NCBI GenBank assembly: GCA_034667465.1
Contig: JAXDJV010000013.1
Coordinates: 188,303 to 252,302, forward strand
DNA length: 64,000 nt
DNA from: Acidobacteriota bacterium
GTDB lineage: Bacteria > Acidobacteriota > Thermoanaerobaculia > Gp7-AA8
Reading direction: 5' to 3'
Shown: positions 1-64,000 of the stretch, piece by piece
Layout of the letters: each line of letters begins with the position of its first letter
How positions within the stretch are numbered: the stretch's first letter is position 1
Notes under the pieces: generated by a model
What the model was told of the DNA's origin: nothing
The model's input: the letters and a program-made list of their open reading frames with translations, nothing else
Databases searched by the model: none
Program-made: the position numbers and the translations under genes

Positions 1-1
1 T

Positions 2-598
2 GCCTCTACGCAGGCCGTTTCGACCGGCGCATATCGCGCGGTCGAATTCATCAAAGCGAACATCAAGCTCGACAGCGGCGCGACGAAAGCGTCGATCGAA
101 GACTCGAAAGCCGTCGTTGCCATCTGCACGAAGTACGCGCAGAAAGGCATGTTCAACATCTTCCTCACCATCTTCTTCTCGACGCTGGCCTTCGCCTGCT
201 TCGAGCCGTTCTTCTTCATCGGTTACCTGATCTCGATTGCACTCTTCGGTCTCTACCAGGCGATCTTCATGGCGAACGCCGGCGGCGCCTGGGACAACGC
301 AAAGAAGATCGTCGAGACGGAGCTGAAAGAGAAGGGCACGCCGCTGCACGCTGCATGCGTCGTCGGCGACACGGTCGGCGATCCGTTCAAGGACACGTCG
401 TCGGTTGCGATGAACCCGGTCATCAAATTCACGACGCTTTTCGGCCTCCTCGCCGTCGAGCTCGCGGTGGAGATGACGAAGAACGGACAGGGCAGTCTGC
501 TGCGCGTTCTTTCCGCGGTTTTCTTCATCATCTCGATGGTGTTCGTCTACCGCTCGTTTTACGGCATGCGCATCGGTTCGACCGAAGCTCAGGCGTAG
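2..598 (+). CDS. hppA: H+-translocating pyrophosphatase (HppA), C-terminal fragment; the 5' end lies outside the window
   Basis: The frame is open from position 2. The translation contains 'GGAWDNAKKIVE...GDTVGDPFKDTSSVAMNPVIKF', the conserved C-terminal core of membrane PPases, followed by C-terminal TM helices. Confidence 0.85.
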   Translation, partial: ASTQAVSTGAYRAVEFIKANIKLDSGATKASIEDSKAVVAICTKYAQKGMFNIFLTIFFSTLAFACFEPFFFIGYLISIALFGLYQAIFMANAGGAWDNAKKIVETELKEKGTPLHAACVVGDTVGDPFKDTSSVAMNPVIKFTTLFGLLAVELAVEMTKNGQGSLLRVLSAVFFIISMVFVYRSFYGMRIGSTEAQA

Positions 599-621
599 CT
601 CGCAAAAGATCGATCCAATCC

Positions 622-652
622 GGCCCCGGGCGACTGTGCCCGGGGCTTTTTG
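622..652 (+). terminator. Rho-independent terminator after hppA
   Basis: GC stem ccccgggc-gactgt-gcccgggg followed by a T-run (cttttt), about 25 nt after the stop. Confidence 0.6.
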
Positions 653-775
653 TTGCATGCGTGACTCTCATGAGGGACACATTTTTCGCCTGCTTGCATG
701 TGTCTGTGAGGTTTATGCACACTGCACGACGTCCAGGCCAAATTTTCGCGACCGCCCTCCGGTTCTGAGCAAAAG

Positions 776-3013
776 ATGATCGATCCAAACCAGCTGCTGG
801 ATGTAGTTCCTCAGGCGATCATCGCCACTGACCCGAGCGGAATCATCACCTACTGGAACGGTGGCGCCGAGCGGCTGTACGGATGGAAAAGCGAAGAGGT
901 CATCGGCCGCCGGATCTCTGAAGTCACGGTACCGGTACCGGCATTGGCGCGCGCCGGCGAGATCATGGAAAATCGCTGCGGCCGAAAGGACTGGTCGGGC
1001 GCATTTCGCGTGCGCCGCCGCGACGGCTCCGAGTTCGTTGCGCTCGTCTCGAACACGGCGCTCGCAAACGAAAACGGCGAGACCACTTCCATCGTCGGCG
1101 TTTCCGCGGCGCTCGAGCAGTTCGACGTTCCGCAGATCCGCGCCGAATCCGAAGCGTTCTATCGCGACATCGTCGAGAGCGCCCAGGAAGGAATCATGAT
1201 GAGCGACGTGAACGGACGCGTCATGTACGCGAACGACCGCTTCGCCGAAATGGTCGGCTACTCCGCAGAAAAAACGCTCGGCCGCCACATGCTCGAGTTC
1301 CTGCCGGAAGAGGAACACGCCCGCATCAATGAAAAGAATGCGCGCCATGGCGAGTCGATCTCCGAGCAGTACGAGCTCCGCATGCAGCGCACGGACGGCA
1401 CGCGGTTCTGGGTGCTGATCGAGTCGCGTCCGATGAAGGACCCCGCGGGAAACTTTCGCGGCACGCGCGCCACCGTCATCGACATCACGTCGCGCCGCGA
1501 ATCCGAAGAGCGGTTGCGCGGACGCGAACTGCAGTTGCGCGAAGCGCAGAAAGTCGCGCGCATCGCCAGCTGGGATCTCGACCTGCGCAAGCGCGTCTGC
1601 CACTCCGAAGAAGGGTGGGGCATCGACAGCGCATCGCTTCTTCTGCCGGCGGACGTTCCGCTCGACGAGATCATCGATCTCATTCATCCCTCCGATCGCG
1701 ACCGCGTGCTGGCGGCACTTGCAGAAACGGAACTGACCGGCCGCACGTTCGAAGTCGAATACCGGATCTGCCTTTACGACGGGAAGTACCGCATCATCCA
1801 TTCGCGCGGTGAGCTCGTTCGCGGCGACGACGGTGAGCCGCTGCGCATCGCCGGCGTCGTGCAGAACATCACCGAGCGCAAACGTCTCGAAGATCGTCTG
1901 CAACAGGCCGAGCGCGTCTCCAGCATCGGCCGGCTCGCTTCGTCGGTCGCGCACGAGTTCAACAACATCCTCATGGGCATTCAGCCGTTCGCGGAGCTGA
2001 TCTCGCGCCGCGCCAACGGCGACGAAACGATCACGAACGCCGCGACCCAGATCGCCGGCAGCGTGGCGCGCGGCAAGCGCATTACGCAGGACATTCTCCG
2101 TTTCACGCGCACGCCCGATCCGGTGCTGCGCAGCATCGACGTCGCGTCGTGGCTGCATCGCGTCGAGCCCGATCTGCGGCAGCTCGCGGGCCCGCGCGTC
2201 AGTCTCGCAGTTCACAGCGATCAGCTGACGATGCTCGCCGATGACGAACAGCTCCGGCAGGTCCTCTCGAATCTGGTCGTCAATGCTGCCGATGCGATGC
2301 CGCTCGGCGGACAGCTGTTCATCGATGCCTCAGCCGAGGGTAAATCGGCTCACATCGTCGTCCGCGATACCGGCAGCGGCATGTCGCCGGAAACGCTGGC
2401 GATGATTTTCGAGCCGCTCTTCACGACGAAAAAATCGGGTGGCAATGGACTCGGACTGGCCATCGCCTATCAACTGATGCAGCGTCAGGACGGCAACATC
2501 ACCGCAGAAAGCGAGCCGGGACGCGGCAGCACGTTCCACCTCCGCATCCCGCTGTCGAAAGAAACGCCCGCCGAAACAAAACGGACGAGCGGAGCGTATC
2601 CGATCGAGATGAGATGGCCCTTCGCACGCATCACGCTCGTCGAAGACAACGAGTCGGTCGCCGACGGACTCGCTGCAGTCCTGGCGCTGGACGGCGTCTC
2701 CGTCGACATCGTTCCCACCGGCGGCGAAGCGGTCAACCGCATCGAGGAGCACAAGCCTGAAGCGGTCGTCCTCGACATCGGCCTCCCCGATATCAGCGGC
2801 CTCGTCGTCTTCGATCGCATCTCCGCACGCTGGCCGAATCTCCCGGTGCTCTTCTCCACCGGTCACGGCGACGAGAAACTCCTCGGCGATCGGCTCGAAC
2901 GCCCGAACGTCGCCTGGCTGCAAAAGCCTTACGAAACCGACGCGCTCCTGACAGAGATGCGAAAGCTTCACAAGGCGATGGAAGACGGCGCCGTTAGAAT
3001 CTCCTCATCATGA
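776..3013 (+). CDS. Hybrid sensor histidine kinase: PAS/PAC repeats, HisKA, HATPase_c and a C-terminal receiver domain
   Basis: Multiple PAS-like blocks. H-box 'SSVAHEFNNILMGIQ'. ATPase G-boxes 'DTGSGM...GGNGLGLAI'. Receiver 'LVEDNESVADG...VLDIGLPDISG'. Confidence 0.85.
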   Translation: MIDPNQLLDVVPQAIIATDPSGIITYWNGGAERLYGWKSEEVIGRRISEVTVPVPALARAGEIMENRCGRKDWSGAFRVRRRDGSEFVALVSNTALANENGETTSIVGVSAALEQFDVPQIRAESEAFYRDIVESAQEGIMMSDVNGRVMYANDRFAEMVGYSAEKTLGRHMLEFLPEEEHARINEKNARHGESISEQYELRMQRTDGTRFWVLIESRPMKDPAGNFRGTRATVIDITSRRESEERLRGRELQLREAQKVARIASWDLDLRKRVCHSEEGWGIDSASLLLPADVPLDEIIDLIHPSDRDRVLAALAETELTGRTFEVEYRICLYDGKYRIIHSRGELVRGDDGEPLRIAGVVQNITERKRLEDRLQQAERVSSIGRLASSVAHEFNNILMGIQPFAELISRRANGDETITNAATQIAGSVARGKRITQDILRFTRTPDPVLRSIDVASWLHRVEPDLRQLAGPRVSLAVHSDQLTMLADDEQLRQVLSNLVVNAADAMPLGGQLFIDASAEGKSAHIVVRDTGSGMSPETLAMIFEPLFTTKKSGGNGLGLAIAYQLMQRQDGNITAESEPGRGSTFHLRIPLSKETPAETKRTSGAYPIEMRWPFARITLVEDNESVADGLAAVLALDGVSVDIVPTGGEAVNRIEEHKPEAVVLDIGLPDISGLVVFDRISARWPNLPVLFSTGHGDEKLLGDRLERPNVAWLQKPYETDALLTEMRKLHKAMEDGAVRISSS

Positions 3014-3462
3014 AACGACTCGCCGTCATTCTCTGCACGCTCGCACTCGCTCTGTCCGCTTTCGCCGCCGACACGATCGTCCGCCGCGGCTCGGCGATCT
3101 CGAAGACCGCGAAGAGCGCTTCGCTCGCCGACGTCCTTGCGAATCCCGACAAGTACACGACCGACGCCGTCATCGTCGAAGGCGTGATCGCGAAGTCGTG
3201 CACGCGCAAAGGCTGCTGGATGCAGCTCGCGCCCGCCGCCGACAAGGATGGCGTTCGCGTGACGTTCAAAGACTACGGCTTCTTCATCCCGCTCGATGCG
3301 AAAGGGATGAAAGCGCGCGCCGAAGGAGTGGCGGTGGTGAAGACGCTCTCGAAAGAAGAGGCCGATCATCTCGCCGGCGAAGGCGCCACGCTCGCGCGCA
3401 ACGAAGACGGCACCGCGCGCGAAGTGTCGTTCGTCGCGAACGGCGTCGAGCTGCGCAAGTAG
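3010..3462 (+). CDS. Secreted DUF4920-like protein
   Basis: Signal peptide 'MKRLAVILCTLALALSAFAA'. 'CTRKGCWMQL' CxxxGC motif typical of DUF4920. Its start overlaps the kinase stop by 4 nt. Confidence 0.55.
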   Translation: MKRLAVILCTLALALSAFAADTIVRRGSAISKTAKSASLADVLANPDKYTTDAVIVEGVIAKSCTRKGCWMQLAPAADKDGVRVTFKDYGFFIPLDAKGMKARAEGVAVVKTLSKEEADHLAGEGATLARNEDGTAREVSFVANGVELRK

Positions 3463-3464
3463 CG

Positions 3465-4682
3465 TTACTGCACGCGCAGCGGATCGCTCATCTCCGACGT
3501 TCCGGCGCCGGTCGTCGTCGCGGTGGCGGCGACAAATTCTCCCGACGCGGCTTCGCTGATGCCGTTACGGCGATCGACGTCGAAACGCGCTTCGCCGCGC
3601 GTATCGGTGCGAATGTCGATACTGCCGAGGAACCTGCGGCCTTCTGCAAGTCCGAGCGGCGTCCGATCGGCGCTCGCGAAAATCTCGATATGCACGTTCG
3701 TGTTCGGCGCGGCGGTCAGCACGCCATGCACGTTGAATGAACCGATGGTGTTCGCGAACGTCAGCAGCGGCGGCTGAATGGAGTTCGGTGATACGCCGTC
3801 GTGGCCGACGTCGATCGACATCAGCGCGTTGCGAAAGATCGTGTTGCCGATGACGCTGACGAGCGTCGTTGCAGGCTGCGTCGCGATGCCGCTCGCGCCG
3901 TTGTACGCGATGTGGTTCTGCGAAATGGTGATGACGGTACCGAACTTCGTGCTGCCGTTGACGTCGATGCCGTTCACGCCGTTTCCAAGCTCGACGTCAT
4001 CCGAGTTGCCGGTTCCGATCACGTTGTCGAAGATCATGCCGTCACGCAGTTCGGCACCGAAGATGCCGTTACCGCGATTGCCGGAGATCAGGTTGTGCTC
4101 GATGCGCGGCAGGAACGTCCGAATCAACAGCACGCCGTTGTATCCGTTCGGCAGCGCACGCGTGCCGGTCGGATCGACGCCGATGTAGTTCGACGGCTGC
4201 GTTTCGATCGGTGAGTACGGATTCGGACCGACGCGATTGTTGTCGCCACCTTCGATGACGATTCCGTTGCCGCCGAAGCGATTGATCGCGAGTCCGAAAA
4301 TCCCCGCACTGCTGTTGAAGTGGATCTTCAACCCGGGAGCGAGACCGGCGTTTTCACCATCGAGCTCGATCTCCGGACCGAGCGGATTCGTGTCGCCGGT
4401 GGCGAGCGTTTGCGAATGACCGTCGATCACCATGCGCCAGCCGGCGAGCACCGGCAGCGGCGACTGCGGACGGATCGTGAACCATCCCGATGCAGGCACC
4501 GGCGGCGGCAGATTGAAGACGATGTAGCACGGCGAATCGCATATGACGCGGCTGTTGGCGGCGAGGATTCCGTCGCGCAGCGAGCCGGGACCGGAGTCAT
4601 CGGTCGTCGTGACGGTGTAGAGCCCGGCGGACGCAACCGAAGCGAGGAGCAGCGACGCGAGAATGGCGGCGGCGAGTTTCAT
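3465..4682 (-). CDS. Secreted right-handed parallel beta-helix repeat protein
   Basis: Internal start 'MKLAAAILASLLLASVASA' (signal peptide). The longer ORF upstream is an Arg-rich extension. Repeated 'NxIxGNxGNGI' beta-helix turns. Confidence 0.7.
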   Translation of the reverse strand: MKLAAAILASLLLASVASAGLYTVTTTDDSGPGSLRDGILAANSRVICDSPCYIVFNLPPPVPASGWFTIRPQSPLPVLAGWRMVIDGHSQTLATGDTNPLGPEIELDGENAGLAPGLKIHFNSSAGIFGLAINRFGGNGIVIEGGDNNRVGPNPYSPIETQPSNYIGVDPTGTRALPNGYNGVLLIRTFLPRIEHNLISGNRGNGIFGAELRDGMIFDNVIGTGNSDDVELGNGVNGIDVNGSTKFGTVITISQNHIAYNGASGIATQPATTLVSVIGNTIFRNALMSIDVGHDGVSPNSIQPPLLTFANTIGSFNVHGVLTAAPNTNVHIEIFASADRTPLGLAEGRRFLGSIDIRTDTRGEARFDVDRRNGISEAASGEFVAATATTTGAGTSEMSDPLRVQ

Positions 4683-4722
4683 CGGAACTGATACGCAGTC
4701 CCTGCAAAAACCGTCGCTGTTT

Positions 4723-6048
4723 TTACTGGCGCCTGACCTGATCGAACCACGCCACCAGCTTCGGCGAGAACGATTTCGGATCGAGACGCAGGCTCGTGTT
4801 GAGCGACAGCGCCGCTTTGAGGTCCGCGTTCGCGGCCGCCGCCAGGTTCGGCTGACGCGAAAGCACCGAGCGCGTATACCGCGTGCAGCCGCGCAACAGC
4901 AGCGCTTCCGGCGAGCGCTTCGATTCGAGCAGCCGGCTGAGCAGTTCATCGGCGCGCGCAAGGTCGCCCGCCGCATAGGCGCGGTAAGCGAGCTCGAGCG
5001 TCGGATCAACGATCGTCACCGTCGCTGTTTTGACCTGCGGCATCCGCGCTGACAACGTCTTCTCGTTCGCAGCGATCCTGTCGGTGATCTTCCGAATCGT
5101 CGCATCGCTCGCATTCGCGGCGAGCTGCTTTTCGATCGACGTCACTTCTTTCAACTGCGCGTTCGATGCGACACCGGAATCGACGAGATGCCGCCGATAC
5201 TGCTGCACCGCGAGCCGCGCATCGACGAGCGCTTCGCTTTCAATCTGCACCGGCGCCGGAGCCGGAGCAGCGACGACAGCCTTTTTGTCCGCGACGGTCG
5301 CGGTGACCGTCGGCGGCATCACCGGCACGGAGACCGGTTGCGGCTGCGGTTGCGGCGGAGGAACCGGCTGCGGCTGAATCGCCGGCGTCGTCTGCTTCGC
5401 GACCTGCACCGTTCGATTGGCGCGTTGCTTCCGCGCGTCTTCCGCGGTCGACGCAAACATCGATGCTGCCTGCGAGGCGGTATCTGCCGCGCGGCGGAAG
5501 AGGCGTGAGTCAGTTCCCGCCTCCTTCGCCTGCTCTTTCGCTTCCTGCAGTTTTCGCTGCGCGGCGCGATAGCCGTCGGTGCGATCCGCGCCCGCCGCCA
5601 CGGCGTCGTTCTGCGCACGCATCGCCGCGCTGATCGCCGTCGTCGCCGCGTTCCGACTTTCCGCCGCCCCAGCCTCGGAGCTCTTCTGTTTCTGCGACTG
5701 CGCGCGCGACATCCAGTCGCGCAACGACGCGTAGTACTGCGTCGACTGCACGACGCCCTGATCTTCCGACGTCTTCAGTTCGCGCAGCGCGCCGTCGACG
5801 TCATCGAGATTCAGCTTTGCGATGCCGAGCCAGAAATGCGGCACGTACGTGATGATCTCGTTGCGCAACCGCAGCGCGCCGTTCTCGGTCGGATTCTCCG
5901 CGATGGCGCGCTGCAGCAACTCCGCGCCGGCCGCGTAGTTCTTCGCGCGTACGGCTTCGACTCCGCGCCTGTACGCATCGCCCGGTTTGTCGGCAGCGGC
6001 CAGCGGCAGCGCTGCAAAAACGAGCATCGCGATCAGGAGCCGCTTCAC
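4723..6048 (-). CDS. Secreted TPR-like protein with a Pro/Gln-rich linker
   Basis: Signal peptide 'MKRLLIAMLVFAALPLAAA'. Helical TPR-like N- and C-terminal halves separated by 'PQPVPPPQPQPQPVSVPV'. Its ATG overlaps the kinase stop (ATGA). Confidence 0.6.
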   Translation of the reverse strand: MKRLLIAMLVFAALPLAAADKPGDAYRRGVEAVRAKNYAAGAELLQRAIAENPTENGALRLRNEIITYVPHFWLGIAKLNLDDVDGALRELKTSEDQGVVQSTQYYASLRDWMSRAQSQKQKSSEAGAAESRNAATTAISAAMRAQNDAVAAGADRTDGYRAAQRKLQEAKEQAKEAGTDSRLFRRAADTASQAASMFASTAEDARKQRANRTVQVAKQTTPAIQPQPVPPPQPQPQPVSVPVMPPTVTATVADKKAVVAAPAPAPVQIESEALVDARLAVQQYRRHLVDSGVASNAQLKEVTSIEKQLAANASDATIRKITDRIAANEKTLSARMPQVKTATVTIVDPTLELAYRAYAAGDLARADELLSRLLESKRSPEALLLRGCTRYTRSVLSRQPNLAAAANADLKAALSLNTSLRLDPKSFSPKLVAWFDQVRRQ

Positions 6049-7649
6049 TGCGCGCTCCCTTCAAATCGCGGGAGCTCGGCACGATTGGGATCGGAGAAAT
6101 GAATGTCGACCTGTTCGTCGGCGCCGGCTTTCACTTCAATCTCTCCGCGCTTCGGAAGCCGGAACTGCGGATTCGAAAGCGTGATCTCGTACCGTCCCGG
6201 CGGAAGGTCGAGCGGCGCCGGCGTCACGAGCGGCGCTTTCAGTTCGACGGGTTCGCCCGTCTCGAGATTTTTGATGCTCGTCACTTCGCCCCACGGATAC
6301 GCGTTGATACCGATGTGTCCCTGCGCGGCCGGCGTGACGATCGACTGGCTCGCCACCGCCGGAAGACTGGACGGATCGACATCCGACTTGTGACGCATCC
6401 ACATCGCCGCGCCGCTGGTCATCGCAACGGCAACACCCGCGGCAATGAGCCACTTCACGATCGGTCCGCGATTGACAGGAGCAGACGCCGATTCCGCCGG
6501 CGGCACTTTCACCAGCTCTCGATCGTCGACCGGCGTCCGTCCGCCGCTGAGCGTCTTCACCGTCTCCGCACCGGCCGGACCGCTCTTCGTGAACACGGTC
6601 GCAACTTCGTCCTGCGCCGGACGCGAGACGCGCGTCGGCTCGAACGTCAGCTCCGCTTCGACCGGCAGTGGGGCCGGCGCCCCCGGCGTGTCGTCGAGCG
6701 ACGGCAGCAGCTCTTCGAGCGCTTTCGAAAATTCGCGCGCGGTCGCAAAACGGTTCGTGCGATCTTTCTCCAGCGCTTTGAAGATCAGCGCTTCAAGCGC
6801 CGCCGATGCGGTCGTCGTCGGATTCACATCGCGCAGCGCGCGAGGCCGTTCCGACGCGTGGAGCATCAGGTATTTGTGCGGCGTGTCGGCCTGGAACGGC
6901 GGAACGCCGGTCAGCATCTCGTAGAGAACGATGCCGAACGAATAGAGATCGGCGCGGCCGTCGATCCGCTCGTTCTCGCCGAGCATGCCGAGGTGTTCGG
7001 GCGAGCAGTACTTCCACTTGCCGACGAACATGCCGGTCTTGGTTTTGTTGTCGTCTTCGCCGTTGCCCTGCTTGGCGATGCCGAGGTCGATAATCTTGAC
7101 GCGCTCGTCGCCGTCTTCGCTGCGCGCGATCATGATGTTCTCGGGGCTGACGTCGCGATGGACGATGCCTGCGCGATGAACGGCGTCGAGTCCGAGCAGC
7201 GCCTGAATGGCGATCGTCGCCGCATAGCGCGGCGAAAGCGGACCACGCTGCGCGATCAGTTCGTGCAGGTTGATCCCTTCGATGTACTCCCACACCATGT
7301 AGCGCGCGGTGTCGTCGAGCGTGGAGAAATCGTAGAGCGCGGCGACGTTCGGATGGCTGATGCGTGTTGCAAGTCGCGCCTCGCGGAGGAAGCGATCGTG
7401 CGCGCCCGCGTCACCTGCGATGTTCGCGCGCATCAACTTGATGACGCGGATCGAGTTCAGATGGATGTGCAGCGCCTTGTAGACCTCGCCCATGCCGCCG
7501 ACGCCGAGGCGCGACAGGATCTGATACTTCCCATCGATCGGCGTCTCGAGATATTTGCGAAGAAAATCGGTGACAGCCTCGCCGCAATGGGGGCAGGCTT
7601 TATAGCGCGGATCGATTTCCGATCTGCAGTGAATGCAGAAGAAGGACAT
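6045..7649 (-). CDS. Hanks-type Ser/Thr protein kinase with an N-terminal zinc ribbon, one TM segment and an extracytoplasmic PEGA-like domain
   Basis: 'CIHCRSEI...CPHCGE' zinc ribbon. 'GVGGMGEVYKA' P-loop. 'HRDVSPENIMI' catalytic loop. DLG and SPE motifs. A hydrophobic helix, then a C-terminal beta-rich 'PPGRYEITLS' domain. Confidence 0.85.
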   Translation of the reverse strand: MSFFCIHCRSEIDPRYKACPHCGEAVTDFLRKYLETPIDGKYQILSRLGVGGMGEVYKALHIHLNSIRVIKLMRANIAGDAGAHDRFLREARLATRISHPNVAALYDFSTLDDTARYMVWEYIEGINLHELIAQRGPLSPRYAATIAIQALLGLDAVHRAGIVHRDVSPENIMIARSEDGDERVKIIDLGIAKQGNGEDDNKTKTGMFVGKWKYCSPEHLGMLGENERIDGRADLYSFGIVLYEMLTGVPPFQADTPHKYLMLHASERPRALRDVNPTTTASAALEALIFKALEKDRTNRFATAREFSKALEELLPSLDDTPGAPAPLPVEAELTFEPTRVSRPAQDEVATVFTKSGPAGAETVKTLSGGRTPVDDRELVKVPPAESASAPVNRGPIVKWLIAAGVAVAMTSGAAMWMRHKSDVDPSSLPAVASQSIVTPAAQGHIGINAYPWGEVTSIKNLETGEPVELKAPLVTPAPLDLPPGRYEITLSNPQFRLPKRGEIEVKAGADEQVDIHFSDPNRAELPRFEGSAQ

Positions 7650-7689
7650 GGGGGCTGGACCTCGGTTTCACCGATTATAAGATGCCCGG

Positions 7690-8082
7690 GTGCGGGAACA
7701 GACATTTACGGTGCGTACAGCGGCTCGGGAAGAAATTCGCCTCATAACCGCTGAGGTCGATAAAGCTCTCGGCGCGCTGACGCAGGACGACGGAATCTGC
7801 ACGATCGTCACGCCACACACGACCTGCGCAATCTCCGTGAATGAGAACGCTGACCCGGACGTCCCGCGAGACCTGACCAAAGCGCTGCGCGCCATGATCC
7901 CGAACGTGAAGTTCGAGCACGACGAAGGCAACTCGGACGCGCATCTGCTGTCGATGCTGATCGGTACGTCGCTGTCATGGCCCTACCGCAAAGGCAAACT
8001 CGTGCTCGGGCAGTGGCAGGCGATTTACTTCATCGAACTCGACGGGCCGAGGGAGCGGGATGTGACGGTGTATGTGACTTAA
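7690..8082 (+). CDS. yjbQ: YjbQ/UPF0047 family protein (secondary thiamine-phosphate synthase-like)
   Basis: 130 aa. 'ICTIVTPHTTCAISVNEN...DAHLLSMLIGTSLSWPY' is typical of the YjbQ fold. Confidence 0.8.
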   Translation: MREQTFTVRTAAREEIRLITAEVDKALGALTQDDGICTIVTPHTTCAISVNENADPDVPRDLTKALRAMIPNVKFEHDEGNSDAHLLSMLIGTSLSWPYRKGKLVLGQWQAIYFIELDGPRERDVTVYVT

Positions 8083-8087
8083 CCAAC

Positions 8088-8165
8088 CTGTGCTGAGTGC
8101 AGAGTGCTGAGTGCTGAGTAAAACCGGTCCCCGACTCAGCACTCTGCACTCAGCACTCTGCACCT
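8088..8165. repeat. REP-like palindromic element, copy A (GTGCTGAGTGCAGAGTGCTGAGTGCTGAGT arms)
   Basis: Inverted repeat of GTGCTGA/GTGCAGA heptads around a 14-nt loop. Closely related copies occur at about 24665..24760 and 41637..41730. Confidence 0.7.
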
Positions 8166-8177
8166 TCGAGGTTTGAA

Positions 8178-9608
8178 ATGCCCGAATCCTTCGACATAGT
8201 CGTCATCGGCGGCGGTACCGCCGGCCTCGTCACCGCCTCCGGCTGCGCGCGGCTTGGGCGGCGCGTGGCGATGATCGAGCGGGAAAAGCTCGGCGGCGAT
8301 TGTCTCTGGACCGGCTGCGTGCCGACGAAGGCGCTGGTCGCCACGGCGAAGCTCGCCGAGCAGATGCGTCATGCCGATCGTTACGGACTCTCGGCGCATG
8401 CGCCGGACATCTCGCCGCGTGCGGTGATGGAATCGATGCGTGCGCAGCGGCGCGCCATCGAGCATCACGACGACCCGGAGAAGTTTCGCAGGCTCGGCAT
8501 CGACGTCATTGAAGGCGATGCGAAGCTCGTCGCTAGCAGCGAAGTGGAAGCCGGCGGACGGCGGCTGATCGCAAAAGACATCGTGCTCGCCACCGGCGCG
8601 CGAACGAACGTGCCGCCGATCGACGGATTGAAAGAAAGCGGCTTCCTCGATCACGTCTCCTTCCTCGCGCAGGATTCGTTTCCGGCCTCGCTCGTGATCC
8701 TCGGCGGCGGCTACATCGGCATCGAGTTCGCGCAAATCTTTCGCCGCTTCGGCTCGCGCGTCGTCGTCGTCGAAATGCTCGACGAGATCATCAACAAGGA
8801 AGATCACGATGTCATCGCGCGCGTTCGTCAGCTGCTCGTCGACGAAGGGATCGAGCTCCGCACCGGCTGGGCGGCGAAGTCGGTTCGCGTCGAAGGCGGA
8901 AAGAAAATCGTCCGGATCGAAAACAGGATCGGCGAATCGCAGGAGGTCGCGGTCGATGAAGTCTTCGTCGCTTCCGGCCGCCGCGGTAACAGCGAAAACC
9001 TCGGGCTCGAAGCGATCGGCGTGAACGTCGAGAAGACATTCGTCACGGTCGACAAATACCTTTCGACGAGCGTCCCGCGCATCTGGGCGTGCGGCGACAT
9101 TCACGGCGGTCTGCAATTCACGCATGTCGCCGCGTACGAAGCGGTGAAGCTCGTGCGCAACATGCTCTTCCCCGGCCGCTCGGCGGTCAGCTACAGCGAC
9201 ATTCCGTGGGCGCTCTATACCGATCCCGAAGTCGGCCACATCGGCATGACCGAATCGGAAGCGAAAGCGGCGCACGGCGACGACGCGGTGAAGACGTACA
9301 CCGTCGAAATGGCGGAAGTCGATCGCGCCGTCGTCGATCGCACGCCGGCCGGTTTCATCAAGTTCGTCTGCGACACGAAGGGTCGCATCCTCGGCGCGCA
9401 CGCGCTCTGCGCAAACGCATCGACGGTCATCGCCGAAGTCGTCCTCGCACGAAAGAAAGGGATGAAGATCGGCGACCTCGCACAACGAATCTCGCCCTAT
9501 CCGTCGCTCGCCGACGCCACGCAAAAAGCGGCGTCGCTCTATTACCAGGACCTCGGCAGCTCATGGCTCGGCGCGATCGGCAAACGGATCGCGGCATGGA
9601 GCCAGTAG
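8178..9608 (+). CDS. FAD-dependent pyridine nucleotide-disulfide oxidoreductase (Lpd/MerA-like class I)
   Basis: 'VVIGGGTAGL' FAD-binding fold. Redox-active 'CLWTGCVPTK'. Second NAD-binding fold 'LVILGGGYIGIEFA'. Dimerisation domain. Confidence 0.85.
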   Translation: MPESFDIVVIGGGTAGLVTASGCARLGRRVAMIEREKLGGDCLWTGCVPTKALVATAKLAEQMRHADRYGLSAHAPDISPRAVMESMRAQRRAIEHHDDPEKFRRLGIDVIEGDAKLVASSEVEAGGRRLIAKDIVLATGARTNVPPIDGLKESGFLDHVSFLAQDSFPASLVILGGGYIGIEFAQIFRRFGSRVVVVEMLDEIINKEDHDVIARVRQLLVDEGIELRTGWAAKSVRVEGGKKIVRIENRIGESQEVAVDEVFVASGRRGNSENLGLEAIGVNVEKTFVTVDKYLSTSVPRIWACGDIHGGLQFTHVAAYEAVKLVRNMLFPGRSAVSYSDIPWALYTDPEVGHIGMTESEAKAAHGDDAVKTYTVEMAEVDRAVVDRTPAGFIKFVCDTKGRILGAHALCANASTVIAEVVLARKKGMKIGDLAQRISPYPSLADATQKAASLYYQDLGSSWLGAIGKRIAAWSQ

Positions 9609-10234
9609 AATCCGCGACGATGCTCGTGCCGTTGTTGCTCGCCGCCACGCTGATCGTCGATCGCACGCACGGCGAAGTTCGCATCTCAGCCATCGTTCAG
9701 CCTGAAGCGATGTCGCGTCCGTTCGGCGTCGAAGGACATCACGCCGTGGTCTGGAGCGGCGGACGCGCGCGGCACTGGGCGCTGTTCGTCGCCGACGCCA
9801 GCGATCACGACGTTCGCGTCGCACTCGATTCGCTCGGCGCAACGCGCGGCGAGAACCTGACGCCGAAATCGTGGAACGATCGCGACGACGCGAAGAGCAA
9901 AGAGCCGGACAAGCGCGTCGAAGGAACGCCGATCGACGTCTTCGTCGAGTTCGGAAATCGACGCTATCCGCTTGCCGAGCTCATCACTGAAAAGAATCGC
10001 AGTGCGCCGGCGCTCGACTTTCGCTACGGCGGTAACGAGCGATTTCAGAAGGACTTCCGATCCGGGTGCATCATTTGCCTGTACTCCTGTCCCGGAGGCG
10101 CCGTCGGGAACCACGCGCACCCGATCCGCGACTACGTTCGCGACGGCGTCGTCTACTCATCCATCGCAAAACGACTTCCCCCGAAAGGGACCAAAGTCAC
10201 GATCGTTCTCAAACCACGACTGGAGAAAAAATGA
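9596..10234 (+). CDS. Hypothetical protein (possibly DUF3047-like; not verified)
   Basis: Internal ATG 'MEPVESATMLVPLLLAATLIV' overlaps the oxidoreductase stop. The longer listed ORF (9089..) is an Arg-rich out-of-frame extension. Good codon bias after 9596. Confidence 0.5.
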   Translation: MEPVESATMLVPLLLAATLIVDRTHGEVRISAIVQPEAMSRPFGVEGHHAVVWSGGRARHWALFVADASDHDVRVALDSLGATRGENLTPKSWNDRDDAKSKEPDKRVEGTPIDVFVEFGNRRYPLAELITEKNRSAPALDFRYGGNERFQKDFRSGCIICLYSCPGGAVGNHAHPIRDYVRDGVVYSSIAKRLPPKGTKVTIVLKPRLEKK

Positions 10235-10770
10235 AGAAACTGCTGATCACACTCGTCGCAATGCTGCCGCTCGCCGCCTGCTCTTCGTCCAAGCCGATGC
10301 CGATGGCAATGGCGATGCTCGTTCCCACCGCCAATCAGACCGCCAAAGGAATGATTCACTTCATGGAGAACCGCGACGGCAGCGTCGAGGTGCAGGTCGA
10401 CCTCACCGGCGTTCCGGCCGGTGTGCACGGTTTTCACGCGCATGACAAAGGCGACTGCAGCGACAACGGCATGGCGTCCGGCGGACATTACAACCCGCTC
10501 AGCGCACCGCACGCCGGACCGGACGCCGCATCGAAACATGCCGGCGACTTCGGCAACGTGACCGCGAATGAAAATGGCGTCGTGAACACGACGTTCACCA
10601 CGCGCTCGATCACGGTCAGCCCCGGCCCGACGTCGGTCGCCGGTCACGCCATCATCCTGCACGCGAACGCCGACGATCTCACCACGCAGCCGAGCGGCAA
10701 CGCCGGCGCGCGCATCGCCTGCGGCATCGTGCAGTCGATGGAAGGCGGCATGGAGCACATGAGCCACTGA
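10231..10770 (+). CDS. sodC: Cu/Zn superoxide dismutase lipoprotein (SodC)
   Basis: Lipoprotein signal 'MKKLLITLVAMLPLAAC'. 'GFHAHDKGDC...GGHYNP...DFGNV...HAIILHANADD...ARIACGIV' Cu/Zn-SOD metal ligands. Confidence 0.85.
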   Translation: MKKLLITLVAMLPLAACSSSKPMPMAMAMLVPTANQTAKGMIHFMENRDGSVEVQVDLTGVPAGVHGFHAHDKGDCSDNGMASGGHYNPLSAPHAGPDAASKHAGDFGNVTANENGVVNTTFTTRSITVSPGPTSVAGHAIILHANADDLTTQPSGNAGARIACGIVQSMEGGMEHMSH

Positions 10771-10820
10771 TGGCAGGCGTGGTGCACCTCTGCGGCTCCG
10801 AGTCACATCGGAGCCGCAGA

Positions 10821-11291
10821 ATGAAACGACTGAGCATCGCCCTCGTGCTGCTTCTCGCCGCCTGCGCGTCGTCATCGACGACGCGGTCCGGCCCGTTCGT
10901 CGCGCCAGGTCACGGCGTAATCACGATCGAGATCGTCCCCAATCCGATCGTCGCCACGAAGATCAGCGACGACACGTACGAGTTCCCGTTCGAAGTCGTG
11001 GTGCGCGAAAGCGGCGGACACACCGTGAATGTAAATCGCGTCACGGCCGACGTCACCGCGCTCGGCGCGCTTCACGTCGCGAACGAGTCATACAACGCCG
11101 CGCACATCACGGCACTCGGCTACCCGACGAGCATCCCCGCGAACGGAACGCTGCGCTACCGATTCAATCCTCGCCGCGACGTGCCGGACGATCGTCTGTT
11201 CGGGAGTGTCGCCGCGGAAATCACGGTCGACGCGACCGATGACACTGGACAGCCGGTGACGGCGAGGACGACCGTTACGGTTCGTCGGTAG
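10821..11291 (+). CDS. Hypothetical lipoprotein
   Basis: 'MKRLSIALVLLLAACASSS' lipobox. No recognisable catalytic motif. Confidence 0.5.
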   Translation: MKRLSIALVLLLAACASSSTTRSGPFVAPGHGVITIEIVPNPIVATKISDDTYEFPFEVVVRESGGHTVNVNRVTADVTALGALHVANESYNAAHITALGYPTSIPANGTLRYRFNPRRDVPDDRLFGSVAAEITVDATDDTGQPVTARTTVTVRR

Positions 11292-11634
11292 GAAGCGGCG
11301 GCAGCATTGCGGTCACCGCTTCGATCAGCGGCGGTACGCTGCCGCTGATGATTTGCCAAACCACCGCGTCGTCAACGCGCTCGTACTCGTGCGCGAGAAG
11401 ATTGCGCAGCCCGACGATCTGACGCCACGCGATTTCCGGATGCGCAGCGCGGAACGGCTCACTAACGCGACGAGCGGCCTCACCAACAAGGCCGAGAACC
11501 CGCTCCAGCGCGCGCCGTCGCACCGGGTCGTTTGTGTAGTCCGCCGCGGACATGCCTTCACTGATCATGGAAAGCTCGATCGCGAACTTTCTGAGATCCC
11601 AAAGATTCGCGGCATCGCGTTCGTCAGGCTGCAT
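11275..11634 (-). CDS. hepT: HepT-like toxin (DUF86; nucleotidyltransferase substrate-binding, RNase)
   Basis: C-terminal 'RNLLAHEY' RX4HXY motif. 119 aa. Overlaps the upstream MntA gene by 11 nt. Confidence 0.8.
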   Translation of the reverse strand: MQPDERDAANLWDLRKFAIELSMISEGMSAADYTNDPVRRRALERVLGLVGEAARRVSEPFRAAHPEIAWRQIVGLRNLLAHEYERVDDAVVWQIISGSVPPLIEAVTAMLPPLPTDEP

Positions 11635-11932
11635 AGACGATCCTCCTCGTCCGCATGATGCTGTGCCGGCGAAACGGATTCGTCACGAGATCACGTTCGA
11701 CGAGATCCACTTCACGCCCGAAGAACGATTCCAGTTCGTCTTTCATGTCGAGGTAATCCGAAAAACTCCACGGCGCGTCGTCCTCGAACTTCACGAGGAC
11801 ATCCACATCACTATCCTCGCGAAAATCGCCGTTCACCACCGAGCCGAACAGCGACAGCTCGATGATCCTCCACTTCTTCGCGAACTCCGCGAGACGTTCC
11901 GTGGGGACTTCGATCGCGAACTCGGAAGGCAT
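11624..11932 (-). CDS. mntA: MntA-like nucleotidyltransferase antitoxin
   Basis: 'LFGSVVNGDFREDSDVDVLV' GSx10DxD minimal NTase motif. 102 aa. Immediately upstream of HepT. Confidence 0.8.
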   Translation of the reverse strand: MPSEFAIEVPTERLAEFAKKWRIIELSLFGSVVNGDFREDSDVDVLVKFEDDAPWSFSDYLDMKDELESFFGREVDLVERDLVTNPFRRHSIMRTRRIVYAA

Positions 11933-11967
11933 CGCGCAATAGTGTATCGGGTATCATTCGCGCCGCC

Positions 11968-12942
11968 ATGCCGGGACCGATTACAGAGTTCATCCAGCAC
12001 CACTATCGCCACTTCAACGCGGCCGCTTTGCGCGCCGCGGCCGACGACTACATCAAACACCTCAACGCCGGGAACAGGATGCTCGTCACGCTTGCCGGCG
12101 CAATGTCGACCGCGGAGCTCGGAATCTCGCTCGCCGAAATGATCCGGCAGGACAAAGTGCACGCCATCAGCTGCACCGGCGCGAACCTCGAGGAAGACAT
12201 CTTCAACCTCGTCGCGCACGACCATTACGAGCGCGTGCCGAACTATCGCTATCTCTCCGCCGCCGACGAGAAGAAACTTCTCGATCGCCACATGAACCGC
12301 GTCACCGACACCTGCATCCCGGAAGGTGAAGCGATGCGCCGCATCGAATCGGCCGTGCTGAAGCACTGGGTCGACAAGGACAGGCAGGGCAAGCGACTCT
12401 TCCCGCACGAGTTCATGTTCGAGATTCTGCGCGACGGCTCGATCGCCGAGTTCTATCAGATCGATCCGAAGGATTCGTGGATGGTCGCCGCGGCCGAGAA
12501 GAACCTGCCGATGTTCGTTCCCGGCTGGGAAGACTCGACGCTCGGCAACATGTACTCCGGCCACTGCATCTCGGGCGACGTGAAGAACGTTCACACCGTT
12601 CGCACCGGCATCGAGTACATGATCGAGCTCGCCGAGTACTACACGAAAACGACCGAGTCGCAGTCGATCGGTTTCTTCCAGATCGGCGGCGGCATCGCCG
12701 GCGATTTCCCGATCTGCGTCGTGCCGATGCTCCATCAGGATCTGCAGCGCACGAACGTTCCGCTGTGGGGCTACTTCTGCCAGATCAGCGATTCGACGAC
12801 GAGCTACGGCTCGTATTCGGGCGCGGTGCCGAACGAGAAAATCACGTGGGGCAAACTCGGCGTCGACACGCCGAGCCACGTGATCGAGTCGGACGCGGCA
12901 ATCGTCGCGCCGCTGATCTTCGCCTACGTCCTCGGACTCTAA
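11968..12942 (+). CDS. Deoxyhypusine synthase family protein (homospermidine-synthase-like)
   Basis: Similarity to the DHS/HSS family across the whole protein ('TLAGAMSTAELG', 'FFQIGGGIAGDFP', 'SYSGAVPNEKITWGK'). Confidence 0.75.
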   Translation: MPGPITEFIQHHYRHFNAAALRAAADDYIKHLNAGNRMLVTLAGAMSTAELGISLAEMIRQDKVHAISCTGANLEEDIFNLVAHDHYERVPNYRYLSAADEKKLLDRHMNRVTDTCIPEGEAMRRIESAVLKHWVDKDRQGKRLFPHEFMFEILRDGSIAEFYQIDPKDSWMVAAAEKNLPMFVPGWEDSTLGNMYSGHCISGDVKNVHTVRTGIEYMIELAEYYTKTTESQSIGFFQIGGGIAGDFPICVVPMLHQDLQRTNVPLWGYFCQISDSTTSYGSYSGAVPNEKITWGKLGVDTPSHVIESDAAIVAPLIFAYVLGL

Positions 12943-12978
12943 AGTCAACTTCGGGGGTCTGACCCCCGAAATTGACTT
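12943..12978. terminator. Bidirectional hairpin between convergent genes
   Basis: aagtcaacttcggggg-tctg-acccccgaaattgactt: a 16-bp stem between the DHS stop and the VWFA stop. Confidence 0.6.
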
Positions 12979-15008
12979 TACTGCGGCACGATCGCCGCCG
13001 TGCTCTTCATCGAGTCGGCGGCGTTTTTCTTTTTCACGACGACGTCGAGCGCCGACGCGCCGGCCGGAACGGAATCGAGCTGCATGACGAGCTTCGTCGC
13101 GCTGCCGTTCTTCACCTGCCCGAGGTTCTTCGCGCGCGGCGTCGCTTCCCACGTCAGTTCGTCGGGTGACGCGTTGTAGACGAAGACCGTGAACTTGCGC
13201 GGCTGTCCGTTCTTCACGCGCACCGCGGCGCTCGGGATGAACATCTCGCCGCCGATCTCGAACGGATAGCCGGCGTTGGTCTGATCGTGCGAGCCGCCTT
13301 TCACCATCACCCAGTTGCCGCCTTCTTCGATGAACAGCGGCGGCGTGACGGCGACCTCGTTCGCGCGCGGCACGGTCAGCTCGGAACGTGCGAAGCCGCG
13401 CGCTTCCGTCTCCGGTACGCGCACGAGTGATTTCACCGCGTACGTTCCTGGCGGCACGCTGAGCGTCCCGTAATACTTGATGCCGCTGGCGCGCAGCTTG
13501 TCGCCGACCTTCGTCAGATCGAGCGACATCTTCTGATAGAGGCGGTCGCGCACGACGCCGCTGTCGTCGAATGCGTAGATGAAGATCTCGGCGTTGAGCG
13601 TGTTTCCTTTCGCGTTCTTCGTTAGGTCCGTACCGTTGATCTCGAGGATGACCGGGACCTGCGCGTTCGCGCCGGTGGTCGGGAACGCCGCGGTCAGCGC
13701 GGCGACGCCGAGGCCGCTTTGCGGGATGTCGTTGAGGATGATCTCCGCGTTCGAAAGGGAGCGTTCCGCCGCGGTCTCGCCGCCGAGCTCGTAGTAACCG
13801 GCGCGATGCGACGCGCGCGAACCCGACGGCACATTGACGAGCTTCACTTTCAGATCGTGGAAGCGGCCCGGCTTCGCGGTCGGCGACTGGAAGCCGAGGA
13901 CGTAGACGACCTCCTGCTGGCGAAGCATGCGTGCGAAGTCGTCGCTGATGCTGTTCGAGTTGCGGAAGACTTCGCCGCCCGTCGGCTTCGAAACGAGGAA
14001 CAGCGCTTCGTTCGAATTCACGCGCGTATTGCCGCTGGTGTCGTTGCGCGCGCCGGTCTGCAGATCGCCGTTCACGCGCACGCCCTGAATGTCGAACGCG
14101 TTGAGCACGACGTCGGAGCCGCGAAAGATGCGCGCCATTTCCTCGATGATCGTGACGCTGCTCGAGCTGCCGTAACGCGCATCGGAATCGACGGTGTACG
14201 CCTGACCGGTCAGCACCGCTTCGTTTTCCTTCCGGACTTCTTCGCTCGATCCGGGACCTCGCCCCTGCACCAGTTTCGGATCGAACCCTTCCGACAGGAG
14301 GATGATCTGCTTGCGTCCCGAGACGGCACGCAGCGTTCGGGCGAGATTGCCGAGTGTCGTCAGCTGCTTCTCGATGCGGCCGCGATTGAATGCGTCGTTG
14401 CTCCGGCTGACGCCGCGCGAGATTTCCTGGACCTGCTCGGCGGCGGCGCCACGGCCGCCCTTCAGGTTCTGGTCCTTCGCGTCATAGGTCGTCGTTCCGG
14501 CGATCTGCAGCGGATCGGTCCCATGAAACGTTTGCGGATTGCTGATCGCGCTCGCGAGCAGATCGCGGTCGGTGGTGAACGCGGTCGTGAGCCGATAACC
14601 CTTCTCCGCGTCGATCGTCGCAATCGCGACGAGATCGCGCGGACGAACGCTCGTCTTCAGAAACGAACGCGCCGCGTCCTGCGCGCGCACCATCGACGCC
14701 GGCGACGAGTACGTCAGATCGAAGAGCAGCATGAAGTTGCGCCGCGCCGCGGGGTTCAGCGGCGAGATCGCTTTCACCGACTCTTCCGATGCGAAGTCGA
14801 TCTTGTCGAACGACGTCACGCTGATCGGCTTGCCGTCGTCGATCAGCTGGAAGTTCGCGGCCGTCAGTCCGCGCACCGGATTGCCGTCGCGATCGACGAC
14901 CGTCACCGGCACCTCGACGATCTGGACGTTCACCGTCTCTTTCACCTGCGCGAGAAGCGGCACACCAATGACGGCCAGCAGCAGCAAACGGCTCAGAATC
15001 GCTTTCAT
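12978..15008 (-). CDS. Secreted VWA domain protein of the Acidobacterial VWFA-related (TIGR03436-like) family, paralog 1
   Basis: Signal peptide. N-terminal 'VNVQIVEVPVTVVDRDGNPVRGLTAANFQLIDDGKP' motif. Central VWA fold. C-terminal beta-rich domain. Confidence 0.8.
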   Translation of the reverse strand: MKAILSRLLLLAVIGVPLLAQVKETVNVQIVEVPVTVVDRDGNPVRGLTAANFQLIDDGKPISVTSFDKIDFASEESVKAISPLNPAARRNFMLLFDLTYSSPASMVRAQDAARSFLKTSVRPRDLVAIATIDAEKGYRLTTAFTTDRDLLASAISNPQTFHGTDPLQIAGTTTYDAKDQNLKGGRGAAAEQVQEISRGVSRSNDAFNRGRIEKQLTTLGNLARTLRAVSGRKQIILLSEGFDPKLVQGRGPGSSEEVRKENEAVLTGQAYTVDSDARYGSSSSVTIIEEMARIFRGSDVVLNAFDIQGVRVNGDLQTGARNDTSGNTRVNSNEALFLVSKPTGGEVFRNSNSISDDFARMLRQQEVVYVLGFQSPTAKPGRFHDLKVKLVNVPSGSRASHRAGYYELGGETAAERSLSNAEIILNDIPQSGLGVAALTAAFPTTGANAQVPVILEINGTDLTKNAKGNTLNAEIFIYAFDDSGVVRDRLYQKMSLDLTKVGDKLRASGIKYYGTLSVPPGTYAVKSLVRVPETEARGFARSELTVPRANEVAVTPPLFIEEGGNWVMVKGGSHDQTNAGYPFEIGGEMFIPSAAVRVKNGQPRKFTVFVYNASPDELTWEATPRAKNLGQVKNGSATKLVMQLDSVPAGASALDVVVKKKNAADSMKSTAAIVPQ

Positions 15009-15028
15009 CGTTTCTCCACCTGTTGGAT

Positions 15029-17098
15029 TTACTTGACGATCAGCGCCACGCTCGCCTTGCGCGCGTCGGCCGATCCTTTGCTGCGAACGGTGACATCGAA
15101 ACTGGAGCTGCCGCGTACAAGTCCCTGCGGCGCGAGGTCGAAGACGAGCTTGGTCAGCTCGGCGTCGCGCGCGCGCACTTTCGATACGACGGCCGGCGTC
15201 ACGACGGCGCCGCCCGCGGCAGTCTCGAACGTCATCTCTTCCGCGTTGGCGTTATAGACGAACAGCGCGTATTTGCGATGCACGCCGTTCGTCACACGCG
15301 CCGCGGAGCTCGGCATGAACGGCTCGCCGTTGAGCATGAACGGATAGGCGGCACCGCTCCGATCGTGCGACGCGCCGCGTACGAGCAACCACTCCGACGG
15401 TTGATCGAAAAAGAGCGGCGGCAGCACCGACACATCATCGGCATGCGGCACGACGACGTCGACGCGCGCGAAGCCTTTGCGATCGCTGTCGATCACGCGA
15501 ACGAGACTCTTCACCTGGTAGTGACCTTCCGGAAGGCTGAGCGTCGCGTAATACTTGATTCCGCTGGCGCGCAACTGCGCTCCGACCTTGCCGACGTCGA
15601 GCGTCAGCCGCTGATAGAGACGATCGCGCACGAGGCCGTCGTCATCGAACGCGTAGATGAAGACATCGGCAAGCGCCGTCTTCGCGTTCGCTCCTTCCAG
15701 CAGCGACGGACCGTCGATCTCGAGCACGACCGGCACCTGCGACTGCACGCCCGTCGTCGGAAACGCGGCCGCCAGCGCATCGACATGGACCTCCGTCTGC
15801 GCGATGTCGTTCAACACGATCTCCGCGTTCGTGAGCGATCGCTCCAGCGCGGTCTGCGTTCCGGCTTCGTAGTAACCGGCGCGATGAAAAACGCGCGTGC
15901 CGCGCGGCGCGTCGAGCAACCGCACCTTCAGCTCGTGAAACGTTCCCGGCTTTTCCGCCGCCGCACGAAACGCGAGGACGTAGACGACTTCCTGCGCGCG
16001 CAGCATGCGATGCAGATCGTCATCGAGATCGTTGGAGTTCTGAAAGACGGCGCCGCCGGTTGGGTTGGCGACGAGGAAGAGCGCTTCGTTGGAGTTGATC
16101 TGTGCGCCGTGCGAGAGGTCGTTGTTGACGCGAACCCCTTTGGTGTCGATGGCGTGCAGCACGACATCGGCGGCGCGGAACTCGTGCGCCATCCGCTGGA
16201 GCGCGGTCTGCGTGTCGGACGTGCCGAATCGCGCGTCGGGATCAGTACGCCACAGCTCGCCGGTGAGGATCTGCTCGAGCTCTTCCCGTTGTTCGGCAGT
16301 CGAACCGGCTTCACGTCCGCGCACGAGCCGCGGATCGAAGCCGTCGGAGAACATGATGATCTGCTTGCGACCCGGTACTGCGCGCAGCGTTTTCGCCAGC
16401 TCTGCGAGTGCGCCGAACTGACGAAGGATCCGCGTGCGCATGAACTGATCGTCGAGCCGCTGCTGCTGCTTCAGCATTTCCTGAAACATGATCGCGCCTT
16501 CGTCGACGCGACCGGACGGCATCTCGCCGGGACGCGACATCGCGGCCATATCAACGACCGGAGTCCCGGCGATCTGCAGCGGATCGTTCCCGCGGAACGA
16601 GCGCGGATCGGCGATCGCAGCATTCAGCAGATTGCGATCGGTCGTGAACGCCGTGAGCATTCGGAATCCGCGATCGGCATCGACGGTCGCGACGCCGATC
16701 AGGTCGCGACGTCCGGCGCCACGCACGAGGAAGTCGCGCGCGGCGTTCTGCGCTTTCGCGATCGACGTCGGCGAGGTGTACGAGAGATCGAAGAGAAGGA
16801 GGAAGTTGCGGCGCGCGACCGGATTCAAACGCGACAGCGATTTCACCGACTCGAACGATGCGAAGTCGATCGCGTCAAACGCCGTCACCGCCTGCCTGTG
16901 GCCGCCGTCGAGCAGCTCGAAGTTGGCCTCCGTCAGTCCGCGCACCGGATTGCCGTCGCGATCGACGACCGTGACCGGCACCTCGACCACGTGAACGTTG
17001 ACGCTCTCCTGCAGTTGCCCGCGCGCCGCGCCTGCCATGAGCAGCGCGACACACGCAATACGAGCGAGCGGCGGCATCAGGATCTCCTGACGCGACAT
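15029..17098 (-). CDS. Secreted VWA domain protein of the Acidobacterial VWFA-related (TIGR03436-like) family, paralog 2
   Basis: Colinear with the paralog at 12978..15008 ('VNVHVVEVPVTVVDRDGNPVRGLTEANFELLDGG...'). Confidence 0.8.
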   Translation of the reverse strand: MSRQEILMPPLARIACVALLMAGAARGQLQESVNVHVVEVPVTVVDRDGNPVRGLTEANFELLDGGHRQAVTAFDAIDFASFESVKSLSRLNPVARRNFLLLFDLSYTSPTSIAKAQNAARDFLVRGAGRRDLIGVATVDADRGFRMLTAFTTDRNLLNAAIADPRSFRGNDPLQIAGTPVVDMAAMSRPGEMPSGRVDEGAIMFQEMLKQQQRLDDQFMRTRILRQFGALAELAKTLRAVPGRKQIIMFSDGFDPRLVRGREAGSTAEQREELEQILTGELWRTDPDARFGTSDTQTALQRMAHEFRAADVVLHAIDTKGVRVNNDLSHGAQINSNEALFLVANPTGGAVFQNSNDLDDDLHRMLRAQEVVYVLAFRAAAEKPGTFHELKVRLLDAPRGTRVFHRAGYYEAGTQTALERSLTNAEIVLNDIAQTEVHVDALAAAFPTTGVQSQVPVVLEIDGPSLLEGANAKTALADVFIYAFDDDGLVRDRLYQRLTLDVGKVGAQLRASGIKYYATLSLPEGHYQVKSLVRVIDSDRKGFARVDVVVPHADDVSVLPPLFFDQPSEWLLVRGASHDRSGAAYPFMLNGEPFMPSSAARVTNGVHRKYALFVYNANAEEMTFETAAGGAVVTPAVVSKVRARDAELTKLVFDLAPQGLVRGSSSFDVTVRSKGSADARKASVALIVK

Positions 17099-17131
17099 CT
17101 TAGGAGAGTCGCGCCCGCCCGCGCGACTCCG

Positions 17132-17770
17132 TCACTGTTTCGTGATGGCGCCGGCGTCGCTGCGCAGCATTCCGTGCCGCAGGATTCGCGAGATCTCGCT
17201 CACCACCGCCTCGGTGTCTTTCCCGAAATGTTCTTTGACGCCGAAGATGATCTCGATCGAGAAATAGTTATAGAAGATCCGCGTCGCCAGCATGACCGCT
17301 GCGGCCGGCGACAACCCTTCCTGCAATTTCGCTTTCAGCTCGTCTTCCATGTGATGCGACTTCAGGAAGGATTCGAACCGGCTCGACATGTCCGAATAGA
17401 ACTTGCGAATGTGCGAACCGTCGAACTCGACGACGTCGACGTAAATCAGCGCGACGTGATCGCGATATTCAGCGACCGTTTCGCGCGCCGCATGTCCGAG
17501 CTCTTCGAGATTTTCGGGAAAGGTGCTGCCGGCCAGCGCGCGATTGAATGGAAAGTCCGGCGTCGACATCGCCTGGAAATACTGATCGAGCAGCTCGCGG
17601 AAAATCGTCTCTTTGTCAGGAAAGTGGTGATAGACGTTTCCTTTGGAAACTCCCGCCGCCTCGGCGATGTCACGGACGCTCGTCGCCCCATACCCGTGAT
17701 GGGAAAAGAGTTTCAGCGCCGCTTCCAGGATCTGGGCGCGGCTCCGTTCGGAGCGTTCTTCCTGGTTCAT
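17132..17770 (-). CDS. TetR/AcrR family transcriptional regulator
   Basis: Internal ATG 'MNQEERSERSRAQILEAALKLFSHHGYGATSVRDIAEAAGVSKGNVYHHF' gives the HTH_TetR N-terminus. Last gene of the operon. Confidence 0.8.
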   Translation of the reverse strand: MNQEERSERSRAQILEAALKLFSHHGYGATSVRDIAEAAGVSKGNVYHHFPDKETIFRELLDQYFQAMSTPDFPFNRALAGSTFPENLEELGHAARETVAEYRDHVALIYVDVVEFDGSHIRKFYSDMSSRFESFLKSHHMEDELKAKLQEGLSPAAAVMLATRIFYNYFSIEIIFGVKEHFGKDTEAVVSEISRILRHGMLRSDAGAITKQ

Positions 17771-17777
17771 TGAATCC

Positions 17778-19217
17778 TCAGTGTATCGCTTCGCGCAGCT
17801 TCGCTTTTTCGACCTTTCCGTAAGGCGTCCGCGGAAGTACGTCCATGAATACGTAACGCTTCGGCAACTTGTACTTCGCAATACGCGCCGCGAGGTACGT
17901 TTCGAGCTCGTGCTGCGCGGCGCGGCCTACGATGAACGCGACCGCGACCTCGCCCCAGACGTCGTCCGGCACCGGCACGATCGCGGCGTCGGCGACCAGC
18001 GGATGCGTGACCAGCTCCGCTTCGATCTCGGCCGGATAAACATTGACGCCGCCGCTGATGAACATCTCTTTGCGGCGGCCGGCGATGAAAAAGAATCCGT
18101 CGGCGTCGCGCCGCGCGAGATCGCCGGTATGGAACCAGCCGTCGTCGCCGTACGCCGCGCGCGTCGCTTCTTCGTTGTTCCAGTAGCCGCTGCTGACATG
18201 CGGTCCGCGAATCGACATTTCGCCGATCTCGTCTTCCGCGACTTCGTTGCCATCGCTGTCGATCAGCCGTACTTCGGTGAAGAGCAGCGGCCGCCCGATC
18301 GAGCCCGGCTTCTGTGCCGCATCCTCGACCGTCATCGTGAAGCAGTTCACGCCGACCTCGGTCATTCCATAGCCCTGCTTCATCGGCACGCCGCGCGCGA
18401 GATACGCCTGTTGGATGTACGCGGGCAGCGGCGCGCCACCGCTGATGAACCAGCGGACGTGGCGGAGATCGGCGGTCGCAAATCCGGGATCGTCCATCAG
18501 CAGCTTCCAGATTGTCGGGACGCCGAGGACGACCGTGCAGCGCTCGCGCTCGATCGTCGGCCAGACGACGCGCGCGTCGAAGTTTTTGTGCAGCACGATC
18601 GTGCCGCCGACGCTGAAGATCGGGATGAGAAACGCCGCGACGCCACCCGCGTGATAGAGCGGCGTGAAAATCGGAGTGACGTCGTCTTCGCGCAGTCCCC
18701 AGTTCACGGCGGTGTTGTAGCCGTTCCACCAGAGCTGGCGCTTCGGGATCATCACGCCTTTCGGTTTGCCGGTCGTGCCGGAGGTGTACAGGAGACAGTA
18801 GATTGATTCGGCGTCGGCGCGGAGTGGCTCGCATGCTCCTTCACCGCTGCGCAGCGCGCACATCGCGACCGGCAAATCGAGCTTCGCGAACTCTTCACCG
18901 ACGAACAACACCTTCATCGCGCAGTCTTCGATGATGCCGCGCAACTCGTGCTCGGTCGCGCGCGTCGACAGCGGCACGACGATCGCTCCGCATTTCGCCG
19001 CGGCGAAGAAGAACGCGAGGAACTCGACGCAGTTGTACGCGAGGATTCCGTAGCGATCGCCGGCTTCAACTCCTGCTTCGCGCAGTGTGACGGCCGCCGC
19101 CTGTGCGCGCAGATCGAGATCGCGATACGTGAAACGCGCGCCGCTCTCGATCTCGACGAGAGCGAGCTTGTCCGGCGTAATGCGTGCGCGCTCGGCTAAC
19201 AGGTCCCCGTCAAACAT
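17778..19217 (-). CDS. AMP-dependent synthetase/ligase (acyl-CoA synthetase-like)
   Basis: 'LLYTSGTTGKPKGVMI' AMP-binding P-loop. 'YGMTE'. 'GWFHTGDLARRDADGFFFIAGRRKE'. C-terminal 'PKRYVFMDVLPRTPYGKVEK'. Confidence 0.85.
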   Translation of the reverse strand: MFDGDLLAERARITPDKLALVEIESGARFTYRDLDLRAQAAAVTLREAGVEAGDRYGILAYNCVEFLAFFFAAAKCGAIVVPLSTRATEHELRGIIEDCAMKVLFVGEEFAKLDLPVAMCALRSGEGACEPLRADAESIYCLLYTSGTTGKPKGVMIPKRQLWWNGYNTAVNWGLREDDVTPIFTPLYHAGGVAAFLIPIFSVGGTIVLHKNFDARVVWPTIERERCTVVLGVPTIWKLLMDDPGFATADLRHVRWFISGGAPLPAYIQQAYLARGVPMKQGYGMTEVGVNCFTMTVEDAAQKPGSIGRPLLFTEVRLIDSDGNEVAEDEIGEMSIRGPHVSSGYWNNEEATRAAYGDDGWFHTGDLARRDADGFFFIAGRRKEMFISGGVNVYPAEIEAELVTHPLVADAAIVPVPDDVWGEVAVAFIVGRAAQHELETYLAARIAKYKLPKRYVFMDVLPRTPYGKVEKAKLREAIH

Positions 19218-20023
19218 GCGATGAAGCGCTCCGGCTGCTGGCGATGCGGAATGTGCGCGGCTCCGTCGATGACATGCAGCTCCGCTCCTTCAATCTTCTT
19301 CTGCAGCGCTTCCGCGTAATCGAGCGGCAGCACGCCATCGTCTTTGCCCCAGATCAATTTCACCGGCACGCGCAGCTCGCCGAAACGTCCGTCCATCATG
19401 TGCGTCACGATGTTCGTCTGCATGACGCGCAGCATCGGCGAACCGTTTGCGCGCGCGAGGAATGCGTCGATGACGAACTCCGGCGTCGCGTCGGCGGGAC
19501 CGTTCACTGCTCGCATCATCACCGCCGCCTGCTCGCGCGTGTTCGCGACCAGCGGCACCGTCATCGGCCACGACATGCCGCCGGTATCTTCGAGCGCGAG
19601 TTGCGTGACGCGTTCCGGATGCCGGAGCGCGTACAACATGCTCATCCAGCCGCCCATCGAGTTGCCGACGAGCGTGACTTTCCCACCCGTCTCTCGATCG
19701 ATGATCGCGGAGAGATCGTCGACGACGCGCATCAGATCGATCGGGCCGTCGAGAGGCGCGCTTTCGCCATGTCCCGCAAGATCCGGAATGACCAGCCGAT
19801 ACTTCGCGGCCAGCGCCGGCACGACGGCGGCCCATGTTCCGGCCTGATCGTTCACGCCGTGAATGAGCACGATCGTTTCGTCGCCCTTTCCGCCGCTGAA
19901 CCAGACGCGGCCATCTTCTTCGTGGCGCGTTAGTCCCGACATCGCGAGCGCGGCGCGCGTGGCGGCGATGAATGTTGCGATCGGATCGACAGCAGTCGAA
20001 TCAGGCACGCTCGAATCAGGCAA
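19196..20023 (-). CDS. Alpha/beta hydrolase fold protein
   Basis: 'VLIHGVNDQAGTW' followed by the 'GNSMGGW' nucleophile elbow. Overlaps the downstream ligase by 22 nt. Confidence 0.8.
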   Translation of the reverse strand: MPDSSVPDSTAVDPIATFIAATRAALAMSGLTRHEEDGRVWFSGGKGDETIVLIHGVNDQAGTWAAVVPALAAKYRLVIPDLAGHGESAPLDGPIDLMRVVDDLSAIIDRETGGKVTLVGNSMGGWMSMLYALRHPERVTQLALEDTGGMSWPMTVPLVANTREQAAVMMRAVNGPADATPEFVIDAFLARANGSPMLRVMQTNIVTHMMDGRFGELRVPVKLIWGKDDGVLPLDYAEALQKKIEGAELHVIDGAAHIPHRQQPERFIACLTGTC

Positions 20024-21044
20024 GGAGTCTCTCCTCGTTTTTCGGCAGGCGAAACGCGACCGCGGCCTGGTTGTAGCCGACGCCGGAGCCGATCAGCACG
20101 ACGAGCTCGCCGCCGCGGATCTTCTTCTGCCGCAGCGCGTCATGAAACGCCATCGGGATGCAGGCCGAACCGGTGTAGCCCCATTTCTCCATCACGGTGT
20201 GCGTCTTTTCCATCGGAAGCCCGAGGTCGTTCATGACCAGCTCGATGGTCGGCTTGCGCACCTGGGTGAAGATCAGAAAATCGATTTCGCCGACGGCGAA
20301 TCCACCGTTCTTCGCGACGGCGCGGACGAGCTTCGGCCAGCCGTCGTTGTTGATCTCGGGCGGATAGCGCTCGATCATCTTCACGCGCGTCCGTCCGTTC
20401 GCGAATGAGTCGGCGGTGATCGGCTCGACGGTGCCGCCGGCCGGAATCAGCCAGTTGCGATGCAGAGTTCCGTCGGCCGCGAACGCCGCGGCGATGAAGC
20501 CCGGCTCGCTGCTTCGCTCGAGGATCGCCGCGCCGGCGCCGTCGCCGTAAAAGAACGTCATCGGATCGTCGGGATCGGCGAGCTTGTGCATCAGGTAGAC
20601 GCCGACGACGAGCACCGTCCTCAGCTGAGGATTCGTCGCCATCAAACCGGCCGCGTTCGCGAGCGCGGTCGGAAACGACGCGCAGGCGCAGGCGACATCG
20701 AACGTGCCGGCGTTCTTCGCGCCGAGCTTCGACTGCAACACGACCGACGTCGCCGGCGTGATGTAGTCGGGCGAATCGGTTCCGAGAATGATGAGGTCGA
20801 GCTCTTCCGCTTTGCGGCCCGCGTTCGCGAGCGCCTGTTCTGCCGCACGCTTCGCGAGATCGGACGCCGCCCAGTCCGACGGCGCGCGCCAGCGGCTGCG
20901 AATCCCGCTCGCCGCTTCCATCTTGTCGACGAACGTTGGCGCACTCTCGCTGAAACGCGCGCGCAACTCATCGTTCGTCACTTCCGTCTCGGGAAGGTAC
21001 GACGACGTCGCGACGATGCTCGCGTATGCGGGCTCAGGTGCCAA
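20016..21044 (-). CDS. 3-oxoacyl-ACP synthase III (KAS III/FabH-like). The start is uncertain; the listed ORF extends to a TTG at 21146.
   Basis: 'ASIVATSSYLPE' N-terminus. Active-site Cys in 'VACACASF'. 'HQAN'/'GNTSA'-type C-terminus ('EKWGYTGSACIP'). A TTG at 21044 preceded by GGGGGA fits FabH N-terminal length. Confidence 0.7.
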   Translation of the reverse strand: MAPEPAYASIVATSSYLPETEVTNDELRARFSESAPTFVDKMEAASGIRSRWRAPSDWAASDLAKRAAEQALANAGRKAEELDLIILGTDSPDYITPATSVVLQSKLGAKNAGTFDVACACASFPTALANAAGLMATNPQLRTVLVVGVYLMHKLADPDDPMTFFYGDGAGAAILERSSEPGFIAAAFAADGTLHRNWLIPAGGTVEPITADSFANGRTRVKMIERYPPEINNDGWPKLVRAVAKNGGFAVGEIDFLIFTQVRKPTIELVMNDLGLPMEKTHTVMEKWGYTGSACIPMAFHDALRQKKIRGGELVVLIGSGVGYNQAAVAFRLPKNEERLLA

Positions 21045-21762
21045 GGACGAGTCCCCCGTCAACTGACAGCACCGTTCCGTGGATGAACTTCGCGGCGTCG
21101 GACGCCAGCCAGACATACGCGTTGGCGATGTCGTCCGGCTCACCAAGCATCCCGAGCGGCGCTTTCTGCGCCATCGTGTCGAGCACTTTCTGCGGCATCG
21201 CTTTGATCATGTCGGTGGCGATGAAACCGGGAGCGACCGCGTTCACGCGAATCCCGAACTTCCCGAGCTCGCGCGCCCACGTCTGCGTGAAACTGATCAC
21301 GCCTGCTTTCGTCGCCGCGTAATTCGTCTGACCGAAATTTCCGTAGAGACCGACGATCGACGATGCGTTCAGCACGACACCGCTTCGCTGTTTGATCATC
21401 TGCGGCACGACCGCGCGCGTGCAGACGAAGACCCCTTTGAGGTTGACGTTGACGACCGCATCGAACGTCGCATCATCCATCGTCGAGACGATCTCGCCGT
21501 CCTTCACTTTCACCAGCTGCGCGTCGCGCACGATGCCGGCGTTGTTGACGAGGACGTCGATCCGTCCGTGTTGCGCCAGCACTTCCGCAACGGCCGCATC
21601 AACCGACTCACGACTGGTGACGTCGATGCGCGGTTCGCTGGTGATGTCCCATACGACGACCTTCGCTCCTTCATCAGCGAAGCGTTCGGCGGTGGCGCGG
21701 CCGATTCCTGCCGCGCCACCGGTGACGATGACGATTTTGTCGCGGAGCCCGCTCGGGATCAC
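21034..21762 (-). CDS. SDR family oxidoreductase (3-oxoacyl-ACP reductase FabG-like)
   Basis: GTG start overlapping the TonB-dependent receptor stop. 'IVTGGAAGIGRA' Rossmann motif. 'NNAG'. Catalytic 'YAATKAGV'. The 747-aa listed ORF is an artefactual upstream extension. Confidence 0.8.
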   Translation of the reverse strand: MIPSGLRDKIVIVTGGAAGIGRATAERFADEGAKVVVWDITSEPRIDVTSRESVDAAVAEVLAQHGRIDVLVNNAGIVRDAQLVKVKDGEIVSTMDDATFDAVVNVNLKGVFVCTRAVVPQMIKQRSGVVLNASSIVGLYGNFGQTNYAATKAGVISFTQTWARELGKFGIRVNAVAPGFIATDMIKAMPQKVLDTMAQKAPLGMLGEPDDIANAYVWLASDAAKFIHGTVLSVDGGLVLGT

Positions 21763-24512
21763 TAGAACACCCAGCGAAGACCGAGCTGGAACTCGCGAGC
21801 CGGGAGCGTTGCGCGTGCAGCGCCGTAGCCGGGATTCGGAACGTAAGCCGCCGCCGGATTCGCGATGGTCGGACCGCTCAGGAACTGCGCGCCGTTGATC
21901 GACTGCACGTCGTAGTTGACGACGTTGGTGAGATTGAAGCATTCGGCGATCGCTTCGACCTGACCCCAGCCGATCGCGAATCCCTTCGTCAGACGAAGCG
22001 AGAGCTGGCGAAACGGCGGACCGTTCTCGGTGTTGCGGCCAACGCCGAGCGGACGATCGGAGTTCTTGCCGTCGCCGTTGTAGTCGTAGCCGAGGCGATG
22101 CGTCCACGGCTGGCCCGAACCGTACTCGTAAATCGGCGCGACGAGAATGCCGTACGGCGCGTGGAAGATGCCGCTGACGACGACGCGGTAATGCTCGTCG
22201 CCGCGCGCGCGGCCGTATTCGGAATTGATGCTGGCCGGATCGCTCGGGTAGCCGGTCGGGAAGTCGGGGCTGAAGTCGTCGCTGATGTTGTCCTTGTCGG
22301 CGACGGTGAGCGACGCGGTGATCAGATCGTTCTTCCGGATCGAGCCGTTGAGGCTGACGACGATCGCGCGATAACGCGAGCGGCCGTCGTTCGTGTACAT
22401 GTTGATCTGGTCGTACGAGGTGTTCGGGCGAACGTGCGTGGCGTTGCCGCTCCAGTTCACATCGCGAATGACGATCTCGTGCTCGCCCTTCACGTAGATT
22501 CCTTCGGTGTCGAGATAGAGACGCGAGTCGCCGAGCTTCATCGTGTAGCCGAGTGAGACCTGCGTCGATTCCGGCGACTCGAGATCGGGCGCGAGCAGCG
22601 CGATGGCCGGCTTCGAAACGATGCCGGTATTGCGCGGGTTGTTCGGATCGAGCGCCAGCGACGGGAAGCCGAGGAGCGCGCCGTTGATGCGCGTGTAGGT
22701 GACGCGTCCGGTCTCGCCATTCTGCTGCAGTTCGGTGAGTGCCGGCACGAGGAGGAAGCGGCCGGTGAAGCGGCCCGCGCCGCCGCGAACGACGCTGGTG
22801 CCGTCGCCGCGCAGGTCGTAGTTGAAGGATGCGCGCGGCTGATAGTTGTTCGTGTCGCGCTTGCGCGGATTCGGAATCAGCGCGTGATGGAAGCCGGCGT
22901 TGTTGCCGTTCGTATCGAGGTCGTAGCGAAGACCGAGGTTGACGAGGAGCTTCGTCGACGGGCGCCACGAATCTTCGATGAAGGCGCCGTAAAGATTCGT
23001 GCTCGTGTCGACGTCCGACGATCCGACGCCGTACGCGTACGCAAGCGGCAGCGCCTTCGTATCGGTCAGATAGATGAAGAGCCCTTCCTGATACGTGTCG
23101 ATGCGCAGGCGCTCCGAAACGTGCTGCAGCGAAACGCCGCCTTTGAGGTCGTGCGAGCCGTTGCCGGCGGCGAGATGGTGATGCAGCGTGTCGCGCAGTT
23201 CCCAGTTCGAACCGTCGCCGAGCAGATCGCCGAGGATGTTCGAGCCGGTCATCAATGTGTTGCCGGACGAGTACCACTCCGCGACGCCGTTCGAATTCGT
23301 CGGCTCAAAAAAACGGCGCGTGCCGTATTGCGCACGTGCCTCGTTCGAAGTCGAGCCGGAGATGAACGTGTTGTGCTCGAAGGTCGTGTTCCAGTTCTTG
23401 CGCTCGAGCGTCTGACCGTACGACGCATCTGCGACGCCGCCGACGCGGAAGTTGTCTTCGGTGTAATTCTCGTAGACCGCTTTGACGCCGGCCGTCATCG
23501 TCGCGCTGAGGTTCGTGTCGAGGCTGCCGAAGACGAGCGTCTGATCGAACGGATGCGAAATGTCTGCGGCCCGCGATGCGAACGCGCCGCCGGGACGATA
23601 GAGGACGATGTTCTTCTCGTTGATCTGCTCGACGGAGCCGAAGTAGAACAACTTGTCGCGCATGGCCGGACCGCCGATGGTGAAGCCGAGCTGGCGGCGC
23701 GAGTAGTCATCGTTCTTCTTCAGGTCGAGCGCCCCCTGCGAACGGAGTGCGCTGTCGCGGAAGAAACCGAAGACGCTGCCGCTGATGTCGTTCGTTCCCG
23801 ACTTGGTGACGATCGAGAGCGCGCCGCCGGCGGAGCCGCCGATCTCCGTGTCGAAGCGATTCGTGATGACGCGGAACTCGCGCACCGCGTCCTGACTGAA
23901 GCGCGCGCGGGCCAGACCGTTGACCTGGTCGGTGAGATCGACGCCGTTCACAAAGATCGTCGTCTGCGACGCGTTGCCGCCGGCGCCGACGACCGGTCCG
24001 CCGTTGATGAAGCGGAAGCCGCCGCGCTCGCGCTGGACGCCGGGGGCGATGAATGCGAGGCGCTGGAAGTCGCGATCGGCGACCGGCAGCGCGGCGATCT
24101 GCTCGGGAAGAATGTTCGTCGAGCTGTCGGTCTTCATGACGTCGACGATCGGCGACTCGGCGCTGACCGTGATCGTCTCGCTCGCCTGCGCGTGCATCGC
24201 GACGCTCAGCTTCGCTTCCTGTCCGACGCGGATCGTCAGGTTCTGTTCGCGCACCGGCGCGAATCCTTCGAGCATGAACTGCACGCGATAGTTCCCCGGC
24301 GTCAGCGCGAGGAAGCGAGCGCTGCCGGCTGAGTCGGTGACCGCCGTGGTTGTGAAGCCGGTCTCCGGCCGCGCGACCGTGACGGTCACGCCCGGAAGCG
24401 GCGAGCGCGCCTGATCGAGCGCGATCGCTTCGATGGAGCCTTTGTCGATCTGAGCAAAAGCGTTAATCGAGAAGAGAAGGAGGAACGCGAGGAGCACCGC
24501 CGTTTTTCGCAT
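21762..24512 (-). CDS. TonB-dependent receptor with an N-terminal carboxypeptidase-regulatory-like domain
   Basis: Internal start 'MRKTAVLLAFLLLFSINAFAQ' (signal peptide). 'TVTVARPETGFTTTAVTDSAGSARF' CarbopepD_reg. Plug and barrel. C-terminal 'FQLGLRWVF'. Upstream AAGGA Shine-Dalgarno. Confidence 0.8.
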   Translation of the reverse strand: MRKTAVLLAFLLLFSINAFAQIDKGSIEAIALDQARSPLPGVTVTVARPETGFTTTAVTDSAGSARFLALTPGNYRVQFMLEGFAPVREQNLTIRVGQEAKLSVAMHAQASETITVSAESPIVDVMKTDSSTNILPEQIAALPVADRDFQRLAFIAPGVQRERGGFRFINGGPVVGAGGNASQTTIFVNGVDLTDQVNGLARARFSQDAVREFRVITNRFDTEIGGSAGGALSIVTKSGTNDISGSVFGFFRDSALRSQGALDLKKNDDYSRRQLGFTIGGPAMRDKLFYFGSVEQINEKNIVLYRPGGAFASRAADISHPFDQTLVFGSLDTNLSATMTAGVKAVYENYTEDNFRVGGVADASYGQTLERKNWNTTFEHNTFISGSTSNEARAQYGTRRFFEPTNSNGVAEWYSSGNTLMTGSNILGDLLGDGSNWELRDTLHHHLAAGNGSHDLKGGVSLQHVSERLRIDTYQEGLFIYLTDTKALPLAYAYGVGSSDVDTSTNLYGAFIEDSWRPSTKLLVNLGLRYDLDTNGNNAGFHHALIPNPRKRDTNNYQPRASFNYDLRGDGTSVVRGGAGRFTGRFLLVPALTELQQNGETGRVTYTRINGALLGFPSLALDPNNPRNTGIVSKPAIALLAPDLESPESTQVSLGYTMKLGDSRLYLDTEGIYVKGEHEIVIRDVNWSGNATHVRPNTSYDQINMYTNDGRSRYRAIVVSLNGSIRKNDLITASLTVADKDNISDDFSPDFPTGYPSDPASINSEYGRARGDEHYRVVVSGIFHAPYGILVAPIYEYGSGQPWTHRLGYDYNGDGKNSDRPLGVGRNTENGPPFRQLSLRLTKGFAIGWGQVEAIAECFNLTNVVNYDVQSINGAQFLSGPTIANPAAAYVPNPGYGAARATLPAREFQLGLRWVF

Positions 24513-24520
24513 CGTTAGTC

Positions 24521-24552
24521 CTTTTAAAGCAGTCCTGAGTCCTGAGTCCTGA
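24521..24552. repeat. Tandem heptamer (agtcctg x3, then agtgctc) in the TonB-dependent receptor leader
   Basis: gagtcctgagtcctgagtcctgagtgct, 10-40 nt upstream of the receptor ATG (minus strand). Related to the GAGTGCT heptads of the REP-like family. Confidence 0.6.
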
Positions 24553-24664
24553 GTGCTCGACGCGGGCATGACGCGCAGTTTCTTACTCGTCATTTGCCGT
24601 CCGGGCGGTCGGTTTGTTGTGATGGCGCGAATGTTAGGTCTGCCGGGCGCGTCTGTCAAGCCGG

Positions 24665-24760
24665 GAAAGGTGCTGAGTGCGAAGTGCTGAGTGCTGAGTC
24701 GGAAAATTGGCGGTCGCACCTGACTCAGCACTCTGCACTCAGCACTCAGCACCTCACAGG
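24665..24760. repeat. REP-like palindromic element, copy B
   Basis: ggtgctgagtgcgaagtgctgagtgctgagtc ... gactcagcactctgcactcagcactcagcacc, in the divergent region between the TonB-dependent receptor and pspA. Confidence 0.7.
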
Positions 24761-24776
24761 CTCGGGCGGCGGGACT

Positions 24777-25541
24777 ATGATTTACGGCATGTTCAATCGC
24801 ATCGGGAACCTCTTCCGCGGTTTCTTCGGCCTCTTCGTCTCCGGCATGGAGCGTCGCAATCCGGAGGCGCTGCTCGAAGTGGAGAAGGAAAATCTTCGCA
24901 AGCAGATCGCGAGCTACAACCAGGGGCTCGCCGCGCATGCCGGACTTTGCGAGCGGCTGATGACGCAGGTCCGCAAGCTCGAAACGGACGAGCGCGACGC
25001 GCGCGCGAAGACGGCCGCGAATCTCCGCGCGGGCAATCGTGAGATTGCCGCGCAGCACGCGCTGCGGCTGCAGAGCATCACCGAAAATCTCGCCGAGACG
25101 CGGCTGCAGCTCGAACATGGCGAGACGACCTATCGCGAACTGATCAAGGCGCGCGACGTCGCCGTGAAAGCGGCGCAGGTAAAGCTCGCTTCCCTCAAAC
25201 ATTCGCTCGACGATCTGAAGATCAAGCGCGCCACCGCCGAGCTTACCGAGATGGCGTCCGGAATGATCACGACCATCGGCGGCTCGGGCGACACGCTCGA
25301 TCGTCTGCACACGATGGTCGAAGAAGAACGCGAGAAAGCAGCAGGACGCGCACGCGTCGCGCGCGACACGCTGTCGACGTCCGAACTGGCGCTGAAAGAA
25401 GAAGAGCAGCGCGCGCTGGAAGCGCAGGCACTCGATGAGTTCGTCGCGCGCGAAGGCTTCCAGATCGAGGGGACGGGAACCGCGACGACCGAAGGCGCTC
25501 TGCCGCACGCCGTCGACGTGAAACTGATCCCGCCGAAGTGA
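24777..25541 (+). CDS. pspA: PspA/IM30 family protein
   Basis: 'MIYGMFNRIGNLFRGFFGLFVSGMERRNPEALLEVEKENLRKQIASYNQGLAAHAG' matches the PspA N-terminal amphipathic helix and coiled coil. The listed ORF start (24594) reads through the repeat. Confidence 0.8.
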   Translation: MIYGMFNRIGNLFRGFFGLFVSGMERRNPEALLEVEKENLRKQIASYNQGLAAHAGLCERLMTQVRKLETDERDARAKTAANLRAGNREIAAQHALRLQSITENLAETRLQLEHGETTYRELIKARDVAVKAAQVKLASLKHSLDDLKIKRATAELTEMASGMITTIGGSGDTLDRLHTMVEEEREKAAGRARVARDTLSTSELALKEEEQRALEAQALDEFVAREGFQIEGTGTATTEGALPHAVDVKLIPPK

Positions 25542-26155
25542 TCAGCGGGCTGGAGCTCTTCGGACTCGCTCTCCTCGCCGGCGGCGCGGCCACGATGTGG
25601 GTGCGCAACGCCGAGGCGAGATTTCGGGCGATGCACACGCTGCCGCCCAGCGAGCATGACGCGGCGCTGCGTCAGCTCGGCACGCCGGCGCGCGATCGCG
25701 CCAAAGCGCTGGCGGCGAAGTGCGCGAAGACGCTCGCGGCGTACGGCACGTCGGACGATCTCGTCATCGACGGCAATCGCCGGGCGCTCGAAGAGCTGAC
25801 GCGGATGCACCTCCGTCTCCTCACCGCGCATCGCGAGATCATCACGCTCGACGTCGTGAAGGACGCGCCGTCGCTGCGCAAACAGATCGCGTCGGCGGAG
25901 ACGTCGATCGCCGTCGCCGAGTCGGAAGAGCTGCGCGAATCGCGCGCGGCGACGGCTGCGATTCTTCGTCGCCGGCTCGACAACGTGACGCGCCGCGAGA
26001 CGCTCCTCTCGCAGATCGAGAGCGACCTGGAGCGGATCGAAGCGCAGATCGATCTGGCGCTCGAAGACGCGACGCTGAATCGGACGCCCGCTCCTGTCTC
26101 GCATTCGATCGAGCTGGCCAGCGGACTCTTCGACGAAACGCTGCGTCAGGCATAG
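25538..26155 (+). CDS. Hypothetical coiled-coil protein with an N-terminal hydrophobic helix (PspA-associated)
   Basis: GTG start overlapping the pspA stop (GTGA). 'MISGLELFGLALLAGGAATMWV' TM segment, then a helical region. Confidence 0.5.
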   Translation: MISGLELFGLALLAGGAATMWVRNAEARFRAMHTLPPSEHDAALRQLGTPARDRAKALAAKCAKTLAAYGTSDDLVIDGNRRALEELTRMHLRLLTAHREIITLDVVKDAPSLRKQIASAETSIAVAESEELRESRAATAAILRRRLDNVTRRETLLSQIESDLERIEAQIDLALEDATLNRTPAPVSHSIELASGLFDETLRQA

Positions 26156-26166
26156 AATCCCGCCGC

Positions 26167-26799
26167 ATGTCGCTCCTCGCTCAACGCAAGAACCCCAGTG
26201 CGCCGCCTCGCCTCGACGGAAAAGAGCTGCTCGTCGGTCCCGACCCGAGCGTCTCCCGCGTGAAGGGCGTGATGTTCGGCGCGCGCAAACAGTTTCTCGT
26301 CGACACCGTCGGCGAGGAAGGCCTGGCCCGCGTCGTAGCGCGGCTTTCACCGCGCACCGCCGGCTACGTGAAGACGCCGCTGGCGTCGAGCTGGTGCGAG
26401 TTCGAATCGCTGGTGGAGCTCGATCGCGCGATCTACGACGAGCTGAAAGCAAAGCATCCGAACGTGCTCGCGCTGATCGGCGCCGCATCCGCGGAGCTCG
26501 GCATCGGCAAGGTGTACAAATCGCTCGACAGCACGGAACTGCTGAAGTTCCTGGAGAGCATCGCGCTCTTTCACACGCAGTATCAGAAGTTCGGCCGCGT
26601 GAAGTTCGAGAAGACGCCGAATGGCGGCCGAATGATCTACACCGACTACCCCTGCTACTCCCCCATCTTCTGCGCCAGCGCCCTCGGCTTCTTCCTCGAA
26701 TCAATCCTCCGCCACGGCGGAACCGATCCGAGCGTGAACGAGACGAGATGTCAGACGCATGGGGATGCTTCTTGTACGTTTGAGATGGCCTGGAGATGA
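26167..26799 (+). CDS. V4R (4-vinyl reductase)-like domain protein, DUF2378-like
   Basis: C-terminal 'ETRCQTHGDASCTFEMAW' matches the V4R C..GD..C.F motif. The listed ORF start (25720) is an Arg-rich artefact. In-frame ATG at 26167 follows the previous stop. Confidence 0.5.
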   Translation: MSLLAQRKNPSAPPRLDGKELLVGPDPSVSRVKGVMFGARKQFLVDTVGEEGLARVVARLSPRTAGYVKTPLASSWCEFESLVELDRAIYDELKAKHPNVLALIGAASAELGIGKVYKSLDSTELLKFLESIALFHTQYQKFGRVKFEKTPNGGRMIYTDYPCYSPIFCASALGFFLESILRHGGTDPSVNETRCQTHGDASCTFEMAWR

Positions 26800-26935
26800 A
26801 GGCATGAGGTATGAGTAATGAGGCATGAGTAAAAGCCTCTGACTCACCACTCATGCCTCATCACTCATGCCTCATTACTCATGCCTCATTACTCATGCCT
26901 CATTACTCATGCCTCATTACTCATACCTCATGCCT
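26800..26935. repeat. Hairpin plus a tandem 14-mer array (atgcctcat[t/c]actc, about 5 copies) immediately upstream of, and running into, the MBL-rhodanese start
   Basis: Direct reading: 14-nt units at 26853, 26867, 26881, 26895 and 26909. The left arm (26803..26838) is their reverse complement. Confidence 0.75.
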
Positions 26936-28267
26936 CTCTTTAAGCAGTTCTACCTCCCCTGCCTCGCCCACGCCTCCTACGTAATCGCCTCCAACGGCGA
27001 GGCGGCGATCGTTGATCCGCGGCGTGATGTCGATGAGTACATCGAATTCGCGCGCGAGCATGGGCTGACGATTCGTTACGTCATTGAGACGCATCTGCAT
27101 GCCGATTTCGTGAGCGGGCATCGGGAGCTGGCGGAGCGGACCGGGGCGGAGATCGTGTTTGGGGCGCGGGCGGCGGCGGAGTTGCCGCATCGCGCGGTGC
27201 GTGATGGCGATGTGCTGCGCGTTGGCGCGCTGGAGTTGCGCGCCATGGAAACGCCGGGACATACGCCGGAGTCGATCTCGTGGCTGATCATTGAAGACGG
27301 CGTGCCGCGGCGCGTGCTGACCGGCGACACGCTGTTCATCGGCGACGTCGGCCGTCCCGATCTCGCCGGCTCGCGCGGATTCACGTCGGAGCAGATGGCG
27401 TCGATGCTTTACGACTCGCTGCACGAGAAGCTGCTCGCGCTTCCCGACGATGTCGAAGTCTGGCCGGCGCATGGCGCAGGGTCGGCATGCGGACGGAACA
27501 TCTCGAAAGAAACATCGTCGACGATCGGCGTGCAGCGCCGGACCAACCACGCGCTCGCGCCGATGTCGCGCGAGGAGTTCGTCAACATGATGACTACCGG
27601 CATCTCGGCGCCGCCGGCGTACTTTCCGTACGACGCGGAGCTGAATCGCCGCGGCGCGCGTCCGCTCGCGGAACTGACCGCGAAGCCGCTCGCTGCTGAT
27701 GAGATCCGCGCAATGCGCGCAACGATTCTCGACGTCCGCGACGCCGCGTCATTCGGCGCAGGTCATGTCGCCAGCGCCGTCAACATCGGTCTCGATGGTC
27801 AGTTCGCATCGTGGTGCGGCACGCTGCTTCGCTCCGACGCGACGCTCGTCGTCTTCGCCGCGTCCACGCAGAAAGCGGCCGAAGCGGTGATGCGTCTCGC
27901 GCGCATCGGCTACGAAAACGTCGCCGGTTACACGACGTCGCTCGATGGCTTCGAAGTCGCGCCGCTCGGACAGATGAGCGTCGCCGAACTGCACGCCGCC
28001 CCGCTGCGCGTGGTCGACGTCCGCGGTCCCGGCGAGTACAGCGCGGGTCACGTTCCCGACGCGATCAACATTCCGCTGCCCGAGCTTTCCGCGCGGCTCG
28101 GCGAGATCGATCGCGATGGCGCACTCGCCGTGATCTGCGCCGGCGGCTATCGCTCATCGGCGGCCGCGAGTCTGCTCGCGCAGGCCGGTTTCGCGCATGT
28201 GATCAACGTCGCCGGCGGTACGTCGGCGTGGGTGCGCGAAGGCTTCGCGACCGACGTCTCAGCCTGA
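26930..28267 (+). CDS. MBL-fold metallo-hydrolase (persulfide dioxygenase/ETHE1-like) fused to two rhodanese domains
   Basis: 'HLHADFVSGH' metal-binding motif. 'TPGHTPESI'. 'GDTLFIGDVGRPD'. Two rhodanese folds, the second with the active-site 'ICAGGYRS'. N-terminus 'MPLFKQFYLP' fits ETHE1-like starts. Confidence 0.8.
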   Translation: MPLFKQFYLPCLAHASYVIASNGEAAIVDPRRDVDEYIEFAREHGLTIRYVIETHLHADFVSGHRELAERTGAEIVFGARAAAELPHRAVRDGDVLRVGALELRAMETPGHTPESISWLIIEDGVPRRVLTGDTLFIGDVGRPDLAGSRGFTSEQMASMLYDSLHEKLLALPDDVEVWPAHGAGSACGRNISKETSSTIGVQRRTNHALAPMSREEFVNMMTTGISAPPAYFPYDAELNRRGARPLAELTAKPLAADEIRAMRATILDVRDAASFGAGHVASAVNIGLDGQFASWCGTLLRSDATLVVFAASTQKAAEAVMRLARIGYENVAGYTTSLDGFEVAPLGQMSVAELHAAPLRVVDVRGPGEYSAGHVPDAINIPLPELSARLGEIDRDGALAVICAGGYRSSAAASLLAQAGFAHVINVAGGTSAWVREGFATDVSA

Positions 28268-29113
28268 CGTGATCTCGACGTCGACCTGCTGGCGCCGCAG
28301 CAGCATCCGCTCGAGCAGCGCAACGCGCGCGATCAATTCCGACTGTCCGCGAAGCAGCGCCGTGATCTCCATCTCCGCTTTCAGATTCACCTGATAGTCG
28401 TTCTCGGCGAGGAGCTTGTCCTTCATCGACTGCCGGTTCTGACTCATCATGATGATCGGCGCCTGCAGCGCGGCGACGGTCGACAGACAGAGGTTGAGCA
28501 GGATGAACGGATACGGATCGAAGTCCGCTCGGCGCGCGATGTTCACGCCCATCCAGATCGTCATGATGGCCGCGAACATGAAGATGAACGGCCACGAGCC
28601 GCCGAACGCCGCGACGCGATCGGCGACGCGCTGACCGAACGTCAGCGCCCCTTCCTGTTCTTCGAGGACGTTGCGCGAGACCTGACGCGACATCAGCTCA
28701 TTCGTCTGCCGCAGGCGATCGCTCAGCTCCGCGATGATCCGCATCGACGCCGCAGGATTCTTGTTGAGGAAGTCGGCGAAATCATCGCGATCGAGTCTCA
28801 CCAGCCGCGCAGGTTTGATCGCTGTCGCCGTCGCCGAACGCGGCGCGCCGTCGAACAGCGACAACTCGCCGAAGAACTGTCCAGGATAAAGACTCGCCAG
28901 GCTGACTTTCGTCCGCCCTTCGCCGTACGAGATGTCGACCGCGCCGTCTTCAACGATGAAGAGCGACGAGCCTTCGTCGCCCTGGTTGAAGATCACCTCG
29001 TCCTGCGCGTACGAGATCTCCTCGAGGCGCGAGACGAGCGATTGCAAATCGTCCGCGGTCAGCGACTCGAAGATCGGGATGTTCGCAAGTAGTTCCTGAC
29101 GAGACATCGACAT
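28259..29113 (-). CDS. Cyclic nucleotide-binding domain protein fused to a DUF1003-like membrane domain
   Basis: 'IFNQGDEGSSLFIVEDGAV...GELSLFDGAPRSATA' cNMP-binding signature. C-terminal two-TM region 'WPFIFMFAAIMTIWM'. Confidence 0.75.
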   Translation of the reverse strand: MSMSRQELLANIPIFESLTADDLQSLVSRLEEISYAQDEVIFNQGDEGSSLFIVEDGAVDISYGEGRTKVSLASLYPGQFFGELSLFDGAPRSATATAIKPARLVRLDRDDFADFLNKNPAASMRIIAELSDRLRQTNELMSRQVSRNVLEEQEGALTFGQRVADRVAAFGGSWPFIFMFAAIMTIWMGVNIARRADFDPYPFILLNLCLSTVAALQAPIIMMSQNRQSMKDKLLAENDYQVNLKAEMEITALLRGQSELIARVALLERMLLRRQQVDVEITSG

Positions 29114-29141
29114 GCAAATGAGATTAGCAGATGAGACGCGC

Positions 29142-30944
29142 TCAATCCTCCGCGAGGCGCCGGGCGTGAGCGCTCAACAGATCGCTGCGCGTGATGATCC
29201 CGACCACGCGCCGCGGCGCATCGCGCTCGACGACGGCGAGCCGCCCGACGTGCTCGCGCACCATGTGATCGGCGGCGTCGCGCAGCGATGAGTCGGGAAA
29301 CGCGACGGCCGGCGGACGATGAATCAGCTCACCGATGTGCGTCGACGCGTCGCGCCCGAGCACGTCGCGGCGCGTGATCATGCCGAGGAGATTGTCGTGG
29401 CCGTCGACGACCGGAAATCCCTGATGCGAATTGACGATCGCCGTCACTTCGCCGAGCGTCTGAGTATCGCGGAACACGACGACGTTTCGTGAGCAGGCGT
29501 CGCCGACCGCAATTCGATCGAGATAGTCGGCCGAGTATTCGCTCGGCACGCGCACGCCGCGGCGCGCCAGCTTCTCGGTCATGATCGTGTTTCGCATCAG
29601 CAGCGACGAGACGAGATAGCCGGCGGTACAGCCGGCGAGCAGCGGCAGCAGACCGATCGGCTGCAGCGTCGTCTCGAATGCGAAGACGACCGACGCGAGC
29701 AGCGCTCGCGATGCGCCGGCGAACATCGCCGCCATCCCGACCAGCGCGCAGATCCGCACGTCGACGCCGACCGACGGAAACGCGCGCGCCGCGATTTCGC
29801 CGATCACGACTCCGGCGCCGCCGCCGATCGTGAAGAGTGGCGCCAGAGTTCCGCCCGACGTGCCGCTGCCGAGCGAGATCGACCATGAGATGAATTTGAA
29901 AATGCAGAGGATGAGCACCGCTTTGCCGGCGATGTGTCCCGAGACGAGTCCTTCGATGTTGTCGTAACCGACGCCGAGCGTGTGCGGCGCGAAGATGCCG
30001 ACGGCGCCGACGGCGAGACCGCCGAGCGCCGGCCACCACATCCAGTGAATCGGCAGATGCTCGAACAGATCTTCAATCCAGTAGACCGCGCGCGTGACGT
30101 AAACGGAGAGCCAGCCGACGAGCGCGCCGATCAAGGCGTACATCGCCAGCGCTTCTTCCGTAGGACGCGCGAGCAGCGGCATCGCGAAGATCGGCGCGGT
30201 GCCGGCGTACGCCATCCGCACGGCGGTCGCCGTCACGGCCGCAAGCGCAACAGGAACGAGCGACCGCGGACGAAACTCGAACAGCAGCAATTCGATCGCG
30301 AGCAGCACCGCGGAGACCGGCGAGCCGAACGTCGCCGCCATGCCGGCCGCTGCGCCCGCGGCGAGCAGCGTCTTCCGCTCCTGCGCGCTCATCTTCAATA
30401 CCTGACCAACGAGCGATCCGAGCGCGCCGCCGGTCGCGATGATCGGTCCCTCGGCGCCAAACGGTCCGCCGGTGCCGATCGAGATCGCCGCCGACAACGG
30501 CTTCAGAAACGTGACGCGCGCCGGGATCCTGCTTTCGTTGAGCAGGACCTGCTCCATCGCTTCCGGGATGCCGTGGCCGCGAATCGCTTTCGAGCCGTAG
30601 CGCGCCATGACGCCGACGATCAATCCGCCGATGACCGGAATGAAGAGGACGAGCCAGCCGAGGTGATTGCCGGCGGGCGAAACGAGCGCGGTCGAGAAAC
30701 GTCCGTAGAACGCGATGTTCGTCACGATGCCGATCAGCGCGACGAGGATTTGCGCGATGAAGCCGGTGACGAACGCGAGGAGCATCGCCCACATGCAGAT
30801 GACGACGACGCGCTTGTCGATGAGCGATCGTTCCACCGGGATGCGCGCCGCTTCGATCGAATCGGCCATCGACGGAGCGATCGGCAGTCCGTCGCTCGTC
30901 GCGCCGCGCTCCACTTCCAGATCAGATGCTTCGTGCTTTTTCAT
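29142..30944 (-). CDS. ClC family voltage-gated chloride channel/antiporter with C-terminal CBS pair
   Basis: 'GSKAIRGHGIPE'. 'GTGGPFGAEGP' selectivity-filter motif. 'GxFxP'-type 'GGTLAPLF'. Two CBS domains at the C-terminus. Confidence 0.85.
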   Translation of the reverse strand: MKKHEASDLEVERGATSDGLPIAPSMADSIEAARIPVERSLIDKRVVVICMWAMLLAFVTGFIAQILVALIGIVTNIAFYGRFSTALVSPAGNHLGWLVLFIPVIGGLIVGVMARYGSKAIRGHGIPEAMEQVLLNESRIPARVTFLKPLSAAISIGTGGPFGAEGPIIATGGALGSLVGQVLKMSAQERKTLLAAGAAAGMAATFGSPVSAVLLAIELLLFEFRPRSLVPVALAAVTATAVRMAYAGTAPIFAMPLLARPTEEALAMYALIGALVGWLSVYVTRAVYWIEDLFEHLPIHWMWWPALGGLAVGAVGIFAPHTLGVGYDNIEGLVSGHIAGKAVLILCIFKFISWSISLGSGTSGGTLAPLFTIGGGAGVVIGEIAARAFPSVGVDVRICALVGMAAMFAGASRALLASVVFAFETTLQPIGLLPLLAGCTAGYLVSSLLMRNTIMTEKLARRGVRVPSEYSADYLDRIAVGDACSRNVVVFRDTQTLGEVTAIVNSHQGFPVVDGHDNLLGMITRRDVLGRDASTHIGELIHRPPAVAFPDSSLRDAADHMVREHVGRLAVVERDAPRRVVGIITRSDLLSAHARRLAED

Positions 30945-31408
30945 TTTCCCTTTCGCTCTTCAAAGAACATCGGCGCCGGCGACGTGTCGGAGTCGAGCGA
31001 CGCGACGATCTTCTCGAACGTCTTCGCGAACGCCGCCCGCTCGCGCGCCGGCAGCGCTTCGATCGCTTCGATCAGTCGTTCCTGCGCGATCGGCGGCGCT
31101 TTCTGCAGCGCCGCATGTCCGCTGCGCGTGAGCGTCAGCACGAGACGCCGCGCATCTTCCGCATGGCGTTCACGCGCCACGAATCCCGCCTCGGCGAGCC
31201 GGCTGACGACGACGGAGACCGAGCTCTGATCGGTGCGCGTCCGTTCCGCGAGATCGCTGAGTGACTGCTCGGGCGTTCGGCCGAGCTCGGCGAGCACGAA
31301 GAGTTGCGCGGCGGAAAGCCCGGTGTCAGTTTGCGCGGCACGGTCGGCGACGCGGAGGAGTCGCACGAGGCGGCGGATCGATTCAAGGATTCTGCGGCTG
31401 TCGCTCAT
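30941..31408 (-). CDS. MarR family transcriptional regulator
   Basis: Internal ATG 'MSDSRRILESIRRLVRLL...SAAQLFVLAELGRTPEQSLSDLAERT' winged-HTH. Stop overlaps the ClC start (4 nt). Confidence 0.8.
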   Translation of the reverse strand: MSDSRRILESIRRLVRLLRVADRAAQTDTGLSAAQLFVLAELGRTPEQSLSDLAERTRTDQSSVSVVVSRLAEAGFVARERHAEDARRLVLTLTRSGHAALQKAPPIAQERLIEAIEALPARERAAFAKTFEKIVASLDSDTSPAPMFFEERKGK

Positions 31409-31478
31409 TACATGGGAGCCCAACCATTGCGATGGCGGACATCTTCCCGAACCCGCGATCTGAGCCCATACTTCAGTC

Positions 31479-32735
31479 ATGAAACGCGCACTGCTGCTGA
31501 TCGTTGCAACGCTGGCGACCTCCGCGTTCGCTGCGGAGCTTTACGTTCCGATGAGCGGTGACGCGGCGCTGCGGATCGTCAATCCGACGGAACGCCGCGC
31601 GAACGTCACCATCGAGTTGCTCGAGACCGCGGCGCTCGCGCCGTCGAAAACGACGCACGCGACTCTCGCGCCGGGCGAAGAGCTCCGCTGGAACGGATCG
31701 GGATTCGGCGCGGTGCGGATCGTGATGAGCGAGCCGCTCACCGTGAACGGCGGACCGCTGTTCGACGCGCAGAAAGCGTTCGCAGGCGGAACGCTCGATG
31801 CGCGACAGACATCGATCGGCGTCGTGAACCCGGCAAATGGGGAGGTCGTCGTCGGCATCGAGCTGACCAGCGACGGCAACCTTATCGATCGCGTCTCGAT
31901 CATCGTTCCCGCGCGCGGCATGCGCTTCATTCGGATGGATCGTCTGTTCGATGCGTTCGGCGATCGGCTGACGTTCACGTCGCCGCAGCCGGTCGTGATC
32001 TTCGGCTATGACGAAGAGCATTCAACCTTCCCCGCCGCGACGACGACGTCACGTCATCGAGTAGTCGCCGTCGCACCGGCGCCGCAACCGCAGCCACAGC
32101 CGCAACCTTCGACGCCGGAGACGATCGTCATCACAGCTTCGAAAGACGCCACGCTTTACGAGACCGGCGACGGCTCGCTCGCGAACAGCATCGGCATTCA
32201 CCTCTTCGCCGGCACGACGAACGGTTCGCAGGTTCGCCGCGCGCTGCTGGCGTTCGACGTCGCGTCGAAGATTCCACCCGGCAGCACGATCACGCGCGCA
32301 TCGCTGACGATGCATATGACGCGAACGATCGCCGGAACGGAGTCGATACAGCTTCGCCGCGTGCTGGCCGACTGGAGCGAAGGAACGTCGAACGCCGGCG
32401 GTGCGCGTGACGGGATCGGCGCGCAATCGAAGACTTCCGACCCGACGTGGATTCACGCGTCATTCCCGAGCAGAGCCTGGAGTAAAGCGGGCGGCGATTT
32501 CGACGCGGCGGCCGATTCGACGACGGACGTCAGCGACTTCGGCAACTACACGTGGGGAACGTCGGCGTCGATGGTGGCTCGCGTCCAGTCGTGGGTCGAT
32601 CAGCCGGCAACCAACTTCGGCTGGCTGCTCGTCGGTCCGGAGTCGACGGCCCGGACTGCGAAGATGTTCGACAGCCGTCAGATCGCGGTCGAAGCGAATC
32701 GCCCGTCGCTGACGGTGGAATTCACCAAACCGTGA
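31479..32735 (+). CDS. Secreted DNRLRE domain-containing protein
   Basis: Signal peptide 'MKRALLLIVATLATSAFA'. C-terminal block 'ASKDATLYE...LLAFDV...MFDSRQIAVEANRPSLTVEF' matches the DNRLRE domain. A 'PAPQPQPQPQP' linker separates the N-terminal beta domain. Confidence 0.6.
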   Translation: MKRALLLIVATLATSAFAAELYVPMSGDAALRIVNPTERRANVTIELLETAALAPSKTTHATLAPGEELRWNGSGFGAVRIVMSEPLTVNGGPLFDAQKAFAGGTLDARQTSIGVVNPANGEVVVGIELTSDGNLIDRVSIIVPARGMRFIRMDRLFDAFGDRLTFTSPQPVVIFGYDEEHSTFPAATTTSRHRVVAVAPAPQPQPQPQPSTPETIVITASKDATLYETGDGSLANSIGIHLFAGTTNGSQVRRALLAFDVASKIPPGSTITRASLTMHMTRTIAGTESIQLRRVLADWSEGTSNAGGARDGIGAQSKTSDPTWIHASFPSRAWSKAGGDFDAAADSTTDVSDFGNYTWGTSASMVARVQSWVDQPATNFGWLLVGPESTARTAKMFDSRQIAVEANRPSLTVEFTKP

Positions 32736-32779
32736 GGGTGCTATCCTGACAATTACTTCCGCAACTGAGGACCATCCAA

Positions 32780-33316
32780 TTGAATGATGACAAACGCACG
32801 CTCGACGCTTCGAACGAAGCGTTCGACGAGCGCAGCATCGCAAGGAAGTACGGGCTGAAGGAGCTCGTATATCCCGACTCCGAACAGACGAAAACTCTCT
32901 CTCAGTTTCTCGGCAACGCCGTCGAGACCGCGCGCTGCGGCCCCGTGCCGAAAATGGCCGTGATGGTCATGCTCGAGTTTCTGCAGGCGGTGCTCAACCG
33001 GCAGCACATCACCAAAGGGCCGCGCATGTCGCACGATGAGTTCGACCTGCTGCAGACGCCGTACTACCTCGCGGCGCGCATCGTCAGCAAAATCGTGCGC
33101 GAGCGAAAAGAGATCGCGGAGTCGCGCGGCAAGCTCTATCAGACGACCTACGTCAGCCTGAATCAGTTCATCGAATTGCTGCGCAGCCTCCTCGATCCCG
33201 GCTGTTACTGGCTGCGGATGCGGGAGATTCCGGAAGGGGTCGTGGAAGCGATGTCGGCTCTCCAGGAGTTCGCGCTCGCGTATCCCGAGCTCCGCCGCAA
33301 AGGGCGGGCGCTGTAG
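32780..33316 (+). CDS. Hypothetical protein
   Basis: 178-aa ORF with host-like codon usage and no recognisable motif. Confidence 0.45.
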   Translation: MNDDKRTLDASNEAFDERSIARKYGLKELVYPDSEQTKTLSQFLGNAVETARCGPVPKMAVMVMLEFLQAVLNRQHITKGPRMSHDEFDLLQTPYYLAARIVSKIVRERKEIAESRGKLYQTTYVSLNQFIELLRSLLDPGCYWLRMREIPEGVVEAMSALQEFALAYPELRRKGRAL

Positions 33317-33320
33317 CCGC

Positions 33321-33920
33321 GTGCCGAAGCATTACGACAAAGCGTATTTCGACCGCTGGTACCGCGGACGCAATCGCGTCAGCACGCGCGCCGAGGTGCG
33401 GCGCAAAGTCGTCCTCGCCGTTTCGATCGCCGAATACTTTCTGCGGCGTCCGATCCGCAACGTGCTCGACGTCGGCTGCGGCGAAGGCGCGTGGCTTCCG
33501 CATCTCCGCGAGCTTCGCCCGCGCGTCGCATACCTCGGGCTCGATCCGAGTGATTACGCCGTGGCGCGTTTCGGAAAAAAGCGCAACATCCGGAAGGCCG
33601 CATTCGGCGAGCTGCCGTCGCTCCGGCTCGACGACTCGTACGATCTGATCATCTGTTCGGATGCCCTGCATTACGTCCCCGACGCCGAAGTTGCGCCGGG
33701 CATTCGCGAGCTCGTTCGTCTTCTCGACGGCGTGGCATTTCTCGAAGTACTGACGAAAGAAGATGAGATCGTCGGCGATCTCGACTCGCTCCTGCGCCGT
33801 CCCGCGGCGTGGTATCGCAAGACGTTCAGAGCCGCCGGACTGATTCCGGTCGGACCGTTCACGTGGTCGGCACCGGAGCTCGATCCGACATTTGCTGAGC
33901 TCGAATCGCCCGCGCGATGA
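33321..33920 (+). CDS. Class I SAM-dependent methyltransferase
   Basis: 'VLDVGCGEGAW' motif I. 'LIICSDALHYV' motif II/III. Confidence 0.7.
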   Translation: MPKHYDKAYFDRWYRGRNRVSTRAEVRRKVVLAVSIAEYFLRRPIRNVLDVGCGEGAWLPHLRELRPRVAYLGLDPSDYAVARFGKKRNIRKAAFGELPSLRLDDSYDLIICSDALHYVPDAEVAPGIRELVRLLDGVAFLEVLTKEDEIVGDLDSLLRRPAAWYRKTFRAAGLIPVGPFTWSAPELDPTFAELESPAR

Positions 33921-34153
33921 ACGTCGTCCTGGGTCGAGGGCCGGGCATTCAGGCAGGAATTTCGCACCGCGCCGAACCATGAACGCTCTCGCTCTCATCA
34001 CGCTCAACGGCTGGAATGTCGCAGGATTGACGGCCGCCACCGTCGCCTCATTCGCGGTCGTCTGGGTCTCCATCCGGCTCGAAAAACCGCTGAAGTAACG
34101 AACGGGTTTCGCGTAACTGTCACATTCTCCTGGCGTAATTCTGCCGGGCAGAG

Positions 34154-35416
34154 GTGTACATTCGCTTCATGTCCGGCAACCGTCGTGCGTTGCAAATCGT
34201 CCTCGCTCTCCTCATCACCATCGGCGCCGCGGCGCTGATCGTCACCTGCACGACGAGCTCGCCGAAGACGCGCACGAGCGTCGTCGCGAAGAAACCGATC
34301 GTCGCGCCGGCGGAAACTTGTGCCGCGATCGATCCGCTGCCGCCCGCCGAACCGTCGCGAAATGTGCCGACGCTCGCCGAGGCTGCGCAAAGCGCGATCG
34401 ATCGTCGAGTGAAAGCGCTGGCCGGCGAGCTCGCCTCGATGTGGACGCGCAATCCGGAAGAGCTCGTGGCCGTCGTCGATGACGCCGCGAAGAGCGATCC
34501 GCGCTCGCCGTCCGTGACGCTGCTCCTCGCCATCGCGCACGCGGAAACAAACGGCGAGATCCTCGACGTCTCGGAAGCGGGAGCGGTCGGACTCGCGCAG
34601 GCGACGCCGGTGGCGATTCGGCAGGAAGAGCTCGACGGAAAAATGTTCGTCACCGCCGACTACCTCACCGGCTCGCGCGCCTACATCATGAAGAAGCCGC
34701 TCGGCGACGCCGACACGATCGCGTCGATGCTGCTGACGAAAGACGATCCGAAGCGGCGCGCTCGCGCGAAGCGCCTTCTCGCGTCGGCGTTCGAACTGCG
34801 GCGCGAAGGGGTCGACGAGCTCGCGCTGCTCGATCGATTCGCATCGCCGCGCTTCGCGGCCTCCGTCGATCGCGCCGACGAGCACAATCTGACGCGCCTT
34901 CGCGAATTGAAGAAGCTCCTCGCGCACCGTGACAAACGCGCGCTGCGTCGTTACCGCGACAACGTGCGCGGCGAATACCGCTCACTAAAACAGACGCAGG
35001 TCGTGACGTGGAAGCGCTATCAGGACGACCTCATCGCCGCTCGCGATCGCGCGCTCGAAGAACACTTCGGCCGCAGCGCCGCCGTCGTGAAGAAGGAACA
35101 GCCATACGAAGCCGGCGAATACCTTGCGTCCGAGCTCGACCTTCGTTTCTCCGCGCGACAGATGGCGGCGTTTCTCGTGCGCCATCTCGAACGGAAATCG
35201 GAGGAAGCACGACGCCTCTCCGATTCCGATGACGACGATCGCATCGAGGAGATGACCGCCGCGCTTTACAACGGCGGCTCGCACAACGTGAAGCGAATGC
35301 TCGCGGGACTGATCGCGTCGCTGCCGGAAACGCAGCACTACATGCGCAAAGTGCCGCAGACGCGGCGGCGGCTCGACGCGACGATCGCGCGCGTCGAACC
35401 GCTCGCGTCGCGCTAA
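34154..35416 (+). CDS. Lytic transglycosylase (SLT) domain protein, membrane-anchored
   Basis: N-terminal TM 'ALQIVLALLITIGAAALIV'. 'LLAIAHAETNGEILDVSEAGAVGLAQ' SLT catalytic Glu and motif. Confidence 0.65.
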   Translation: MYIRFMSGNRRALQIVLALLITIGAAALIVTCTTSSPKTRTSVVAKKPIVAPAETCAAIDPLPPAEPSRNVPTLAEAAQSAIDRRVKALAGELASMWTRNPEELVAVVDDAAKSDPRSPSVTLLLAIAHAETNGEILDVSEAGAVGLAQATPVAIRQEELDGKMFVTADYLTGSRAYIMKKPLGDADTIASMLLTKDDPKRRARAKRLLASAFELRREGVDELALLDRFASPRFAASVDRADEHNLTRLRELKKLLAHRDKRALRRYRDNVRGEYRSLKQTQVVTWKRYQDDLIAARDRALEEHFGRSAAVVKKEQPYEAGEYLASELDLRFSARQMAAFLVRHLERKSEEARRLSDSDDDDRIEEMTAALYNGGSHNVKRMLAGLIASLPETQHYMRKVPQTRRRLDATIARVEPLASR

Positions 35417-35461
35417 CGGCACACCAGCCAGGCTGGACGCGACCGGCGTGCGCGGCGGCAA

Positions 35462-35881
35462 TCAGGACCACAACGCTCTGACCCGCCGGGCCAGCACGTC
35501 TTCCGCTCCGCCGTTCTGCCGGAGGAAGACCATCAACACTCGCCGGAACGCGGTCAGGTTCCGTCTGCCGACCTCCGCTTCCAGCTTGCGCTCGAGACGC
35601 GCGCTCGTCGCCAGAGCGCGGCGCAGGACGTTCTTCCCTTTGTCAGTAAGCTCGAGGCGCACGGCCCGACGGTCGGTGAGATGCGCGGCCCGGCGGATAA
35701 ATCCCTTCCCCTCCATGTCGTCGACCAGCTTGCTCGCGGCCTGTTTCGACACGTCCAACGCTCCTGCGAGTTGCGTAACGGTGAGTGCCTCGGCCGCGAC
35801 GGCACGAATGACAAAGCCGTAGGCCGGCCGCATGTCGCCGAGATCAGCCGCGACCATCGCCTGCAGCAGCCGATCGACCAT
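35462..35881 (-). CDS. MarR family transcriptional regulator
   Basis: Internal ATG 'MVDRLLQAMVAADLGDMRPAYGFVIRAVA...LTVTQLAGALDVSKQAASKLVDDMEGKGFIRR' winged-HTH. Divergent from the cupin gene. Confidence 0.8.
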   Translation of the reverse strand: MVDRLLQAMVAADLGDMRPAYGFVIRAVAAEALTVTQLAGALDVSKQAASKLVDDMEGKGFIRRAAHLTDRRAVRLELTDKGKNVLRRALATSARLERKLEAEVGRRNLTAFRRVLMVFLRQNGGAEDVLARRVRALWS

Positions 35882-35934
35882 TCCGACATAAGCAGCCGTG
35901 ATCAGAAGGGCCAGATCCGGCTTCGGCGCTCGTC

Positions 35935-35975
35935 TATCTCGATTGACAGTCAATGTCTGTTGACTATATGTTTTG
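35935..35975. promoter_or_regulatory. Putative MarR operator in the divergent MarR/cupin promoter region
   Basis: Palindrome TTGACAGTCAA followed by the related half-site gtctgTTGACtat, about 25-60 nt upstream of both divergent starts. Confidence 0.45.
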
Positions 35976-35995
35976 GGCTGACTGGAGGTCAAGCG

Positions 35996-36376
35996 ATGCC
36001 CCGTACATTGTTTCGCCACGCCGATGCCCCACGTTTCGAGGTCGAAGGTGTGACCATCACCGGCTACGCATCACCGGCGCGCGGCTGCGCGAGCGTCAGC
36101 ACATGGAAGCTGGTGCTGCACCCGGGAGCGAGCAGCCCCGTTCACGAGTTGACAACCGATGAGGCGTTCGTGGCCCTTCGAGGCACAGCCGTCGTCATCC
36201 TGGACGGCGAGGAATTCTCTTTCTCGCACGGGGATGGCCTGTCAGTGCCGCCGTCCACGCCGTTCCAGATTCGCAATGACGGTGTGGAGACCTTTGAAGC
36301 AGTCGCCTGCATGACAGCCGGCGGAAAGGCGCGCGTCGGCCATGAGACACCGTTCTCACCACCCTGGGCGCTCTGA
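35996..36376 (+). CDS. Cupin domain protein
   Basis: 'WKLVLHPGASSPVHELTTDEAFVALRGTAVV...DGEEF' cupin motifs 1 and 2. Internal ATG of the listed ORF. Confidence 0.7.
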   Translation: MPRTLFRHADAPRFEVEGVTITGYASPARGCASVSTWKLVLHPGASSPVHELTTDEAFVALRGTAVVILDGEEFSFSHGDGLSVPPSTPFQIRNDGVETFEAVACMTAGGKARVGHETPFSPPWAL

Positions 36377-36420
36377 ATCTCACCGCTGACAGGCTCCGCG
36401 CGCGCCCTCGCCGGCCCTGT

Positions 36421-38295
36421 CTACTTCTCCACGTCCGCTTCCGGCAGCTGCTGCTCCGGATTGAAGTCCGGCAGGATCGCGGCGGTCGACGGCATTCCGC
36501 GGCGCGGCGGCTGCGGTCCGTCGTAGCGATTCGGTCCCGGCGTTCCCGGACGCATCACCAGCATCGTCAGAAAGAAAACGTTGTAGACCGGAATCCAGAG
36601 ACGCCAGTAATCGCGGCCCGGACGATCGATGTCGTGCAGGCGCCGCACGGTGAAGATGCCGGTGAGCACGAGCGACGCGGTGATGATCGCGATGATCGCG
36701 AGAATCGGAGTGGTGATCTGCGCGCGATGGTTCCACACTTCCCACGTGAAGAATGCGCCGATCGCCGCGATGCCGAAGAACGCCAGCGCGAACAGCACAC
36801 GCCCCTTGCGTCCCGCATACACGATCGCGCGCAGACCGTACGCGGTGTAAACCTCGAGTCCGACCACGAGCCAGACGAAGAACCGCATCCACGAGCTCGG
36901 CGGCAGGTAATACGCGAGTCCGATGCACGACAACGCGCCGAGAATCGGGAAGAGATACGTGCCGCCGGGAACGCGAAACGGCCGCGGGCGATTCGGATCC
37001 TTGATGCGCAGGATCATGATGCCCATGCAGACGAGGATGAAGGCGAAGAGCGTCCCGATGTTCGTCAGGTCGACCATCTCGTCGAGCGACGTGAACATCG
37101 CCGTGACGCCGACGCCGATGCCGGTGATGATCGTGGCGACGTGCGGCGTGCCGTACTTCGGATGCACTTTCGCCATCCAGCCGGGCAGCAGTCCGTCGCG
37201 CGACATCGCGAAGAAAATGCGCGGCTGGCCGAGCTGAAAGACGAGCAGCACGGCGGTGTGTGCGACGACCGACCCGAGCGCCACGACGCCGATCATCCAG
37301 TTCGGCATCGAGACGTACTTCATCGCCAGCGTGAGCGGCTCCGCCTGTTCGGTCGACAACGTCTTGACCAGTGCGTGATACGGAATCAGTCCGGTGAAGA
37401 CCGCGGCGATGAACGCGTAGATGATCGTGCAGACGATCAGCGATCCAATGATCCCGATCGGCATGTCTCTCGTCGGATTCTTCGCCTCCTCGGCGGTCGT
37501 CGAGACCGCATCGAAACCGATGTACGCGAAGAAGACGATCGCCGCGCCGGCACCGATTCCTTTGAAGCCGTTCGGCGCGAACGGATGCCAGTTCTCGGGG
37601 CGAACGTACTTGAAGCAGACGATGACGAAGAACGCGAGGACGACCAGCTTGATCGCCACCATCACGAAGTTGAAGCTCGCCGATTCGCGGATGCCCCAGA
37701 CCAGAACGACCGTGATCGCCGCGACGATCAGCACCGCGAAGAGATTGAAGATGATCGGGAAGCCGAAGATGTGCGGCGCCGATGCGACGACGTTCGGCAT
37801 CTTCCGCACCGCGGTGCCGTAGTCGACCGACAACCAGAGCGGGATTTTGAGCTTGAATCCCGCGAGAAACGTATTGAAGTAGTTCGCCCAGGAGATGGCG
37901 ACCGCGACGTTGCCGATCGCGTATTCGATGATGAGATCCCAGCCGATGATCCACGCCACCAGCTCGCCGAGCGTCGCGTATGAATACGTGTACGCGGAGC
38001 CCGAGACCGGCACCATCGAAGCGAACTCGGCGTAGCAGAGAGCCGTGAACGCGCAGACGATCGCGGTCAGCACGAACGAGAGCATCAATGCCGGACCGGC
38101 GCCGGGACGGAGGTGATCGCCGGCCGCCGCGGTACCGATCGTCGCGAAGATGCCGGCGCCGATGATCGCTCCGACACCGAGCGCGACCAGGTTCCACGGC
38201 CCGAGGACCTTCTTCAGTTGATGACCTTCCTGATGCGTCTCCGCAACGAGGTCATCCAGCGATTTCGTGCGCAACAGTTGACTGATGAGTGACAT
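36421..38295 (-). CDS. APC superfamily amino acid permease fused to a C-terminal DUF805 domain
   Basis: 'LGPWNLVALGVGAIIGAGIFATIG' APC N-terminal signature. About 12 TM helices. Then 'RRLHDIDRPGRDYWRLWIPVYNVFFL...GPNRYDGPQPP' typical of DUF805. Confidence 0.8.
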   Translation of the reverse strand: MSLISQLLRTKSLDDLVAETHQEGHQLKKVLGPWNLVALGVGAIIGAGIFATIGTAAAGDHLRPGAGPALMLSFVLTAIVCAFTALCYAEFASMVPVSGSAYTYSYATLGELVAWIIGWDLIIEYAIGNVAVAISWANYFNTFLAGFKLKIPLWLSVDYGTAVRKMPNVVASAPHIFGFPIIFNLFAVLIVAAITVVLVWGIRESASFNFVMVAIKLVVLAFFVIVCFKYVRPENWHPFAPNGFKGIGAGAAIVFFAYIGFDAVSTTAEEAKNPTRDMPIGIIGSLIVCTIIYAFIAAVFTGLIPYHALVKTLSTEQAEPLTLAMKYVSMPNWMIGVVALGSVVAHTAVLLVFQLGQPRIFFAMSRDGLLPGWMAKVHPKYGTPHVATIITGIGVGVTAMFTSLDEMVDLTNIGTLFAFILVCMGIMILRIKDPNRPRPFRVPGGTYLFPILGALSCIGLAYYLPPSSWMRFFVWLVVGLEVYTAYGLRAIVYAGRKGRVLFALAFFGIAAIGAFFTWEVWNHRAQITTPILAIIAIITASLVLTGIFTVRRLHDIDRPGRDYWRLWIPVYNVFFLTMLVMRPGTPGPNRYDGPQPPRRGMPSTAAILPDFNPEQQLPEADVEK

Positions 38296-38362
38296 GTGTG
38301 GGGCGAATGATAGGGGAATTGCGGCGGCCGCGGCACTGGAACCGCATACAATCCCTGGCCAG

Positions 38363-38890
38363 ATGCGCGGGCAGATGTGGATGGCCGGGGTGGCGCTGGC
38401 AATGGCCGGATGCGCAACGTCAACGTCATCGGTCCGCCAGTGCGCGCAGCTCAGCGGACTTTACGAACCGTCGAGCTGCATTCAGGAAGAGCCGAAGCCG
38501 CTCACCGATCTGCAGCTTCCCGACGGCACGCCGCTCGCCGGCGTCAGATTCCTCACCGTCGAACAGACGTCGTGCAATGAAGTGCGCATCGTCTCCAAAG
38601 GCCGCGCCGACATCGTCCTCCGTCCGGACGACGACGATCACGTGACGTGGGACGACAACGGCGCGCTCGCCGGCGGTTCGGAGCCGAAGAACAGCTTCGT
38701 CCCGATCGCCGCCGCGATGCGCTCGTTCCGCGAGTGGCGACTCTCGCGCTCGAACGCCGGCACCGGACTCACCTACAGCGACGCGCGCGAAGAGCGCGGC
38801 ATGGCGCTGCTGCTGATCCCGTTCCGCAATCGCATCGCCGCGACGTGCGAGTGGATCCGCGTCGCCGCGTCGTCGCTCGTGCGGCCTTAG
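38363..38890 (+). CDS. Hypothetical lipoprotein
   Basis: 'MRGQMWMAGVALAMAGCATS' lipobox. Start chosen among in-frame ATGs at 38363, 38375 and 38381. Confidence 0.4.
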   Translation: MRGQMWMAGVALAMAGCATSTSSVRQCAQLSGLYEPSSCIQEEPKPLTDLQLPDGTPLAGVRFLTVEQTSCNEVRIVSKGRADIVLRPDDDDHVTWDDNGALAGGSEPKNSFVPIAAAMRSFREWRLSRSNAGTGLTYSDAREERGMALLLIPFRNRIAATCEWIRVAASSLVRP

Positions 38891-38892
38891 GA

Positions 38893-39000
38893 CCGCGGGC
38901 GTCCTCGCCCGCTGGACAGGCCGGCGTCTCGCCGGGCTTCAGGGGCGAGGCGAGGGCGAGACGCCCTCGCGTCCAGCGGGCGAAGACGCCCGCGGTCCAA
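38893..39000. repeat. Long GC-rich palindrome (about 28-nt arms, 27/28 paired) between convergent genes
   Basis: ggaccgcgggcgtcctcgcccgctggac ... gtccagcgggcgaagacgcccgcggtcc, with an internal sub-palindrome cgtctcgcc...ggcgagacg. Confidence 0.65.
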
Positions 39001-39005
39001 ACCCT

Positions 39006-40255
39006 CTACGTTGCGATCACGAACTCCGCGCCGCCGCCGGCGCGATTGCGCAACGCGTACGTGAATCCGTGGTTCGTCAGGATTTCCTGGACGATCGTCA
39101 GTCCGAGCCCGCGGCCTTCGCGCTTCGTCGTGAAGAACGGCGTGAAGAGATCGGGGACCACTTCGCCGGCGATGCCGGAACCGCTGTCGGCAACGATCAG
39201 CGTCCCGTCGCGCAGCGTGATGTCGATCGCACCATCGCCGTCAATCGCGTCGATGGCATTGCGGAGGATGTTGACGACGACCTGCTCGAACTGATGCTCG
39301 TCGACGCCGGCGATGCTTTCGTCGGCGTCGACCGCGATCGTGATACCGCGCGACTCCGCTTCCGGCCGCATCAGCGCCGCGATGCGCGCCACGACGGCGT
39401 CGAGCCGGATCGGCACGCGATGCGGCAGCGGAATGCGGACGACGTCGGCGAAGGCGCTCATGAATCGATTCAGCGCGTCGATCCGCGACGAGGCGATGGT
39501 CAATGCGTTGACGAAATCGCTGCGATCGCTTTCGCCGACCTGCGGCGCGTAGCGCAGCGACGAATCGATCAGCGAGCGAACCGCCCCGACAGAGTTGTTC
39601 ACTTCGTGCGACATCATCCGAATCAGCTTTTCGTACGCGGCTTTTTCCGAGAGCCGCAGCTCGTCGGTCATCTCATCGATCAGAAAGAACGTCTTCGAGA
39701 AGCCGCGGTCACGAAACTCGGCGCGCCAGATTTTCAAACGCCGCGGTCCGGCCTGCGTGACGAGCCGTGATTCTCCCGGCGCGAGCGATTTCAGCTCGGT
39801 CATCAGCTCCGGCGTCATCAGCGTTTTCGCTGCCGGATTGAGCTCGGCTGCTTTTCCGTCGAAGTCGCAGATGACGATTCCGGATGGCGACGATTCGACG
39901 ACGCGCGCGAAGAAGTGATGCTGCTCTTCGACTTTCAGCCGCTCTTCGCGCAGCCGATCGATCATGCCGTTGTAGACGCCGATGAGGTCGTCCATCTCCG
40001 GCTGTCCGACCGGTACGAAACGCGAGGTGAAGTCGCGCTCCGCGATCAACTCCGCGCCGGTGCGAATCAAATCGAACGGGACGAAGAGCGCGACGACGAG
40101 CCGATAGCTGACGACGATCGAGATGATGAAGAGCGCTTCGACGCCGAACAGCAGCAGGCGGTTCTCAAGCAGGACGAAGAGCGCCGCCGTGGCGACGACG
40201 AGATGGAGCGCAATGAAGTAGATGGCGATCTTGCCACGTAGCGTAAGCAGCGGCC

Positions 40256-40259
<4 letters not shown>
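39006..40259 (-). CDS. Sensor histidine kinase (NtrY/NtrB-like partner of the sigma54 regulator)
   Basis: GTG start overlapping the regulator stop (GTGA) with a GGGGGAG Shine-Dalgarno. Two N-terminal TM helices. H-box 'MSHEVNNSVGAV'. HATPase 'DSGSGI...GRGLGL'. Confidence 0.8.
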
Positions 40260-41632
<1,373 letters not shown>

Positions 41633-41636
41633 AAAA

Positions 41637-41730
41637 TCAGTGCAGAGTGCTGAGTGCTGAGTGCTGAGTCGAAAAGCCTTCGTGCCGGCCGGTTTGACTC
41701 AGCACTCTGCACTCAGCACTCAGCACTTTC
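41637..41730. repeat. REP-like palindromic element, copy C
   Basis: agtgcagagtgctgagtgctgagtgctgagtcg ... gactcagcactctgcactcagcactcagcact, between the FtsX permease stop and the regulator start. Confidence 0.7.
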
Positions 41731-42925
41731 ATTCGTACCTGAGCGCCTCCGCCGGTTCCACCACCGACGCCAGCCAACTCGGATATGCGGCGCAAAGTAG
41801 CGTGATCGCGTAGATCAGAACAAGCGATGCGATCAGTCCGAACGTGAACGTGGCCGGCGAGACGAGCGCGAAGACGCCGAGGATCGGGAGCTGGAGCACG
41901 ATCACGACACCGATCGATACGGCCAGCGTCGACAACAACGCCACCTCGGCCAACACCTGGTGGCGCACGTCCGCGCCGCTCGCGCCTAGCGCGCGACGCA
42001 GGCCGAGCTCGCGCGTCCGCCGCGTGACGTTCTGCCACAACACGCCGGTCAGTCCGAGCGCGACCATCGAGATCAGGAAGAGCGCGACGATGCCGAGGAT
42101 GATGATCGGCGACACGCGCGACTGCAGCATCATCGTGCGCATCGAATCCATTCGGCGGATGCGAAACGACGCGCTCGGCTCCACGGCGTGCAGCCGCTTC
42201 GTCATCTCCTCTTCGATCTGCGCCGGAGTGCCGGGCTGCATCCGCACGAGGATGTTGCGCGGCACGCGCCCCTTGCTCGCGAATGACACGCGCGCGAACG
42301 CCATGTTCACGCCTGCGGTCGAGATCTCGCCGTTCTTGCGATACGGCGGCACGACGCCGACCACGCGCCAGACGACGTCGCCGTCGCTGTCGAACTTCTG
42401 TCCGATCGGGTCGCGATCGCCGTACATCGCCTTCGCCAGATCGGCGTCGATGACCATCGGCTTGAACGTCGCCGCATCATCATCAGGACGGAACCAGCGC
42501 CCGCGCACGACTTTCATTCTCATCGTGTTCGCGTAGGAGTCGGTGACTTCGTCGCGCGTCAGATCGATTTTCTTTCCGTCGATCTTCCAGCTGCCGGACG
42601 ACGTCGAGTTGCCGTACGGCGGCGTCATGCCTGCGGCCGCATCGACGACCTGCGGGAAGCTCTTCACTTCGTTCAACAGCTTCTGCATCGTGAAACGGAA
42701 CTCGCCGTCGTCTTCATTCGGATCGGGATCGTGTCCGTTCGTGTCGAAGCGGATGACCCAGACGTTCTGCCACTCGAACCCGAGTGGATCATTCCAGCGC
42801 GAAACAACGGTTGCGCCGGCAGTCAGCACGGTGAAGAGGACGAGGAAGGAGAAGAAGATCTCGGCCATCACGAGCGAGTTCGCACGCTTGCGATGCCAGA
42901 CCAGTTTCAGCAGATGAAGCGTCAT
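41729..42925 (-). CDS. ABC transporter permease (FtsX/MacB-like)
   Basis: ATG overlaps the upstream permease stop (ATGA) with a GGAGG Shine-Dalgarno. N-terminal TM, large periplasmic domain, C-terminal FtsX 4-TM bundle. Confidence 0.8.
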   Translation of the reverse strand: MTLHLLKLVWHRKRANSLVMAEIFFSFLVLFTVLTAGATVVSRWNDPLGFEWQNVWVIRFDTNGHDPDPNEDDGEFRFTMQKLLNEVKSFPQVVDAAAGMTPPYGNSTSSGSWKIDGKKIDLTRDEVTDSYANTMRMKVVRGRWFRPDDDAATFKPMVIDADLAKAMYGDRDPIGQKFDSDGDVVWRVVGVVPPYRKNGEISTAGVNMAFARVSFASKGRVPRNILVRMQPGTPAQIEEEMTKRLHAVEPSASFRIRRMDSMRTMMLQSRVSPIIILGIVALFLISMVALGLTGVLWQNVTRRTRELGLRRALGASGADVRHQVLAEVALLSTLAVSIGVVIVLQLPILGVFALVSPATFTFGLIASLVLIYAITLLCAAYPSWLASVVEPAEALRYE

Positions 42926-44163
42926 TGCACACCTCCGCGAAGAGCGTTGACGGGATTGAGGCGCGCCATGCGCCACGCGGGATAGACGCCGGAGAAGATG
43001 CCGAAGAAGACGGCGATGAGCATGCCGTAGCCGAAGATGCGCGGGTTGAGATCGAAGCGCATGTCGGGAAGCAGATCGGCCGCGTTCAGCACCTGAATGG
43101 CGATCGCGGCGAGCACGAAGCCGATCAGACCGCCGACGACGGTGATGACGATGTTCTCGAAGACGAACTGCGACATGAGCGCGCGGCGCGGCGCGCCGAA
43201 CGCTTTGCGCACGCCGATCTCCGACGCCCGCTCGAGTGTGCGGCTGAGGTTCAGCGTGATGAGGTTCAGCGCCGGCAGCGTCATGAACAGAATGCCGGCG
43301 AGCACGAGGATGAGCGCGAGAAAGAACGGCGCGCGATCGCGAAAGCGCGTACCGGCGAACATGCCGCGCGCCGACGCTTCGAACGTCGTGTCAAGTCCTG
43401 CCTGCACCTGCGTGAACGTTTTCGGATCGGGAGACTGCACTCGCTGCATCACCGCCGCGAAGTCACGTTTGACGCGAGGCAGATCGCCGCGGCTCTTCGC
43501 CATGACGATGGCGTTGAAGTCGCCGGTGAACTCGTCGCGATACGTCGACGAGCGCATCGTGCCGATCGGCGCCCAGATCTCCGCGTATGCGGCGATGCGC
43601 GTCAGCGCGACCGACGGCACGACGCCGATGATGCGGAAGCGATCGCCTTCGACCTCGATCGTTTTGCCGACCGCGAGCGCCTTGCCGAACAGCTTCTCGC
43701 GCAGCTTGTCGCTGATGACGGCGACGTGCGCGCCGGCGTCGTCTTCCTGCTGCGTGTACGGTCGTCCTTCGAGAAAGGTGAAGTCGCAGATGCGCCAGAA
43801 GCTGCCGTCGGTGCGTTTGAAGAACGTGTCGATGCGTCCGTCGCCCAGGTAGAGACGCGTCTGCCGCGCTTCGCTGTAGATCGAGGACGCTTCGATGCCG
43901 GGCAGCGGACGGACGTAGCGGTTGAGAAAACCGTAGCCGGGATTCGTCGTCATCGTGGCGGTCGGTCCGATCTGCGCCATCGAGAGAATGCAGAGCACGC
44001 GGTCGAACCGTCCCTCCGGCGTGCGCGGCGAGTAGACGTTGTCGAGCACCGCCGTCGCCACCATCAGCACGAGCAGCGTGACGCTGATGCCGAAGAGCGA
44101 GATGAAGGTGAAGAACTTGCGCCGCGCAAGAACCTTCAGTGCGAGTTTGAGTTGAGTTTTCAC
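42922..44163 (-). CDS. ABC transporter permease (FtsX/MacB-like), paralog
   Basis: 'MKTQLKLALKVLARRKFFTFISLFGISVTLLVL' FtsX topology. Confidence 0.8.
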   Translation of the reverse strand: MKTQLKLALKVLARRKFFTFISLFGISVTLLVLMVATAVLDNVYSPRTPEGRFDRVLCILSMAQIGPTATMTTNPGYGFLNRYVRPLPGIEASSIYSEARQTRLYLGDGRIDTFFKRTDGSFWRICDFTFLEGRPYTQQEDDAGAHVAVISDKLREKLFGKALAVGKTIEVEGDRFRIIGVVPSVALTRIAAYAEIWAPIGTMRSSTYRDEFTGDFNAIVMAKSRGDLPRVKRDFAAVMQRVQSPDPKTFTQVQAGLDTTFEASARGMFAGTRFRDRAPFFLALILVLAGILFMTLPALNLITLNLSRTLERASEIGVRKAFGAPRRALMSQFVFENIVITVVGGLIGFVLAAIAIQVLNAADLLPDMRFDLNPRIFGYGMLIAVFFGIFSGVYPAWRMARLNPVNALRGGVQ

Positions 44164-44829
44164 CTAAGCCACCTGCCGCCCGTCGAACAGACGCACGATC
44201 CGGTTCGTCTGCTTCGCGAAGCGGTCGTCGTGCGTGACCATCACGATCGTCGTCTTGTCGTCGCGGTTGAGCGCGTGGAGGATCTCCATGATCTCGTCGC
44301 CCATCTGCGAATCGAGGTTGCCGGTCGGCTCATCGGCGAGCAGCACGCGCGGACGTCCGACGATCGCGCGAGCGATGGCGACGCGCTGCTGCTGACCGCC
44401 GGAGAGTTGCGTCGGAAAGTGATGCACGCGCGACGCGAGTCCGACGCGATCGAGTGCCGCAAGCGCCAGCCGCCGGCGCTCCGCCGATCCCATCTTTCGA
44501 TACAGCAGCGGGATCTCGACGTTGTCGACGACCGTCAGATCGGGCACGAGGTGGAAGCTCTGAAAGACGAATCCGAGCTTCTCGTTGCGCACCTTCGAGA
44601 GTTTTTTGTCACCCGATTTTCCGAGCGCTTCACCGTCGAGCGCCAGCGTGCCGGAGCTCGGCGCGTCGAGCAGTCCGATCAGATTGAGCAGCGTGCTTTT
44701 GCCGCAGCCCGACGGCCCCATGATCGAGATGAACTCGCCCTGCGTGACGTCGAGATTGATGTTCTGCAGCGCCAGCGTTTCGACGCGTTCGGTCCGGTAC
44801 ACCTTGTCTACGTTTTCCAGTCTGATCAT
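44164..44829 (-). CDS. ABC transporter ATP-binding protein (MacB/LolD-type)
   Basis: Walker A 'GPSGCGKST'. Signature 'LSGGQQQRVAIARA'. Walker B 'LLADEPTGNLD'. H-loop. Confidence 0.9.
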   Translation of the reverse strand: MIRLENVDKVYRTERVETLALQNINLDVTQGEFISIMGPSGCGKSTLLNLIGLLDAPSSGTLALDGEALGKSGDKKLSKVRNEKLGFVFQSFHLVPDLTVVDNVEIPLLYRKMGSAERRRLALAALDRVGLASRVHHFPTQLSGGQQQRVAIARAIVGRPRVLLADEPTGNLDSQMGDEIMEILHALNRDDKTTIVMVTHDDRFAKQTNRIVRLFDGRQVA

Positions 44830-44836
44830 GCTTTCC

Positions 44837-46081
44837 TCACTCGAGCCGGAGCTTCTTCACTCCGGCGTAATCGTTCATGTTCGAGATGACGACCTCGTCG
44901 CCTTCGCGGAGGCCGCCCGTTACTTCAATCGTTTCTTCACCCGCCAGTCCCCACTGCGCCGGGACGCGAACGAGCTCGTCGCCGCGGACGACAAAGACCT
45001 CTTCGCGCTCGCCCTGTCCGAGCGCGCCGCGGCGAACGCGAAGCGCGCCGTTGCGGCGGCCGGTGACGACGAAGACGTCGACGCGCAGGTTGTTGCGCAG
45101 CTTCGCGTGCGACGGTTGCGCGAGATCGACGTAAAACCGCGCCGTCCCGTTCTCGATGCGCGGATCGATGCCGGCGATGGTGCCGTCGACGAGCGTCGAG
45201 TCGTCGAGACGAACGCGCGCCGGCATCCCGGCGGAGAGCTTCGCGACGTGCACGTCGGAGATCGTCGCCACCACCCGAAACGACGAGAGGTCGGCAATGC
45301 GCGCCACCACATCTCCGCGGCGGATCGTGGCGCCGGCGTCCTGCACCGCCCACGTCACGACGCCATCGCGATCGGCGCGCATCATCGCGAGCCCAACCTG
45401 GCGGTTGGACTCGGCCATCTCTTTGCGCAGCGTCCGCAGTTCCATCGCCGAGCCGGCGAGCTGCGCTTCGGCATTGCGTTGCGCACGCGTCAGCGCGTCA
45501 TGAAGCTGCGTCAGCTCGATGTCGGTCTTCTTCACCGCGGTCGCGGCGGCGAGATTTTCCTGCGTGGTGATCAGCCCTTCGCGGCTGAGCTTCGCGTTCT
45601 GTTCCGCTTTGAAAGCGACGATCTCGCGGTCGAGTTTCTTCTGTTCGATCTGCGCGCGCAGCGTCGCGATCGTCTCTTCGACGCGCAGCCGCAGCTGTGC
45701 TTCTTCGCTTTCTTTCTGCGCGACGCGATCGGCGAGCCGCTCGGCATCGAGTCGCGTCGCCGATGTGTCGAGCGCGATCACTTCATCACCGGCGCGAACG
45801 CGATCGCCGGCGCGGCGGACGATGCGCAATACTCGCGCTTCGACCGGACTCGAGACGACCTGCTCGGTCGCTGGCACGACGGTGCCGCTCGCCTGCAGCG
45901 ACGCGTCAACCGCGCCACGCTCGACGCGCGCCGTCTGAATGTTGCGGCGCTTCACCGACGGACGCAGCCACTGCACTGTCGCCGCGAATGAAAACGCGAT
46001 TGCCGCAATTGCGACGATCACCGTCGCCACGCGCCGGATGAGGCGCCGGCGCCGAATGTCTGCTGTGATTTCCCGATCCAT
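44837..46081 (-). CDS. HlyD/MacA-family periplasmic adaptor (efflux membrane fusion protein)
   Basis: N-terminal TM, long coiled-coil, C-terminal beta-barrel/MP domains ('RVRLDDSTLVDGTI'). Confidence 0.8.
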   Translation of the reverse strand: MDREITADIRRRRLIRRVATVIVAIAAIAFSFAATVQWLRPSVKRRNIQTARVERGAVDASLQASGTVVPATEQVVSSPVEARVLRIVRRAGDRVRAGDEVIALDTSATRLDAERLADRVAQKESEEAQLRLRVEETIATLRAQIEQKKLDREIVAFKAEQNAKLSREGLITTQENLAAATAVKKTDIELTQLHDALTRAQRNAEAQLAGSAMELRTLRKEMAESNRQVGLAMMRADRDGVVTWAVQDAGATIRRGDVVARIADLSSFRVVATISDVHVAKLSAGMPARVRLDDSTLVDGTIAGIDPRIENGTARFYVDLAQPSHAKLRNNLRVDVFVVTGRRNGALRVRRGALGQGEREEVFVVRGDELVRVPAQWGLAGEETIEVTGGLREGDEVVISNMNDYAGVKKLRLE

Positions 46082-46215
46082 GCTGAGCGCCGTTCACAGC
46101 GAACGGGCTGCCAGCTTATCTGTACGTATTTTCCATGACTTACGTTGATGCCGGTGTGCGCGACTGAACGCTCCTGTTCGGAAATGAACAGTCGTCGCAC
46201 TACACTGCACCGATC

Positions 46216-47685
46216 ATGAGCGCAATCAGCACATACCCTGACGTCCGCAACTACATCGGTGGAGCATTCGTCGATCCCGGCGAACAGAAACACCTCGATG
46301 TTTTCTCCCCGATCGACGGCCGCGTGATCTCACGCGTTCCACTCTCCGCCTCCGAAGAAGTCGACCGCGCGGTGGCCGCGGCGAAGAAAGCCTTTCCCGC
46401 CTGGTCGGCGACGCCGATCAAGGAGCGCGTGCAGGTGTTCTTCCGCTACAAGACGCTGCTCGAGCAGAACATCGACGAGCTCGCGCGCATCGTCACCGAG
46501 GAGAACGGGAAGATCGACAGCGAAGCGCGCGCCGAGGTGTTGAAGTCGGCGGAGCTGACGGAGTTCGCCTGCTCGCTGCCGCAAATCACCGCCGGCGAAG
46601 TGCTCGAAGTGAGCCGCGGCGTCGAATGCCGCATCGAGCGTTATCCGGTCGGCATCGTGGCGTCGATTACGCCGTTCAACTTCCCGAACATGGTTCCGAA
46701 CTGGACGATCCCGAATGCGCTGGCACTCGGAAACTGCATGATCCTCAAACCGTCCGAGCTCGTGCCGATCAGCGCCGGCCGCATCGCCGAGCTGTTGCGC
46801 GAAGCAGGTCTGCCCGACGGCGTGCTGAACATCGTGCACGGCGGACAGCAGACGGTCGAAGCGATCTGCGATCACCCCGATATCGAAGCGATCACGTTCG
46901 TCGGCTCGACCAAAGTCGCGAAGATCGTCTATCGGCGCGGCACGCAGAATCTGAAGCGCGTCCTCGCACTCGGCGGCGCGAAGAATCACCTCATCGTGAT
47001 GCCGGACGCGGAGCCGGAGATGACGTCATCGAACGTGGTCGCGTCGATGTCCGGCTGCGCCGGTCAGCGTTGCATGGCTGCGTCAGTAATGATGGCGGTC
47101 GGCAAAACCGATCACATCATCGACAAGATGGTGAACATCGTGCGCGCGATGGTTCCCGGCAAGCATCTCGGTCCCGTGATCTCGCGCGCGGCGAAGGAAA
47201 AAATCGAGGCGTACATCACCGAAGCGGAGCAGCAGGGGGCGAAGGTGCTGGTCGATGGACGCGGATACGTGGTCCCGGGCAAGGAAGAGGGTTACTACGT
47301 CGGCCCGACGCTGATCGATCACGTGAAGCCGGAGATGCGCATCGCGCAGGAAGAGGTGTTCGGTCCGGTGATGGTGATCATTCGCGCGGACAACGTCGAT
47401 GAAGCGATCCGCGTGCAAAACAAATCGCCATACGGAAACGCGGCCAGCGTCTTCACGGAGAGCGGCGGCATTGCCCGTCACGTGATGGAGAAGGCCAGCG
47501 CGGGAATGGTCGGCGTGAACGTCGGCGTCCCGGTGCCGCGCGAGCCGTTTTCATTCGGCGGCTGGAACGACTCGAAGTTCGGCGCCGGCGACATCACCGG
47601 CCGCGGCTCGATCGAGTTCCTGACGAAGCCAAAGAAGATGACGACGAAGTGGTCGAAGGAAGCCGGCACGAACTGGATGTCGTAG
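46216..47685 (+). CDS. mmsA: Methylmalonate-semialdehyde dehydrogenase (CoA-acylating), aldehyde dehydrogenase family
   Basis: N-terminus 'NYIGGAFVDPGEQKHLDVFSPIDGRVISRVPLSASEEV' is colinear with MmsA. Catalytic Cys in 'GCAGQRCMAAS'. 'ITPFNFP'. Confidence 0.85.
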   Translation: MSAISTYPDVRNYIGGAFVDPGEQKHLDVFSPIDGRVISRVPLSASEEVDRAVAAAKKAFPAWSATPIKERVQVFFRYKTLLEQNIDELARIVTEENGKIDSEARAEVLKSAELTEFACSLPQITAGEVLEVSRGVECRIERYPVGIVASITPFNFPNMVPNWTIPNALALGNCMILKPSELVPISAGRIAELLREAGLPDGVLNIVHGGQQTVEAICDHPDIEAITFVGSTKVAKIVYRRGTQNLKRVLALGGAKNHLIVMPDAEPEMTSSNVVASMSGCAGQRCMAASVMMAVGKTDHIIDKMVNIVRAMVPGKHLGPVISRAAKEKIEAYITEAEQQGAKVLVDGRGYVVPGKEEGYYVGPTLIDHVKPEMRIAQEEVFGPVMVIIRADNVDEAIRVQNKSPYGNAASVFTESGGIARHVMEKASAGMVGVNVGVPVPREPFSFGGWNDSKFGAGDITGRGSIEFLTKPKKMTTKWSKEAGTNWMS

Positions 47686-47703
47686 GAGTGACGGAGCGCG
47701 GCG

Positions 47704-50700
47704 CTACAAGCCGCGCTCCATCACGATTTCTTTCGAACTGCCGCCGTCGACCTGACGGAATCCCGCCTGGCGATAGAGCTGCGTCAGATTGTTGATCTCC
47801 TTCCGCCGTGACGGCAGATCGTCGATCTTCACGCGCGCCGGTCCGGTGAGCAGTTCGAGAATGTTGTTGCCGATGCGTGCGCCCCAGAAGCTCGGCGGCA
47901 CGAAGAGGTCACCATCTTTCCACTCCAGCACCGTCCCGTTTTTCTGCGCGAACAGTAGACCGACGCTGACGGTTCGATTCTCCACGGTGATCTCGTAGCT
48001 GCGGATGTCCGCGGCCGAATCGAGTGCGGCCGCCTTGCCGGGATACATCGCCTTCCATAGTTCGAACGCAACTCCCGCGCGGGTCGTGAGGGGGACGAGT
48101 TGCGCGCCGAGACGTTTCTTGTTTCGCGTCGACGACAGATCGAAGCGCTGTTCGATGAAGCGCACCATCTGCGGGTTGTACATCGGCGCAAAGAAGGGCC
48201 AGAGCTCGCGGAAAGCCTGCGTCGTCGTCCAGCGACCAAACTCGTTGAGCCAGCCGAGGTTCAGCGGATGCGTCGAGTAGCGTTCCATCTGACAGCCGAT
48301 GTAGACGTCTTCCATCAGCTGGATGACCTGCGTGAAGAGCGGAACGACATGCGCGAATTTTTCCGGCGTCAGTTTGTGTGTCAGCGGCGGCGTGTCCGCA
48401 TCCCACTTCAACTCCGGGAAGAGGTCGCGAACGAGTGACTCATCGGCATCGATGAGCTGCCGCTGCAATTGCTCGAGCTGGTTCGTGCGTCCGAGGAGTT
48501 GCGCTTCGAGATCGGCGGGAACCGGGAGCCACTTCCAGCGGGCATCGCCGAAAAGCTCGCTCGTGTCAGTCTCGGCGGCGCCGGCATCAGCGACGAATTC
48601 GAATGCGGCGCGTGCCGCATGCAGGCCGAGGCGACGATATGACTCCCACTGCTTCTCGTCGTAAAACTGATCGCCCGTCGATTCGTGCGGGAACTGCTCG
48701 TTGCGCGCTCGGTACTGCAGGATGTCGCCCGGCTCGTCGCCGACGAGCGTTGGCTTGAATAGCAGCAGAATGCCGCGATCGCCGTCCGGGTATTGGATGT
48801 CGCCGACCGCGAGGTGCTGCCGCGAGTAGCGTTTATCGTCCGGCTTGAGTACGCCGAGATCCATCTCGATCTCGACGCCGAAGTCCTCGCGTGCGCGGCG
48901 CAGCGCGTTGCCGACGTCGTCGAATGCGACGTCGGGATCGGCGCCGCAATCAGAGACGATGATGTACTTGCAGCGACGGCGCAGCAGTTCGTAGAGACCG
49001 AGGTTTTCGAAGTGGCCGCCGTCAGACAGATGCACCGACTGCGATTCGGGACCGGAGTAGGTGCGACTGAACATTTCCGCGAGGAGATCGGTGCCGGGCA
49101 GGCTCCACGCTTTCGTAAAGCGGTACCAGTAGCCGAGACGGAGATTCAGCGATGCCATCAGGAACGTCGCCGAGGGACCGATGTCCATTGAAACGGAACC
49201 CATGTTCGAGTTGAACGCTGCCGCCGATGCGGTCATCGCCGAAGCTAGCGAGACCTGAGTCGTCGCGTCTTTCCATTGCTGAAAGCGGTTCGCCAGCGTG
49301 ATTCCGAACGGCGACAACGTTGCGCTGCGGCCACCGCGGCTGAGGTTCGCGAGGTGATTGCCGGAGAGGTCGTTCGCCGTGCAGCAGACAAGATGAATCG
49401 GCGCCGAGGTCCTGAGATCCTGCATCAGGATGTCGTCGCCTGGCCGTTGTGTTGACTGCCGATTTTCGGTGGCGCAGCTCGCCTTTGTATTCGATGCGCC
49501 GAGGTAGGAACGCGCCAGCCGCGAGCGATAGAGCGCGTGCATCCCGATCTCGTTCGGGTTGTACAGCAGCAGCGCCATGACGACGATCGCGGCCGCGATC
49601 ATGGCTGAGATGAATGACCGGTAGCTGAGATCCGTGAATACCAGGAATGCCGCGGCGAGCGCGAATGCGATGAGCGCCGCGATCGCGAGCAACGGCTGCG
49701 CATACCGCTGCAGCACCTTGCCGACGAATCCTGTTTTCGCGCGGTTCGGCTGACGCGACAGAAACTTCTGGAGAACCGCGTAGAGCGCCGTCGCGACGCC
49801 ACCTGCGCCGGCGGTCACGAACTCCCGCTTCGTGTAACCGAACAGCATGAACGCGACGATCAGAAACGCGATCATGCCCATCCAGAACACGGAGAGACCG
49901 AGCAGCCTTGCGATGACACGATCGAACGCCGCGCGATAGGAACCGATCGTCGGATCGGAGATGAAAACTGAAGACCACGTCCGGACAAAGATGAGGGCGA
50001 CCATCGCGGCCAGCCAGCCAATCGCGGGCGCGAGAAAAGTCGGCCACCTCATCTCGGGACCTGGAAACTCTCCGAAATCCGCCACCCCATGCTTTCCGGC
50101 GACGTATCCGGTGACGCTGAGCGCCACGGCGATCGCGATCGCGCCGGCAGTCGCATACAGCCAGAGGTAATAAGGCTCGCCGCCATGGCGTTCCACGGCC
50201 GCCGTCTTCAACTCGTACGCCGTCAATACAAAGATCGTCGAGATCGCCATGATTGCGAGCATGGCCTGCACGTGAAGCGCCGCCCCCACGGAAATGATTG
50301 CGGGAAGCGGCAGCGCGGAGTTGAAGCCGAGGCTCGCGCCACTCACCACGACGGCGAACCAAACTACGAGCGTGAGCACCGAGAGGCCGACGATGATCGT
50401 CGGGAGGATCGCGGAGATGGCGCCGCCGAAAAACTGCCACGTTTCGAGCTCGAAGAGTCCCCACCGCGGCGCGAGAAATCGACTGAACTCTCGAAGGTGA
50501 CGAATCGCTTCGTGTTCGGATCGCGCCGCTTCCGCGTCGGCCGCGGTCGGGAAGGGCACCGGTCCGGGGCGGCCTTCCGACGTCGTCGCAGGTTCCGGGT
50601 GACGCGCGCGCCACGCACTCCAGAAGCCGCCAACATAGCCGCCGCCTGACACGGTGCTGACGTAATGAAAATGCCGAAGCACGTCGCGATCAGCGAGTCC

Positions 50701-50928
50701 CTGCAGCAGACCGAGGTTGAACGTCGCACTGCGGATCCCGCCGCCGGAGAGCGCGAGGCCTGCGAGATCGGCCGGCACTCCAACCGCAAACGGCTCGGCG
50801 CCGGGATCCAGCGGCGGTCGCTCCGTCGCATCCCCATCAGCGAGCGAGCCGCTGAAAGCAACCTTCGGCTCGCCCGCGACCTTGAGACTCTCCAACTCCC
50901 TCCGGAACGCCGCCTTGAATGTCGTCAT
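47704..50928 (-). CDS. Large (1074 aa) membrane-embedded patatin-like phospholipase family protein with a long C-terminal domain of unknown function
   Basis: N-lobe 'LSGGGIRSA' (GGGxR oxyanion hole) and 'STVSGGG' nucleophile-elbow-like motif. About 10-12 TM helices. C-lobe 'HLSDGGHFENLG' (catalytic Asp, DGG). Then about 400 aa with no recognised motif. Confidence 0.65.
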   Translation of the reverse strand: MTTFKAAFRRELESLKVAGEPKVAFSGSLADGDATERPPLDPGAEPFAVGVPADLAGLALSGGGIRSATFNLGLLQGLADRDVLRHFHYVSTVSGGGYVGGFWSAWRARHPEPATTSEGRPGPVPFPTAADAEAARSEHEAIRHLREFSRFLAPRWGLFELETWQFFGGAISAILPTIIVGLSVLTLVVWFAVVVSGASLGFNSALPLPAIISVGAALHVQAMLAIMAISTIFVLTAYELKTAAVERHGGEPYYLWLYATAGAIAIAVALSVTGYVAGKHGVADFGEFPGPEMRWPTFLAPAIGWLAAMVALIFVRTWSSVFISDPTIGSYRAAFDRVIARLLGLSVFWMGMIAFLIVAFMLFGYTKREFVTAGAGGVATALYAVLQKFLSRQPNRAKTGFVGKVLQRYAQPLLAIAALIAFALAAAFLVFTDLSYRSFISAMIAAAIVVMALLLYNPNEIGMHALYRSRLARSYLGASNTKASCATENRQSTQRPGDDILMQDLRTSAPIHLVCCTANDLSGNHLANLSRGGRSATLSPFGITLANRFQQWKDATTQVSLASAMTASAAAFNSNMGSVSMDIGPSATFLMASLNLRLGYWYRFTKAWSLPGTDLLAEMFSRTYSGPESQSVHLSDGGHFENLGLYELLRRRCKYIIVSDCGADPDVAFDDVGNALRRAREDFGVEIEMDLGVLKPDDKRYSRQHLAVGDIQYPDGDRGILLLFKPTLVGDEPGDILQYRARNEQFPHESTGDQFYDEKQWESYRRLGLHAARAAFEFVADAGAAETDTSELFGDARWKWLPVPADLEAQLLGRTNQLEQLQRQLIDADESLVRDLFPELKWDADTPPLTHKLTPEKFAHVVPLFTQVIQLMEDVYIGCQMERYSTHPLNLGWLNEFGRWTTTQAFRELWPFFAPMYNPQMVRFIEQRFDLSSTRNKKRLGAQLVPLTTRAGVAFELWKAMYPGKAAALDSAADIRSYEITVENRTVSVGLLFAQKNGTVLEWKDGDLFVPPSFWGARIGNNILELLTGPARVKIDDLPSRRKEINNLTQLYRQAGFRQVDGGSSKEIVMERGL

Positions 50929-50971
50929 CCGACCACTCCCCTTTCAGGGAGTGATCGGAGACGGCAAATCC

Positions 50972-53900
50972 CTACCGCGAGTTCGTTGCGGCGACTTTGT
51001 TCGGGAACGCGGGCCGCTTCATCGGCGTCGCCGGCGTCGCGGGCAACTTCTTCATGACCTCCGCGATCGCGCGATCGAGCTGCGGGTCGCGGCCGGCGAT
51101 GACATCGGCCGGCGTTTGCTCCACTTCAATATCGGGCGCGACGCCTTCGTTCTCGACCTTCCATCCCTCCTCGGTCCAGAAGCCGAAGTTCGGGGCGGTG
51201 ATGTTGCCGCCGTCCATCAGATCGGGGAAGCCGAGGATGCCGACGAGACCGCCCCATGTGCGGCGGCCGATGAGCGGGCCGAGATTGAGCTTGCGGAACA
51301 TCCACGGCAGCAGATCGCCGCCGGAGCCGGCGTTCTCGTCGATCAGCATCACCTTCGGACCCTGAATCGATGCGAGCGGCGTCTTCATGTCGGCGCCGTA
51401 GCGCGTCGCCCAGTTGGCGATGAACGGACGATTGAGAATGTCGATGTAGTAATCGGGGAACGAGCCGCCGCCGTTGTAGCGCTCATCGAGAATGGCCGCT
51501 TCGCGATTCGCCTGCGGGAAGAAGTAGCGGCGGAACGACTCGTATCCGGCCGTGCTCGTGTTCGGCAGATAGACGTACGCGACGCGGCCGTTCGTCTTCT
51601 CGGTCACGTAGCGGATGTTGTTCTCGATCCACGCGCGGTTGCGGAGATTCGCTTCGTTCTCGATCGGCACGACCTTCACGACGCGCGAGCCGCTGCCGTC
51701 GGCATTCGGTCCGACCGTGATCTCGACGATGCGGCCGGCGGTGCGCTCGAAACGCGCGTAGAGATTGTCCGGATAGCGGAGATCCTTGCCGTCGACGGCG
51801 AGCAGATACTCACCTTCGCGGACGTCGACACCGGGTTCGGTCAGCGGCGCGCGCAGTTCCGGATTCCAGTTCAGGCCGCCGTAAACCTTCGCGAAGCGAT
51901 AGCGGTTGTTGTCGATCTTGTAGTCGGCGCCGAGGAGACCGCCCGGGATCGTGTCGACATTCGCGAGCGACTCGCCGCCGGTCAGATACGAATGGCCGAC
52001 CGAAAGCTCGCTGGCCATCGCGCGCATCAGACGATTCAGATCCTGGCGAACGGAGACGTCGCCGAGCATCGCCGCGTACTTGTCGTGCATCGCCTTCCAG
52101 TCGACGCCGTGCATGGCCGGGTCGTAGAAGTAATCGCGATTGATGCGCCACGCTTCGTCGAAGATCTGTTTCCATTCGACGGTCGGCTCGATCTTCACCG
52201 CGATCTGATCGACCGGCAGCGGACGCTTCGAGATATCAACCTTGTCGCCCATGTCGGCGATCGACCAGCGCATGCCGGCTTTGACGAGGATTCGTTTGCC
52301 GTCGCGCGAGACTTCGAAGCTGTCGCACTTCTCGAGCAGCGTGTCTTCCTTGCGCTTCGTCAGATCGAAACGCATCAGGCTCGTGTCGAACTTGTCGTCG
52401 TGAATTTCCGGGCTGGTCGCTTTCAGATAGAGCAGCTGTCCGGTTTTCGCGATGGCGAGATCGGAGTAGATCGCCTCCGGCACCGGCAGCGCCTGAATGC
52501 GCTGCGAGAGGCGCTCGAAGTCGATGACGACTTTCACGTCCTTCGACTCTTCCTTCTTTTCGTCGGCTTTCTTTTTGTCGTCCGATTTATCGGCGGCTTC
52601 GTCGGCTTTCTTCGCCGCTTCCTCGTCGCTCTCTTTTGCCAGCGGCGAGACGACGCCCTTCGGCAGGACGACCATGTAGATCGCGCTCGTGGCGCGGAGA
52701 TCGGTGTTCGAGAGCGCGAACCAGTCTTCGACCGGACCGGCGTTTGTCGACGCGAGGAAGTAGAGGTATTTGCCGTTCGGATCGAAGACCGGCGACATGG
52801 CGTCGCTGTAGCCGTCCGTCACCGGCGATGACGTCTTCGTGGCCACCGACCAGACGTGGACGGTGTGGAAGAAGTTCTGCGAGTTCGTCGTGTAGGCGAG
52901 CCACTTCGAATCGGGCGACCAGTTGTGATCGAGGTCGCGGAACGGACCGTACATCGTGTTCTGCGAGATCTTCGTCGACGTTCCCGACGCGACGTCGAGC
53001 ACGTAGACCGAGCGGGAGTTGTCGAGATAGCTGATCAGCTTTCCGTCAGGCGACCACTTCGGATTCTCGTAAAAGCCGGCGCCGTTCAGTTTGATCTTTC
53101 GAACGTCGCCGCGGCCGTCCTGCGGCGCGATGCGCAGCTCGTACTCGCCGGTTTCATCGGTGAACCAGGCGATCGATTTGCCGTCCGGCGACCAGGCCGG
53201 CGAGCGGTCGTTTGCGCCGGGCGACTGCGTCAGATTGCGGTCGTCGCCTTTCTCGGCCGGCAGCGTGATGATCTCGCCGCGATACTCGAGGACGGCGCGC
53301 TGTCCGGCCGGCGAGAGCGATGCGTTGCGGATGTACTTCGCCCCCTTCACGAAACGCGGGCGCGTTTCGACGAGGTCGGCGGCGACGCCGATCTTCAGGC
53401 GCGTGTCGCGCGCGGCGGACGGTTCATACAGATGAAGGTAACCGGCCTGTTCGAAGATCAGCTTTCCGGCGCCGCCGTTCACCGCCGTCACCGGGAAGTC
53501 GGAGTACTTCGTCAACTGCTTTACTTCTTTCGTGCCGCGGTCGAACGAGTAGAGGTTGAACTCGCCGTTGCGATCGGAGCGGAAGTAGAGCGTGTCGCCG
53601 ATGAAGATCGGATCGGTGTCGTTGCTGCGCGCGGCCGGCTGCGGCACCTGTTCGACGGCGTTCGTGGCGACGTCGAAGAGGAAGATGCGCGCGGTGGCGC
53701 CGCCGCGGTAACGCTTCCACTGCGCGAACGCTTCGCGCAGCGGGACGAACGCGATCGTCTTTCCGTCCGGCGAGTACGCGGCCGTCGACGCATTCGGAAT
53801 CGGCAGCTTCGTGACGGCGCCGCCGCCGACCGGCACGGTGAAGAGCTGCTGGTAGCGGCGCGTGTAAACCTCGCGCGGCGACGTGAAGAGAATCGACTTG

Positions 53901-54259
53901 CCGTCCGGTGTGAAACCGAGCACGGCGTCGGCGTCGGGATGCCACGTCAGACGCTTCGGCACGCCGCCGGCGGCCGGCATCACGTAGACATCGACGTTCC
54001 CTTCATACGAACCGCTGAACGCGAGCAGCGATCCGTCGGGCGAATAGCGCGGCAGCGTTTCGACGCCGGGATGCGACGTCAATCGCCGCACGCCCGAGCC
54101 GTCGAGGTTCGCGGTCCAGATATCGTTCGCATATCCGAACGCGATGCCGTTCGCGCCGACCGTCGGCGTCGTGAGCAGCCGCGTGTCGGTGGTGTTGACG
54201 GCGAGAAGCGGAAGTGCGGCGGCGAGCAGGAAGAGCAGGCAAAGGCGTGCCGATTTCAT
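50972..54259 (-). CDS. Tricorn protease homolog (S41 family): two beta-propellers, PDZ and C-terminal peptidase domain
   Basis: Internal start 'MKSARLCLLFLLAAALPLLA' (signal peptide). TolB/WD40-like repeats ('YSPDGSLLAF', 'WSPDGK...'). C-terminal S41 region 'GGSFPDYYIDILNRPFIANWATRYG...MLIDENAGSGGD'. Confidence 0.8.
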   Translation of the reverse strand: MKSARLCLLFLLAAALPLLAVNTTDTRLLTTPTVGANGIAFGYANDIWTANLDGSGVRRLTSHPGVETLPRYSPDGSLLAFSGSYEGNVDVYVMPAAGGVPKRLTWHPDADAVLGFTPDGKSILFTSPREVYTRRYQQLFTVPVGGGAVTKLPIPNASTAAYSPDGKTIAFVPLREAFAQWKRYRGGATARIFLFDVATNAVEQVPQPAARSNDTDPIFIGDTLYFRSDRNGEFNLYSFDRGTKEVKQLTKYSDFPVTAVNGGAGKLIFEQAGYLHLYEPSAARDTRLKIGVAADLVETRPRFVKGAKYIRNASLSPAGQRAVLEYRGEIITLPAEKGDDRNLTQSPGANDRSPAWSPDGKSIAWFTDETGEYELRIAPQDGRGDVRKIKLNGAGFYENPKWSPDGKLISYLDNSRSVYVLDVASGTSTKISQNTMYGPFRDLDHNWSPDSKWLAYTTNSQNFFHTVHVWSVATKTSSPVTDGYSDAMSPVFDPNGKYLYFLASTNAGPVEDWFALSNTDLRATSAIYMVVLPKGVVSPLAKESDEEAAKKADEAADKSDDKKKADEKKEESKDVKVVIDFERLSQRIQALPVPEAIYSDLAIAKTGQLLYLKATSPEIHDDKFDTSLMRFDLTKRKEDTLLEKCDSFEVSRDGKRILVKAGMRWSIADMGDKVDISKRPLPVDQIAVKIEPTVEWKQIFDEAWRINRDYFYDPAMHGVDWKAMHDKYAAMLGDVSVRQDLNRLMRAMASELSVGHSYLTGGESLANVDTIPGGLLGADYKIDNNRYRFAKVYGGLNWNPELRAPLTEPGVDVREGEYLLAVDGKDLRYPDNLYARFERTAGRIVEITVGPNADGSGSRVVKVVPIENEANLRNRAWIENNIRYVTEKTNGRVAYVYLPNTSTAGYESFRRYFFPQANREAAILDERYNGGGSFPDYYIDILNRPFIANWATRYGADMKTPLASIQGPKVMLIDENAGSGGDLLPWMFRKLNLGPLIGRRTWGGLVGILGFPDLMDGGNITAPNFGFWTEEGWKVENEGVAPDIEVEQTPADVIAGRDPQLDRAIAEVMKKLPATPATPMKRPAFPNKVAATNSR

Positions 54260-54552
54260 GCGCGGGAGTGTAACTCCGGCATCGTGATGCGTTAGCGTTT
54301 GGTCATCAATGCGACACAGGATTGTCATCGCGGTCGCTGTCGTGCGCGCCGCCGAGCGCGCACGCCGCGCCGGTGATTCTGATGGTACGCGGCAGCGGGG
54401 AGCGCGGCGACAAAGCGATCGCGCGTATGTACGAGAGCAAGGTCACTCGCGCTCGCACAACGCGTGCGCGGCGATCCAAAAACGGAGTCACGTCCGATGC
54501 CTCTGTACGGCCACACCTTCGGCAACGCGCCGAATGCGCGCCGCGTCGCCGC

Positions 54553-55231
54553 TCATCGCAGAGGAGGCAGAGCCTCCAGCCTCTTTAACCATCCGTCGAA
54601 GTGCAGGCACTCCGCACGAATGCGGTCTACGCCGATGCATTTCGCAACGCCACTCCCGTGCAGCACCTTGTCGTACGAGGGCTGCAACTTCTTCAGTCGC
54701 GCGGAAGGGTGCGTGTCTGGCCCGTCGTTAATGTGTTCAGGCGAATCTGCCGCGTCGCGCACGCGCTGCAGTTCATCGACAAAAACGAGACCAATCCGAC
54801 CGCACAGTCGCGAAGCAAGCCACATCCGAGAAAAGCAGTGCCTCGAACTCGTAGGGCTGGACATGCGCGATGAAGCGGTCCGCGCGTCGATCGCTCACTT
54901 TCGCCACGGCTGCGCCAAAAACAGCTTCGATCACACGGCACCGGCTAATCGCATCGTTCTCTAGACGGCCTTCAGCGATGCCCGGGAAGTCGGCTTGCAA
55001 ACCATACAGATCGAACAGTGTCGTCACGTATGTGTCTGCGCGTTCGCGCAATGTGTTCCGAAGATGGCGCAGCACGCGCTCAGGCGTCAAAGCGCCGCCG
55101 ACCGCTCCTTGCGACGTGGCGATCAAGCGCGGCTGTAAACTGATATCGCGGTCCGCCAGCCTGGGCGCGAGCACGTCTCGAATGAACGTCTCTTCGGTCT
55201 GGCCTTCGCCGACGACCATGACCTCAATCAC
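54553..55231 (-). pseudogene. DUF4276-family protein gene, frameshifted
   Basis: Frame A (55231..54773) gives 'MIEVMVVGEGQTEETF...YEFEALLFSD', the DUF4276 N-terminal region. The C-terminal consensus 'PEHINDGPDTHPSARLKKLQPSYDKVLHGSGVAKCIGVDRIRAECLHFDGWLKRLEAL' continues in another frame (ORF 54553..54864). The shift lies between about 54795 and 54845. Confidence 0.6.
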
Positions 55232-56313
55232 CTCGTCGGTCTCCCACCGACGACGTTCATCTTCCAGAGTTCACCGAGCGCGTAGTCTTCCAACCATTCC
55301 TTCAGGTGCTCGGCGTCGAGTCGCCGGAAGACAGATGCGCCCTCGTGTCGCTCGGCGATGATCACATCTTCGGGCGCCAACTGATTAACCAGTTCGACCG
55401 ACTGCGTGGAGACGACGATCTGCTTTCGTTCCGACGCCTGTCGAAGCAATCCTCCGAGAACCGCCAGCGCGTACGGGTGCAAACCAAGCTCCGGCTCATC
55501 GACGATGATCGTGTCGGGCTGCAGGTTCGTCGGCTGCAGCAACAATGTCGCCAGACAGATGAACCGCAACGTACCGTCAGACAACTGCAGTGGTCCACGT
55601 GGCGTATCCCGGTCATCGACTTCCAGCCATTCCAACTCGATCTTTTCGCCGGGATCACTGCGCTCGACGAAGTCACCGAAGAACGGTGCAACCATCCGCA
55701 CGGTTTCGATGATCGAGCTATAGCTGCTCTTGTGCTTCTCCCGAAGCATCCGGAGAAACGGCGCCAGATTCGACGCATCCGGCTTCAATCGAAGATTGTC
55801 GCGCACCGCTTGCGCCAAACGAACGGGCGCGCTGGCGCTCGTATCGTGGAAATGGAAGACGCGCCAGCTGCGAACTGCCGGCAACACGTAGCTCGCGATC
55901 ATGTCGCCTTCAACTGTCGGCAACCTCGCCTCGGTGTGTCCGCTGCCGAGCGATCGATTCGAGTTCCCGTAGTTCCCCGCGAAATAGGTTTCCTCGCGCG
56001 AGAACGCGAGGTGGTTGGCGGCCGGGATCAGGCTGAAGTGATAGCCATTCTTCGCGAAGTACAGCTCAATGTCGATCTCGCGTGTTCGCTTTCGTCCCCC
56101 GAACAGGAGCGCGTCCGGTCCATATTCGCTCTTCACGTAGAGCTGCAGCCGGCCGTCCATCATCTCGGCCAGCATGCGAAAGAGGCTGATGAAGTTCGTT
56201 TTTCCGGCGCCGTTGGCCCCGATCAGGACGTTTAATTGCGACGCAAGCTGGAAGTTATCCAGCTCCCGGATCGACTTGAACCCTCGCACGCTCAGGCGCG
56301 CCAAACGTGTCAC
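55228..56313 (-). CDS. AAA family ATPase (AAA_15/AAA_21, OLD/SMC-like ABC ATPase), partner of DUF4276
   Basis: 'LNVLIGANGAGKTNFISLFRML' Walker A. Q-loop. 'TIIVDEPELGLHP' Walker B/D-loop. Stop overlaps the DUF4276 start (ATGA). Confidence 0.8.
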   Translation of the reverse strand: MTRLARLSVRGFKSIRELDNFQLASQLNVLIGANGAGKTNFISLFRMLAEMMDGRLQLYVKSEYGPDALLFGGRKRTREIDIELYFAKNGYHFSLIPAANHLAFSREETYFAGNYGNSNRSLGSGHTEARLPTVEGDMIASYVLPAVRSWRVFHFHDTSASAPVRLAQAVRDNLRLKPDASNLAPFLRMLREKHKSSYSSIIETVRMVAPFFGDFVERSDPGEKIELEWLEVDDRDTPRGPLQLSDGTLRFICLATLLLQPTNLQPDTIIVDEPELGLHPYALAVLGGLLRQASERKQIVVSTQSVELVNQLAPEDVIIAERHEGASVFRRLDAEHLKEWLEDYALGELWKMNVVGGRPTR

Positions 56314-56712
56314 GGCTGCATTCCTCGCAGCTCCGCAGTGATCTCACCGCAAAGTCCTCAGCTCAACATTAACACCTGAGCGCGACGAAACCGAGGTTAC
56401 CTGACCGACTACGAGCTCAGGCGCGGTCGGAGCCATACCACGCCGACCGAAGCCCTCTTACTTCGTCGTCTCGTGCGGCAGGACTCATCGCTGAGGCGCA
56501 ACCGCCGCTAACAGAGTTGAAAGAGCCAACCACATCGCAGACGTCCACGACATCGGTGCTTGAAGAGAAGCCGCATCGCGAGATCAACGAAGATCTCGAA
56601 AAACCGTCGGCATACACGAAGGCCGTCGACGCCTTCCTGCAGTCGCTCAGGCATTAATCGCGGCGTCCTCGAACATCAGTCGCAGCACGAGCGCGGCGGC
56701 CACGGCATGACC

Positions 56713-58209
56713 CTACGCCGTCGCCTCTGCCGCCACCGGCTTCGCGATCTTCATCAGCGCGTAATAGACGACGAGCGCCACGCCGAAGCCGACGAACCAC
56801 GCGTAGTCGTACAACGTCTTCATCGACGGCACGAATCTCCCGATCCACGCGAAGAAACAGGCGATCACCGTCGCGACGACCGCGCGCCAGTTCCATCCCT
56901 TCGCGTACCGATACTCGCCGGTTTCGCGATAGAGATCGGGCAGCACGAGGTTCTTGTCGCGGATCAGCCAGTAATCGGCGATGAGCACGCCGGCGATCGA
57001 GCCGAGACCTCCGGAGTAAGCGACCAGCCAGTCGAAGATGTAGCCGGAAGGATCGGCGATCAGGCGCCAGGGCTGCATGATGATGCCGAGGATGCCGGTG
57101 ATCAGACCGCCGGTCCGGAATGAGATCCATTTCGGGAACGCGTTCGCGAAATCGTTCGCGGGCGAGACCACATTCGCGGCGATGTTCACCGACAGTGTCG
57201 CGACCACGATCGTGAACATCGAGATTGCGATCACCCACACCTGCGTGAAGTGGCCGACGAGCACGATCGGATCCCACAGCTCGCTCATCTTTGACTGCGG
57301 ATAGATGACGACGGCGGCGGAGGTGATGATCACTCCCATCGCGGCGAAGAGCGTCATCGTCGACGGCAGCGCGACCGACTGTCCGATGACCTGCTCGCGC
57401 TGGCTCCGCCCGAAGCGGGTGAAGTCAGGCATGTTCAGCGACAGCGTCGCCCAGAAACCGATCATGCCGGTCAGTGACGGAATGAAGACCGGCCTGAACT
57501 CCGCCCACGTCCGAAGTTTGCCGGGATGATCGATGAGATATCCGAGTCCGCCGGCGCGCCAGACCGCCCACGCGAGGAGCAGCGCCGTCATGACGAGCAC
57601 GAATGGCGCGGCCCAGTTCTCGACGCGGCGCAGCAGATCCATGCCGCGATAGATGATGTAGATGTTCATCCCCCAGAAGAGCATGAATGAGAGCCATTGC
57701 GTCGTGGGGTGACCGCCGAATGAACCGAGGAGGTTCGTCCAGCCGGGGATGATCGCGCCGAAAAATGTTTGCAGCGCCTGGCCGCCGATCCACGCCTGAA
57801 TGCCGAACCAGCCGCAGGCGACGATCGCCCGCATCAGCGCCGGCAGATTCGAGCCGTACGTGCCGTAGGCGGCGCGCGCGAAGACGGGAAACGGGATGCC
57901 GTACTTCGTGCCGGGATGCGAGTTGAGGAGGATCGGGATGAGCACGATCACGTTGCCGAGGAGGATGGTGAGGAGCGCCTGCCACCAGTTCATGCCTGAG
58001 CTGATGAGAGCCGACGACATCATGTACGTCGGGATGCAGTGCGCCATCGAGATCCAGAGCGCGGCGTAGTTGTACGTAGTCCAGTCGCGTTTCGCGACCG
58101 GCACCGGCGCGAGGTCTTCGCTGTAGAGCGGACTCGATTCGATCGAGGAGCGGTCGCGCAATTCGACGCGGCCATCGTCGTGCTGGATCACTTCGGCTGT
58201 GTTCGGCAT
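56713..58209 (-). CDS. NCS1 family nucleobase:cation symporter (cytosine/purine/uracil/thiamine/allantoin permease family)
   Basis: Internal ATG 'MPNTAEVIQHDDGRVELRDRSSIESSPLYSEDLAPVPVAKRDWTTYNYAALWISMAH' is the characteristic NCS1 N-terminus. 12 TM helices. The upstream part of the listed ORF is Arg-rich artefact. Confidence 0.8.
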   Translation of the reverse strand: MPNTAEVIQHDDGRVELRDRSSIESSPLYSEDLAPVPVAKRDWTTYNYAALWISMAHCIPTYMMSSALISSGMNWWQALLTILLGNVIVLIPILLNSHPGTKYGIPFPVFARAAYGTYGSNLPALMRAIVACGWFGIQAWIGGQALQTFFGAIIPGWTNLLGSFGGHPTTQWLSFMLFWGMNIYIIYRGMDLLRRVENWAAPFVLVMTALLLAWAVWRAGGLGYLIDHPGKLRTWAEFRPVFIPSLTGMIGFWATLSLNMPDFTRFGRSQREQVIGQSVALPSTMTLFAAMGVIITSAAVVIYPQSKMSELWDPIVLVGHFTQVWVIAISMFTIVVATLSVNIAANVVSPANDFANAFPKWISFRTGGLITGILGIIMQPWRLIADPSGYIFDWLVAYSGGLGSIAGVLIADYWLIRDKNLVLPDLYRETGEYRYAKGWNWRAVVATVIACFFAWIGRFVPSMKTLYDYAWFVGFGVALVVYYALMKIAKPVAAEATA

Positions 58210-58251
58210 GGCGGCGATTGTAGCGCGGCGCTGAACGTACAATCGCCGTTC

Positions 58252-59946
58252 ATGAAACGACTGCTGCTCGCCGCTCTGATCACCCTCGCCGCCTCGCTTC
58301 CCGCATTCGCCGCGTCGAAAAAAACGCCGGCGAAACCGTTCTCCGTCGTCGAAGCTTCGATCTCCGACATGCAGGCGGCGCTGCGCGAAGGCCGCGTCAC
58401 ATCGCGCGAGCTCGTGCAGCAATACCTCACGCGCATCGCGACGTATGACGCGAAGCTGCACGCGGTCATCACCGTCAATCCTCGCGCGCTCGAAGAGGCT
58501 GACGAACGCGATCGCGAGCGCGCCTCCGGGCAGATTCGCGGTCCGCTGCACGGCATTCCGGTCGCGCTGAAAGACAACATTCATACGACAGACATGCCGA
58601 CCACCGGCGGCGCGCTGGCGTTCGCCGAGCTCGTGCCGCCGTATGAAGCGACGATCACGAAGAACCTCCGCGACGCCGGCGCAATCATCATCGCCAAGAC
58701 GCAGATGACCGAGCTCGCGAACTGGGTGGCCGGCAATCCGTCGATGCCGAACAACTACAACTCGCTGAACGGCTATGGATTCAATCCGTACGATCCGCGC
58801 CGCGATCCGCGCGAGGCGACGAACGACGGACGTCCCGTGCTCAACACCGGCGGCTCGAGCTCCGGCGCCGGAACCGCGGCGAGTTTCTGGGCGGCGAACG
58901 TCGGGACGGAAACGTCGGGCTCGATTCTCAGTCCGTCGAATCAGAACATGCTCGCCGCGGTGAAGCCGACCGTCGGCCGCATCTCGCGCTACGGCGTCAT
59001 TCCGATCACCGCCGATCAGGACACGCCCGGCCCGATGGCGAAGTTCGTCACCGACGCCGCGATCATGCTCGGCGCACTTGAAAGCGCATCGCCCGATCCG
59101 AACGATCCGGCGACGAAGAACTGCACGCCGGTGCGCGACTACACGCAGTTCCTGAAGAAGGACGGACTGAAAGGCGCGCGCATCGGCATTCCGCGCGCCG
59201 GCTACTACGACAAGATCACGCTGCCAGGCACCGAGAAGCCGCGCGGCGGTCTGAATCCCGACCAGACGAAAGCGATCAACGAGGCGATCGAAGTGCTGAA
59301 GCAGCAGGGCGCGGTGATCGTCGACCCGGCTGACATTCCGTCGGTCGTCGACAAGGATCCGAAGAACAACTTCTGGCTCTGGGGCGTCTGCGGCGACATG
59401 GACGACGTCAAAGAGAAGAAGTGCTCCGTCGATCTCGCGTACGGAATGGAGCGCGATTTCAACGCGTGGCTGAAATCACTCGGCGAGAAAGCGCCGGTGA
59501 AGTCGCTGACCGATCTGCGCGAATGGAACACGAATCATTCGAAGAGCGGCGCGATCAAGTACGGGCAGTCACTGCTCGACATCTCCGACGCGATGGATCA
59601 GGAGCTGTTCCGCGCGCGCTACGAATCGGATCGCGCGAACGATCTTCGTCTCTCCGCGACGCATGGAATCGATGAGGTGATGAAGGCGCAGAAGCTCGAT
59701 GCGCTGCTGTTTCCCGGACCGGGCGGTGCGTCGATCGCAGCACGTCCCGGCTATCCAACTGTCATCGTACCGTTCGCAACGATTCCGAATGCGCCGACGC
59801 CGGCGTTCCCCGATTCGTTCAAAGCGAAACCGCAGCCGTACGGCGTCAGCTTCACCGGAATGGCCTGCAGCGAGCCGACGCTGCTGCGGCTCGCGTACGC
59901 GTTCGAACAGGCGACGAAGCGCCGCGTCGCGCCGCAGCTACCGTAA
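58252..59946 (+). CDS. Secreted amidase (amidase signature family)
   Basis: Signal peptide 'MKRLLLAALITLAASLPAFAA'. 'GGSSSGAGTAAS' AS-family Ser-cisSer-Lys core. 'GIPVALKDNIHT'. Confidence 0.85.
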   Translation: MKRLLLAALITLAASLPAFAASKKTPAKPFSVVEASISDMQAALREGRVTSRELVQQYLTRIATYDAKLHAVITVNPRALEEADERDRERASGQIRGPLHGIPVALKDNIHTTDMPTTGGALAFAELVPPYEATITKNLRDAGAIIIAKTQMTELANWVAGNPSMPNNYNSLNGYGFNPYDPRRDPREATNDGRPVLNTGGSSSGAGTAASFWAANVGTETSGSILSPSNQNMLAAVKPTVGRISRYGVIPITADQDTPGPMAKFVTDAAIMLGALESASPDPNDPATKNCTPVRDYTQFLKKDGLKGARIGIPRAGYYDKITLPGTEKPRGGLNPDQTKAINEAIEVLKQQGAVIVDPADIPSVVDKDPKNNFWLWGVCGDMDDVKEKKCSVDLAYGMERDFNAWLKSLGEKAPVKSLTDLREWNTNHSKSGAIKYGQSLLDISDAMDQELFRARYESDRANDLRLSATHGIDEVMKAQKLDALLFPGPGGASIAARPGYPTVIVPFATIPNAPTPAFPDSFKAKPQPYGVSFTGMACSEPTLLRLAYAFEQATKRRVAPQLP

Positions 59947-60040
59947 CGTCATCCCGAGCGTAGCGAGGGATCCGGGTGGGCGGGGCGAACCGCTCTCTCG
60001 TGCCCCGCCCGCCCGGATCCCTCGCTACGCTCGGGATGAC
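59944..60040. terminator. Very long GC-rich perfect hairpin (about 40-nt arms) immediately after the amidase stop
   Basis: gtcatcccgagcgtagcgagggatccgggtgggcggggc ... gccccgcccgcccggatccctcgctacgctcgggatgac. No clean T-run, so it is REP/terminator-like. Confidence 0.55.
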
Positions 60041-60059
60041 TTCTTGCAGTAAGCTCTGC

Positions 60060-60192
60060 TCGGCTGGGGAGTAGCTACCCTTCACCGGGCTGATCCGTCG
60101 TCAACACGTTGCGAGAGCTTCCGGCGGATCAATCGCGCTGAACGCGCGAAGGCGAGACCACCGCGATTAACCATCGTGGGGTCTCGCTTTTT
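60060..60192 (+). ncRNA. yybP-ykoY (manganese) riboswitch-like leader with an intrinsic terminator, upstream of TerC
   Basis: 'GGGGAGUAGC' (60066..60075) and 'GUCGUCAACACGUUGCGAGAGC' resemble the conserved yybP-ykoY segments. Expression-platform hairpin gcgagacc...ggtctcgc plus ttttt at 60152..60192. The downstream gene is a TerC family member, the canonical regulated family. Confidence 0.6.
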
Positions 60193-60219
60193 CATTTGCG
60201 CGGCTCCACCGGAGGAACT

Positions 60220-61131
60220 GTGCAACTCGGTTTGTGGCCCTGGGTTTTCTTCAATCTCGCTGTCCTCGCTCTCCTCGCCCTCGACCTTGGCGTGTTCCAT
60301 CGCAAGGTCCATGTCGTTTCGGTGCGCGATGCGCTCGGCTGGAGCGCGGTCTGGATCGCGCTCTCGCTCGCGTTCAACGCGCTCATCTACTTCTGGCTCG
60401 GCAGCGGGCCGGCGCTCGAGTTCCTCACCGGGTACGTCATCGAGAAGTCGCTCAGCGTCGACAACATCTTTGTCATCGTGCTGATCTTCGCCTTCTTCCG
60501 CGTACCGGCGGAGCTGCAGCACCGCGTTCTCTTCTGGGGCATCCTCGGCGCGCTGGTCATGCGCGGCGGATTCATCGCCGGCGGCGCCGCGCTGCTCGAA
60601 CACTTCCACTGGGTGATCTACATCTTCGGCGGATTTCTCGTCATCACCGGCATTCGGATGGCGCTCGAGCGCGACGAGTCGTTCGATCCCGCCGACAGCA
60701 TGATGATGCGGATCGCGAAACGGATCCTGCCGGTGTCGAGCGATTACGACGGCCAGCGTTTCTTCACGCGCGTGAACGGACGCCGCGCCGCGACGCCGCT
60801 CCTGCTCGCGCTGCTGATCGTCGAATCGACCGATCTGATTTTCGCCGTCGATTCGATCCCGGCCATCTTCGCGGTGACGTCGAATCCGTTCATCGTTTAC
60901 ACGTCGAACGTCTGCGCGATCCTCGGTCTCCGCTCGCTCTACTTCGCACTGGCCGGGATGATGTCGAAGTTCGTCTACCTGAAGCTCGGCCTGTCGGCGG
61001 TGCTGACGTTCGTCGGCGTGAAGATGCTCCTCGCCGGCGTCTGGCCGATGCCGACGCTCGTGTCGCTCGGCGTGATCATCGGCATCCTCGCGATCGCGGT
61101 GATCGCATCGATCGTGCGAACGAGGCAGTGA
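60220..61131 (+). CDS. TerC family integral membrane protein (Alx/YkoY-like)
   Basis: 'LWPWVFFNLAVLALLALDLGVFHRK'. 'EKSLSVDNIFVIVLIF'. 'LIVESTDLIFAVDSIPAIFAV'. A GTG at 60220 has a GGAGGA Shine-Dalgarno; the listed ORF starts at a TTG at 60196 inside the terminator T-run. Confidence 0.85.
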   Translation: MQLGLWPWVFFNLAVLALLALDLGVFHRKVHVVSVRDALGWSAVWIALSLAFNALIYFWLGSGPALEFLTGYVIEKSLSVDNIFVIVLIFAFFRVPAELQHRVLFWGILGALVMRGGFIAGGAALLEHFHWVIYIFGGFLVITGIRMALERDESFDPADSMMMRIAKRILPVSSDYDGQRFFTRVNGRRAATPLLLALLIVESTDLIFAVDSIPAIFAVTSNPFIVYTSNVCAILGLRSLYFALAGMMSKFVYLKLGLSAVLTFVGVKMLLAGVWPMPTLVSLGVIIGILAIAVIASIVRTRQ

Positions 61132-61875
61132 TCACGGATTGATGGTCATCGAGAACTTGTCGAGCTGCTTCTCTCCGCTGTTGCCCACTCCGTAGAGAAC
61201 GACTTTGTACGAGCCGGGCGCGAGGAACGCGCGCGGCACGAGGATCACGAACGTATCGTTGTCGCGTTCGACGAGCGGGCCGCTCTTCCAGAGCGAGCGG
61301 TCGCGGGCGTCGACGATTTCCAGGCGGTACGCCGCGAAGATCGGCTGCGACATCAGTGGTGTGACGAGCGTGTACGCGTCGCCGCCAGGCGTCAGCGTCG
61401 CGGTCGTTCCTTCGCCGCGATAGCGATCGTCCGGCGACAGGTACCGCGACTCGGAAGCGACGCGCGGACGCCCGAGCTCCAAACGCGCCTGCCACAGCAG
61501 CGCGCCGAAGGTCAGCGCGATCGCAGCGGCAAGTGCGCTCGCGACGCGCCAGAACTGCAACACGCGCGCGCCCGGCTGTGCCGGCGGTGCATACAGATGT
61601 TTCTCGAGCGCGCTCCACCGCTGTTTGAGCTGATCGTCAGAAACGTAACCCGGCTCACCCGGCTTCGGTTCATCCGTCGGGAACGGTGCGGTCAGCGTTC
61701 GCGCAAGCTCGGGATAGCCGGCCAGCAGTTCGCGAATCCGCTCCTCTTCATCGGGCGACAGCTCGCCGCGGCTGTAAGCGAGCATCTCTCTCGCCGTCGG
61801 CGGATCGCCGAGCTGTGCGCGCTTTTCATCGAGCATCCTGCGATGCGCGTCGTGCAATTCGGATTTCGTGATCAT
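61132..61875 (-). CDS. Anti-sigma factor (single-pass membrane protein)
   Basis: Start overlaps the ECF sigma stop (4 nt). N-terminal cytoplasmic segment, TM 'VASALAAAIALTFGALLW', periplasmic domain. Confidence 0.6.
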   Translation of the reverse strand: MITKSELHDAHRRMLDEKRAQLGDPPTAREMLAYSRGELSPDEEERIRELLAGYPELARTLTAPFPTDEPKPGEPGYVSDDQLKQRWSALEKHLYAPPAQPGARVLQFWRVASALAAAIALTFGALLWQARLELGRPRVASESRYLSPDDRYRGEGTTATLTPGGDAYTLVTPLMSQPIFAAYRLEIVDARDRSLWKSGPLVERDNDTFVILVPRAFLAPGSYKVVLYGVGNSGEKQLDKFSMTINP

Positions 61876-62438
61876 TCGTCGTCCTCCGGGAGCTCGTTGT
61901 CATCTCCCAGTCGTTCGCGCAGAAGGCGCTTCGCGTCGCGCAGCCTCGAGCGCACCGCGTCCATCGAGATCCGCAACGCCTTCGCGATCTCTCCGTATTT
62001 AAAATCCTCGAGCCAGAGCTGCATGCACTGTCGCTGGCCCGGCGGCAGTTCCGCGATGGCGTCGTGCAGCAGTTTCCTGTGCAGCGCGTCCTGCTCACGA
62101 TCGGCGTAGTCGCGCTCCGGCGGCGCCGCCGGCTCGTACTGGCTGAAATCGGGATCGTCGATGTTGATCGTTTTCGCGCTGCGCTTCGCCGTATGCAGCG
62201 ACCGCAGGCGATTGAACGCGACGTTCCGCGCGATCGTTTCGAGGAACGCCCATTCGGCTTCGCCTCGATACTCGTCCATCGCTTCAAAGAATTTCAGGAA
62301 CGTATCCTGCGCGAGCTCCTCGGCTTCTTCTTCCGGCAGCCGAAAGGCGCGCACGTAGAAGTAGATGATCCGCCGGTAGTACTTCGCGTAAAGTTCACTG
62401 AACCGGTCGCCATTGCGGCTGCCAAATCGCGTCATCAT
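61872..62438 (-). CDS. RNA polymerase ECF sigma factor (sigma-70 family)
   Basis: Internal ATG 'MMTRFGSRNGDRFSELYAKYYRRIIYFYVRAFRLPEEEAEELAQDTFLKFFE' is region 2. Region 4 'LPPGQRQCMQLWLEDFKYGEIAKALRISMDAVRSRL'. Confidence 0.8.
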   Translation of the reverse strand: MMTRFGSRNGDRFSELYAKYYRRIIYFYVRAFRLPEEEAEELAQDTFLKFFEAMDEYRGEAEWAFLETIARNVAFNRLRSLHTAKRSAKTINIDDPDFSQYEPAAPPERDYADREQDALHRKLLHDAIAELPPGQRQCMQLWLEDFKYGEIAKALRISMDAVRSRLRDAKRLLRERLGDDNELPEDDE

Positions 62439-62467
62439 CGGCCGGTCTCGTTCCCGCGAGCGTATCC

Positions 62468-64000
62468 TGGTTGCTGCGTGAAAAAGCTCGTCTTCATTGC
62501 CCTCGTCCTCTGCAGTTGTGCAATGGCCTGCAGCAGAGAAGACACGAACGGGGTGAAAGGGTGGCGACGCACGACGGAGTCGCGTTTCGCCGGCGTGACC
62601 TGGCAGTCGTGTAATGACGGTCGCTGCGGCAATGCAGCATCGACGGCGAATCGCTCGTGCAATAGCCTGATCGGTTCTCGCGGAGCCGCGGTAAAGCTGT
62701 TTCTCTCCAGCGATTCCTGCATCGACCACGCGATCGCCGCGCTCGAGAATTTCGCGGCCACGGACGCAGCGGCAAAGAGCGATCTGGCCGCGGCGTATTA
62801 CGTTCGCGCACAACGCGATCAGCAGCCGCTCGATCTGCTGCGCTCACTCGATGCCGCCGATGGCAATTCGCCGCAGGCGCTCTTCAATCGCGCACTCGCA
62901 CAGGAAGCGCTCGGCCTCAGCGAAGACGCGATCGGGTCATGGCAGCAACTCCTGAAGCTCGATCGTACCGACTGGACGAACGACGCTCGCGAACACCTCG
63001 CGCGCTTGCACGAGATCGCAGCGAATGACGCCGCTGCACAATGGATTACCGCGAAGGAAGAACTTCCCGATGCCCTTCGACGGGGCGACCGCATCGCCGT
63101 CGCTGCGCTCATCGCGGAATTACCGTTCAGCGCGCAGAAATACTTTGAAGAAATCGCGTTGCCGCGATGGGCGACCGAACCGACACCGGAGCATTTCGAA
63201 GAAGCGCGCCTCCTCGCGACGGAGCTGTCGCAGCGATTGAGAGATCCGTTCGATGTTGAAGCGATTCAGGCGATTAAACGCGCGTCGTCTCAAAATGCCA
63301 CGACGCTGCGCGAGGCTCATCTCCGTCTGGCCGACGCGCGGAAGAATACGCACGTTTACAAGACGAAGAACGCCGCCGAGGCGTATGCGCAGGCGGCGGC
63401 GATGTTCGCGAAGAGCGACAGTCCTTTCCGGCTGCTCGCGGAGCTCGGCAACGCCAACTCGCTGCGGTTCGATCGTCCCAATGACGCGCTCGCAACGATC
63501 AACGAGCTCGAGGCGACAGTGCGGATACACAACTATCCGCATCTCCTCGCTCGCATTCACGGCAATCGCTCGAATCTTCTTTTCTACGAAGGGCATCCGA
63601 TCGAAGCACTGTCCGATCTGGAGAACTCGCTCGACGAATACGAACCTCTCGGCGATCAGGAAAGCATCGATAACACCGCTATTGCGGCGATCGGGCTTCA
63701 CCGCACGGCGGGACAGCTCGACATCGCGTGGCGCGAAGCCGTGCCGGCCGTTCGCCGGGCAATGCGCATCGTCGATACCGCGCGCCGGCACGCGCTCTTC
63801 GGCGAGGCCGCGGCAACGGCCGCCGAGGCCGGATTCCCGCGCATTGGGCTCGCATATCAGAACGCAGCGATCCGTCTCATTCAGCGAAGCCTGATCGCGA
63901 CGGTCGAGCCGGCCGAAATCAGTCATCTGCAATCGAATCTCGCAATGGCATTGCGCGCACGCGCCGGCATCAAGGCAATCGGCCATCTGCCTGATGCGCC
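62468..64000 (+). CDS. TPR-like repeat protein, 3'-truncated at the window end. Absent from the ORF track because no stop lies inside the window.
   Basis: Own translation from GTG 62468 (first ATG at 62513): 'VKKLVFIALVLCSCAMACS...' signal or lipoprotein-like N-terminus. 511 codons without a stop, high GC3, helical repeat-like sequence ('AIAAIGLHRTAGQLDIAWREA'). Confidence 0.5.

Follow-up and report, generated by a model that had tools for sequence, protein, structure and literature searches.

A TonB-dependent receptor operon of Acidobacteriota with a Cys-Thr-Tyr-type KAS III-fold protein: a candidate unit for uptake and CoA-dependent breakdown

A 64-kb stretch of acidobacterial DNA (the window) contains an operon that combines a TonB-dependent receptor (TBDR) with an SDR, a KAS III-fold protein, an α/β-hydrolase, an acyl-CoA ligase and a TetR regulator. 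The reading we favour, with some reserve, is that of a substrate-inducible, TetR-repressed operon for nutrient uptake and CoA-dependent breakdown rather than of a biosynthetic cluster. What it takes in is most likely a hydroxy-acid or ester nutrient, in this reading a 3-hydroxy acid, either free or bound as an ester. The KAS III-fold protein belongs to an uncharacterised enzyme family of bacteria and archaea, here termed KAS-CTY, of which we met no description in the literature searched. Within the pathway it probably does the work of a thiolase or carries out an acyl transfer.

Organization and control of the operon

The six genes lie on the minus strand between positions 17132 and 24512, and their coordinates confirm the first-pass annotation in that each overlaps or abuts the next. 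The TBDR gene (24512..21762, 916 aa, ATG start) shares one base of its stop codon with the start of the SDR gene (21762..21034, 242 aa, GTG start; TAGTG), and the KAS III-like gene (21044..20016, 342 aa, TTG start) overlaps the SDR gene by 11 nt. An identical 342-aa product is present in the public NCBI annotation (P0001). The α/β-hydrolase gene (20023..19196, 275 aa, TTG start with a GGAGAG Shine–Dalgarno sequence) shares 8 nt with the KAS gene; with a start at another candidate codon, the GTG at 20008, the two genes would lie 7 nt apart. The AMP-ligase gene (19217..17778, 479 aa, ATG start) overlaps the hydrolase gene by 22 nt and is separated by a 7-nt gap containing GAGGA from the TetR gene (17770..17132, 212 aa, ATG start), the last of the operon. 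All six family assignments exceed Pfam gathering cut-offs; none of the six proteins reaches a curated NCBIfam cut-off.

There is no room between the six genes for an internal promoter or terminator, and the 11 terminator-like matches inside the operon are weak, intragenic and close to the number expected from shuffles (7.6 ± 2.7). This supports a single, tightly coupled transcription unit, as had been proposed. A GC-rich hairpin without a U-tract (17105..17130, minus strand; ΔG −24.5 kcal/mol, z = −3.2 versus shuffles) lies immediately 3′ of the TetR stop and is a possible operon end. Partial read-through may occur past it, the following gene beginning at 17098.

Upstream of the TBDR gene, a single sigma-70-type promoter-like site is predicted (24631..24659, minus strand; TTGACA, 17 nt, TAACAT; 10/12 consensus matches), and orthologous loci have a TTGACA...TAnnnT pair at the equivalent position, as judged by eye. 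The palindrome ACCGACCGCCCGGACGG (24597..24613, minus strand), a candidate TetR operator, begins 17 nt downstream of the −10 hexamer. The pattern ACCGNCCGNNCGGNCGG occurs at one site in the window, its two matches being the two strands of that site. The exact 14-mer AACCGACCGGTCGG is found once per locus in nine relatives, at the orthologous position; the candidate operator of the window departs from the consensus of its relatives. In distant loci, ACATACCGAGCGTTCGGTAT-type palindromes stand at this position, and a related palindrome is present in other classes, among them loci in which the TBDR and the ligase–hydrolase pair diverge from one intergenic region. Across loci, the palindrome comes after the promoter and ahead of either the TBDR or the TetR gene. 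The TetR protein (Pfam TetR_N, 76.9 bits) is 72–81% identical in near relatives, and in more distant loci its gene sits upstream of the TBDR. The conserved promoter–operator architecture makes the previously suggested TetR control of the operon plausible, and we infer from the sequence that TetR binds the palindrome at 24597..24613. When inducer is absent, a TetR dimer would occupy this site just downstream of the single promoter and silence all six genes, its own included; an acyl or hydroxyacyl ligand, or a CoA ester of it, would release the repressor.

The KAS-CTY family and its partner enzymes

KAS-CTY is nearest to FabH in overall sequence and fold, its AlphaFold model (pLDDT 91.5) giving TM values of 0.86–0.91 to FabH 4dfe. 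Alignments to the E. coli and B. xenovorans FabH proteins show that the nucleophilic cysteine is kept (Cys121) and that the backbone oxyanion hole is retained at Gly321, the equivalent of FabH Gly306. In contrast to FabH, however, KAS-CTY has Thr260 in place of His244 and Tyr290 in place of Asn274; Asn247 is replaced by Arg263. The Thr/Arg/Tyr substitutions are common to all 120 close homologues, and Asp90 and Cys295 are invariant in the family. As judged on 50%-identity representatives, the 'Cys-Thr-Tyr' clade is clean to about 35% identity, only a few members departing from C-T-(N/R)-Y, and below that level the matches turn into canonical C-H-N-N FabH. The position of FabH Arg249, which we take to be an ACP-docking residue, is not conserved. 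Members of the clade occur in Thermofilum (Archaea), Caldisericia, Anaerolineales and Spirochaetia; to our knowledge, archaea such as Thermofilum have no ACP-dependent fatty-acid synthesis.

In FabH, malonyl decarboxylation and condensation depend on His244 and Asn274, whereas the acyl-enzyme can form without them. Because this decarboxylation dyad is missing, malonyl-ACP chain elongation by KAS-CTY is very unlikely, and we are confident that the protein is not a decarboxylating, ACP-dependent condensing enzyme. The Cys-His-Cys residues of thiolases are likewise absent, so that thiolysis would need a Thr/Tyr/Asp mechanism; that KAS-CTY acts as a thiolase is a realistic but tentative assignment.

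The SDR is of the classical, FabG/PhaB-like type (Pfam, NCBIfam), with TGGAAGIG, Asp39 after β2 and Y148-x3-K152. The Asp after β2 and the replacement of the phosphate-binding Arg by Ala form an NAD(H)-type signature. Its best PDB matches are 4nbw, 4nbv, 4nbu and 4nbt, presumably NADH-dependent FabG homologues, followed by 2et6, a (3R)-hydroxyacyl-CoA dehydrogenase. SDRs of the FabG, PhaB and MFE-2 types are (R)-specific. The hydrolase (Pfam Abhydrolase_1/6) is of the α/β-fold serine type, with a GNSMG nucleophile elbow at residue 120 and His257. It weakly matches C–C hydrolases, esterases, PlaF and PHB depolymerase, the PHA-related ones scoring low (67 bits, where the cut-off is 300, and 52 bits to 8ynv). 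Orthologues in distant loci carry a PlaF-like N-terminal transmembrane helix as a membrane anchor, and three loci (L001, L022 and L031) lack this hydrolase. The ligase is an ANL-family acyl/aryl-CoA ligase (Pfam AMP-binding, 295 bits) with YTSGTTGKPKG at residue 144, GYGMTE and a C-terminal PRTPYGK; its best PDB matches are 8wev/8weu (feruloyl/fatty-acyl-CoA synthetase) and FadD13. A CoA-transferase substitutes for it in several related loci.

Receptor linkage and related loci

The TBDR has a signal peptide, a CarboxypepD_reg domain (Pfam, 59.3 bits), a β-barrel (OMP_b-brl_4, 185.6 bits; TonB_dep_Rec_b-barrel, 45.9 bits) and a C-terminal Phe, with the motifs ETITV at residue 112 and KSGTN at 237. 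No Pfam Plug domain was found in it, nor did a PDB sequence search return a match. The comparison covered 56 acidobacterial loci, all flanked on either side by 5 kb or more. Gene order is variable; a TBDR and a ligase are each found in 53 loci, an SDR and a hydrolase each in 52, TetR in 43 and a thiolase in 31, and many loci add further hydrolases. The first-pass annotation had tied the receptor to the enzymes, and this comparison bears it out. Of the 56 loci, 53 have a TBDR no farther than 6.5 kb from the KAS gene, in co-directional or divergent orientation, and the receptor stays by the enzymes even where the cluster splits into divergent units; a second TBDR lineage, with no detectable similarity to the first, occupies the same slot. 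The linkage is therefore genuine. Acidobacteriota have very many TonB-dependent receptors, and the receptor could in principle be a chance neighbour of a unit made up of the enzymes and TetR. In one locus (L010), at the start of its contig, the operator immediately precedes the SDR gene, and the Holophagaceae loci, which have a binding protein, a permease, an ATPase and a CoA-transferase, lack a TBDR. This explanation is nevertheless highly improbable, given a TBDR that shares the strand or diverges from the same operator region in nearly all loci, orthologues with 51–76% identity across acidobacterial classes, the second lineage, the 1-nt stop/start overlap and the absence of any other TBDR from the window. 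The operon of the window contains no inner-membrane transporter gene.

Several KAS-CTY genes of other taxa lie among genes for import and CoA activation. The Thermofilum locus encodes a ligase, two hydrolases, a Liv-type ABC importer, KAS-CTY and a binding protein, and that of Caldisericia two hydrolases, KAS-CTY, an adjoining SDR orthologue (47% identity), an ABC importer, TetR and a CoA-transferase. A minimal locus in Xanthobacteraceae comprises an ABC importer, KAS-CTY and a CoA-transferase, without a hydrolase or SDR. Paucimonas lemoignei and its relatives have an SDR, 3-oxoacid CoA-transferase A/B and three hydrolases; in a close relative (L079), the SDR exceeds the NCBIfam cut-off for 3-hydroxybutyrate dehydrogenase. 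ABC systems that depend on a binding protein are importers. A canonical thiolase gene is missing from all four loci, and this is the pathway step left unfilled in them. The KAS-CTY gene of Alkalilimnicola follows 2-oxoacid dehydrogenase E2/E3 genes and that of Myxococcota is solitary; neither context gives a catabolic signal.

Alternative readings and the proposed pathway

The missing His/Asn dyad, the lack of ACP, malonyl transferase and dedicated exporter genes in the 56 loci, the NAD(H)-type SDR, and the ABC importers and CoA-transferases of orthologous modules make a logic of uptake and catabolism likely. The same observations count against the biosynthetic role suggested in the first-pass annotation, in which the ligase would prime, a fatty-acid/polyketide-type KAS III would condense, the SDR would reduce and the hydrolase would release an acylated signal, siderophore or lipid, to be exported and re-imported by the receptor under TetR control. 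Receptor genes frequently adjoin siderophore biosynthesis genes, co-conservation of the cluster is strong, and TetR has its best, weak matches among hormone-receptor-type TetRs (ScbR family, 65.8 bits, with the cut-off at 150; 6srn). However, the 56 loci also lack NRPS and NIS genes (three near-clade loci have an MFS transporter within the cluster, which may import or export), and the thiolase and additional hydrolases of many loci do not suit biosynthesis, which we consider improbable. Synthesis of an imported product is not supported, and remodelling of an imported lipid, the other half of the earlier proposal, is the option nearest to the reading favoured here. Modelled on the proposal for Pseudomonas PA3286, a salvage route would have fatty acids from outside imported by the receptor, activated by the ligase, condensed with malonyl-ACP by KAS III and reduced by the SDR to enter type II fatty-acid synthesis. 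The closeness of KAS-CTY to FabH, the FabG-like SDR (260 bits against the TIGR01830 cut-off of 297.75) and the similarity of the ligase to fatty-acyl-CoA synthetases are consistent with it. It is very unlikely in view of the family-wide replacement of His244 and Asn274, the unconserved, presumably ACP-docking position, the occurrence of the family in Thermofilum and the NAD(H) signature, and it would leave the hydrolases, thiolase and CoA-transferases without a role.

The four protein superfamilies of the OleABCD pathway also stand side by side here, which brings to mind head-to-head joining of two acyl-CoAs by the KAS III (OleA), followed by reduction by the SDR (OleD), β-lactone formation by the ligase (OleC) and decarboxylation to an olefin by the hydrolase (OleB), or a β-lactone as the product. 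Contradicted on four defining features, this pathway is rejected as exceedingly improbable. Structures of OleA give much lower scores than FabH does (63 versus 161 bits with the single sequence, 125 versus 269 with a profile) in partial alignments, and the residue before the conserved Pro is Thr, where OleA has its base Glu. The SDR is a 242-aa classical type without a 3β-HSD Pfam match; the hydrolase nucleophile is the Ser of GNSMG, as opposed to the Asp of haloalkane-dehalogenase-like OleB; and the ligase belongs with the CoA ligases, CoA-transferases standing in for it in related loci. Some loci also lack the hydrolase. Another reading keeps the catabolic operon and makes KAS-CTY a Cys-dependent acyltransferase, C–C cleavage falling to housekeeping or cluster-encoded thiolases. 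The protein could, for example, catalyse CoA thiolysis of hydroxyacyl-oligomer esters to acyl-CoA, or acyl transfer between CoA and another acceptor. A lone Cys and an oxyanion hole suffice for transacylation, as in FabH mutants, and KAS-CTY keeps both; 31 loci have a separate thiolase, and α/β-hydrolases are paired with KAS-CTY in Acidobacteriota, β-proteobacteria, Caldisericia and Thermofilum. Yet we know of no KAS III-like acyltransferase without the His, and the minimal Xanthobacteraceae locus, in which hydrolase and SDR are absent, better fits direct action on 3-oxoacyl-CoA. We regard this reading as unlikely.

In the favoured uptake-and-breakdown pathway, the nutrient would cross the outer membrane via the TBDR, the α/β-hydrolase would cut its ester bond, and the ligase would convert the released acid to its CoA thioester, thereby retaining it in the cytoplasm. 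The NAD+-type SDR would then oxidize the 3-hydroxyacyl-CoA to a 3-oxoacyl-CoA, and the KAS III-fold protein would perform the final step through its conserved Cys, most likely by thiolase-like C–C cleavage, with acyl transfer as the alternative. A thiolase role would be partly redundant in the 31 acidobacterial loci that encode a bona fide thiolase. On the other hand, four loci encode M20 peptidases, a hint that the substrates could be amide-linked. While the choice of a 3-hydroxyalkanoate as substrate is doubtful, our best guess for the class of nutrient that this operon would serve is ester-bound (R)-3-hydroxyalkanoates, that is, PHA oligomers or 3-hydroxyacyl lipids.

Operon layout and upstream region

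The operon spans 17132-24512 on the minus strand, and ORF listing combined with start-codon inspection recovered exact coordinates for the six genes that the first-pass annotation had described as overlapping or abutting. The gene for the TonB-dependent receptor (TBDR) comes first (24512..21762), followed by those for an SDR (21762..21034), a KAS III-like protein of 342 aa (21044..20016), an α/β-hydrolase (20023..19196), an AMP-dependent ligase (19217..17778) and a TetR regulator (17770..17132). The successive junctions are overlaps of 1 nt (TAGTG), 11 nt, 8 nt and 22 nt, and a gap of 7 nt. Each of the six families is supported by Pfam above the gathering score, and no NCBIfam model matched any of the six proteins at its curated cut-off. 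The KAS call is identical to the public NCBI annotation P0001, from an Acidobacteriota MAG. Terminator-like matches within the operon are weak and lie inside genes, at a frequency that does not exceed that of shuffled sequence; we found no credible internal promoter or terminator that would separate the receptor from the enzymes. A GC-rich hairpin (17105-17130; ΔG -24.5 kcal/mol, z -3.2) lies directly 3' of the TetR stop codon.

The flanks of the operon are unrelated to it. Directly downstream of TetR, the minus strand encodes a pair of paralogues, each about 680 aa long and free of Pfam matches (12978-15008 and 15029-17098); the N-terminus of at least the latter resembles a signal peptide. 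Only in near relatives does their family trail the cluster, and there it frequently forms tandem arrays of two or three copies. These genes are probably outside the operon, and read-through past the hairpin into them is possible. On the receptor side lies a divergent PspA-like gene, which recurs together with a cNMP-binding/DUF1003 gene upstream of the cluster in near relatives (L001, L002 and L003; window 24594-25541). This recurrence probably reflects plain synteny of close relatives, not a functional link. Farther out, a 466-aa metallo-β-lactamase-fold and rhodanese fusion (26867-28267, plus strand) is similar to persulfide dioxygenase-rhodanese fusions and has no connection with the operon.

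When the 260-nt stretches preceding the receptor genes were aligned across loci, they showed a TTGACA...TAnnnT promoter followed by a palindrome with the consensus ACAAACCGACCGGTCGG. In the window, the promoter-like site (TTGACA-17-TAACAT; 24659..24631, minus strand) is located upstream of the TBDR gene, and the palindrome at 24597-24613 reads ACCGACCGCCCGGACGG, a variant; nowhere else in the 64 kb is there a match to ACCGNCCGNNCGGNCGG. In near relatives, each locus has a single copy of AACCGACCGGTCGG, invariably in this position. Classes farther away have ACATACCGAGCGTTCGGTAT-type palindromes at the same place, including upstream of the TetR gene in clusters that begin with TetR and, in divergent arrangements, within the intergenic region that the two units share. 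The TetR protein has an N-terminal helix-turn-helix (PF00440, 76.9 bits); its C-terminal domain gave no informative match to NCBIfam or the PDB, where the weak matches include T. thermophilus FadR (3ang/3anp). From the upstream sequences we infer that the palindrome serves as operator for TetR and that the receptor is regulated together with the enzymes, in line with the TetR control proposed earlier for the operon.

Two further repeats are present in this region. Immediately upstream of the -35 element, between the PspA-like and TBDR genes, lies a 33-nt inverted repeat (24668-24754; 91% complementary, 21-nt spacer) composed of GTGCTGA/TCAGCAC heptads; it may act as an insulator or a terminator, or may be a repeat element. 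Three tandem GTCCTGA units lie in the TBDR 5' UTR (24532-24557). The same arrangement is found in the 94%-identical relative L004 and is absent from more distant loci.

Conservation of the receptor with the enzymes

The receptor matches β-barrel families (PF00593, 45.9 bits at a cut-off of 27; PF25183, 185.6 bits), and its C-terminus, ...LRWVF, ends in the aromatic residue expected of a 22-strand β-barrel transporter. No Pfam Plug domain was matched at E ≤ 0.01; by eye, ETITV (residue 112) and KSGTN (237) resemble a TonB box and a plug end. A PDB sequence search with this receptor returned zero matches. The same cluster occurs on three long contigs with KAS genes 77-79% identical to that of the window. 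One of these, L001, lacks the hydrolase and has a receptor without detectable similarity to the window TBDR; this alternative receptor contains a Pfam Plug domain, and its type matched known transporters in the PDB in the plug region only, giving no clue to the substrate.

We scanned GTDB species genomes with a family-specific motif; at least 598 genomes contain a relative, and the best 80 loci were analyzed by tblastn and ORF clustering. For the 56 acidobacterial loci whose KAS gene is flanked by 5 kb or more in each direction, components were counted within 6.5 kb of that gene; these loci cover Thermoanaerobaculia, Holophagae, Vicinamibacteria, Terriglobia and Bryobacterales. A TBDR and a ligase are each present in 53 of the 56 loci, an SDR and an α/β-hydrolase each in 52, and TetR in 43. 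Gene order is variable, for example TetR-TBDR-SDR-ligase-hydrolase-KAS, or ligase-hydrolase divergent from TBDR-KAS-SDR, so the association of receptor and enzymes survives rearrangement. Orthologues of the window-type TBDR are 51-76% identical across classes. The receptor might have been a chance neighbor, but its presence in 53 of 56 loci, and the fact that it is the only TBDR in the 64-kb window, led us to reject this. The link between receptor and enzymes is conserved, not accidental, and the two observations that the first-pass annotation named as refuting the coupling, neighborhoods that are not conserved and internal promoters or terminators, were not made.

In 31 of the 56 loci (L017-L071, for example L018:11459-14342), the ligase is followed by a 402-aa SCPx/archaeal-type thiolase and, usually, by one or two extra cytoplasmic α/β-hydrolases. 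The NCBIfam matches of this thiolase family include the thiolase of the archaeal thiolase/HMG-CoA synthase/DUF35 complex; it was sought in the window and is absent. Peripheral neighbors in a few loci (M20 peptidase, VWA, GGDEF, EPSP synthase) give no consistent signal.

Active sites of the KAS-CTY protein and its partner enzymes

The KAS III-like protein belongs to a clade, KAS-CTY, with Cys-Thr-Tyr at the positions of FabH Cys112, His244 and Asn274. It shares with FabH the fold, the nucleophilic cysteine and both Pfam domains (ACP_syn_III and ACP_syn_III_C, 62.7 and 74.4 bits), with about 30% identity over the full length to the enzymes of B. xenovorans (4dfe, the best PDB match at 161 bits) and E. 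coli (1hn9). The AlphaFold model (pLDDT 91.5) superimposes on 4dfe with a Foldseek TM score of 0.86-0.91, and the GDGAGA and glycine-rich oxyanion-loop motifs are kept. In alignments, Cys121 corresponds to FabH Cys112 and is invariant in all family members examined, whereas Thr260 takes the place of His244, Tyr290 that of Asn274, and Arg263 that of Asn247, where the clade has Arg or Asn. The same pattern is present in 120 of 120 close homologues. Among 1.84 billion 50%-identity representatives, nearly all full-length matches down to about E-49 and 35% identity have the motifs FTQ(V/I)N and GYTGSAC along with C-T-(N/R)-Y, the exceptions being a few frameshifted or aberrant sequences; below about 35% identity the matches turn to canonical C-H-N-N, with a few more CTY members interspersed. 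The clade has its own invariant Asp90 (in TDSPD; TD(S/T)PD) and Cys295, and Ser320-Gly321 is invariant as well. The position of FabH Arg249, an ACP-docking residue, is variable in alignment A1 (P, T, S, V, W, R, E, K, Y, G, Q).

In FabH, His244 and Asn274 are reportedly required for malonyl decarboxylation and condensation, and not for formation of the acyl-enzyme. Because both are replaced, KAS-CTY should form an acyl-cysteine but not elongate it with malonyl units. Scores against the NCBIfam FabH models are below cut-off (195.7 versus 249; 171.2 versus 292.1). Judged by its residues, KAS-CTY is very unlikely to be a decarboxylating, ACP-dependent condensing enzyme of the FabH type. A canonical FabH, or salvage of fatty acids into type II synthesis, was rejected on the missing His and Asn, the variable Arg249 position and the existence of archaeal members.

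Compared with thiolases, KAS-CTY lacks a His at both thiolase loops, its Cβ4-Cβ5 loop (GSGVG) is without a conserved Cys, and its matches to NCBIfam thiolase models are weak and partial (about 19-25 bits). It may therefore resemble a thiolase in function, but with the Cys-His-Cys residues missing it does not belong to that family; CoA-dependent cleavage of 3-oxoacyl-CoA is suggested by its gene context. Of the Glu-Cys-His triad of HMG-CoA synthase, the Cys is present and the His is absent (Thr260), and the corresponding NCBIfam model reaches 50 bits (cut-off 244) over the N-terminal half only. Judged by motifs, the invariant Asp90 may occupy the position of the general-base Glu of HMG-CoA synthase. 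There is no solved structure within the clade in the PDB, and Foldseek with the predicted model returned only canonical FabH, BioZ and PqsD, so the fold offers no clue to the chemistry. A full-text literature search found no description of the cluster or of a FabH clade lacking His and Asn. The family appears to be uncharacterized and widely mis-annotated: the source names shown for its proteins are, without exception, "hypothetical protein" or one of "3-oxoacyl-ACP synthase III" and "ketoacyl-ACP synthase III".

Some loci contain more than one KAS gene. Two tandem KAS-CTY genes, 67% and 71% identical to the window protein, lie at L020:6780-8981, and L053 and L061 have a second KAS paralogue at 27-30% identity. 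By analogy with PqsBC or LstAB, paired proteins forming heterodimers is a possibility.

The partner enzymes fit catabolism. The nearest solved relatives of the SDR are 4nbw, 4nbv, 4nbu and 4nbt, reportedly NADH-dependent FabG homologues, and the (3R)-hydroxyacyl-CoA dehydrogenase of MFE-2. It has the classical motifs TGGAAGIG at 14, NNAG at 73, NASS at 132 and YAATK at 148, and scores 260.2 against TIGR01830 (cut-off 297.75). In GGAAGIG, an Ala occupies the position of the 2'-phosphate-binding Arg15 of FabG, and VVVWD places Asp39 after β2; this is an NAD(H) signature rather than the NADPH type of FabG. The ligase (Pfam 295.4 and 67.1 bits) contains YTSGTTGKPKG, GYGMTE, TGD and PRTPYGK with the catalytic Lys, and falls among CoA synthetases of the feruloyl, fatty-acyl and FadD13 types, under every NCBIfam cut-off. 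The hydrolase has the Ser elbow GNSMG and resembles C-C hydrolases, esterases, PlaF and PHB depolymerases in a generic way only; in distant loci, its orthologues carry a membrane anchor at the N-terminus, as PlaF does.

Gene contexts and proposed role

Cluster look-ups placed clade members in the Archaea (Thermofilum and Infirmifilum), Caldisericia, Anaerolineales and Spirochaetia. Archaea are not known to have ACP-dependent fatty-acid synthesis. In Thermofilum adornatum, KAS-CTY is accompanied by an AMP-ligase, two α/β-hydrolases, a Liv-type ABC importer and a binding protein, with an SDR nearby. The Caldisericia locus has two hydrolases, an SDR 47% identical to that of the window, a binding-protein ABC importer, a double TetR and a CoA-transferase; a Xanthobacteraceae MAG combines KAS-CTY with an ABC importer and a CoA-transferase; and in Holophagaceae a binding protein, permease, ATPase and CoA-transferase replace the TBDR and ligase. 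Binding-protein ABC systems are importers, and a CoA-transferase can stand in for the ligase only if the job of the ligase is CoA activation. Three near-clade acidobacterial loci also include an MFS transporter, which could work in either direction. In Paucimonas lemoignei, a classic polyhydroxybutyrate degrader, and in related Oxalobacteraceae, the neighbors are an SDR, 3-oxoacid CoA-transferase A/B and three hydrolases; the SDR of the close relative L079 scores above the NCBIfam cut-off for 3-hydroxybutyrate dehydrogenase. The Thermofilum, Caldisericia, Xanthobacteraceae and Paucimonas loci encode no canonical thiolase, which is the step missing there after CoA activation and 3-hydroxy oxidation. 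No locus examined contains an acyl-CoA dehydrogenase or enoyl-CoA hydratase, which rules out a full β-oxidation cycle within the operon and suggests that the substrate already bears a 3-hydroxy (or 3-oxo) group.

Other contexts depart from this pattern or are silent. In Alkalilimnicola ehrlichii (L085, 170-4334), KAS-CTY directly follows 2-oxoacid dehydrogenase E2/E3 genes, a context that suggests use of acetyl-CoA or acyl-CoA from the 2-oxoacid dehydrogenase complex and departs from the import-module pattern. Myxococcota have uninformative neighbors (kinases, CheA, FHA proteins).

The first-pass annotation had read the operon as making or remodeling an acylated signal, siderophore or lipid that is also imported. 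Although import fits, the biosynthetic part of this reading is not supported, given a KAS-CTY protein without the FabH His and Asn, the import and CoA-transferase contexts, and the absence of ACP, malonyl transferase and dedicated exporter genes from every locus examined; in the 56 acidobacterial loci there are no ACP or fab genes at all, and KAS-CTY is never beside fatty-acid synthesis genes. An OleABCD or β-lactone cluster was considered first, as it unites the same four superfamilies (KAS III-like, SDR, ANL adenylating enzyme and α/β-hydrolase), but it was ruled out because all four operon enzymes belong to different subfamilies with different catalytic residues. OleA structures align only partially with KAS-CTY, at 63 bits with a single sequence and 125 with a profile, against 161 and 269 for FabH, and Thr96 precedes the conserved Pro where OleA has the Glu base contributed by the partner subunit. 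The SDR is a 242-aa classical type with no 3β-HSD Pfam match, whereas OleD is an extended SDR of the 3β-HSD type; the hydrolase has the Ser elbow, whereas OleB has an Asp nucleophile and is haloalkane-dehalogenase-like; and the best matches of the ligase are CoA ligases, for which CoA-transferases substitute in related loci, whereas OleC is a β-lactone synthetase. The KAS III-fold acyltransferases CerJ, DpsC, ChlB6 and PtmR of natural-product pathways have lost decarboxylative condensation and transfer an acyl group from the nucleophile, but their His is retained (Cys/Ser-His-Asp) and their genes belong to polyketide clusters; going by these descriptions, KAS-CTY is set apart by its Thr/Tyr pair and its import and CoA-metabolism clusters. 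As catalytic features that define FabH, thiolases and OleABCD were looked for and are lacking, neither KAS-CTY nor the operon is assigned to any of these groups.

In its logic the proposed pathway resembles short catabolic routes. E. coli atoDAEB, the BdhA-ScoAB-thiolase route for 3-hydroxybutyrate and PHB, and PcaD-PcaIJ-PcaF of the β-ketoadipate pathway share with it an importer, in some cases an ester or lactone hydrolase, CoA activation by a ligase or transferase, in some cases 3-hydroxy to 3-oxo oxidation, and a thiolase-fold enzyme; some KAS-CTY genes adjoin BdhA and ScoA/ScoB, or an importer and a CoA-transferase. Unlike them, the operon fills the thiolase slot with a KAS III-fold protein lacking thiolase catalytic residues, uptake in Acidobacteriota is by a TBDR, oxidation would take place at the CoA-ester level by a FabG/PhaB-like SDR, and the enzymes fall below the curated cut-offs of the named families. 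The TetR/FadR lipid-degradation clusters, known from Thermus thermophilus FadR and from the Sulfolobus acidocaldarius FadR cluster with its esterases and acyl-CoA synthetases, likewise combine a TetR-family repressor, a palindromic operator (here a candidate), esterases, an acyl-CoA ligase and thiolase-fold enzymes; the operon differs in having a dedicated outer-membrane receptor and an atypical KAS III, and in lacking acyl-CoA dehydrogenase and enoyl-CoA hydratase genes.

We therefore regard the locus as probably a regulated uptake-and-catabolism operon. TetR would repress it from the operator until an acyl-type ligand induces it; the receptor would import the nutrient, the esterase would free a (hydroxy)acid, the ligase would make the CoA ester, the NAD+-dependent SDR would oxidize this to 3-oxoacyl-CoA, and KAS-CTY would carry out a Cys-dependent, non-decarboxylative cleavage or acyl transfer. 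Our guess at the substrate, a tentative one, is ester-bound (R)-3-hydroxyalkanoates, that is, PHA oligomers or 3-hydroxyacyl lipids, because the relatives of the SDR are of the (R) type, because KAS-CTY has BdhA/ScoAB surroundings in Paucimonas and related bacteria, and because hydratase and acyl-CoA dehydrogenase genes are lacking. Four loci contain M20 peptidases, which might point to amide-linked acyl compounds instead. More speculatively, and with the odds against it, KAS-CTY could be a new, ACP-independent class of the thiolase superfamily that uses Thr/Tyr and Asp in place of His/Asn for non-decarboxylative C-C cleavage or ester thiolysis of 3-oxoacyl- or 3-hydroxyacyl-CoA, at the core of an ancient uptake-and-catabolism module of Bacteria and Archaea. 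In Acidobacteriota, dedicated TBDRs would then feed this module, and they would be the first TBDRs assigned to polyhydroxyalkanoate-derived or lipid-derived hydroxy acids.

The name "synthase III" is very probably wrong for the CTY clade, and automated models would therefore assign its genes to fatty-acid or polyketide biosynthesis by mistake. The conserved promoter and candidate operator pair provides a ready-made test system for the inducer. Should the proposed role be correct, the KAS III fold would gain a new reaction type, and there would be a first lead to the function of one of the numerous orphan TBDRs in Acidobacteriota. Soil and sediment Acidobacteriota would then engage in widespread, unrecognized scavenging of hydroxy-acid esters, such as fragments of storage polyesters and bacterial lipids.

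Follow-up and report, generated by a model that had tools for sequence, protein, structure and literature searches.

A heptamer-repeat hairpin between a V4R-like gene and an MBL-fold/rhodanese gene in Acidobacteriota belongs to a fast-changing family of intergenic palindromes

The window analyzed here, a stretch of 64,000 nucleotides (64 kb) from an Acidobacteriota bacterium, contains an operon with the gene order pspA-hyp-V4R-MBL, in which pspA, a gene encoding a 205-aa product and V4R, the third gene, are contiguous. The V4R-like gene (26167 to 26799, plus strand, 210 aa, JGI gene call) shows a weak match to Pfam V4R (E = 5e-4, under the curated cut-off) and ends with a TGA stop at 26797-26799. 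The MBL gene (26930 to 28267, plus strand, 445 aa, start at 26930 in the JGI call) encodes an MBL-fold/double-rhodanese protein with matches to Pfam Lactamase_B and Rhodanese. The junction between both genes is occupied by a repetitive element of 136 nt that begins at 26800, the base next to the V4R stop, and whose last repeat unit supplies the MBL ATG together with codons 2 and 3 (Pro-Leu), the window protein beginning with MPLFKQFY.

Tandem Repeats Finder (TRF) described the tract at 26849-26931 as an array of period 14, with 5.9 copies of the unit ACTCATGCCTCATT, 97% matches and a score of 152, and scored the same tract also as period 7 with 12.4 copies, each 14-nt unit being formed by two related heptamers, CTCATGC and CTCATTA. 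To the left, 2.1 copies of the complementary 14-mer (period 14) were called by the same program at 26804-26832, and the left arm contains 3.1 to 4.7 heptamer units. A repeat finder paired the arms 26800-26832 and 26903-26935 at 33 of 33 positions with 70 nt between them, and detected four additional shifted registers at 93-97%, the arms being themselves internally tandem-repetitive. The predicted RNA fold of the junction reached -70.7 kcal/mol, compared to -38.8 +/- 3.8 kcal/mol for shuffled sequences (z = -8.5). These results bear out the 14-nt array, its fusion to the MBL start and the long hairpin separating the V4R stop from the MBL start that the original prediction had proposed from the sequence.

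Four segments, all read on the plus strand, make up the element. The left arm (26800 to 26832) consists of 4.7 heptamers of the form AG-NNN-TG, in the order AGGCATG, AGGTATG, AGTAATG, AGGCATG and AGTAA, and is followed by a non-repetitive spacer (26833 to 26848, AAGCCTCTGACTCACC) that extends to the first unit of the right arm and was probably the original loop. The next segment (26849 to 26902) contains about 3.9 copies of ACTCATGCCTCATT without a partner in the left arm, and the distal right arm (26903 to 26935), which contains the MBL start codon, complements the left arm perfectly. The hairpin is thus asymmetric, with 4.7 heptamers on the left and 12.4 on the right, and the left arm pairs perfectly with the distal 4.7, the 54 nt of unpartnered units forming a large loop in the minimum-energy fold. 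The MBL ATG is paired in this distal register only, whose bare helix was calculated at -58 kcal/mol vs -44 to -49 kcal/mol for the other registers. As the unpartnered copies are near-perfect over their 54 nt while the outermost stem is perfect and includes a compensated T/A variant (GGTATG / CATACC), the simplest reading is that the two arms of the window copy were earlier symmetric, at about 33 + 33 nt, and that the right one would have recently gained around four 14-nt units.

The window covers 64 kb of a 361-kb JGI metagenome contig that belongs to an Acidobacteriota MAG. Within the DNA examined, which comprised these 64 kb of the contig, the exact 14-nt unit was found at this locus only, and a scan of viral contigs for two 14-nt units gave zero matches. 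Searches of the whole window against Rfam 15 at gathering thresholds also gave zero matches. At E <= 1 the locus produced only sub-threshold matches, almost all of them against miRNA-precursor hairpins of eukaryotes (16-31 bits vs thresholds of 62-102), which is attributable to the generic shape of a long hairpin. A CRISPR array was discarded since the repeat units are contiguous, without spacers, and G-quadruplex formation was discarded since the heptamer units are not G-rich. An assembly artefact was likewise rejected, because the left arm in an independent Logan assembly (L003) is identical to that of the window, its contig then breaking inside the repeat, and because orthologous hairpins are present in many MAGs.

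Because the unit length is not a multiple of three, the ATGs of the array had been expected to rotate through the reading frames, as they do: those at 26853, 26867, 26881, 26895, 26909 and 26930 lie in frames 0, 2, 1, 0, 2 and 2, respectively, so that 26867 and 26909 share the MBL frame with 26930, the upstream in-frame stop ending at 26842. The NCBI annotation of the same genome places the MBL start at 26909, within the array, and JGI at 26930, a disagreement that reveals how the array generates ambiguity in start annotation; relatives are likewise annotated with N-terminal extensions encoded by the repeats. The orthologous MBL proteins begin with M(L)FKQFY immediately downstream of their respective spacers, and 26930 is therefore the start supported by homology. 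In exact-protein look-ups, the protein starting at 26930 was found in one contig only and a 452-aa form was known to NCBI, and the window agrees with the NCBI MAG protein over the part that they share. No Shine-Dalgarno sequence could be read ahead of the upstream array ATGs. Consensus scans for promoters and terminators detected nothing within the element, no terminator at 26800-26945 and no promoter for MBL downstream of the hairpin, which is followed by CTCTCTTTAAGC, a sequence without a T-tract.

Four further heptamer-array loci were found in the window, giving five with the V4R-MBL element, and matches to a degenerate unit pattern numbered 25, against 0.66 expected. Three of them are hairpins with GTGCTGA and ACTCAGC arms. 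The first, (GTGCTGA)4.3 / (ACTCAGC)4.3, is located on the plus strand at 8090 to 8163, between the genes of a YjbQ-like protein and a pyridine-nucleotide-disulfide oxidoreductase; the second lies at 24668 to 24754 (plus strand), upstream of pspA in the intergenic region of two divergent genes; and the third, at 41639 to 41727 on the minus strand, fills the spacer between an FtsX-like permease gene (stop at 41729) and the gene of an NtrC-type regulator (start at 41632). The fourth locus is a solo array, (AGTCCTG)3.4, at 24531 to 24554 (plus strand), placed in the 5' leader of a TonB-dependent receptor gene encoded on the minus strand. In the three GTGCTGA hairpins the right arms are near-identical 30-mers with the variant unit ACTCTGC at the same position in all three, and the loops are different. 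The AGTCCTG arm was found at two loci with the same AGTGCTCGA end.

To place these arrays in their lineage, related loci (designated by L numbers) were drawn from genome and metagenome collections and through exact-protein look-ups. Counting TRF rows with at least 2.8 copies, the related Acidobacteriota loci (340 kb) gave 55 rows of period 7 and 4 of period 8, compared to 1 row of period 7 in 267 kb from other phyla. Around 18 of the arrays in related loci pair into hairpins, and the overall density of hairpins is about one per 15-20 kb. Arm length has its mode at 4.x units, a value shown by 37 of 67 arrays (overall median 4.4), equivalent to a preferred arm of about 31 nt, and 12.4 units are reached only by 2 of the 67 arrays, the right arms of the window and of L036. 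In the arrays of the window, L004, L024, L047, L049 and L050, all units are of the AG-NNN-TG form, with a constant TGAG/CTCA core and three variable bases. More distant relatives carry unrelated units, such as GGGACAG at the V4R-MBL junction and GTTCTTA, AGGATTG or CGGTAGT elsewhere. The genes that flank the hairpins of the family share no common function. The V4R-MBL element is, in consequence, one member of a fast-changing, lineage-wide family of intergenic heptamer palindromes in these soil Acidobacteria, and the four additional arrays in the window together with the dozens found in relatives argue against a device specific to the sulfur-dioxygenase-like MBL gene.

At the orthologous V4R-MBL junction, a hairpin was present in about 6 of 9 lineages. 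Its arms are (AGTCCTG)4.6 / (CAGGACT)4.4 in L004, L047 and L048, (GACTGAG)n / (CTCAGTC)n in L024, L049, L050 and L052, and (GGGACAG)n / (CTGTCCC)n in L034. In L036 the hairpin is (GTGACGA)3.4 / (ACTCGTC)12.4, asymmetric as in the window, and in L025 it is built of 8-nt units. All of these hairpins fold far better than shuffled sequences (z from -3.6 to -10.9). The junction is empty in L029, L042, L053 and L054, where the stop and start codons overlap (TAGTG, or an ATG 10-11 nt inside the end of V4R), showing that V4R and MBL constitute one operon with translational coupling. A comparison between the window and L004 revealed identical flanks up to TGAAG and from TTYAAGCAG, with everything in between being different; L047, whose junction is of the AGTCCTG type, has an MBL gene with 92% nucleotide identity to that of the window, and L050 and L051 encode an identical V4R protein next to different types of hairpin. 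The position of the start codon also varies. In L034 the single in-frame MBL start lies upstream and the entire hairpin is translated in frame, and for L024, L049 and L050 it falls on a loop ATG, preceded by GAGGA at 7 nt, with translation of the right arm. Start-codon use is thus non-uniform among L034, L024, L049 and L050, which speaks against a tuned coupling device.

Occupation of the same junctions by arrays of varying length and sequence was observed across relatives at V4R-MBL, TonB-PspA, ClC-cNMP and the orthologous junction of L026 and L038, the latter carrying hairpins with mutually unrelated units. The hairpin upstream of pspA (24668 to 24754) has orthologous copies in L004 and L024. 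In L053, zero arrays were found in 19.7 kb, and its YjbQ/oxidoreductase junction shows overlapping genes (GTGA) and no hairpin. Rearrangements within the arrays were also detected. The order of the units is shuffled among L024, L049 and L050, and the loop of L047 is the reverse complement of that of L004 (20/21 positions plus a 3-nt indel), with the arms remaining collinear and their asymmetric variants in place, indicating that the loop flipped between the inner arms. Pairs of assemblies (window/L003, L047/L048 and L050/L052) were identical over their shared parts, with the Logan contigs L003, L048 and L052 breaking inside the repeat. From these comparisons we infer that the arrays grow, shrink and shuffle their units via replication slippage, and that inter-arm templating or recombination may keep the two arms complementary. 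The idea that the array is a substrate for slippage is sustained by the roughly four near-identical extra units in one arm only, and by orthologous arrays that differ in copy number and units.

Gene context was assigned from flank-wise calls of codon-position GC and manual reading. The same-strand hairpins examined begin within 0-7 nt of the stop codon that lies upstream, or have the stop within their first unit (TAGTTCT, TAGGATT, TAGTAGT or CGGTAGT), and end 0-20 nt before the next start, once at about 60 nt. Around eight of the independent sites are located between same-strand genes, two between divergent genes and one, in L041, between convergent genes. The absence of convergent sites among 11 had given p ~0.09, a value computed before L041 was recognized as convergent, and with so few sites a random intergenic distribution could not be rejected, so no statistical claim is made on context. 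Coupling of a stop to the following start cannot apply at the two divergent sites and the convergent one.

Arrays with comparable architecture have been described in other bacteria. In Xanthomonas campestris and X. axonopodis, GGGAATC heptamers form mostly intergenic arrays at about 180 loci per genome, including 70-75 cases in which two convergent arrays on opposite strands constitute inverted repeats (Rehm et al. 2015, PMC4692102). Most of these arrays are found at the same junctions in related species, with variations in length and sequence and conservation of the single or paired type, and they have no established function (PMC4692102). The Xanthomonas units are G-rich, with one unit predominating in each genome, and were studied as G-quadruplex formers, whereas those of Acidobacteriota are diverse (TGAG + NNN) and not prone to form G-quadruplexes; furthermore, flush placement from stop to start, replacement of units at orthologous sites and inversion of the loop are features of Acidobacteriota not reported for Xanthomonas. 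In Geobacter metallireducens, the class 3 "global regulator binding sites" are multicopy and contain five tandem heptamers with the consensus MTYCTGA (Aklujkar et al. 2009, PMC2700814), and classes 1 and 2 are pairs of 8- to 9-nt units on opposite strands at variable distance, class 3 being drawn as strand-switching alike (PMC2700814). The Acidobacteriota arrays resemble them in the number of tandem heptamers at each site, four to five, in being intergenic and multicopy, and in the CTGA common to MTYCTGA and GTCCTGA/GTGCTGA. The Geobacter sites, by contrast, belong to another phylum and were only annotated and interpreted as protein-binding, without comparative or structural analysis. The V4R-MBL element has all four features of heptanucleotide inverted pairs, namely three or more tandem copies, a complementary array on the opposite strand, intergenic presence at multiple loci and the same junctions in relatives, and we therefore assign it to the known intergenic kind represented in Xanthomonas and Geobacter.

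Other repeats share only part of this description. The TAACTGA repeats of marine Beggiatoaceae, cyanobacteria and Bacteroidetes appear in 2-6 copies just upstream of the starts of unrelated genes, and a role in translation has been proposed for them (MacGregor 2015, PMC4679880). As in Beggiatoaceae, the Acidobacteriota arrays are close to the starts of functionally unrelated genes and their units contain stop triplets, and the V4R-MBL element matches the TAACTGA type in its position at the ATG; in contrast, the Beggiatoaceae repeats are nearly all direct (169 sets vs one indirect) with a single unit, whereas those of Acidobacteriota are mostly inverted pairs with many units, so the element does not fit a type defined as unpaired with one fixed unit. 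The REP/BIME sequences of Enterobacteria and Pseudomonas are scattered extragenic palindromes in which the stems are conserved and the loops vary, frequently located in operons near stop codons (PMC3733652, PMC12306157), where they stabilize the upstream mRNA and, if no more than 15 nt away from the stop, make ribosomes stall (PMC12306157). REPs, however, are single imperfect palindromes of 20-40 nt with a GTAG/CGTC tag and linked to RAYT, whereas the arms of the Acidobacteriota elements are tandem arrays, and as no GTAG/CGTC tag was found at the ends of the V4R-MBL and GTGCTGA copies these do not comply with the REP definition. Heptanucleotides are, as summarized in later papers, an over-represented class of simple sequence repeats in many bacteria, for which slippage related to the polymerase footprint was proposed (Mrazek et al. 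2007, via PMC4679880 and PMC4692102). The repeats of such surveys and the tandem heptanucleotides of Calothrix PCC 7601 are, in those same summaries, direct, whereas the elements of Acidobacteriota are palindromic and extend from stop to start. Full-text literature searches on repeats, one of them with the name of the phylum, found no description of such arrays in Acidobacteriota.

Taken together, membership in the heptamer family, arrays made by slippage and a REP-like intercistronic stem that keeps coupling compose the explanation that, on balance, we favor. The most likely role of the V4R-MBL element would be that of an intercistronic hairpin of REP type, by which the stop and start codons stay next to each other with the start masked. 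The hairpin would be transcribed within the operon mRNA, where its very stable stem would loop out the repeats and the base of the stem would set the V4R stop (26797) beside the MBL start (26930), leaving the ATG within a paired segment. On terminating at the end of V4R, a ribosome could melt the first 12 nt or so of the left arm and free the ATG, and in this way translation of MBL would stay coupled to that of V4R despite the 130-nt insertion, as in relatives with overlapping genes. The stem may also behave as REPs do, acting as a barrier to 3' exonucleases and as a brake on terminating ribosomes, with protection of the upstream RNA. In the growing RNA, the left arm would pair first with the proximal units and settle afterwards in the distal register; changes in copy number would then modify the size of the loop and the number and choice of pairing registers, with a modest quantitative effect and not an on/off one.

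The main rival to this coupling-keeping hairpin is that the element is neutral or selfish DNA, which arises incidentally from slippage and template switching or from another copying process, persists where it is harmless and has no meaningful effect on V4R or MBL. The ad hoc start codons of L034, L024, L049 and L050, some of them inside or upstream of the hairpin, have the look of tolerated insertions, and the polymorphism of two junctions, filled in some close relatives and empty in others, the complete replacement of units where the flanking genes have about 92% nucleotide identity and the lack of a common function among flanking genes are also what this explanation expects. Against it, a hairpin occupies the V4R-MBL junction in about 6 of 9 lineages, compared to an overall density of around one per 15-20 kb, the 33/33 stem of the window copy includes a compensated variant, and a stem of -58 to -70 kcal/mol placed over a start codon and abutting a stop is unlikely to be silent. 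We regard neutrality as possible, short of probable; the explanations that follow rank lower.

Slippage alone would not lead one to expect the preference for arms of about 31 nt, the conserved TGAG core or the near-identical 30-nt arms at three unlinked loci, which hint at a sequence-specific factor or a mobilizing enzyme. In the first case, the arrays would be recognized, as RNA or DNA, by a trans-acting factor with the TGAG/CTCA heptad as its target, or would be ribosome-holding repeats similar to SD/anti-SD sequences, forming a post-transcriptional regulon. Apart from the constant core with its three varying bases and the arm preference of about 4.4 units, this would agree with the location of arrays immediately ahead of start codons, in L050 within the leaders of the two divergent genes as well, and with the presence of GAGG, AGGA or GGAG in many units, to which the GAGGA 7 nt before the loop ATG in L024, L049 and L050 can be added; the same idea was proposed for the TAACTGA repeats of Beggiatoaceae (PMC4679880). 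We nevertheless consider it unlikely, because distant relatives have unrelated units at the same junction with no single conserved motif, no candidate factor was identified, and the SD-like enrichment is a post hoc count over about 17 unit types.

In the second case, the hairpins would be non-autonomous mobile elements of the REP/MITE type copied by a transposase such as RAYT (Y1), and the window copy would have recently replaced a hairpin of the AGTCCTG type. Filled and empty sites among relatives, the shared right arms of the three GTGCTGA hairpins with ACTCTGC in place and different loops, and the AGTGCTCGA end shared by the AGTCCTG arm at two loci are compatible with copying. Such mobility seems doubtful to us, since the boundaries examined showed neither a target-site duplication nor a terminal GTAG/CGTC tag, the 14-mer unit is absent elsewhere in the DNA examined and in viral contigs, and a non-systematic look identified no transposase. 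A further reading, in which the stop-to-start hairpins are a distinct and actively maintained intercistronic class in Acidobacteriota, installed by a dedicated factor that reads the heptad or by an enzyme that copies the arms, also appears improbable to us. If true, palindromes with arms of about 31 nt would be written exactly at overlapping stop/start junctions with preservation of coupling, and the ratio between upstream and downstream proteins would be tuned through the turnover of units, the flipping of loops and the expansion of single arms.

The terminator that had been suggested for this hairpin is not upheld. Because no T-tract follows the stem, its tail being CTCTCTTTAAGC, and the terminator scan was empty at the element, the intrinsic-terminator reading fails, which leaves a terminator or attenuator between V4R and MBL of the kind without a U-tract reported in some high-GC bacteria. 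The very stable stem directly after the stop codon and the L041 hairpin between convergent genes would suit this function; we judge it quite improbable, however, given that no promoter for MBL was found downstream of the hairpin, that the genes overlap in the relatives that lack it, indicating co-transcription of V4R and MBL there, and that some hairpins lie in divergent promoter regions. Least probable, and in our estimation very much so, is the contingency or phase-variation locus that the original prediction had also put forward, with 14-nt slippage switching MBL through upstream ATGs, an N-terminal extension or the 5' structure: a long tract with 97% matches, a one-arm expansion that records past slippage, the in-frame ATGs at 26867 and 26909, the latter used by one annotation pipeline, and the tolerance of repeat-encoded N-terminal extensions in relatives would favor it, but the start at 26930 is on the 3' edge of the array downstream of all the variable units, so that gain or loss of 14 nt cannot shift its frame, the tract is neither in frame nor between promoter hexamers, the upstream ATGs lack Shine-Dalgarno sequences, independent assemblies are identical where they overlap (with most contigs breaking inside the repeat), the flanking genes are of housekeeping or stress type and not surface antigens, and the same kind of array adjoins unrelated genes. 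The hairpin, the array fused to the start and the gain of units by slippage are thus supported, whereas phase variation in the classical sense and intrinsic termination are not.

Among long simple repeats, heptanucleotides show the strongest over-representation in many bacteria and are frequently found as inverted pairs, with no established function or generating mechanism (PMC4692102, PMC4679880), and the Acidobacteriota loci constitute unusually clean comparative material, with filled and empty junctions, unit replacement, a flipped loop, a preferred arm length and flush placement. Two questions become testable with them: whether palindromes are tolerated because looping out preserves coupling, and whether they act on mRNA stability or termination as REPs do. 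On the practical side, heptamer arrays break short-read assemblies, in addition to confounding start annotation. Finally, the solo AGTCCTG array located in the leader of the TonB-dependent receptor gene has one unit more in L004 than in the window, and in L050 the partner of this apparently solo arm was found 150 nt away, directly before the pspA ATG.

In the lineage carrying the GACTGAG-type hairpin, named for its 7-nt repeat unit, the sole in-frame start codon of the MBL-rhodanese (MBL) gene is an ATG located in the loop between the paired heptamer arms, preceded 7 nt upstream by a GAGGA that is contributed by the left arm (related loci L024:5609-5672, L049:2000-2050 and L050:10664-10712). 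The right arm is predicted from the sequence to be translated in these three loci, as MN[GD]A[EK]R.SPQSSVL..., and in another related locus, L034, the complete hairpin lies in frame within the predicted coding sequence. For the window, two public annotations of one genome place the MBL start differently, JGI at 26930 (445 aa) and NCBI at 26909, within the repeat (452 aa, MEA2570131.1).

Comparison of the AGTCCTG-type hairpin from the V4R-MBL junction of two related genomes showed that the loop of L004 (9941-9965) is the reverse complement of that of L047 (366-389), with 20 of 21 positions matching and a 3-nt indel, despite both arms being collinear. Because the loop is inverted while the arms are collinear, this alignment indicates that the inner arms have recombined with each other or that a template switch took place between them.

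In L050 (8410-8611), the entire divergent spacer between the TonB-receptor gene and pspA is flanked by (AGTCCTG)4.4-AGTGCTCGA and TCGAGCACT-(CAGGACT)4.4, with the two arrays separated by about 140 nt, and therefore the same array lies just 5' of the start codons in both divergent leaders. In the corresponding spacer of the window, the left AGTCCTG arm alone remains, the right side being taken by a GTGCTGA hairpin.

Unpaired direct arrays of one heptamer were found in two different Acidobacteriota MAGs, as (GTTGCCG)4.9 in a Thermoanaerobaculia MAG, where it precedes the MBL orthologue by about 30 nt (L005:9030-9063), and as (GGTTGCC)7.1 in L035:5490-5539; some units are therefore common to distant genomes. 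Across the window and loci L004-L050, many units contain Shine-Dalgarno-like (GAGG, AGGA, GGAG) or anti-Shine-Dalgarno-like (CCTC, TCCT) tetramers, which by a post hoc count occur in about 7 of 17 unit types versus roughly 15% expected. Many units also carry stop triplets, so that a stop appears in every frame within three units.

The window contains other palindromes. A long hairpin at 59948-60040, of which heptamers are not the basis, has 39-nt arms (GTCATCCCGAGCGTAGCGAGGGATCCGGGTGGGCGGGGC and its complement, 97% complementary), and its GTCATCCCGAGCG...AGCGAGGGATC motif is similar to a repeat that is widespread in the genomes of soil bacteria. An imperfect GC-rich palindrome at 38887-39001 (47-nt arms, 87% complementary) overlaps a 24-nt tandem repeat at 38954-38999. 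Finally, a near-perfect 20-nt palindrome at 12940-12980 (TAAAGTCAACTTCGGGGGTC / GACCCCCGAAATTGACTTTA) sits precisely between two convergent ORFs, whose ends are at 12942 and 12978, and may be a bidirectional terminator.

Follow-up and report, generated by a model that had tools for sequence, protein, structure and literature searches.

The Gene and Its Product

The analysis of a 64,000-nucleotide stretch of Acidobacteriota DNA (the window) showed an intact gene on the minus strand, encoding a patatin/cPLA2-type catalytic domain with an eight-helix membrane domain inserted in it and a GNAT-like domain after it. The original prediction had placed a 1074-aa reading frame at this position, and its coordinates and length were exact. 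The features are as follows:

47704..50928, minus strand: complete ORF with ATG start, 1074 aa plus stop codon (ORF listing)
50449..50928, minus strand: N-lobe of the catalytic domain, residues 1-160 (Pfam Patatin match, AF2 strands and helices, conservation)
50731..50748, minus strand: SGGGIR oxyanion-hole and phosphate-binding motif, residues 61-66 (translation check, homologs)
50641..50655, minus strand: nucleophile elbow TVSGG, residues 92-96 (all five residues in 120/120 homologs)
50647-50649, minus strand: Ser94 codon
49549..50448, minus strand: membrane insert, residues 161-460, approximately 8 transmembrane helices
48601..49548, minus strand: C-lobe of the catalytic domain, residues 461-776
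49003..49026, minus strand: SDGGHFEN catalytic Asp motif, residues 635-642, with Asp636 (translation check, homologs)
48139..48564, minus strand: family-specific all-helical subdomain, residues 789-930 (AF2 helices, conservation)
47707..48108, minus strand: divergent GNAT-fold domain, residues 941-1074

The N-terminal residues F4 and E11 are conserved in the homologs, which supports the start codon. Re-inspection of the ORF listing found no internal stops or frameshifts of the kind that a fusion artefact could have left. The unusual layout is the sole point in favour of an assembly or annotation artefact, in which two patatin fragments and a membrane protein would have been fused through mis-assembly or read-through. 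A protein of 100% identity (P0001) is, however, on record from a 363-kb contig of an Acidobacteriota MAG, and 120/120 top homologs share the same collinear architecture, as do all 80 loci fetched (593 confirmed) across many phyla. The carriers include cultured bacteria, namely Luteimonas (complete genomes) and, on plasmids or chromids, Sinorhizobium and Phyllobacterium. Furthermore, AF2 packed both lobes into one domain with high confidence. The identical record, the homologous loci and the single-domain packing thus refute the artefact, and its probability is negligible.

The Catalytic Domain

The motifs named in the original prediction (SGGGIRSA, STVSGGG and a DGG Asp) were present where it had placed them. 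In the homolog alignment, S61, G62-64 and R66 of the GGGxR/K oxyanion motif were found in 120/120 homologs, as were T92, V93, S94 and G95-G97 of the STVSGGG segment (residues 91-97). The Asp motif lies within HLSDGGHFENLG (residues 633-644), in which D636, G637, H639 and F640 were present in 120/120 homologs and position 638 was G/A in 119/120. Ser94 and Asp636 of the dyad, whose conservation had been singled out for checking, are therefore both invariant, and the motif matches are not due to chance. The 120 homologs are a word-indexed set extending down to ~35% identity, and it is on these that the conservation argument rests; the motif conservation seen in the 80 genome loci is not independent evidence, as the motif patterns had served to pick out those loci in the first place.

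The elbow reads T-V-S-G-G, with an invariant Thr replacing the first Gly of the canonical GxSxG, and structural superposition of the predicted model suggests that it may be equivalent to the patatin/cPLA2 nucleophile elbow. The Asp had been expected ~600 aa downstream; the distance to Asp636 is in fact 542 residues from Ser94 and 574 from the GGGxR motif, and 175 of the intervening residues are soluble C-lobe sequence between the membrane insert and the Asp.

The catalytic domain begins ~45 residues from the N-terminus in the AF2 model and continues for ~140 residues past the Asp, to ~776. The N-lobe carries the invariant residues H144, R146 and L152 and ends in a conserved connector (RHLREFSxFLxPRxGxFE) directly before the first membrane helix. 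The C-lobe contains a second connector (HxxYRxRLxRxYLG) and a near-invariant block, FPHExTGDQFYDExQWESYRRLG, at residues 746-768.

By hmmscan, positions 1-50 (of 191) of Pfam Patatin (PF01734) matched residues 58-109 with 26.8 bits, below the gathering threshold of 27.7; the match is confined to these positions because the patatin domain is split. The PLA2_B profile (PF01735) gave no match at E<=1, cPLA2 was absent from the PDB sequence search at E<=1, and the sole match of the single-sequence PDB search was an insignificant one to the VipD N-terminal region. An NCBIfam scan returned nothing, and no C2 domain was matched by Pfam. Fold comparison of the predicted structure recovered both the three-layer alpha/beta/alpha patatin fold and the extended cPLA2-type catalytic fold, and the cPLA2 family provided the closest structural relatives. 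The reading-frame integrity, residue invariance, fold assignments, topology and phyletic spread described here were all computed.

The Membrane Insert

Residues 1-160 and 461-776 flank an insert at 161-460, bearing out the claim that the catalytic lobes are split by a polytopic membrane domain. The number of hydrophobic helices was lower than the 10-12 claimed, with ~8 found (161-198, 209-246, 255-279, 300-322, 330-365, 369-392, 401-435 and 440-455). Seven of these are strongly hydrophobic. Helix 369-392 is weakly hydrophobic, a counterpoint to the reading favoured below. The computed topology predicts eight integral helices with the catalytic lobes on the cytoplasmic side. The insert also contains four invariant interfacial residues, E239, R316, D336 and R341.

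The C-Terminal Module

The single uncharacterised C-terminal domain of ~400 aa that had been proposed was resolved into ~140 residues that belong to the catalytic domain and, after ~776, a module of roughly 290 aa comprising a helical subdomain and a GNAT fold. The helical subdomain has the invariant residues W800, E839, R899, W900, W910 and P911 and the motif HPLNLGWxNxFxRW, and it had no match in the Pfam, PDB-sequence or fold searches. In a library of 1.84 billion proteins, the module was seen only at the C-terminus of this lipase family. A search for stand-alone copies returned mostly collinear metagenomic fragments, and in one putative case, P0129, the start is just 115 nt away from the end of a contig. 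That the helical and GNAT module was found in this family alone suggests its co-evolution with the lipase.

The GNAT topology of residues 941-1074 was identified by a fold search of the predicted structure. The sequence scored an E-value of 0.21 (12.5 bits, cutoff 27) against Pfam Acetyltransf_7 and 0.043 against the PDB profile, neither of which is significant; one homolog (P0050) reached significance against the GNAT profile (E 2.7e-11), and 2/33 divergent tails reached Pfam GNAT. A motif-A-like WGARIG is present at 1015-1020 (family consensus W-G-A-G-I-G), which aligns to W-N-M-G-I-G of AAC(6') 6bff, and the canonical motif-A Q/R (Q/R-x-x-G-x-G/A) is absent from the query. Motif B is LYRQAGF at 1051-1057. 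Given the weak match and a motif A without the usual Q/R, the domain could be regulatory or inactive, judging from its sequence. Among ~100 homologs, Tyr1052 is invariant and W1015, G1020 and F1057, which occupy GNAT motif A and B positions, are at least 90% conserved, which argues for retained ligand binding or catalysis. The module is absent in 25/80 sampled loci (approximately one third) and is therefore not essential to the core function.

Family Distribution

The phylogenetic distribution of the architecture proved to be broad. The family occurs abundantly in bacteria of soils and sediments, including Acidobacteriota, Gemmatimonadota, Verrucomicrobiota, Planctomycetota, Nitrospirota, Myxococcota, Lysobacteraceae and rhizobia, with cultured carriers in Luteimonas, Geomonas, Sinorhizobium meliloti (pSymA) and Mesorhizobium. 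No curated model exists for the family, and nothing describing such an architecture turned up in the literature searches; in the lipocone paper, patatin appears solely in operons next to other families.

Some members have a fused or adjacent GMC flavin oxidoreductase and a dihaem protein. In this subfamily, lipoprotein signals occur on the haem partners and a Tat-like signal on one GMC protein, and these are hard to square with chemistry confined to the cytoplasm. Histidine kinases and short-chain dehydrogenases, which neighbour clustering placed near several homologs, were rejected as partners and attributed to chance co-occurrence, since both families are very abundant.

Proposed Function and Alternatives

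Taken as a whole, the original interpretation was partly supported. The explanation that we favour, with slightly better than even confidence, is that the protein is an integral inner-membrane acyl hydrolase or transacylase with a patatin/cPLA2 Ser-Asp dyad, acting as a self-contained enzyme of membrane-lipid remodelling or turnover with a second transferase module. We infer the following substrates, GNAT activity and physiological role. Residues 1-160 and 461-776 would form one cPLA2-like catalytic domain at the cytoplasmic face, with R66 and the GGG loop serving in phosphate binding and as the oxyanion hole. The inserted eight-helix bundle is predicted to anchor the active site at the bilayer and may move glycerophospholipids or lysolipids of the cell itself laterally towards Ser94/Asp636. 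The C-terminal helical and GNAT module would be a second transferase, probably acyl-CoA-dependent, acting on the product or a co-substrate of the first reaction. Candidates for its reaction are the N-acylation of a lipid or lysolipid that bears an amine, and re-acylation as lipids are remodelled. The most likely role is the reshaping of the cell's own membrane lipids.

Two alternatives concern how the C-terminal module should be read. The protein may be a lipid N-acyltransferase or transacylase, in which the Ser94 acyl-enzyme, instead of releasing fatty acid, would hand its chain to an acceptor amine or hydroxyl that the module holds, by analogy with cPLA2-epsilon (N-acyl-PE) and PNPLA1 (acylceramide). 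The GNAT fold would then be a scaffold that binds the acceptor or CoA, and the product an N-acyl lipid or an aminolipid. One cPLA2 (gamma) is a CoA-independent transacylase and another (epsilon) an N-acyltransferase (PMC7603386), and the same polypeptide here carries a GNAT fold whose Tyr is invariant, within a module found only in this family. However, the core-only members function without the module, no aminolipid or NAPE pathway genes were found near the family loci, and the support is entirely inferential; we consider this alternative unlikely. The protein may instead be a simple membrane-anchored enzyme of lipid turnover, a lysophospholipase or phospholipase like the ER-anchored NTE/PNPLA6, with the GNAT-like module as a degenerate, non-catalytic domain for regulation or oligomerisation. 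The weak GNAT signal of the query, the rarity of Pfam GNAT matches among the divergent tails and the many members that lack the module are in keeping with this, but the conservation of Tyr1052, W1015, G1020 and F1057 at GNAT motif positions is not, and this alternative also seems improbable.

A third alternative would make the protein a stand-alone conflict, defence or suicide effector, namely a normally latent membrane phospholipase that phage or stress would activate, with the variable C-terminal or N-terminal modules as sensors, and that would then degrade the membrane of its own cell in the manner of CapV/CapE in CBASS. The gene's surroundings speak against this. Its neighbours, which include a tricorn-type protease and an aldehyde dehydrogenase gene, are ordinary metabolic genes, and its GC content is that of its surroundings. 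The PADLOC scan of the protein gave 0 families at E<=1, there were no phage matches, and no CD-NTase or other conserved partner was found in the 80 loci or in three close relatives; the only recurring partners across the loci are redox and lipid enzymes. A HEC-01 pair does lie near the gene, but the tricorn-type protease gene intervenes, and no equivalent pair occurs around the gene in the three close relatives examined. A defence role is accordingly judged quite unlikely.

Beyond the favoured remodelling or turnover enzyme, a wider reading is possible, if doubtful, in which the protein is the first representative of a large class of cPLA2-like integral-membrane enzymes that has gone unrecognised in bacteria, with a lipid-conduit bundle and interchangeable accessory enzymes. 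The eight-helix bundle, a fold not yet present in solved structures and inserted in the catalytic domain, would extract phospholipid from the bilayer, possibly from the outer leaflet, and pass it to the cytoplasmic Ser/Asp site. The accessory enzymes, GNAT here and a GMC flavin oxidoreductase with a periplasmic dihaem protein elsewhere, would then process the product in new pathways of lipid remodelling or oxidised-lipid repair. Such a class could be the prokaryotic root of the cPLA2 fold.

Known patatin/cPLA2 phospholipases, whether soluble or peripherally bound, need recruitment to membranes, and a membrane domain integrated in the catalytic domain would solve the problem of interfacial catalysis in another way. 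The lipid metabolism of the soil and sediment phyla that carry the family is poorly known. If active as proposed, the protein would represent a new lipid-remodelling enzyme class for bacteria, would offer structural biology a cPLA2-like enzyme locked in a membrane-engaged state, and would challenge the view of the cPLA2-type catalytic fold as a vertebrate innovation. As cultured carriers exist, the hypothesis is directly testable.

Comparison with Known Systems

The group IV cPLA2 enzymes (cPLA2-alpha, 1CJY; cPLA2-delta, 5IXC) share only 15-16% sequence identity with the query. They have a C2 domain (absent in cPLA2-gamma) and bind membranes peripherally and Ca2+-dependently, whereas the query lacks C2, has eight integral helices within its catalytic domain and carries a fused C-terminal GNAT module. 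A 2020 review restricted the cPLA2 family to vertebrates (PMC7603386), and the query is bacterial.

The PF01734 enzymes (patatin, PlpD, CapV/CapE, ExoU, VipD and RssA) are soluble, secreted or tethered by a beta-barrel, and their Ser and Asp are 100-200 residues apart; the claimed departure from the usual soluble patatin/ExoU/CapE layout holds, as the gap of the query is 542 residues and includes 8 TM helices. The query also differs in the Thr at the first position of GxSxG, and in having no cyclic-nucleotide, ubiquitin or Rab5 activation context. The POTRA and beta-barrel of PlpD and the host-factor-binding C-terminal domains of ExoU and VipD were absent by Pfam and fold search, and secretion is incompatible with eight integral helices and cytoplasmic lobes.

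NTE has an N-terminal helix anchor, cyclic-nucleotide-binding-like domains and an uninterrupted catalytic domain, and is not known to carry a GNAT domain. NTE/PNPLA6-7 nevertheless offer what may be the closest functional analogy, a patatin domain held permanently at the cytoplasmic membrane face and acting on the cell's own phospholipids (in part from PMC7603386). Relative to the GNAT superfamily (AAC(6') aminoglycoside acetyltransferases, RimI and PanZ), to which its sequence similarity is not significant, the GNAT domain of the query stands apart in being preceded by a conserved 140-residue helical subdomain without known relative and in being fused to a membrane lipase.

Sequence and conservation of the patatin-like gene

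The catalytic machinery, fold and topology of the protein, and its modular association with lipid and redox enzymes, were shown computationally. The position and length of 1074 aa in the original prediction were exact, the ORF was intact, and the patatin motifs were found as described.

47704..50928, minus strand: patatin-like ORF, ATG start, 1074 codons, without an internal stop
Residues 61-66: SGGGIR
Residues 92-96: TVSGG, with the nucleophile Ser94
Residues 635-642: SDGGHFEN, with Asp636

Three of the predicted dimensions required revision. The protein has about 8 hydrophobic helices rather than 10-12, the Ser94-to-Asp636 spacing is 542 residues rather than about 600, and the stretch past the catalytic domain comprises about 290 residues rather than about 400. 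The GC content of the gene is approximately 0.62, the same as that of the flanking DNA, and a 100%-identical protein (P0001) has been recorded on a 363-kb contig of an Acidobacteriota MAG. An assembly or annotation artefact was refuted.

A word-indexed search, with 8,000 candidates scored, identified 5,713 proteins at E ≤ 1e-3. The best 120 of these (35-67% identity, 1043-1598 aa) were aligned for conservation; they were mostly collinear with 90-100% of the query, with about one fifth covering less. The oxyanion residues G62-G64 and R66, the nucleophile elbow T92-V93-S94-G95-G96-G97, and D636, G637, H639 and F640 of the Asp motif were present in 120/120 homologs. The Ser/Asp dyad, whose conservation had been singled out for checking, was thus kept in all 120 (S94 and D636). 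Residues 746-768 of the C-lobe, which make up the long block FPHExTGDQFYDExQWESYRRLG, were nearly invariant in the same alignment. Because the catalytic domain is split, the Pfam Patatin match was confined to profile positions 1-50 (residues 58-109; 26.8 bits against a cutoff of 27.7). No NCBIfam or PADLOC model matched the protein.

Distribution and modular architecture

Motif-seeded scanning, with each species represented by a single genome, confirmed at least 593 relatives. The phyla among those listed included Gemmatimonadota, Verrucomicrobiota, Planctomycetota, Myxococcota, Nitrospirota, Acidobacteriota, Methylomirabilota, Desulfobacterota and Pseudomonadota, with Luteimonas marina, Luteimonas sp. 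R10 (complete genome) and Geomonas as cultured carriers. No phage matches were found. Rhizobial plasmids and chromids also carry core-type copies, whose annotation goes no further than 'patatin-like phospholipase family protein' or 'hypothetical'. The core-type protein of S. meliloti pSymA (WQO97375.1, 884 aa) has several hydrophobic segments separating TVSGG (at 86) from DGGH (at 687), and that of Phyllobacterium (WP_262263666.1, 839 aa) has 7 from GGGIR to DGG. One full-length homolog (L067, DATMNZ010000161.1) is in a MAG labelled 'Candidatus Saccharimonadales', which is surprising in a reduced-genome CPR lineage; the assignment may be a binning error.

Architecture was surveyed at 80 loci of the at least 593 confirmed relatives. 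Core-only proteins (25/80) were about 800-990 aa, their similarity to the query stopping near residue 776. A further 43 loci had the helical subdomain, mostly with an added divergent tail of 120-200 aa, and the remaining 12 proteins were query-like far into the GNAT domain, to residue 982 or beyond. Pfam GNAT was reached by just 2 of 33 divergent tails; hhalign nevertheless connected the tail profile with the query module, at E 5.9e-5 and a probability of 65% over 149 columns, both motifs included. A stand-alone module could be represented by P0129 (309 aa; JGI sample 3300056388, 3485-bp contig), which consists of the helical-plus-GNAT module alone, at 28% identity with residues 796-1074, and starts 115 nt from the contig end. 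Its gene has a 23-nt tail-to-tail overlap with a conventional, oppositely oriented GNAT gene.

Among 189 homologs longer than 1000 aa with the SGGG[IV]R motif, 54 had an extra N-terminal extension (200-280 aa) preceding the catalytic N-lobe, P0029, P0033, P0034, P0043, P0045 and P0049 being among them. The six extensions inspected each contained more hydrophobic helices. The extension had no Pfam match and is absent from the query.

Genomic neighbourhood

The following genes surround the patatin-like gene.

40256-41632: sigma-54 response regulator
41729-42976 and 42922-44163, minus strand: two MacB_PCD/FtsX permeases
44164-44829, minus strand: ABC ATPase
44837-46081, minus strand: HlyD-family adaptor
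50972-54328, minus strand: tricorn-type protease, 1118 aa (PD40 repeats, Tricorn_C1, PDZ_Tricorn, Peptidase_S41)
54773-55231, minus strand: DUF4276 protein, 152 aa, HEC-01B match (PADLOC E 1e-40)
55228-56313, minus strand: AAA_21 ATPase, 361 aa, HEC-01A match (PADLOC E 1e-138)
56713-58584, minus strand: cytosine/purine permease (Transp_cyt_pur)

A gap of 43 nt separates the gene from the same-strand tricorn-type protease gene upstream of it, and the two may be co-transcribed; this arrangement was not conserved in relatives. An aldehyde dehydrogenase gene is convergent with it. The permeases, ATPase and adaptor form a MacB-type efflux operon (41729-46081, minus strand). The overlapping AAA_21 ATPase and DUF4276 genes match the PADLOC candidate defence system HEC-01, approximately 3.8 kb upstream, with the protease gene intervening. 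Another Transp_cyt_pur permease (L085:1691-3196) is directly upstream of P0005, a 53%-identical homolog, and may reflect residual synteny within the subfamily.

All-against-all ORF clustering across the 80 loci revealed no conserved neighbour family beyond within-taxon synteny, and three close relatives (53-63% identity) were flanked by unrelated metabolic genes. The gene therefore appears to act without a partner gene.

Five of the 80 loci, from different phyla (L018, L037, L049, L053 and L068), formed an exception: the adjacent same-strand gene encoded a protein containing two CxxCH haem motifs, about 800-900 aa in length. It showed weak Cytochrom_C and RoxA-like matches and no significant Pfam family. 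A GMC flavin (FAD) oxidoreductase accompanied it at four of the five; the L068 contig ends too early to show one. In L018 (Gemmataceae), a class-3 lipase (Lipase_3, E 4e-30; 4829-5830, plus strand) is directly upstream of the patatin homolog, and its gene adjoins the haem and GMC genes. On Mesorhizobium onobrychidis pOM4 (NZ_CP062230.1; L082:1-6723), a GMC oxidoreductase is fused N-terminally to a membrane-inserted split patatin (WP_258124319.1, 1562 aa; GGGVR at 775, helices 867-1145, DGGH at 1385), annotated merely as 'GMC oxidoreductase', with a haem protein gene directly upstream. This fusion and the haem/GMC neighbourhood tie the family to redox and lipid metabolism. As the haem proteins of four loci share 51-61% identity across phyla (29-32% for the fifth), their sequences suggest that the haem protein, GMC and patatin genes may form a horizontally mobile lipid-oxidation module. 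The haem and GMC partner genes were absent from the window.

Proposed function

Our preferred reading, held at slightly better than even confidence, is that the protein would be a Ser/Asp acyl hydrolase or transacylase integral to the inner membrane, GNAT-coupled and self-contained in lipid remodelling or turnover. The inserted helix bundle would keep a cPLA2-like active site at the cytoplasmic leaflet, and the lipase would be coupled in cis to a putative, probably acyl-CoA-dependent GNAT transferase, allowing one protein to remodel or turn over lipids. The haem partners carry lipoprotein-type signals, one GMC a Tat-like signal and the fused GMC none; in the GMC subfamily, such signals are in tension with a cytoplasmic-leaflet active site. 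The bundle may itself carry material from one side of the membrane to the other.

We infer which substrate is used, whether the GNAT domain is active and what the protein does in the cell partly by analogy with cPLA2 and PNPLA enzymes, which have documented lysophospholipase, transacylase and N-acyltransferase activities (PMC7603386). Two alternatives are equally unlikely: a dedicated N-acyl-lipid synthase, and a lysophospholipase that is simply anchored and whose GNAT domain is degenerate. A latent suicide or defence lipase is quite improbable.

Three features appear to have no description in Pfam, NCBIfam, PADLOC or the searchable literature: the insertion of a polytopic bundle within the catalytic domain, the specifically cPLA2-like character of a bacterial family, and the dedicated module of helical subdomain and GNAT fold. 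Both soluble folds, like the superfamily, are already known, and some members are labelled 'patatin-like' by database pipelines; as an enzyme class the family is large, testable and uncharacterised, but not paradigm-breaking.

What the first reader, a model, noticed from the sequence alone, without database searches (positions are those of the whole stretch)
54300..56712. Two-gene AAA-ATPase + DUF4276 cassette (AbiL/PARIS/Septu-like architecture) with a frameshifted DUF4276 partner, bracketed by about 0.5 kb of gene-free DNA
An SMC/OLD-like ABC ATPase (55228..56313) is translationally coupled (ATGA) to a DUF4276 gene, whose sequence continues in a second frame after about 54800. The N-terminal 'EGQTEETF...EFEALLFSD' is in one frame and the C-terminal 'LQPSYDKVLHGSGVAKCIGVDRIRAECLHFDGWL' is in another. 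ATPase plus small effector pairs of this shape are a recurring anti-phage design (AbiLi/AbiLii as I recall, PARIS AriA/AriB, Septu). The pair sits between housekeeping genes, and about 400-500 bp on each side (54260..54552, 56314..56712) has no convincing gene, consistent with an inserted or decaying accessory island. The frameshift suggests either inactivation of a costly abortive-infection module or an assembly indel.
Basis: partly seen in the sequence, partly recalled or inferred. Interest (0 to 1): 0.7.

Follow-up and report, generated by a model that had tools for sequence, protein, structure and literature searches.

The report
Frameshifted HEC-01 defence cassette inside broken esterase gene
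This is an ordinary member of a catalogued candidate anti-phage gene pair (PADLOC "HEC-01": an ABC ATPase plus a small Toprim-like nuclease) that landed inside an esterase gene of a soil Acidobacteriota genome, and whose nuclease gene is now broken by one extra T.

Summary
A 361-aa ABC ATPase gene (55228..56313, minus strand) overlaps by 4 nt (GTGA, not ATGA) a DUF4276 gene that is split between two frames.

The pair is not AbiL, PARIS or Septu. It matches PADLOC's HEC-01A (E 1e-138, full length) and HEC-01B models.

The split comes from exactly one extra base in a T5 run (54781-54785). Five homologous DNAs each show a single 1-nt gap there. Removing one T restores a 225-aa protein that aligns without gaps to 225-226-aa homologues. 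Both genes otherwise keep almost all family-conserved residues, so the lesion is recent or an artefact. Records from NCBI, JGI and Logan all carry it.

The "gene-free" flanks hold two collinear relics of one alpha/beta-hydrolase gene, which is intact at the same spot in a related metagenome contig. So the cassette was inserted into that gene. A 92-94% identical relative lacks the whole 2.4-kb segment through a larger deletion.

The repaired DUF4276 models confidently (pLDDT 92.7) as an OLD-like Toprim fold.

Verdict: a new member of a known, poorly characterised candidate defence family, probably inactivated. Interest is low to moderate.

The parts
55228..56313 (-). HEC-01A: 361-aa ABC (SMC/OLD-like, AAA_21) ATPase, apparently intact. 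Walker A is GANGAGKT, signature LSDGT, Walker B IIVDEPE.
   Evidence: PADLOC PDLC04175 HEC-01A E 1.1e-138, residues 2-359 on profile 4-362/363. Pfam AAA_21 E 8.5e-27. 135 of 137 columns that are >=95% conserved in 119 homologues are kept; the two deviations are conservative, S39T and I300V.
54773..55231 (-). HEC-01B / DUF4276, first frame: residues 1-150 of the Toprim-like effector, then 2 out-of-frame codons and TGA (54773-54775). The GTG start overlaps the ATPase stop.
   Evidence: Pfam DUF4276 E 1.2e-24, profile 2-119/192. PADLOC HEC-01B E 1e-40. Invariant E9, D74, E128 and E130 are present.
54553..54780 (-). HEC-01B / DUF4276, second frame: the C-terminal 75 codons plus stop (VDELQRV...PEHINDG..THPSARL...C.HF..W...). 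No start codon of its own in a homologous position.
   Evidence: Pfam DUF4276 E 4.5e-20, profile 121-192/192. PADLOC HEC-01B E 1.6e-26.
54781..54785 (-). Frameshift site: T5 run (CGTTTTTG on the minus strand) holding one extra base. With T4 the codons read CGT TTT GTC = R-F-V.
   Evidence: Five homologous DNAs (L083, L084, L086, L090, L091) each have one 1-nt gap in this run. The three complete homologous genes need no other gap. The repaired 225-aa protein aligns without gaps across the site: SDWSRFVDELQ against SDWSRFIDELQ.
55228..55231 (-). GTGA start/stop overlap between the ATPase and the DUF4276 gene (translational coupling).
   Evidence: Sequence. The same 4-nt overlap is seen in homologous loci L083, L084, L086, L087 and L091.
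54346..54441 (+). Relic of the N-terminal part (residues 85-117, APVI.MV.G.G.RGDKA) of an alpha/beta-hydrolase (BD-FAE/Abhydrolase_3) gene that the cassette interrupts.
   Evidence: tblastn with the L105 308-aa hydrolase: 19/33 identical, E 3e-7. blastn L105 2681-2757 = window 54419-54346, E 2e-8. Pfam assignment of the L105 protein.
56400..56657 (+). Relic of the C-terminal part (residues about 223-305 plus stop; ...HREINEDLEKPSAYTKAVDAFLQSLRH*) of the same hydrolase gene, collinear with the N-terminal relic.
   Evidence: tblastn E 6e-10. blastn L105 2048-2198 = window 56697-56551, 72% identity, E 2e-20.
56668..56697 (-). Probable relic of the last codons (AALVLRLMFE) of a 256-aa gene that lies between the transporter and the hydrolase in L105. 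Most of that gene is deleted here.
   Evidence: 9/10 identical to the L105 g256 C-terminus. Weak alone (E 0.16), but it is syntenic and lies inside the E 2e-20 DNA match.
54353..56736 (.). Segment absent from the closest relative (L003, MAG Acidobacteria RYN_27): cassette plus hydrolase relics. The breakpoint on the tricorn side is uncertain by about 30 bp.
   Evidence: L003 3705-6924 = window 59953-56737 and L003 6921-10271 = window 54352-51002, at 92-94% identity.

Best explanation
This is a horizontally acquired two-gene HEC-01-type cassette: an ABC ATPase 'A' translationally coupled to a DUF4276 Toprim-like nuclease 'B'. It inserted, in antisense orientation, into an esterase gene between an NCS1 transporter gene and a tricorn-protease gene of a soil Acidobacteriota genome.

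The mechanism is inferred from related ABC-ATPase/Toprim systems (PARIS, OLD, Gabija). The ATPase would act as the infection sensor and hold or license the Toprim nuclease. The nuclease would then cut nucleic acid (DNA or tRNA; the substrate is unknown) to stop phage replication, possibly at the cost of the cell.

In this genome the nuclease gene carries one extra T in a T4 run. Translation therefore stops after residue 150 plus two out-of-frame codons and loses the near-invariant C-terminal helical part. The system is most likely a recently inactivated relic whose sensor ATPase is still intact.

Shown: family identity, the one-base lesion, insertion into a pre-existing gene, the Toprim-like fold. 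Inferred: defence function, sensor/effector roles, loss of function.
For: - Family: PADLOC HEC-01A E 1e-138 full length; HEC-01B E 1e-40 and 1.6e-26 for the two fragments. Pfam AAA_21 and DUF4276.
- Lesion: the gene is 679 nt, and five homologous DNAs have one 1-nt gap in the T5 run. The repaired protein is 225 aa, 76% identical to the best full-length homologue (81% to a 5'-truncated copy), with no gap at the repaired site.
- No wider decay: 135/137 (ATPase) and 66/67 (DUF4276) highly conserved columns are kept.
- The same truncated 148-aa product is on record from NCBI, JGI and Logan. The largest contig listed (363,234 bp) differs in length from the JGI contig (361,465 bp). The JGI contig and a 5,750-bp Logan contig of run SRR24887482 are 100% identical to the window.
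- Insertion: the cassette is flanked by two collinear relics of one hydrolase gene, which is intact at the same locus in L105. GC3 is 0.757 for the ATPase and 0.667 for the first DUF4276 frame, against 0.85-0.87 in the neighbours. Homologous pairs sit in unrelated housekeeping contexts.
- Literature: HEC-01 is described as ABC ATPase plus TOPRIM. One HEC-01 representative protected E. coli against at least one of T4, T5 and T7 (PMC12881386). DUF4276 is placed in the Toprim superfamily and is related to Mad4 (PMC12065111). PARIS mechanism in PMC11464382.
Against: - The HEC-01 representative tested by its discoverers gave no protection against any phage in their panel. Defence function for the family therefore rests on one positive heterologous assay and on guilt by association.
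- No read-level data were available, so a consensus error at the T5 run is not excluded.
- The three records may derive from one read set.
- No promoter-like site was found upstream of the cassette.
- No mobile-element hallmarks (repeats, integrase, tRNA) explain how it inserted.
Confidence: 0.8

Rival explanations
1. The frameshift is a sequencing or assembly artefact. The real genome has T4, an intact 225-aa DUF4276 gene and a functional HEC-01 system.
For: The source is a metagenome-assembled genome. The lesion is a single base in a homopolymer. Both genes are otherwise perfectly conserved, as expected if nothing is broken. The records may share one read set.
Against: NCBI, JGI and Logan records give the same truncated product. 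The JGI and Logan contigs are 100% identical to the window across the site, and the largest contig on record differs in length from the JGI one. A 5-nt homopolymer is short for systematic consensus errors (general knowledge). No intact allele above 81% identity exists among 5.8 billion protein clusters.
Confidence: 0.2
2. The T5 run is a functional switch. Either ribosomal +1 frameshifting or reversible slippage keeps the toxic nuclease at low level or phase-variable.
For: A U5 run allows tRNA-Phe to re-pair in the +1 frame (inference from the sequence). The stop follows only two codons later. Everything else in both genes is intact.
Against: None of five homologous DNAs and none of about 117 homologous proteins has the extra base; all are single-frame, 224-250 aa. 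So the feature is not conserved. T5 is short for phase variation or transcriptional slippage (general knowledge).
Confidence: 0.03
3. The pair is not an anti-phage system. It is a selfish addiction (toxin-antitoxin-like) module, or a DNA-repair or housekeeping ATPase-nuclease pair.
For: HEC-01 gave no protection in the discoverers' assay. Here and in five homologous loci the pair sits alone among housekeeping genes, not in a defence island.
Against: HEC-01 was found repeatedly embedded in Hma defence systems. One representative protected against at least one of T4, T5 and T7. Its domain pair is that of PARIS, OLD, Gabija, AbiL and MADS3-4. Patchy, context-free distribution and easy loss (this locus; L003; the 5'-truncated copy in L090) fit accessory defence genes.
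Confidence: 0.1
4. It is a PARIS, AbiL or Septu system.
For: The ATPase gives secondary hits to AriA (89 bits), AbiLi (77 bits) and the PtuA N-terminus.
Against: HEC-01A scores 460 bits over the full length. The effector hits only HEC-01B and Pfam DUF4276, with no DUF4435/AriB, RloB/AbiLii or HNH/PtuB match at E <= 0.1. PtuA scores 24.5 bits against a cut-off of 500.
Confidence: 0.02

Closest known systems
HEC-01 (Hma-embedded candidate 01; PADLOC-DB; Payne et al., bioRxiv 10.1101/2024.01.29.577857)
   Same: Both proteins match the HEC-01A and HEC-01B models, the ATPase over its full length. It has the same two-gene order and an ABC ATPase plus TOPRIM-like DUF4276.
   Different: It is not embedded in an Hma system; it stands alone inside a broken esterase gene. 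The B gene is frameshifted. The host is an uncultured Acidobacteriota.
PARIS (AriA ABC ATPase + AriB DUF4435 Toprim nuclease; PMC11464382)
   Different: The effector family is DUF4276, not DUF4435. The ATPase is 361 aa, smaller than the 55 kDa AriA. The AriA models score far below HEC-01A. The trigger and the substrate are unknown here.
OLD-family nucleases and Gabija GajA (ATPase fused to Toprim)
   Different: Here the ATPase and the nuclease are separate, translationally coupled genes. The nuclease is only 225 aa.
MADS MAD3-MAD4 and AbiL (AbiLi + RloB-type AbiLii)
   Same: These are AAA_15/21 ABC ATPases paired with Toprim-superfamily effectors. Mad4 is a DUF4276 homologue.
   Different: NCBIfam MAD3 scores 90.9 bits against a cut-off of 420, over the C-terminal half only. 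The called genes within about 6 kb on either side include no methyltransferase or other MADS gene. There is no RloB match.

Membership tests
HEC-01 (PADLOC) | A protein matches a HEC-01A ABC-ATPase model | tested here: met
   PDLC04175 E 1.1e-138, 460 bits, residues 2-359 on profile 4-362/363.
HEC-01 (PADLOC) | B protein matches a HEC-01B (DUF4276/TOPRIM) model | tested here: met
   PDLC04188: E 9.9e-41 on profile 12-153/230 for frame 1 and E 1.6e-26 on profile 156-226/230 for frame 2. Pfam DUF4276 in both fragments.
HEC-01 (PADLOC) | A and B adjacent on the same strand, in the order A then B | tested here: met
   4-nt GTGA overlap at 55228-55231. Homologous loci have the same arrangement.
HEC-01 (PADLOC) | Both genes intact | tested here: not met
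   The B gene has one extra base in the T5 run 54781-54785, with a premature TGA at 54773-54775.
HEC-01 (PADLOC) | ABC ATPase motifs and TOPRIM-like fold with conserved acidic residues | tested here: met
HEC-01 (PADLOC) | Protects against phage | not testable with these tools
   Literature is mixed: no protection, and protection against at least one of T4, T5 and T7.
PARIS | AriB effector with DUF4435 Toprim domain | tested here: not met
   No AriB or DUF4435 hit for either fragment at E <= 0.1.
PARIS | AriA-type ATPase | tested here: not met
   AriA models score 89 and 46 bits against 460 bits for HEC-01A.
AbiL | AbiLii effector of the RloB family | tested here: not met
   No RloB or AbiLii hit. 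AbiLi scores only 76.8 bits.
Septu | PtuA ATPase plus PtuB HNH nuclease | tested here: not met
   NCBIfam PtuA scores 24.5 bits against a cut-off of 500, over the N-terminal 40 residues only. No HNH protein lies next to it.
MADS (MAD3-MAD4) | MAD3 equivalog ATPase within a methylation-associated multi-gene locus | tested here: not met
   NF047739 scores 90.9 bits against a cut-off of 420. The neighbours are a transporter, a protease and an amidase.
OLD family nucleases (classes 1 and 2) | ATPase and Toprim domains in one polypeptide | tested here: not met
   They are two separate genes. Only the fold resembles OLD.

The most novel reading that the evidence does not exclude
The extra T is not damage but a control device. 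A short slippery U5 tract would let only rare +1 frameshifting, or reversible T4/T5 slippage in the population, produce the full-length Toprim nuclease. That would keep a potentially self-toxic HEC-01 effector nearly silent while the sensor ATPase is made normally.
Probability: 0.03. Interest if true: 0.5.

Novelty: new member of a known kind. Interest (0 to 1): 0.25.

Why it matters
The finding matters little on its own. It adds one well-documented natural example of how a small, integrase-free defence cassette enters a genome and is then lost. The cassette inserted into a dispensable esterase gene. Its effector gene was hit by a single-base lesion while the sensor ATPase remains intact. In a sister lineage the whole region is deleted.

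The HEC-01 family is abundant: more than 8,000 close ATPase homologues and more than 1,200 DUF4276 partners were found. It has no established mechanism, and the published phage assays disagree. The highly conserved sequences and the confident Toprim-like model collected here could help choose representatives for biochemical work.

Tried and rejected
- Flanking direct or inverted repeats, tRNA genes and Rfam families around the cassette: nothing meaningful.
- Promoter and terminator scan: one internal promoter-like hit and one plus-strand terminator-like hairpin, both at chance level.
- Pfam on six-frame translations of the flanks: no hits. The relics were recognised only after a syntenic relative (L105) supplied the intact hydrolase.
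- Further hydrolase relics in 54420-54640 and 56250-56480: not significant, z < 3.
- DNA homology between this cassette's flanks and those of six homologous cassettes: it stops 12-23 nt upstream of the ATPase start and before the DUF4276 stop, so no shared mobile-element ends exist.
- Metagenome scan for a T4 or T5 allele with exact flanks: 0 hits, which is uninformative because even the source contig was not found.
- L003 as a pristine empty site: rejected. Its transporter tail (KPRD*) is derived and the deletion is larger than the cassette. The window's tail PVAAEATA resembles PRGAAAVEVA in L105.
- Foldseek against the PDB and profile-versus-PDB sequence search for DUF4276: no significant match.
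- Of 80 transporter-bearing metagenome loci, only L105 keeps the transporter-tricorn synteny, and none has HEC-01 there.

Full report
**What is in the sequence.** On the minus strand, a 361-aa ORF (55228..56313) is followed by a DUF4276 reading frame that starts at GTG 55231. The first DUF4276 frame ends at TGA 54773-54775, and a second frame continues to 54553. Pfam puts AAA_21 (E 8.5e-27) and AAA_15 on the ATPase. It puts DUF4276 profile positions 2-119 on the first frame and 121-192 on the second.

**Which family.** PADLOC-DB gives a full-length match of the ATPase to HEC-01A (PDLC04175, E 1.1e-138, 460 bits). Both DUF4276 fragments match HEC-01B (E 1e-40 and 1.6e-26). AriA, AbiLi, mad3, GajA and Old are only secondary hits of 40-90 bits. 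NCBIfam MAD3 scores 90.9 bits against a cut-off of 420, and PtuA 24.5 against 500. The effector fragments hit nothing but HEC-01B and DUF4276. So the pair belongs to the HEC-01 candidate system, not to PARIS, AbiL or Septu.

HEC-01 was defined by Payne et al. as an ABC ATPase plus a TOPRIM-like protein often embedded in Hma systems. Their representative protected against none of the phages tested. A later study reported that one HEC-01 representative protected E. coli B against at least one of T4, T5 and T7. DUF4276 has been assigned to the Toprim superfamily and related to Mad4. The PARIS paper groups AbiL and MADS3-4 with the ABC-ATPase/TOPRIM systems.

**The frameshift.** The gene from 55231 to 54553 is 679 nt, which is 1 mod 3. 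DNA alignments with five homologous genes (L083, L084, L086, L090, L091) each show a single 1-nt gap inside the window's T5 run (54781-54785; CGTTTTTG on the minus strand). The three complete genes need no other gap. Deleting one T gives a 225-aa protein. It is 76% identical to the best full-length homologue, and 81% identical to a copy that proved to be 5'-truncated. The alignment has no gap at the repaired site: SDWSRFVDELQRV against SDWSRFIDELQQV.

About 117 homologues are single-frame proteins of 224-250 aa. The break is therefore not a conserved recoding signal. Apart from this base, nothing looks decayed. The ATPase keeps 135 of 137 columns that are at least 95% conserved (the exceptions are S39T and I300V). 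The repaired DUF4276 keeps 66 of 67. The lesion is thus very recent or artefactual.

**Is the frameshift real?** The truncated 148-aa product is on record from NCBI (MAG Acidobacteriota bacterium, locus tag QOI24_2154), JGI and Logan. The largest contig listed for it is 363,234 bp, which differs in length from the JGI contig. The JGI contig Ga0467057_0000012 (361,465 bp) and a 5,750-bp Logan contig of run SRR24887482 are both 100% identical to the window across the site. No intact allele closer than 81% exists in the 5.8-billion-cluster protein collection. An exact-flank scan of the metagenome collection found nothing, not even the source contig. I put about 0.8 on a real mutation. Only read pile-ups can settle it.

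**Insertion and the gene-free flanks.** The closest genome (L003, MAG Acidobacteria RYN_27, 92-94% nt identity) joins window 56737 directly to 54352, so it lacks 54353..56736. This is not a pristine empty site.

A more distant syntenic contig, L105, has a transporter 90% and a tricorn protease 84% identical in protein. Between the transporter and the tricorn gene it carries a 256-aa gene and, on the opposite strand, a 308-aa alpha/beta-hydrolase of the BD-FAE/Abhydrolase_3 families. The window's two "empty" flanks are collinear relics of that hydrolase on the plus strand:
- Residues 85-117 lie at 54346-54441 (tblastn E 3e-7; blastn E 2e-8).
- Residues about 223-305 plus the stop lie at 56400-56657 (tblastn E 6e-10; blastn E 2e-20).
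- The last codons of the 256-aa gene lie at 56668-56697.

The cassette therefore sits antisense inside a broken esterase gene, which fixes the polarity: it was inserted. L003 carries a larger deletion that also clipped the transporter's last codons. Its tail KPRD* is derived, whereas the window's PVAAEATA resembles L105's PRGAAAVEVA.

Composition agrees with foreign origin. GC3 is 0.757 for the ATPase and 0.667 for the first DUF4276 frame, against 0.85-0.87 in the neighbours. Homologous pairs in other contigs sit alone in unrelated housekeeping contexts, and homology ends within about 20 nt of the genes. No integrase, repeats or tRNA are present. The means of insertion remains unknown.

By analogy with PARIS, OLD and Gabija, the ATPase is inferred to sense infection and license the Toprim nuclease. 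The substrate is unknown. The frameshift removes residues 151-225, which contain the near-invariant PEH.N.G..THPS.RL and C.HF..W motifs. The effector is therefore most likely dead while the sensor survives, a plausible order of loss for a potentially toxic effector (inference).

**Verdict.** This is a genuine but ordinary member of an already catalogued candidate defence family, probably freshly pseudogenised and lying in a decaying variable spot.

Noticed in passing
window 47704..50928 (-): A 1074-aa gene with a weak N-terminal patatin match (E 6.8e-6) lies just downstream of the tricorn gene. It is absent from both L003 (758 bp there instead) and L005 (150 bp). This makes a second lineage-specific insertion flanking the same protease gene. 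PADLOC gives no hit.
   Followed up: partly
L105 1316..3009: A related metagenome contig keeps an intact 256-aa gene with no Pfam match and a 308-aa BD-FAE/Abhydrolase_3 esterase between the transporter and the tricorn gene. The same intergenic spot thus exists in three states: intact, cassette-disrupted and deleted.
   Followed up: yes
L090 1..908: The closest DUF4276 relative (82% nt identity) is itself a 5'-truncated copy. Homology starts at about codon 30, so the catalytic EGxTEE motif and the ATPase gene are missing. Similar GGTCA(C/G)ACCTTCGTT motifs lie on both sides. It could be another decayed HEC-01 or a chimeric short contig.
   Followed up: partly
window 56713..58584 (-) and 50972..54328 (-): The mechanical ORFs are over-extended. 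By JGI gene calls and homology, the transporter is 498 aa (start about 58209) and the tricorn protease 1095 aa (start 54259, with a signal-peptide-like MKSARLCLLFLLAAALPLLA). Long antisense ORFs (for example 50717..52831 + and 52856..54295 +) look like high-GC artefacts.
   Followed up: partly
window 38301..46233: About 7.9 kb present in the window and mostly in L003 has no counterpart in the Thermoanaerobaculia contig L005, which joins window 46234 to 38300 across 230 bp. This is another variable segment in the neighbourhood.
   Followed up: no
window 54273..54345 / L003 6929..7000: The 72-73 bp just upstream of the tricorn gene are shared by the window and L003. They do not align to the 283 bp found there in L105 (hydrolase 5' end plus spacer). 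This suggests the esterase had already lost its 5' end before the two lineages split.
   Followed up: partly
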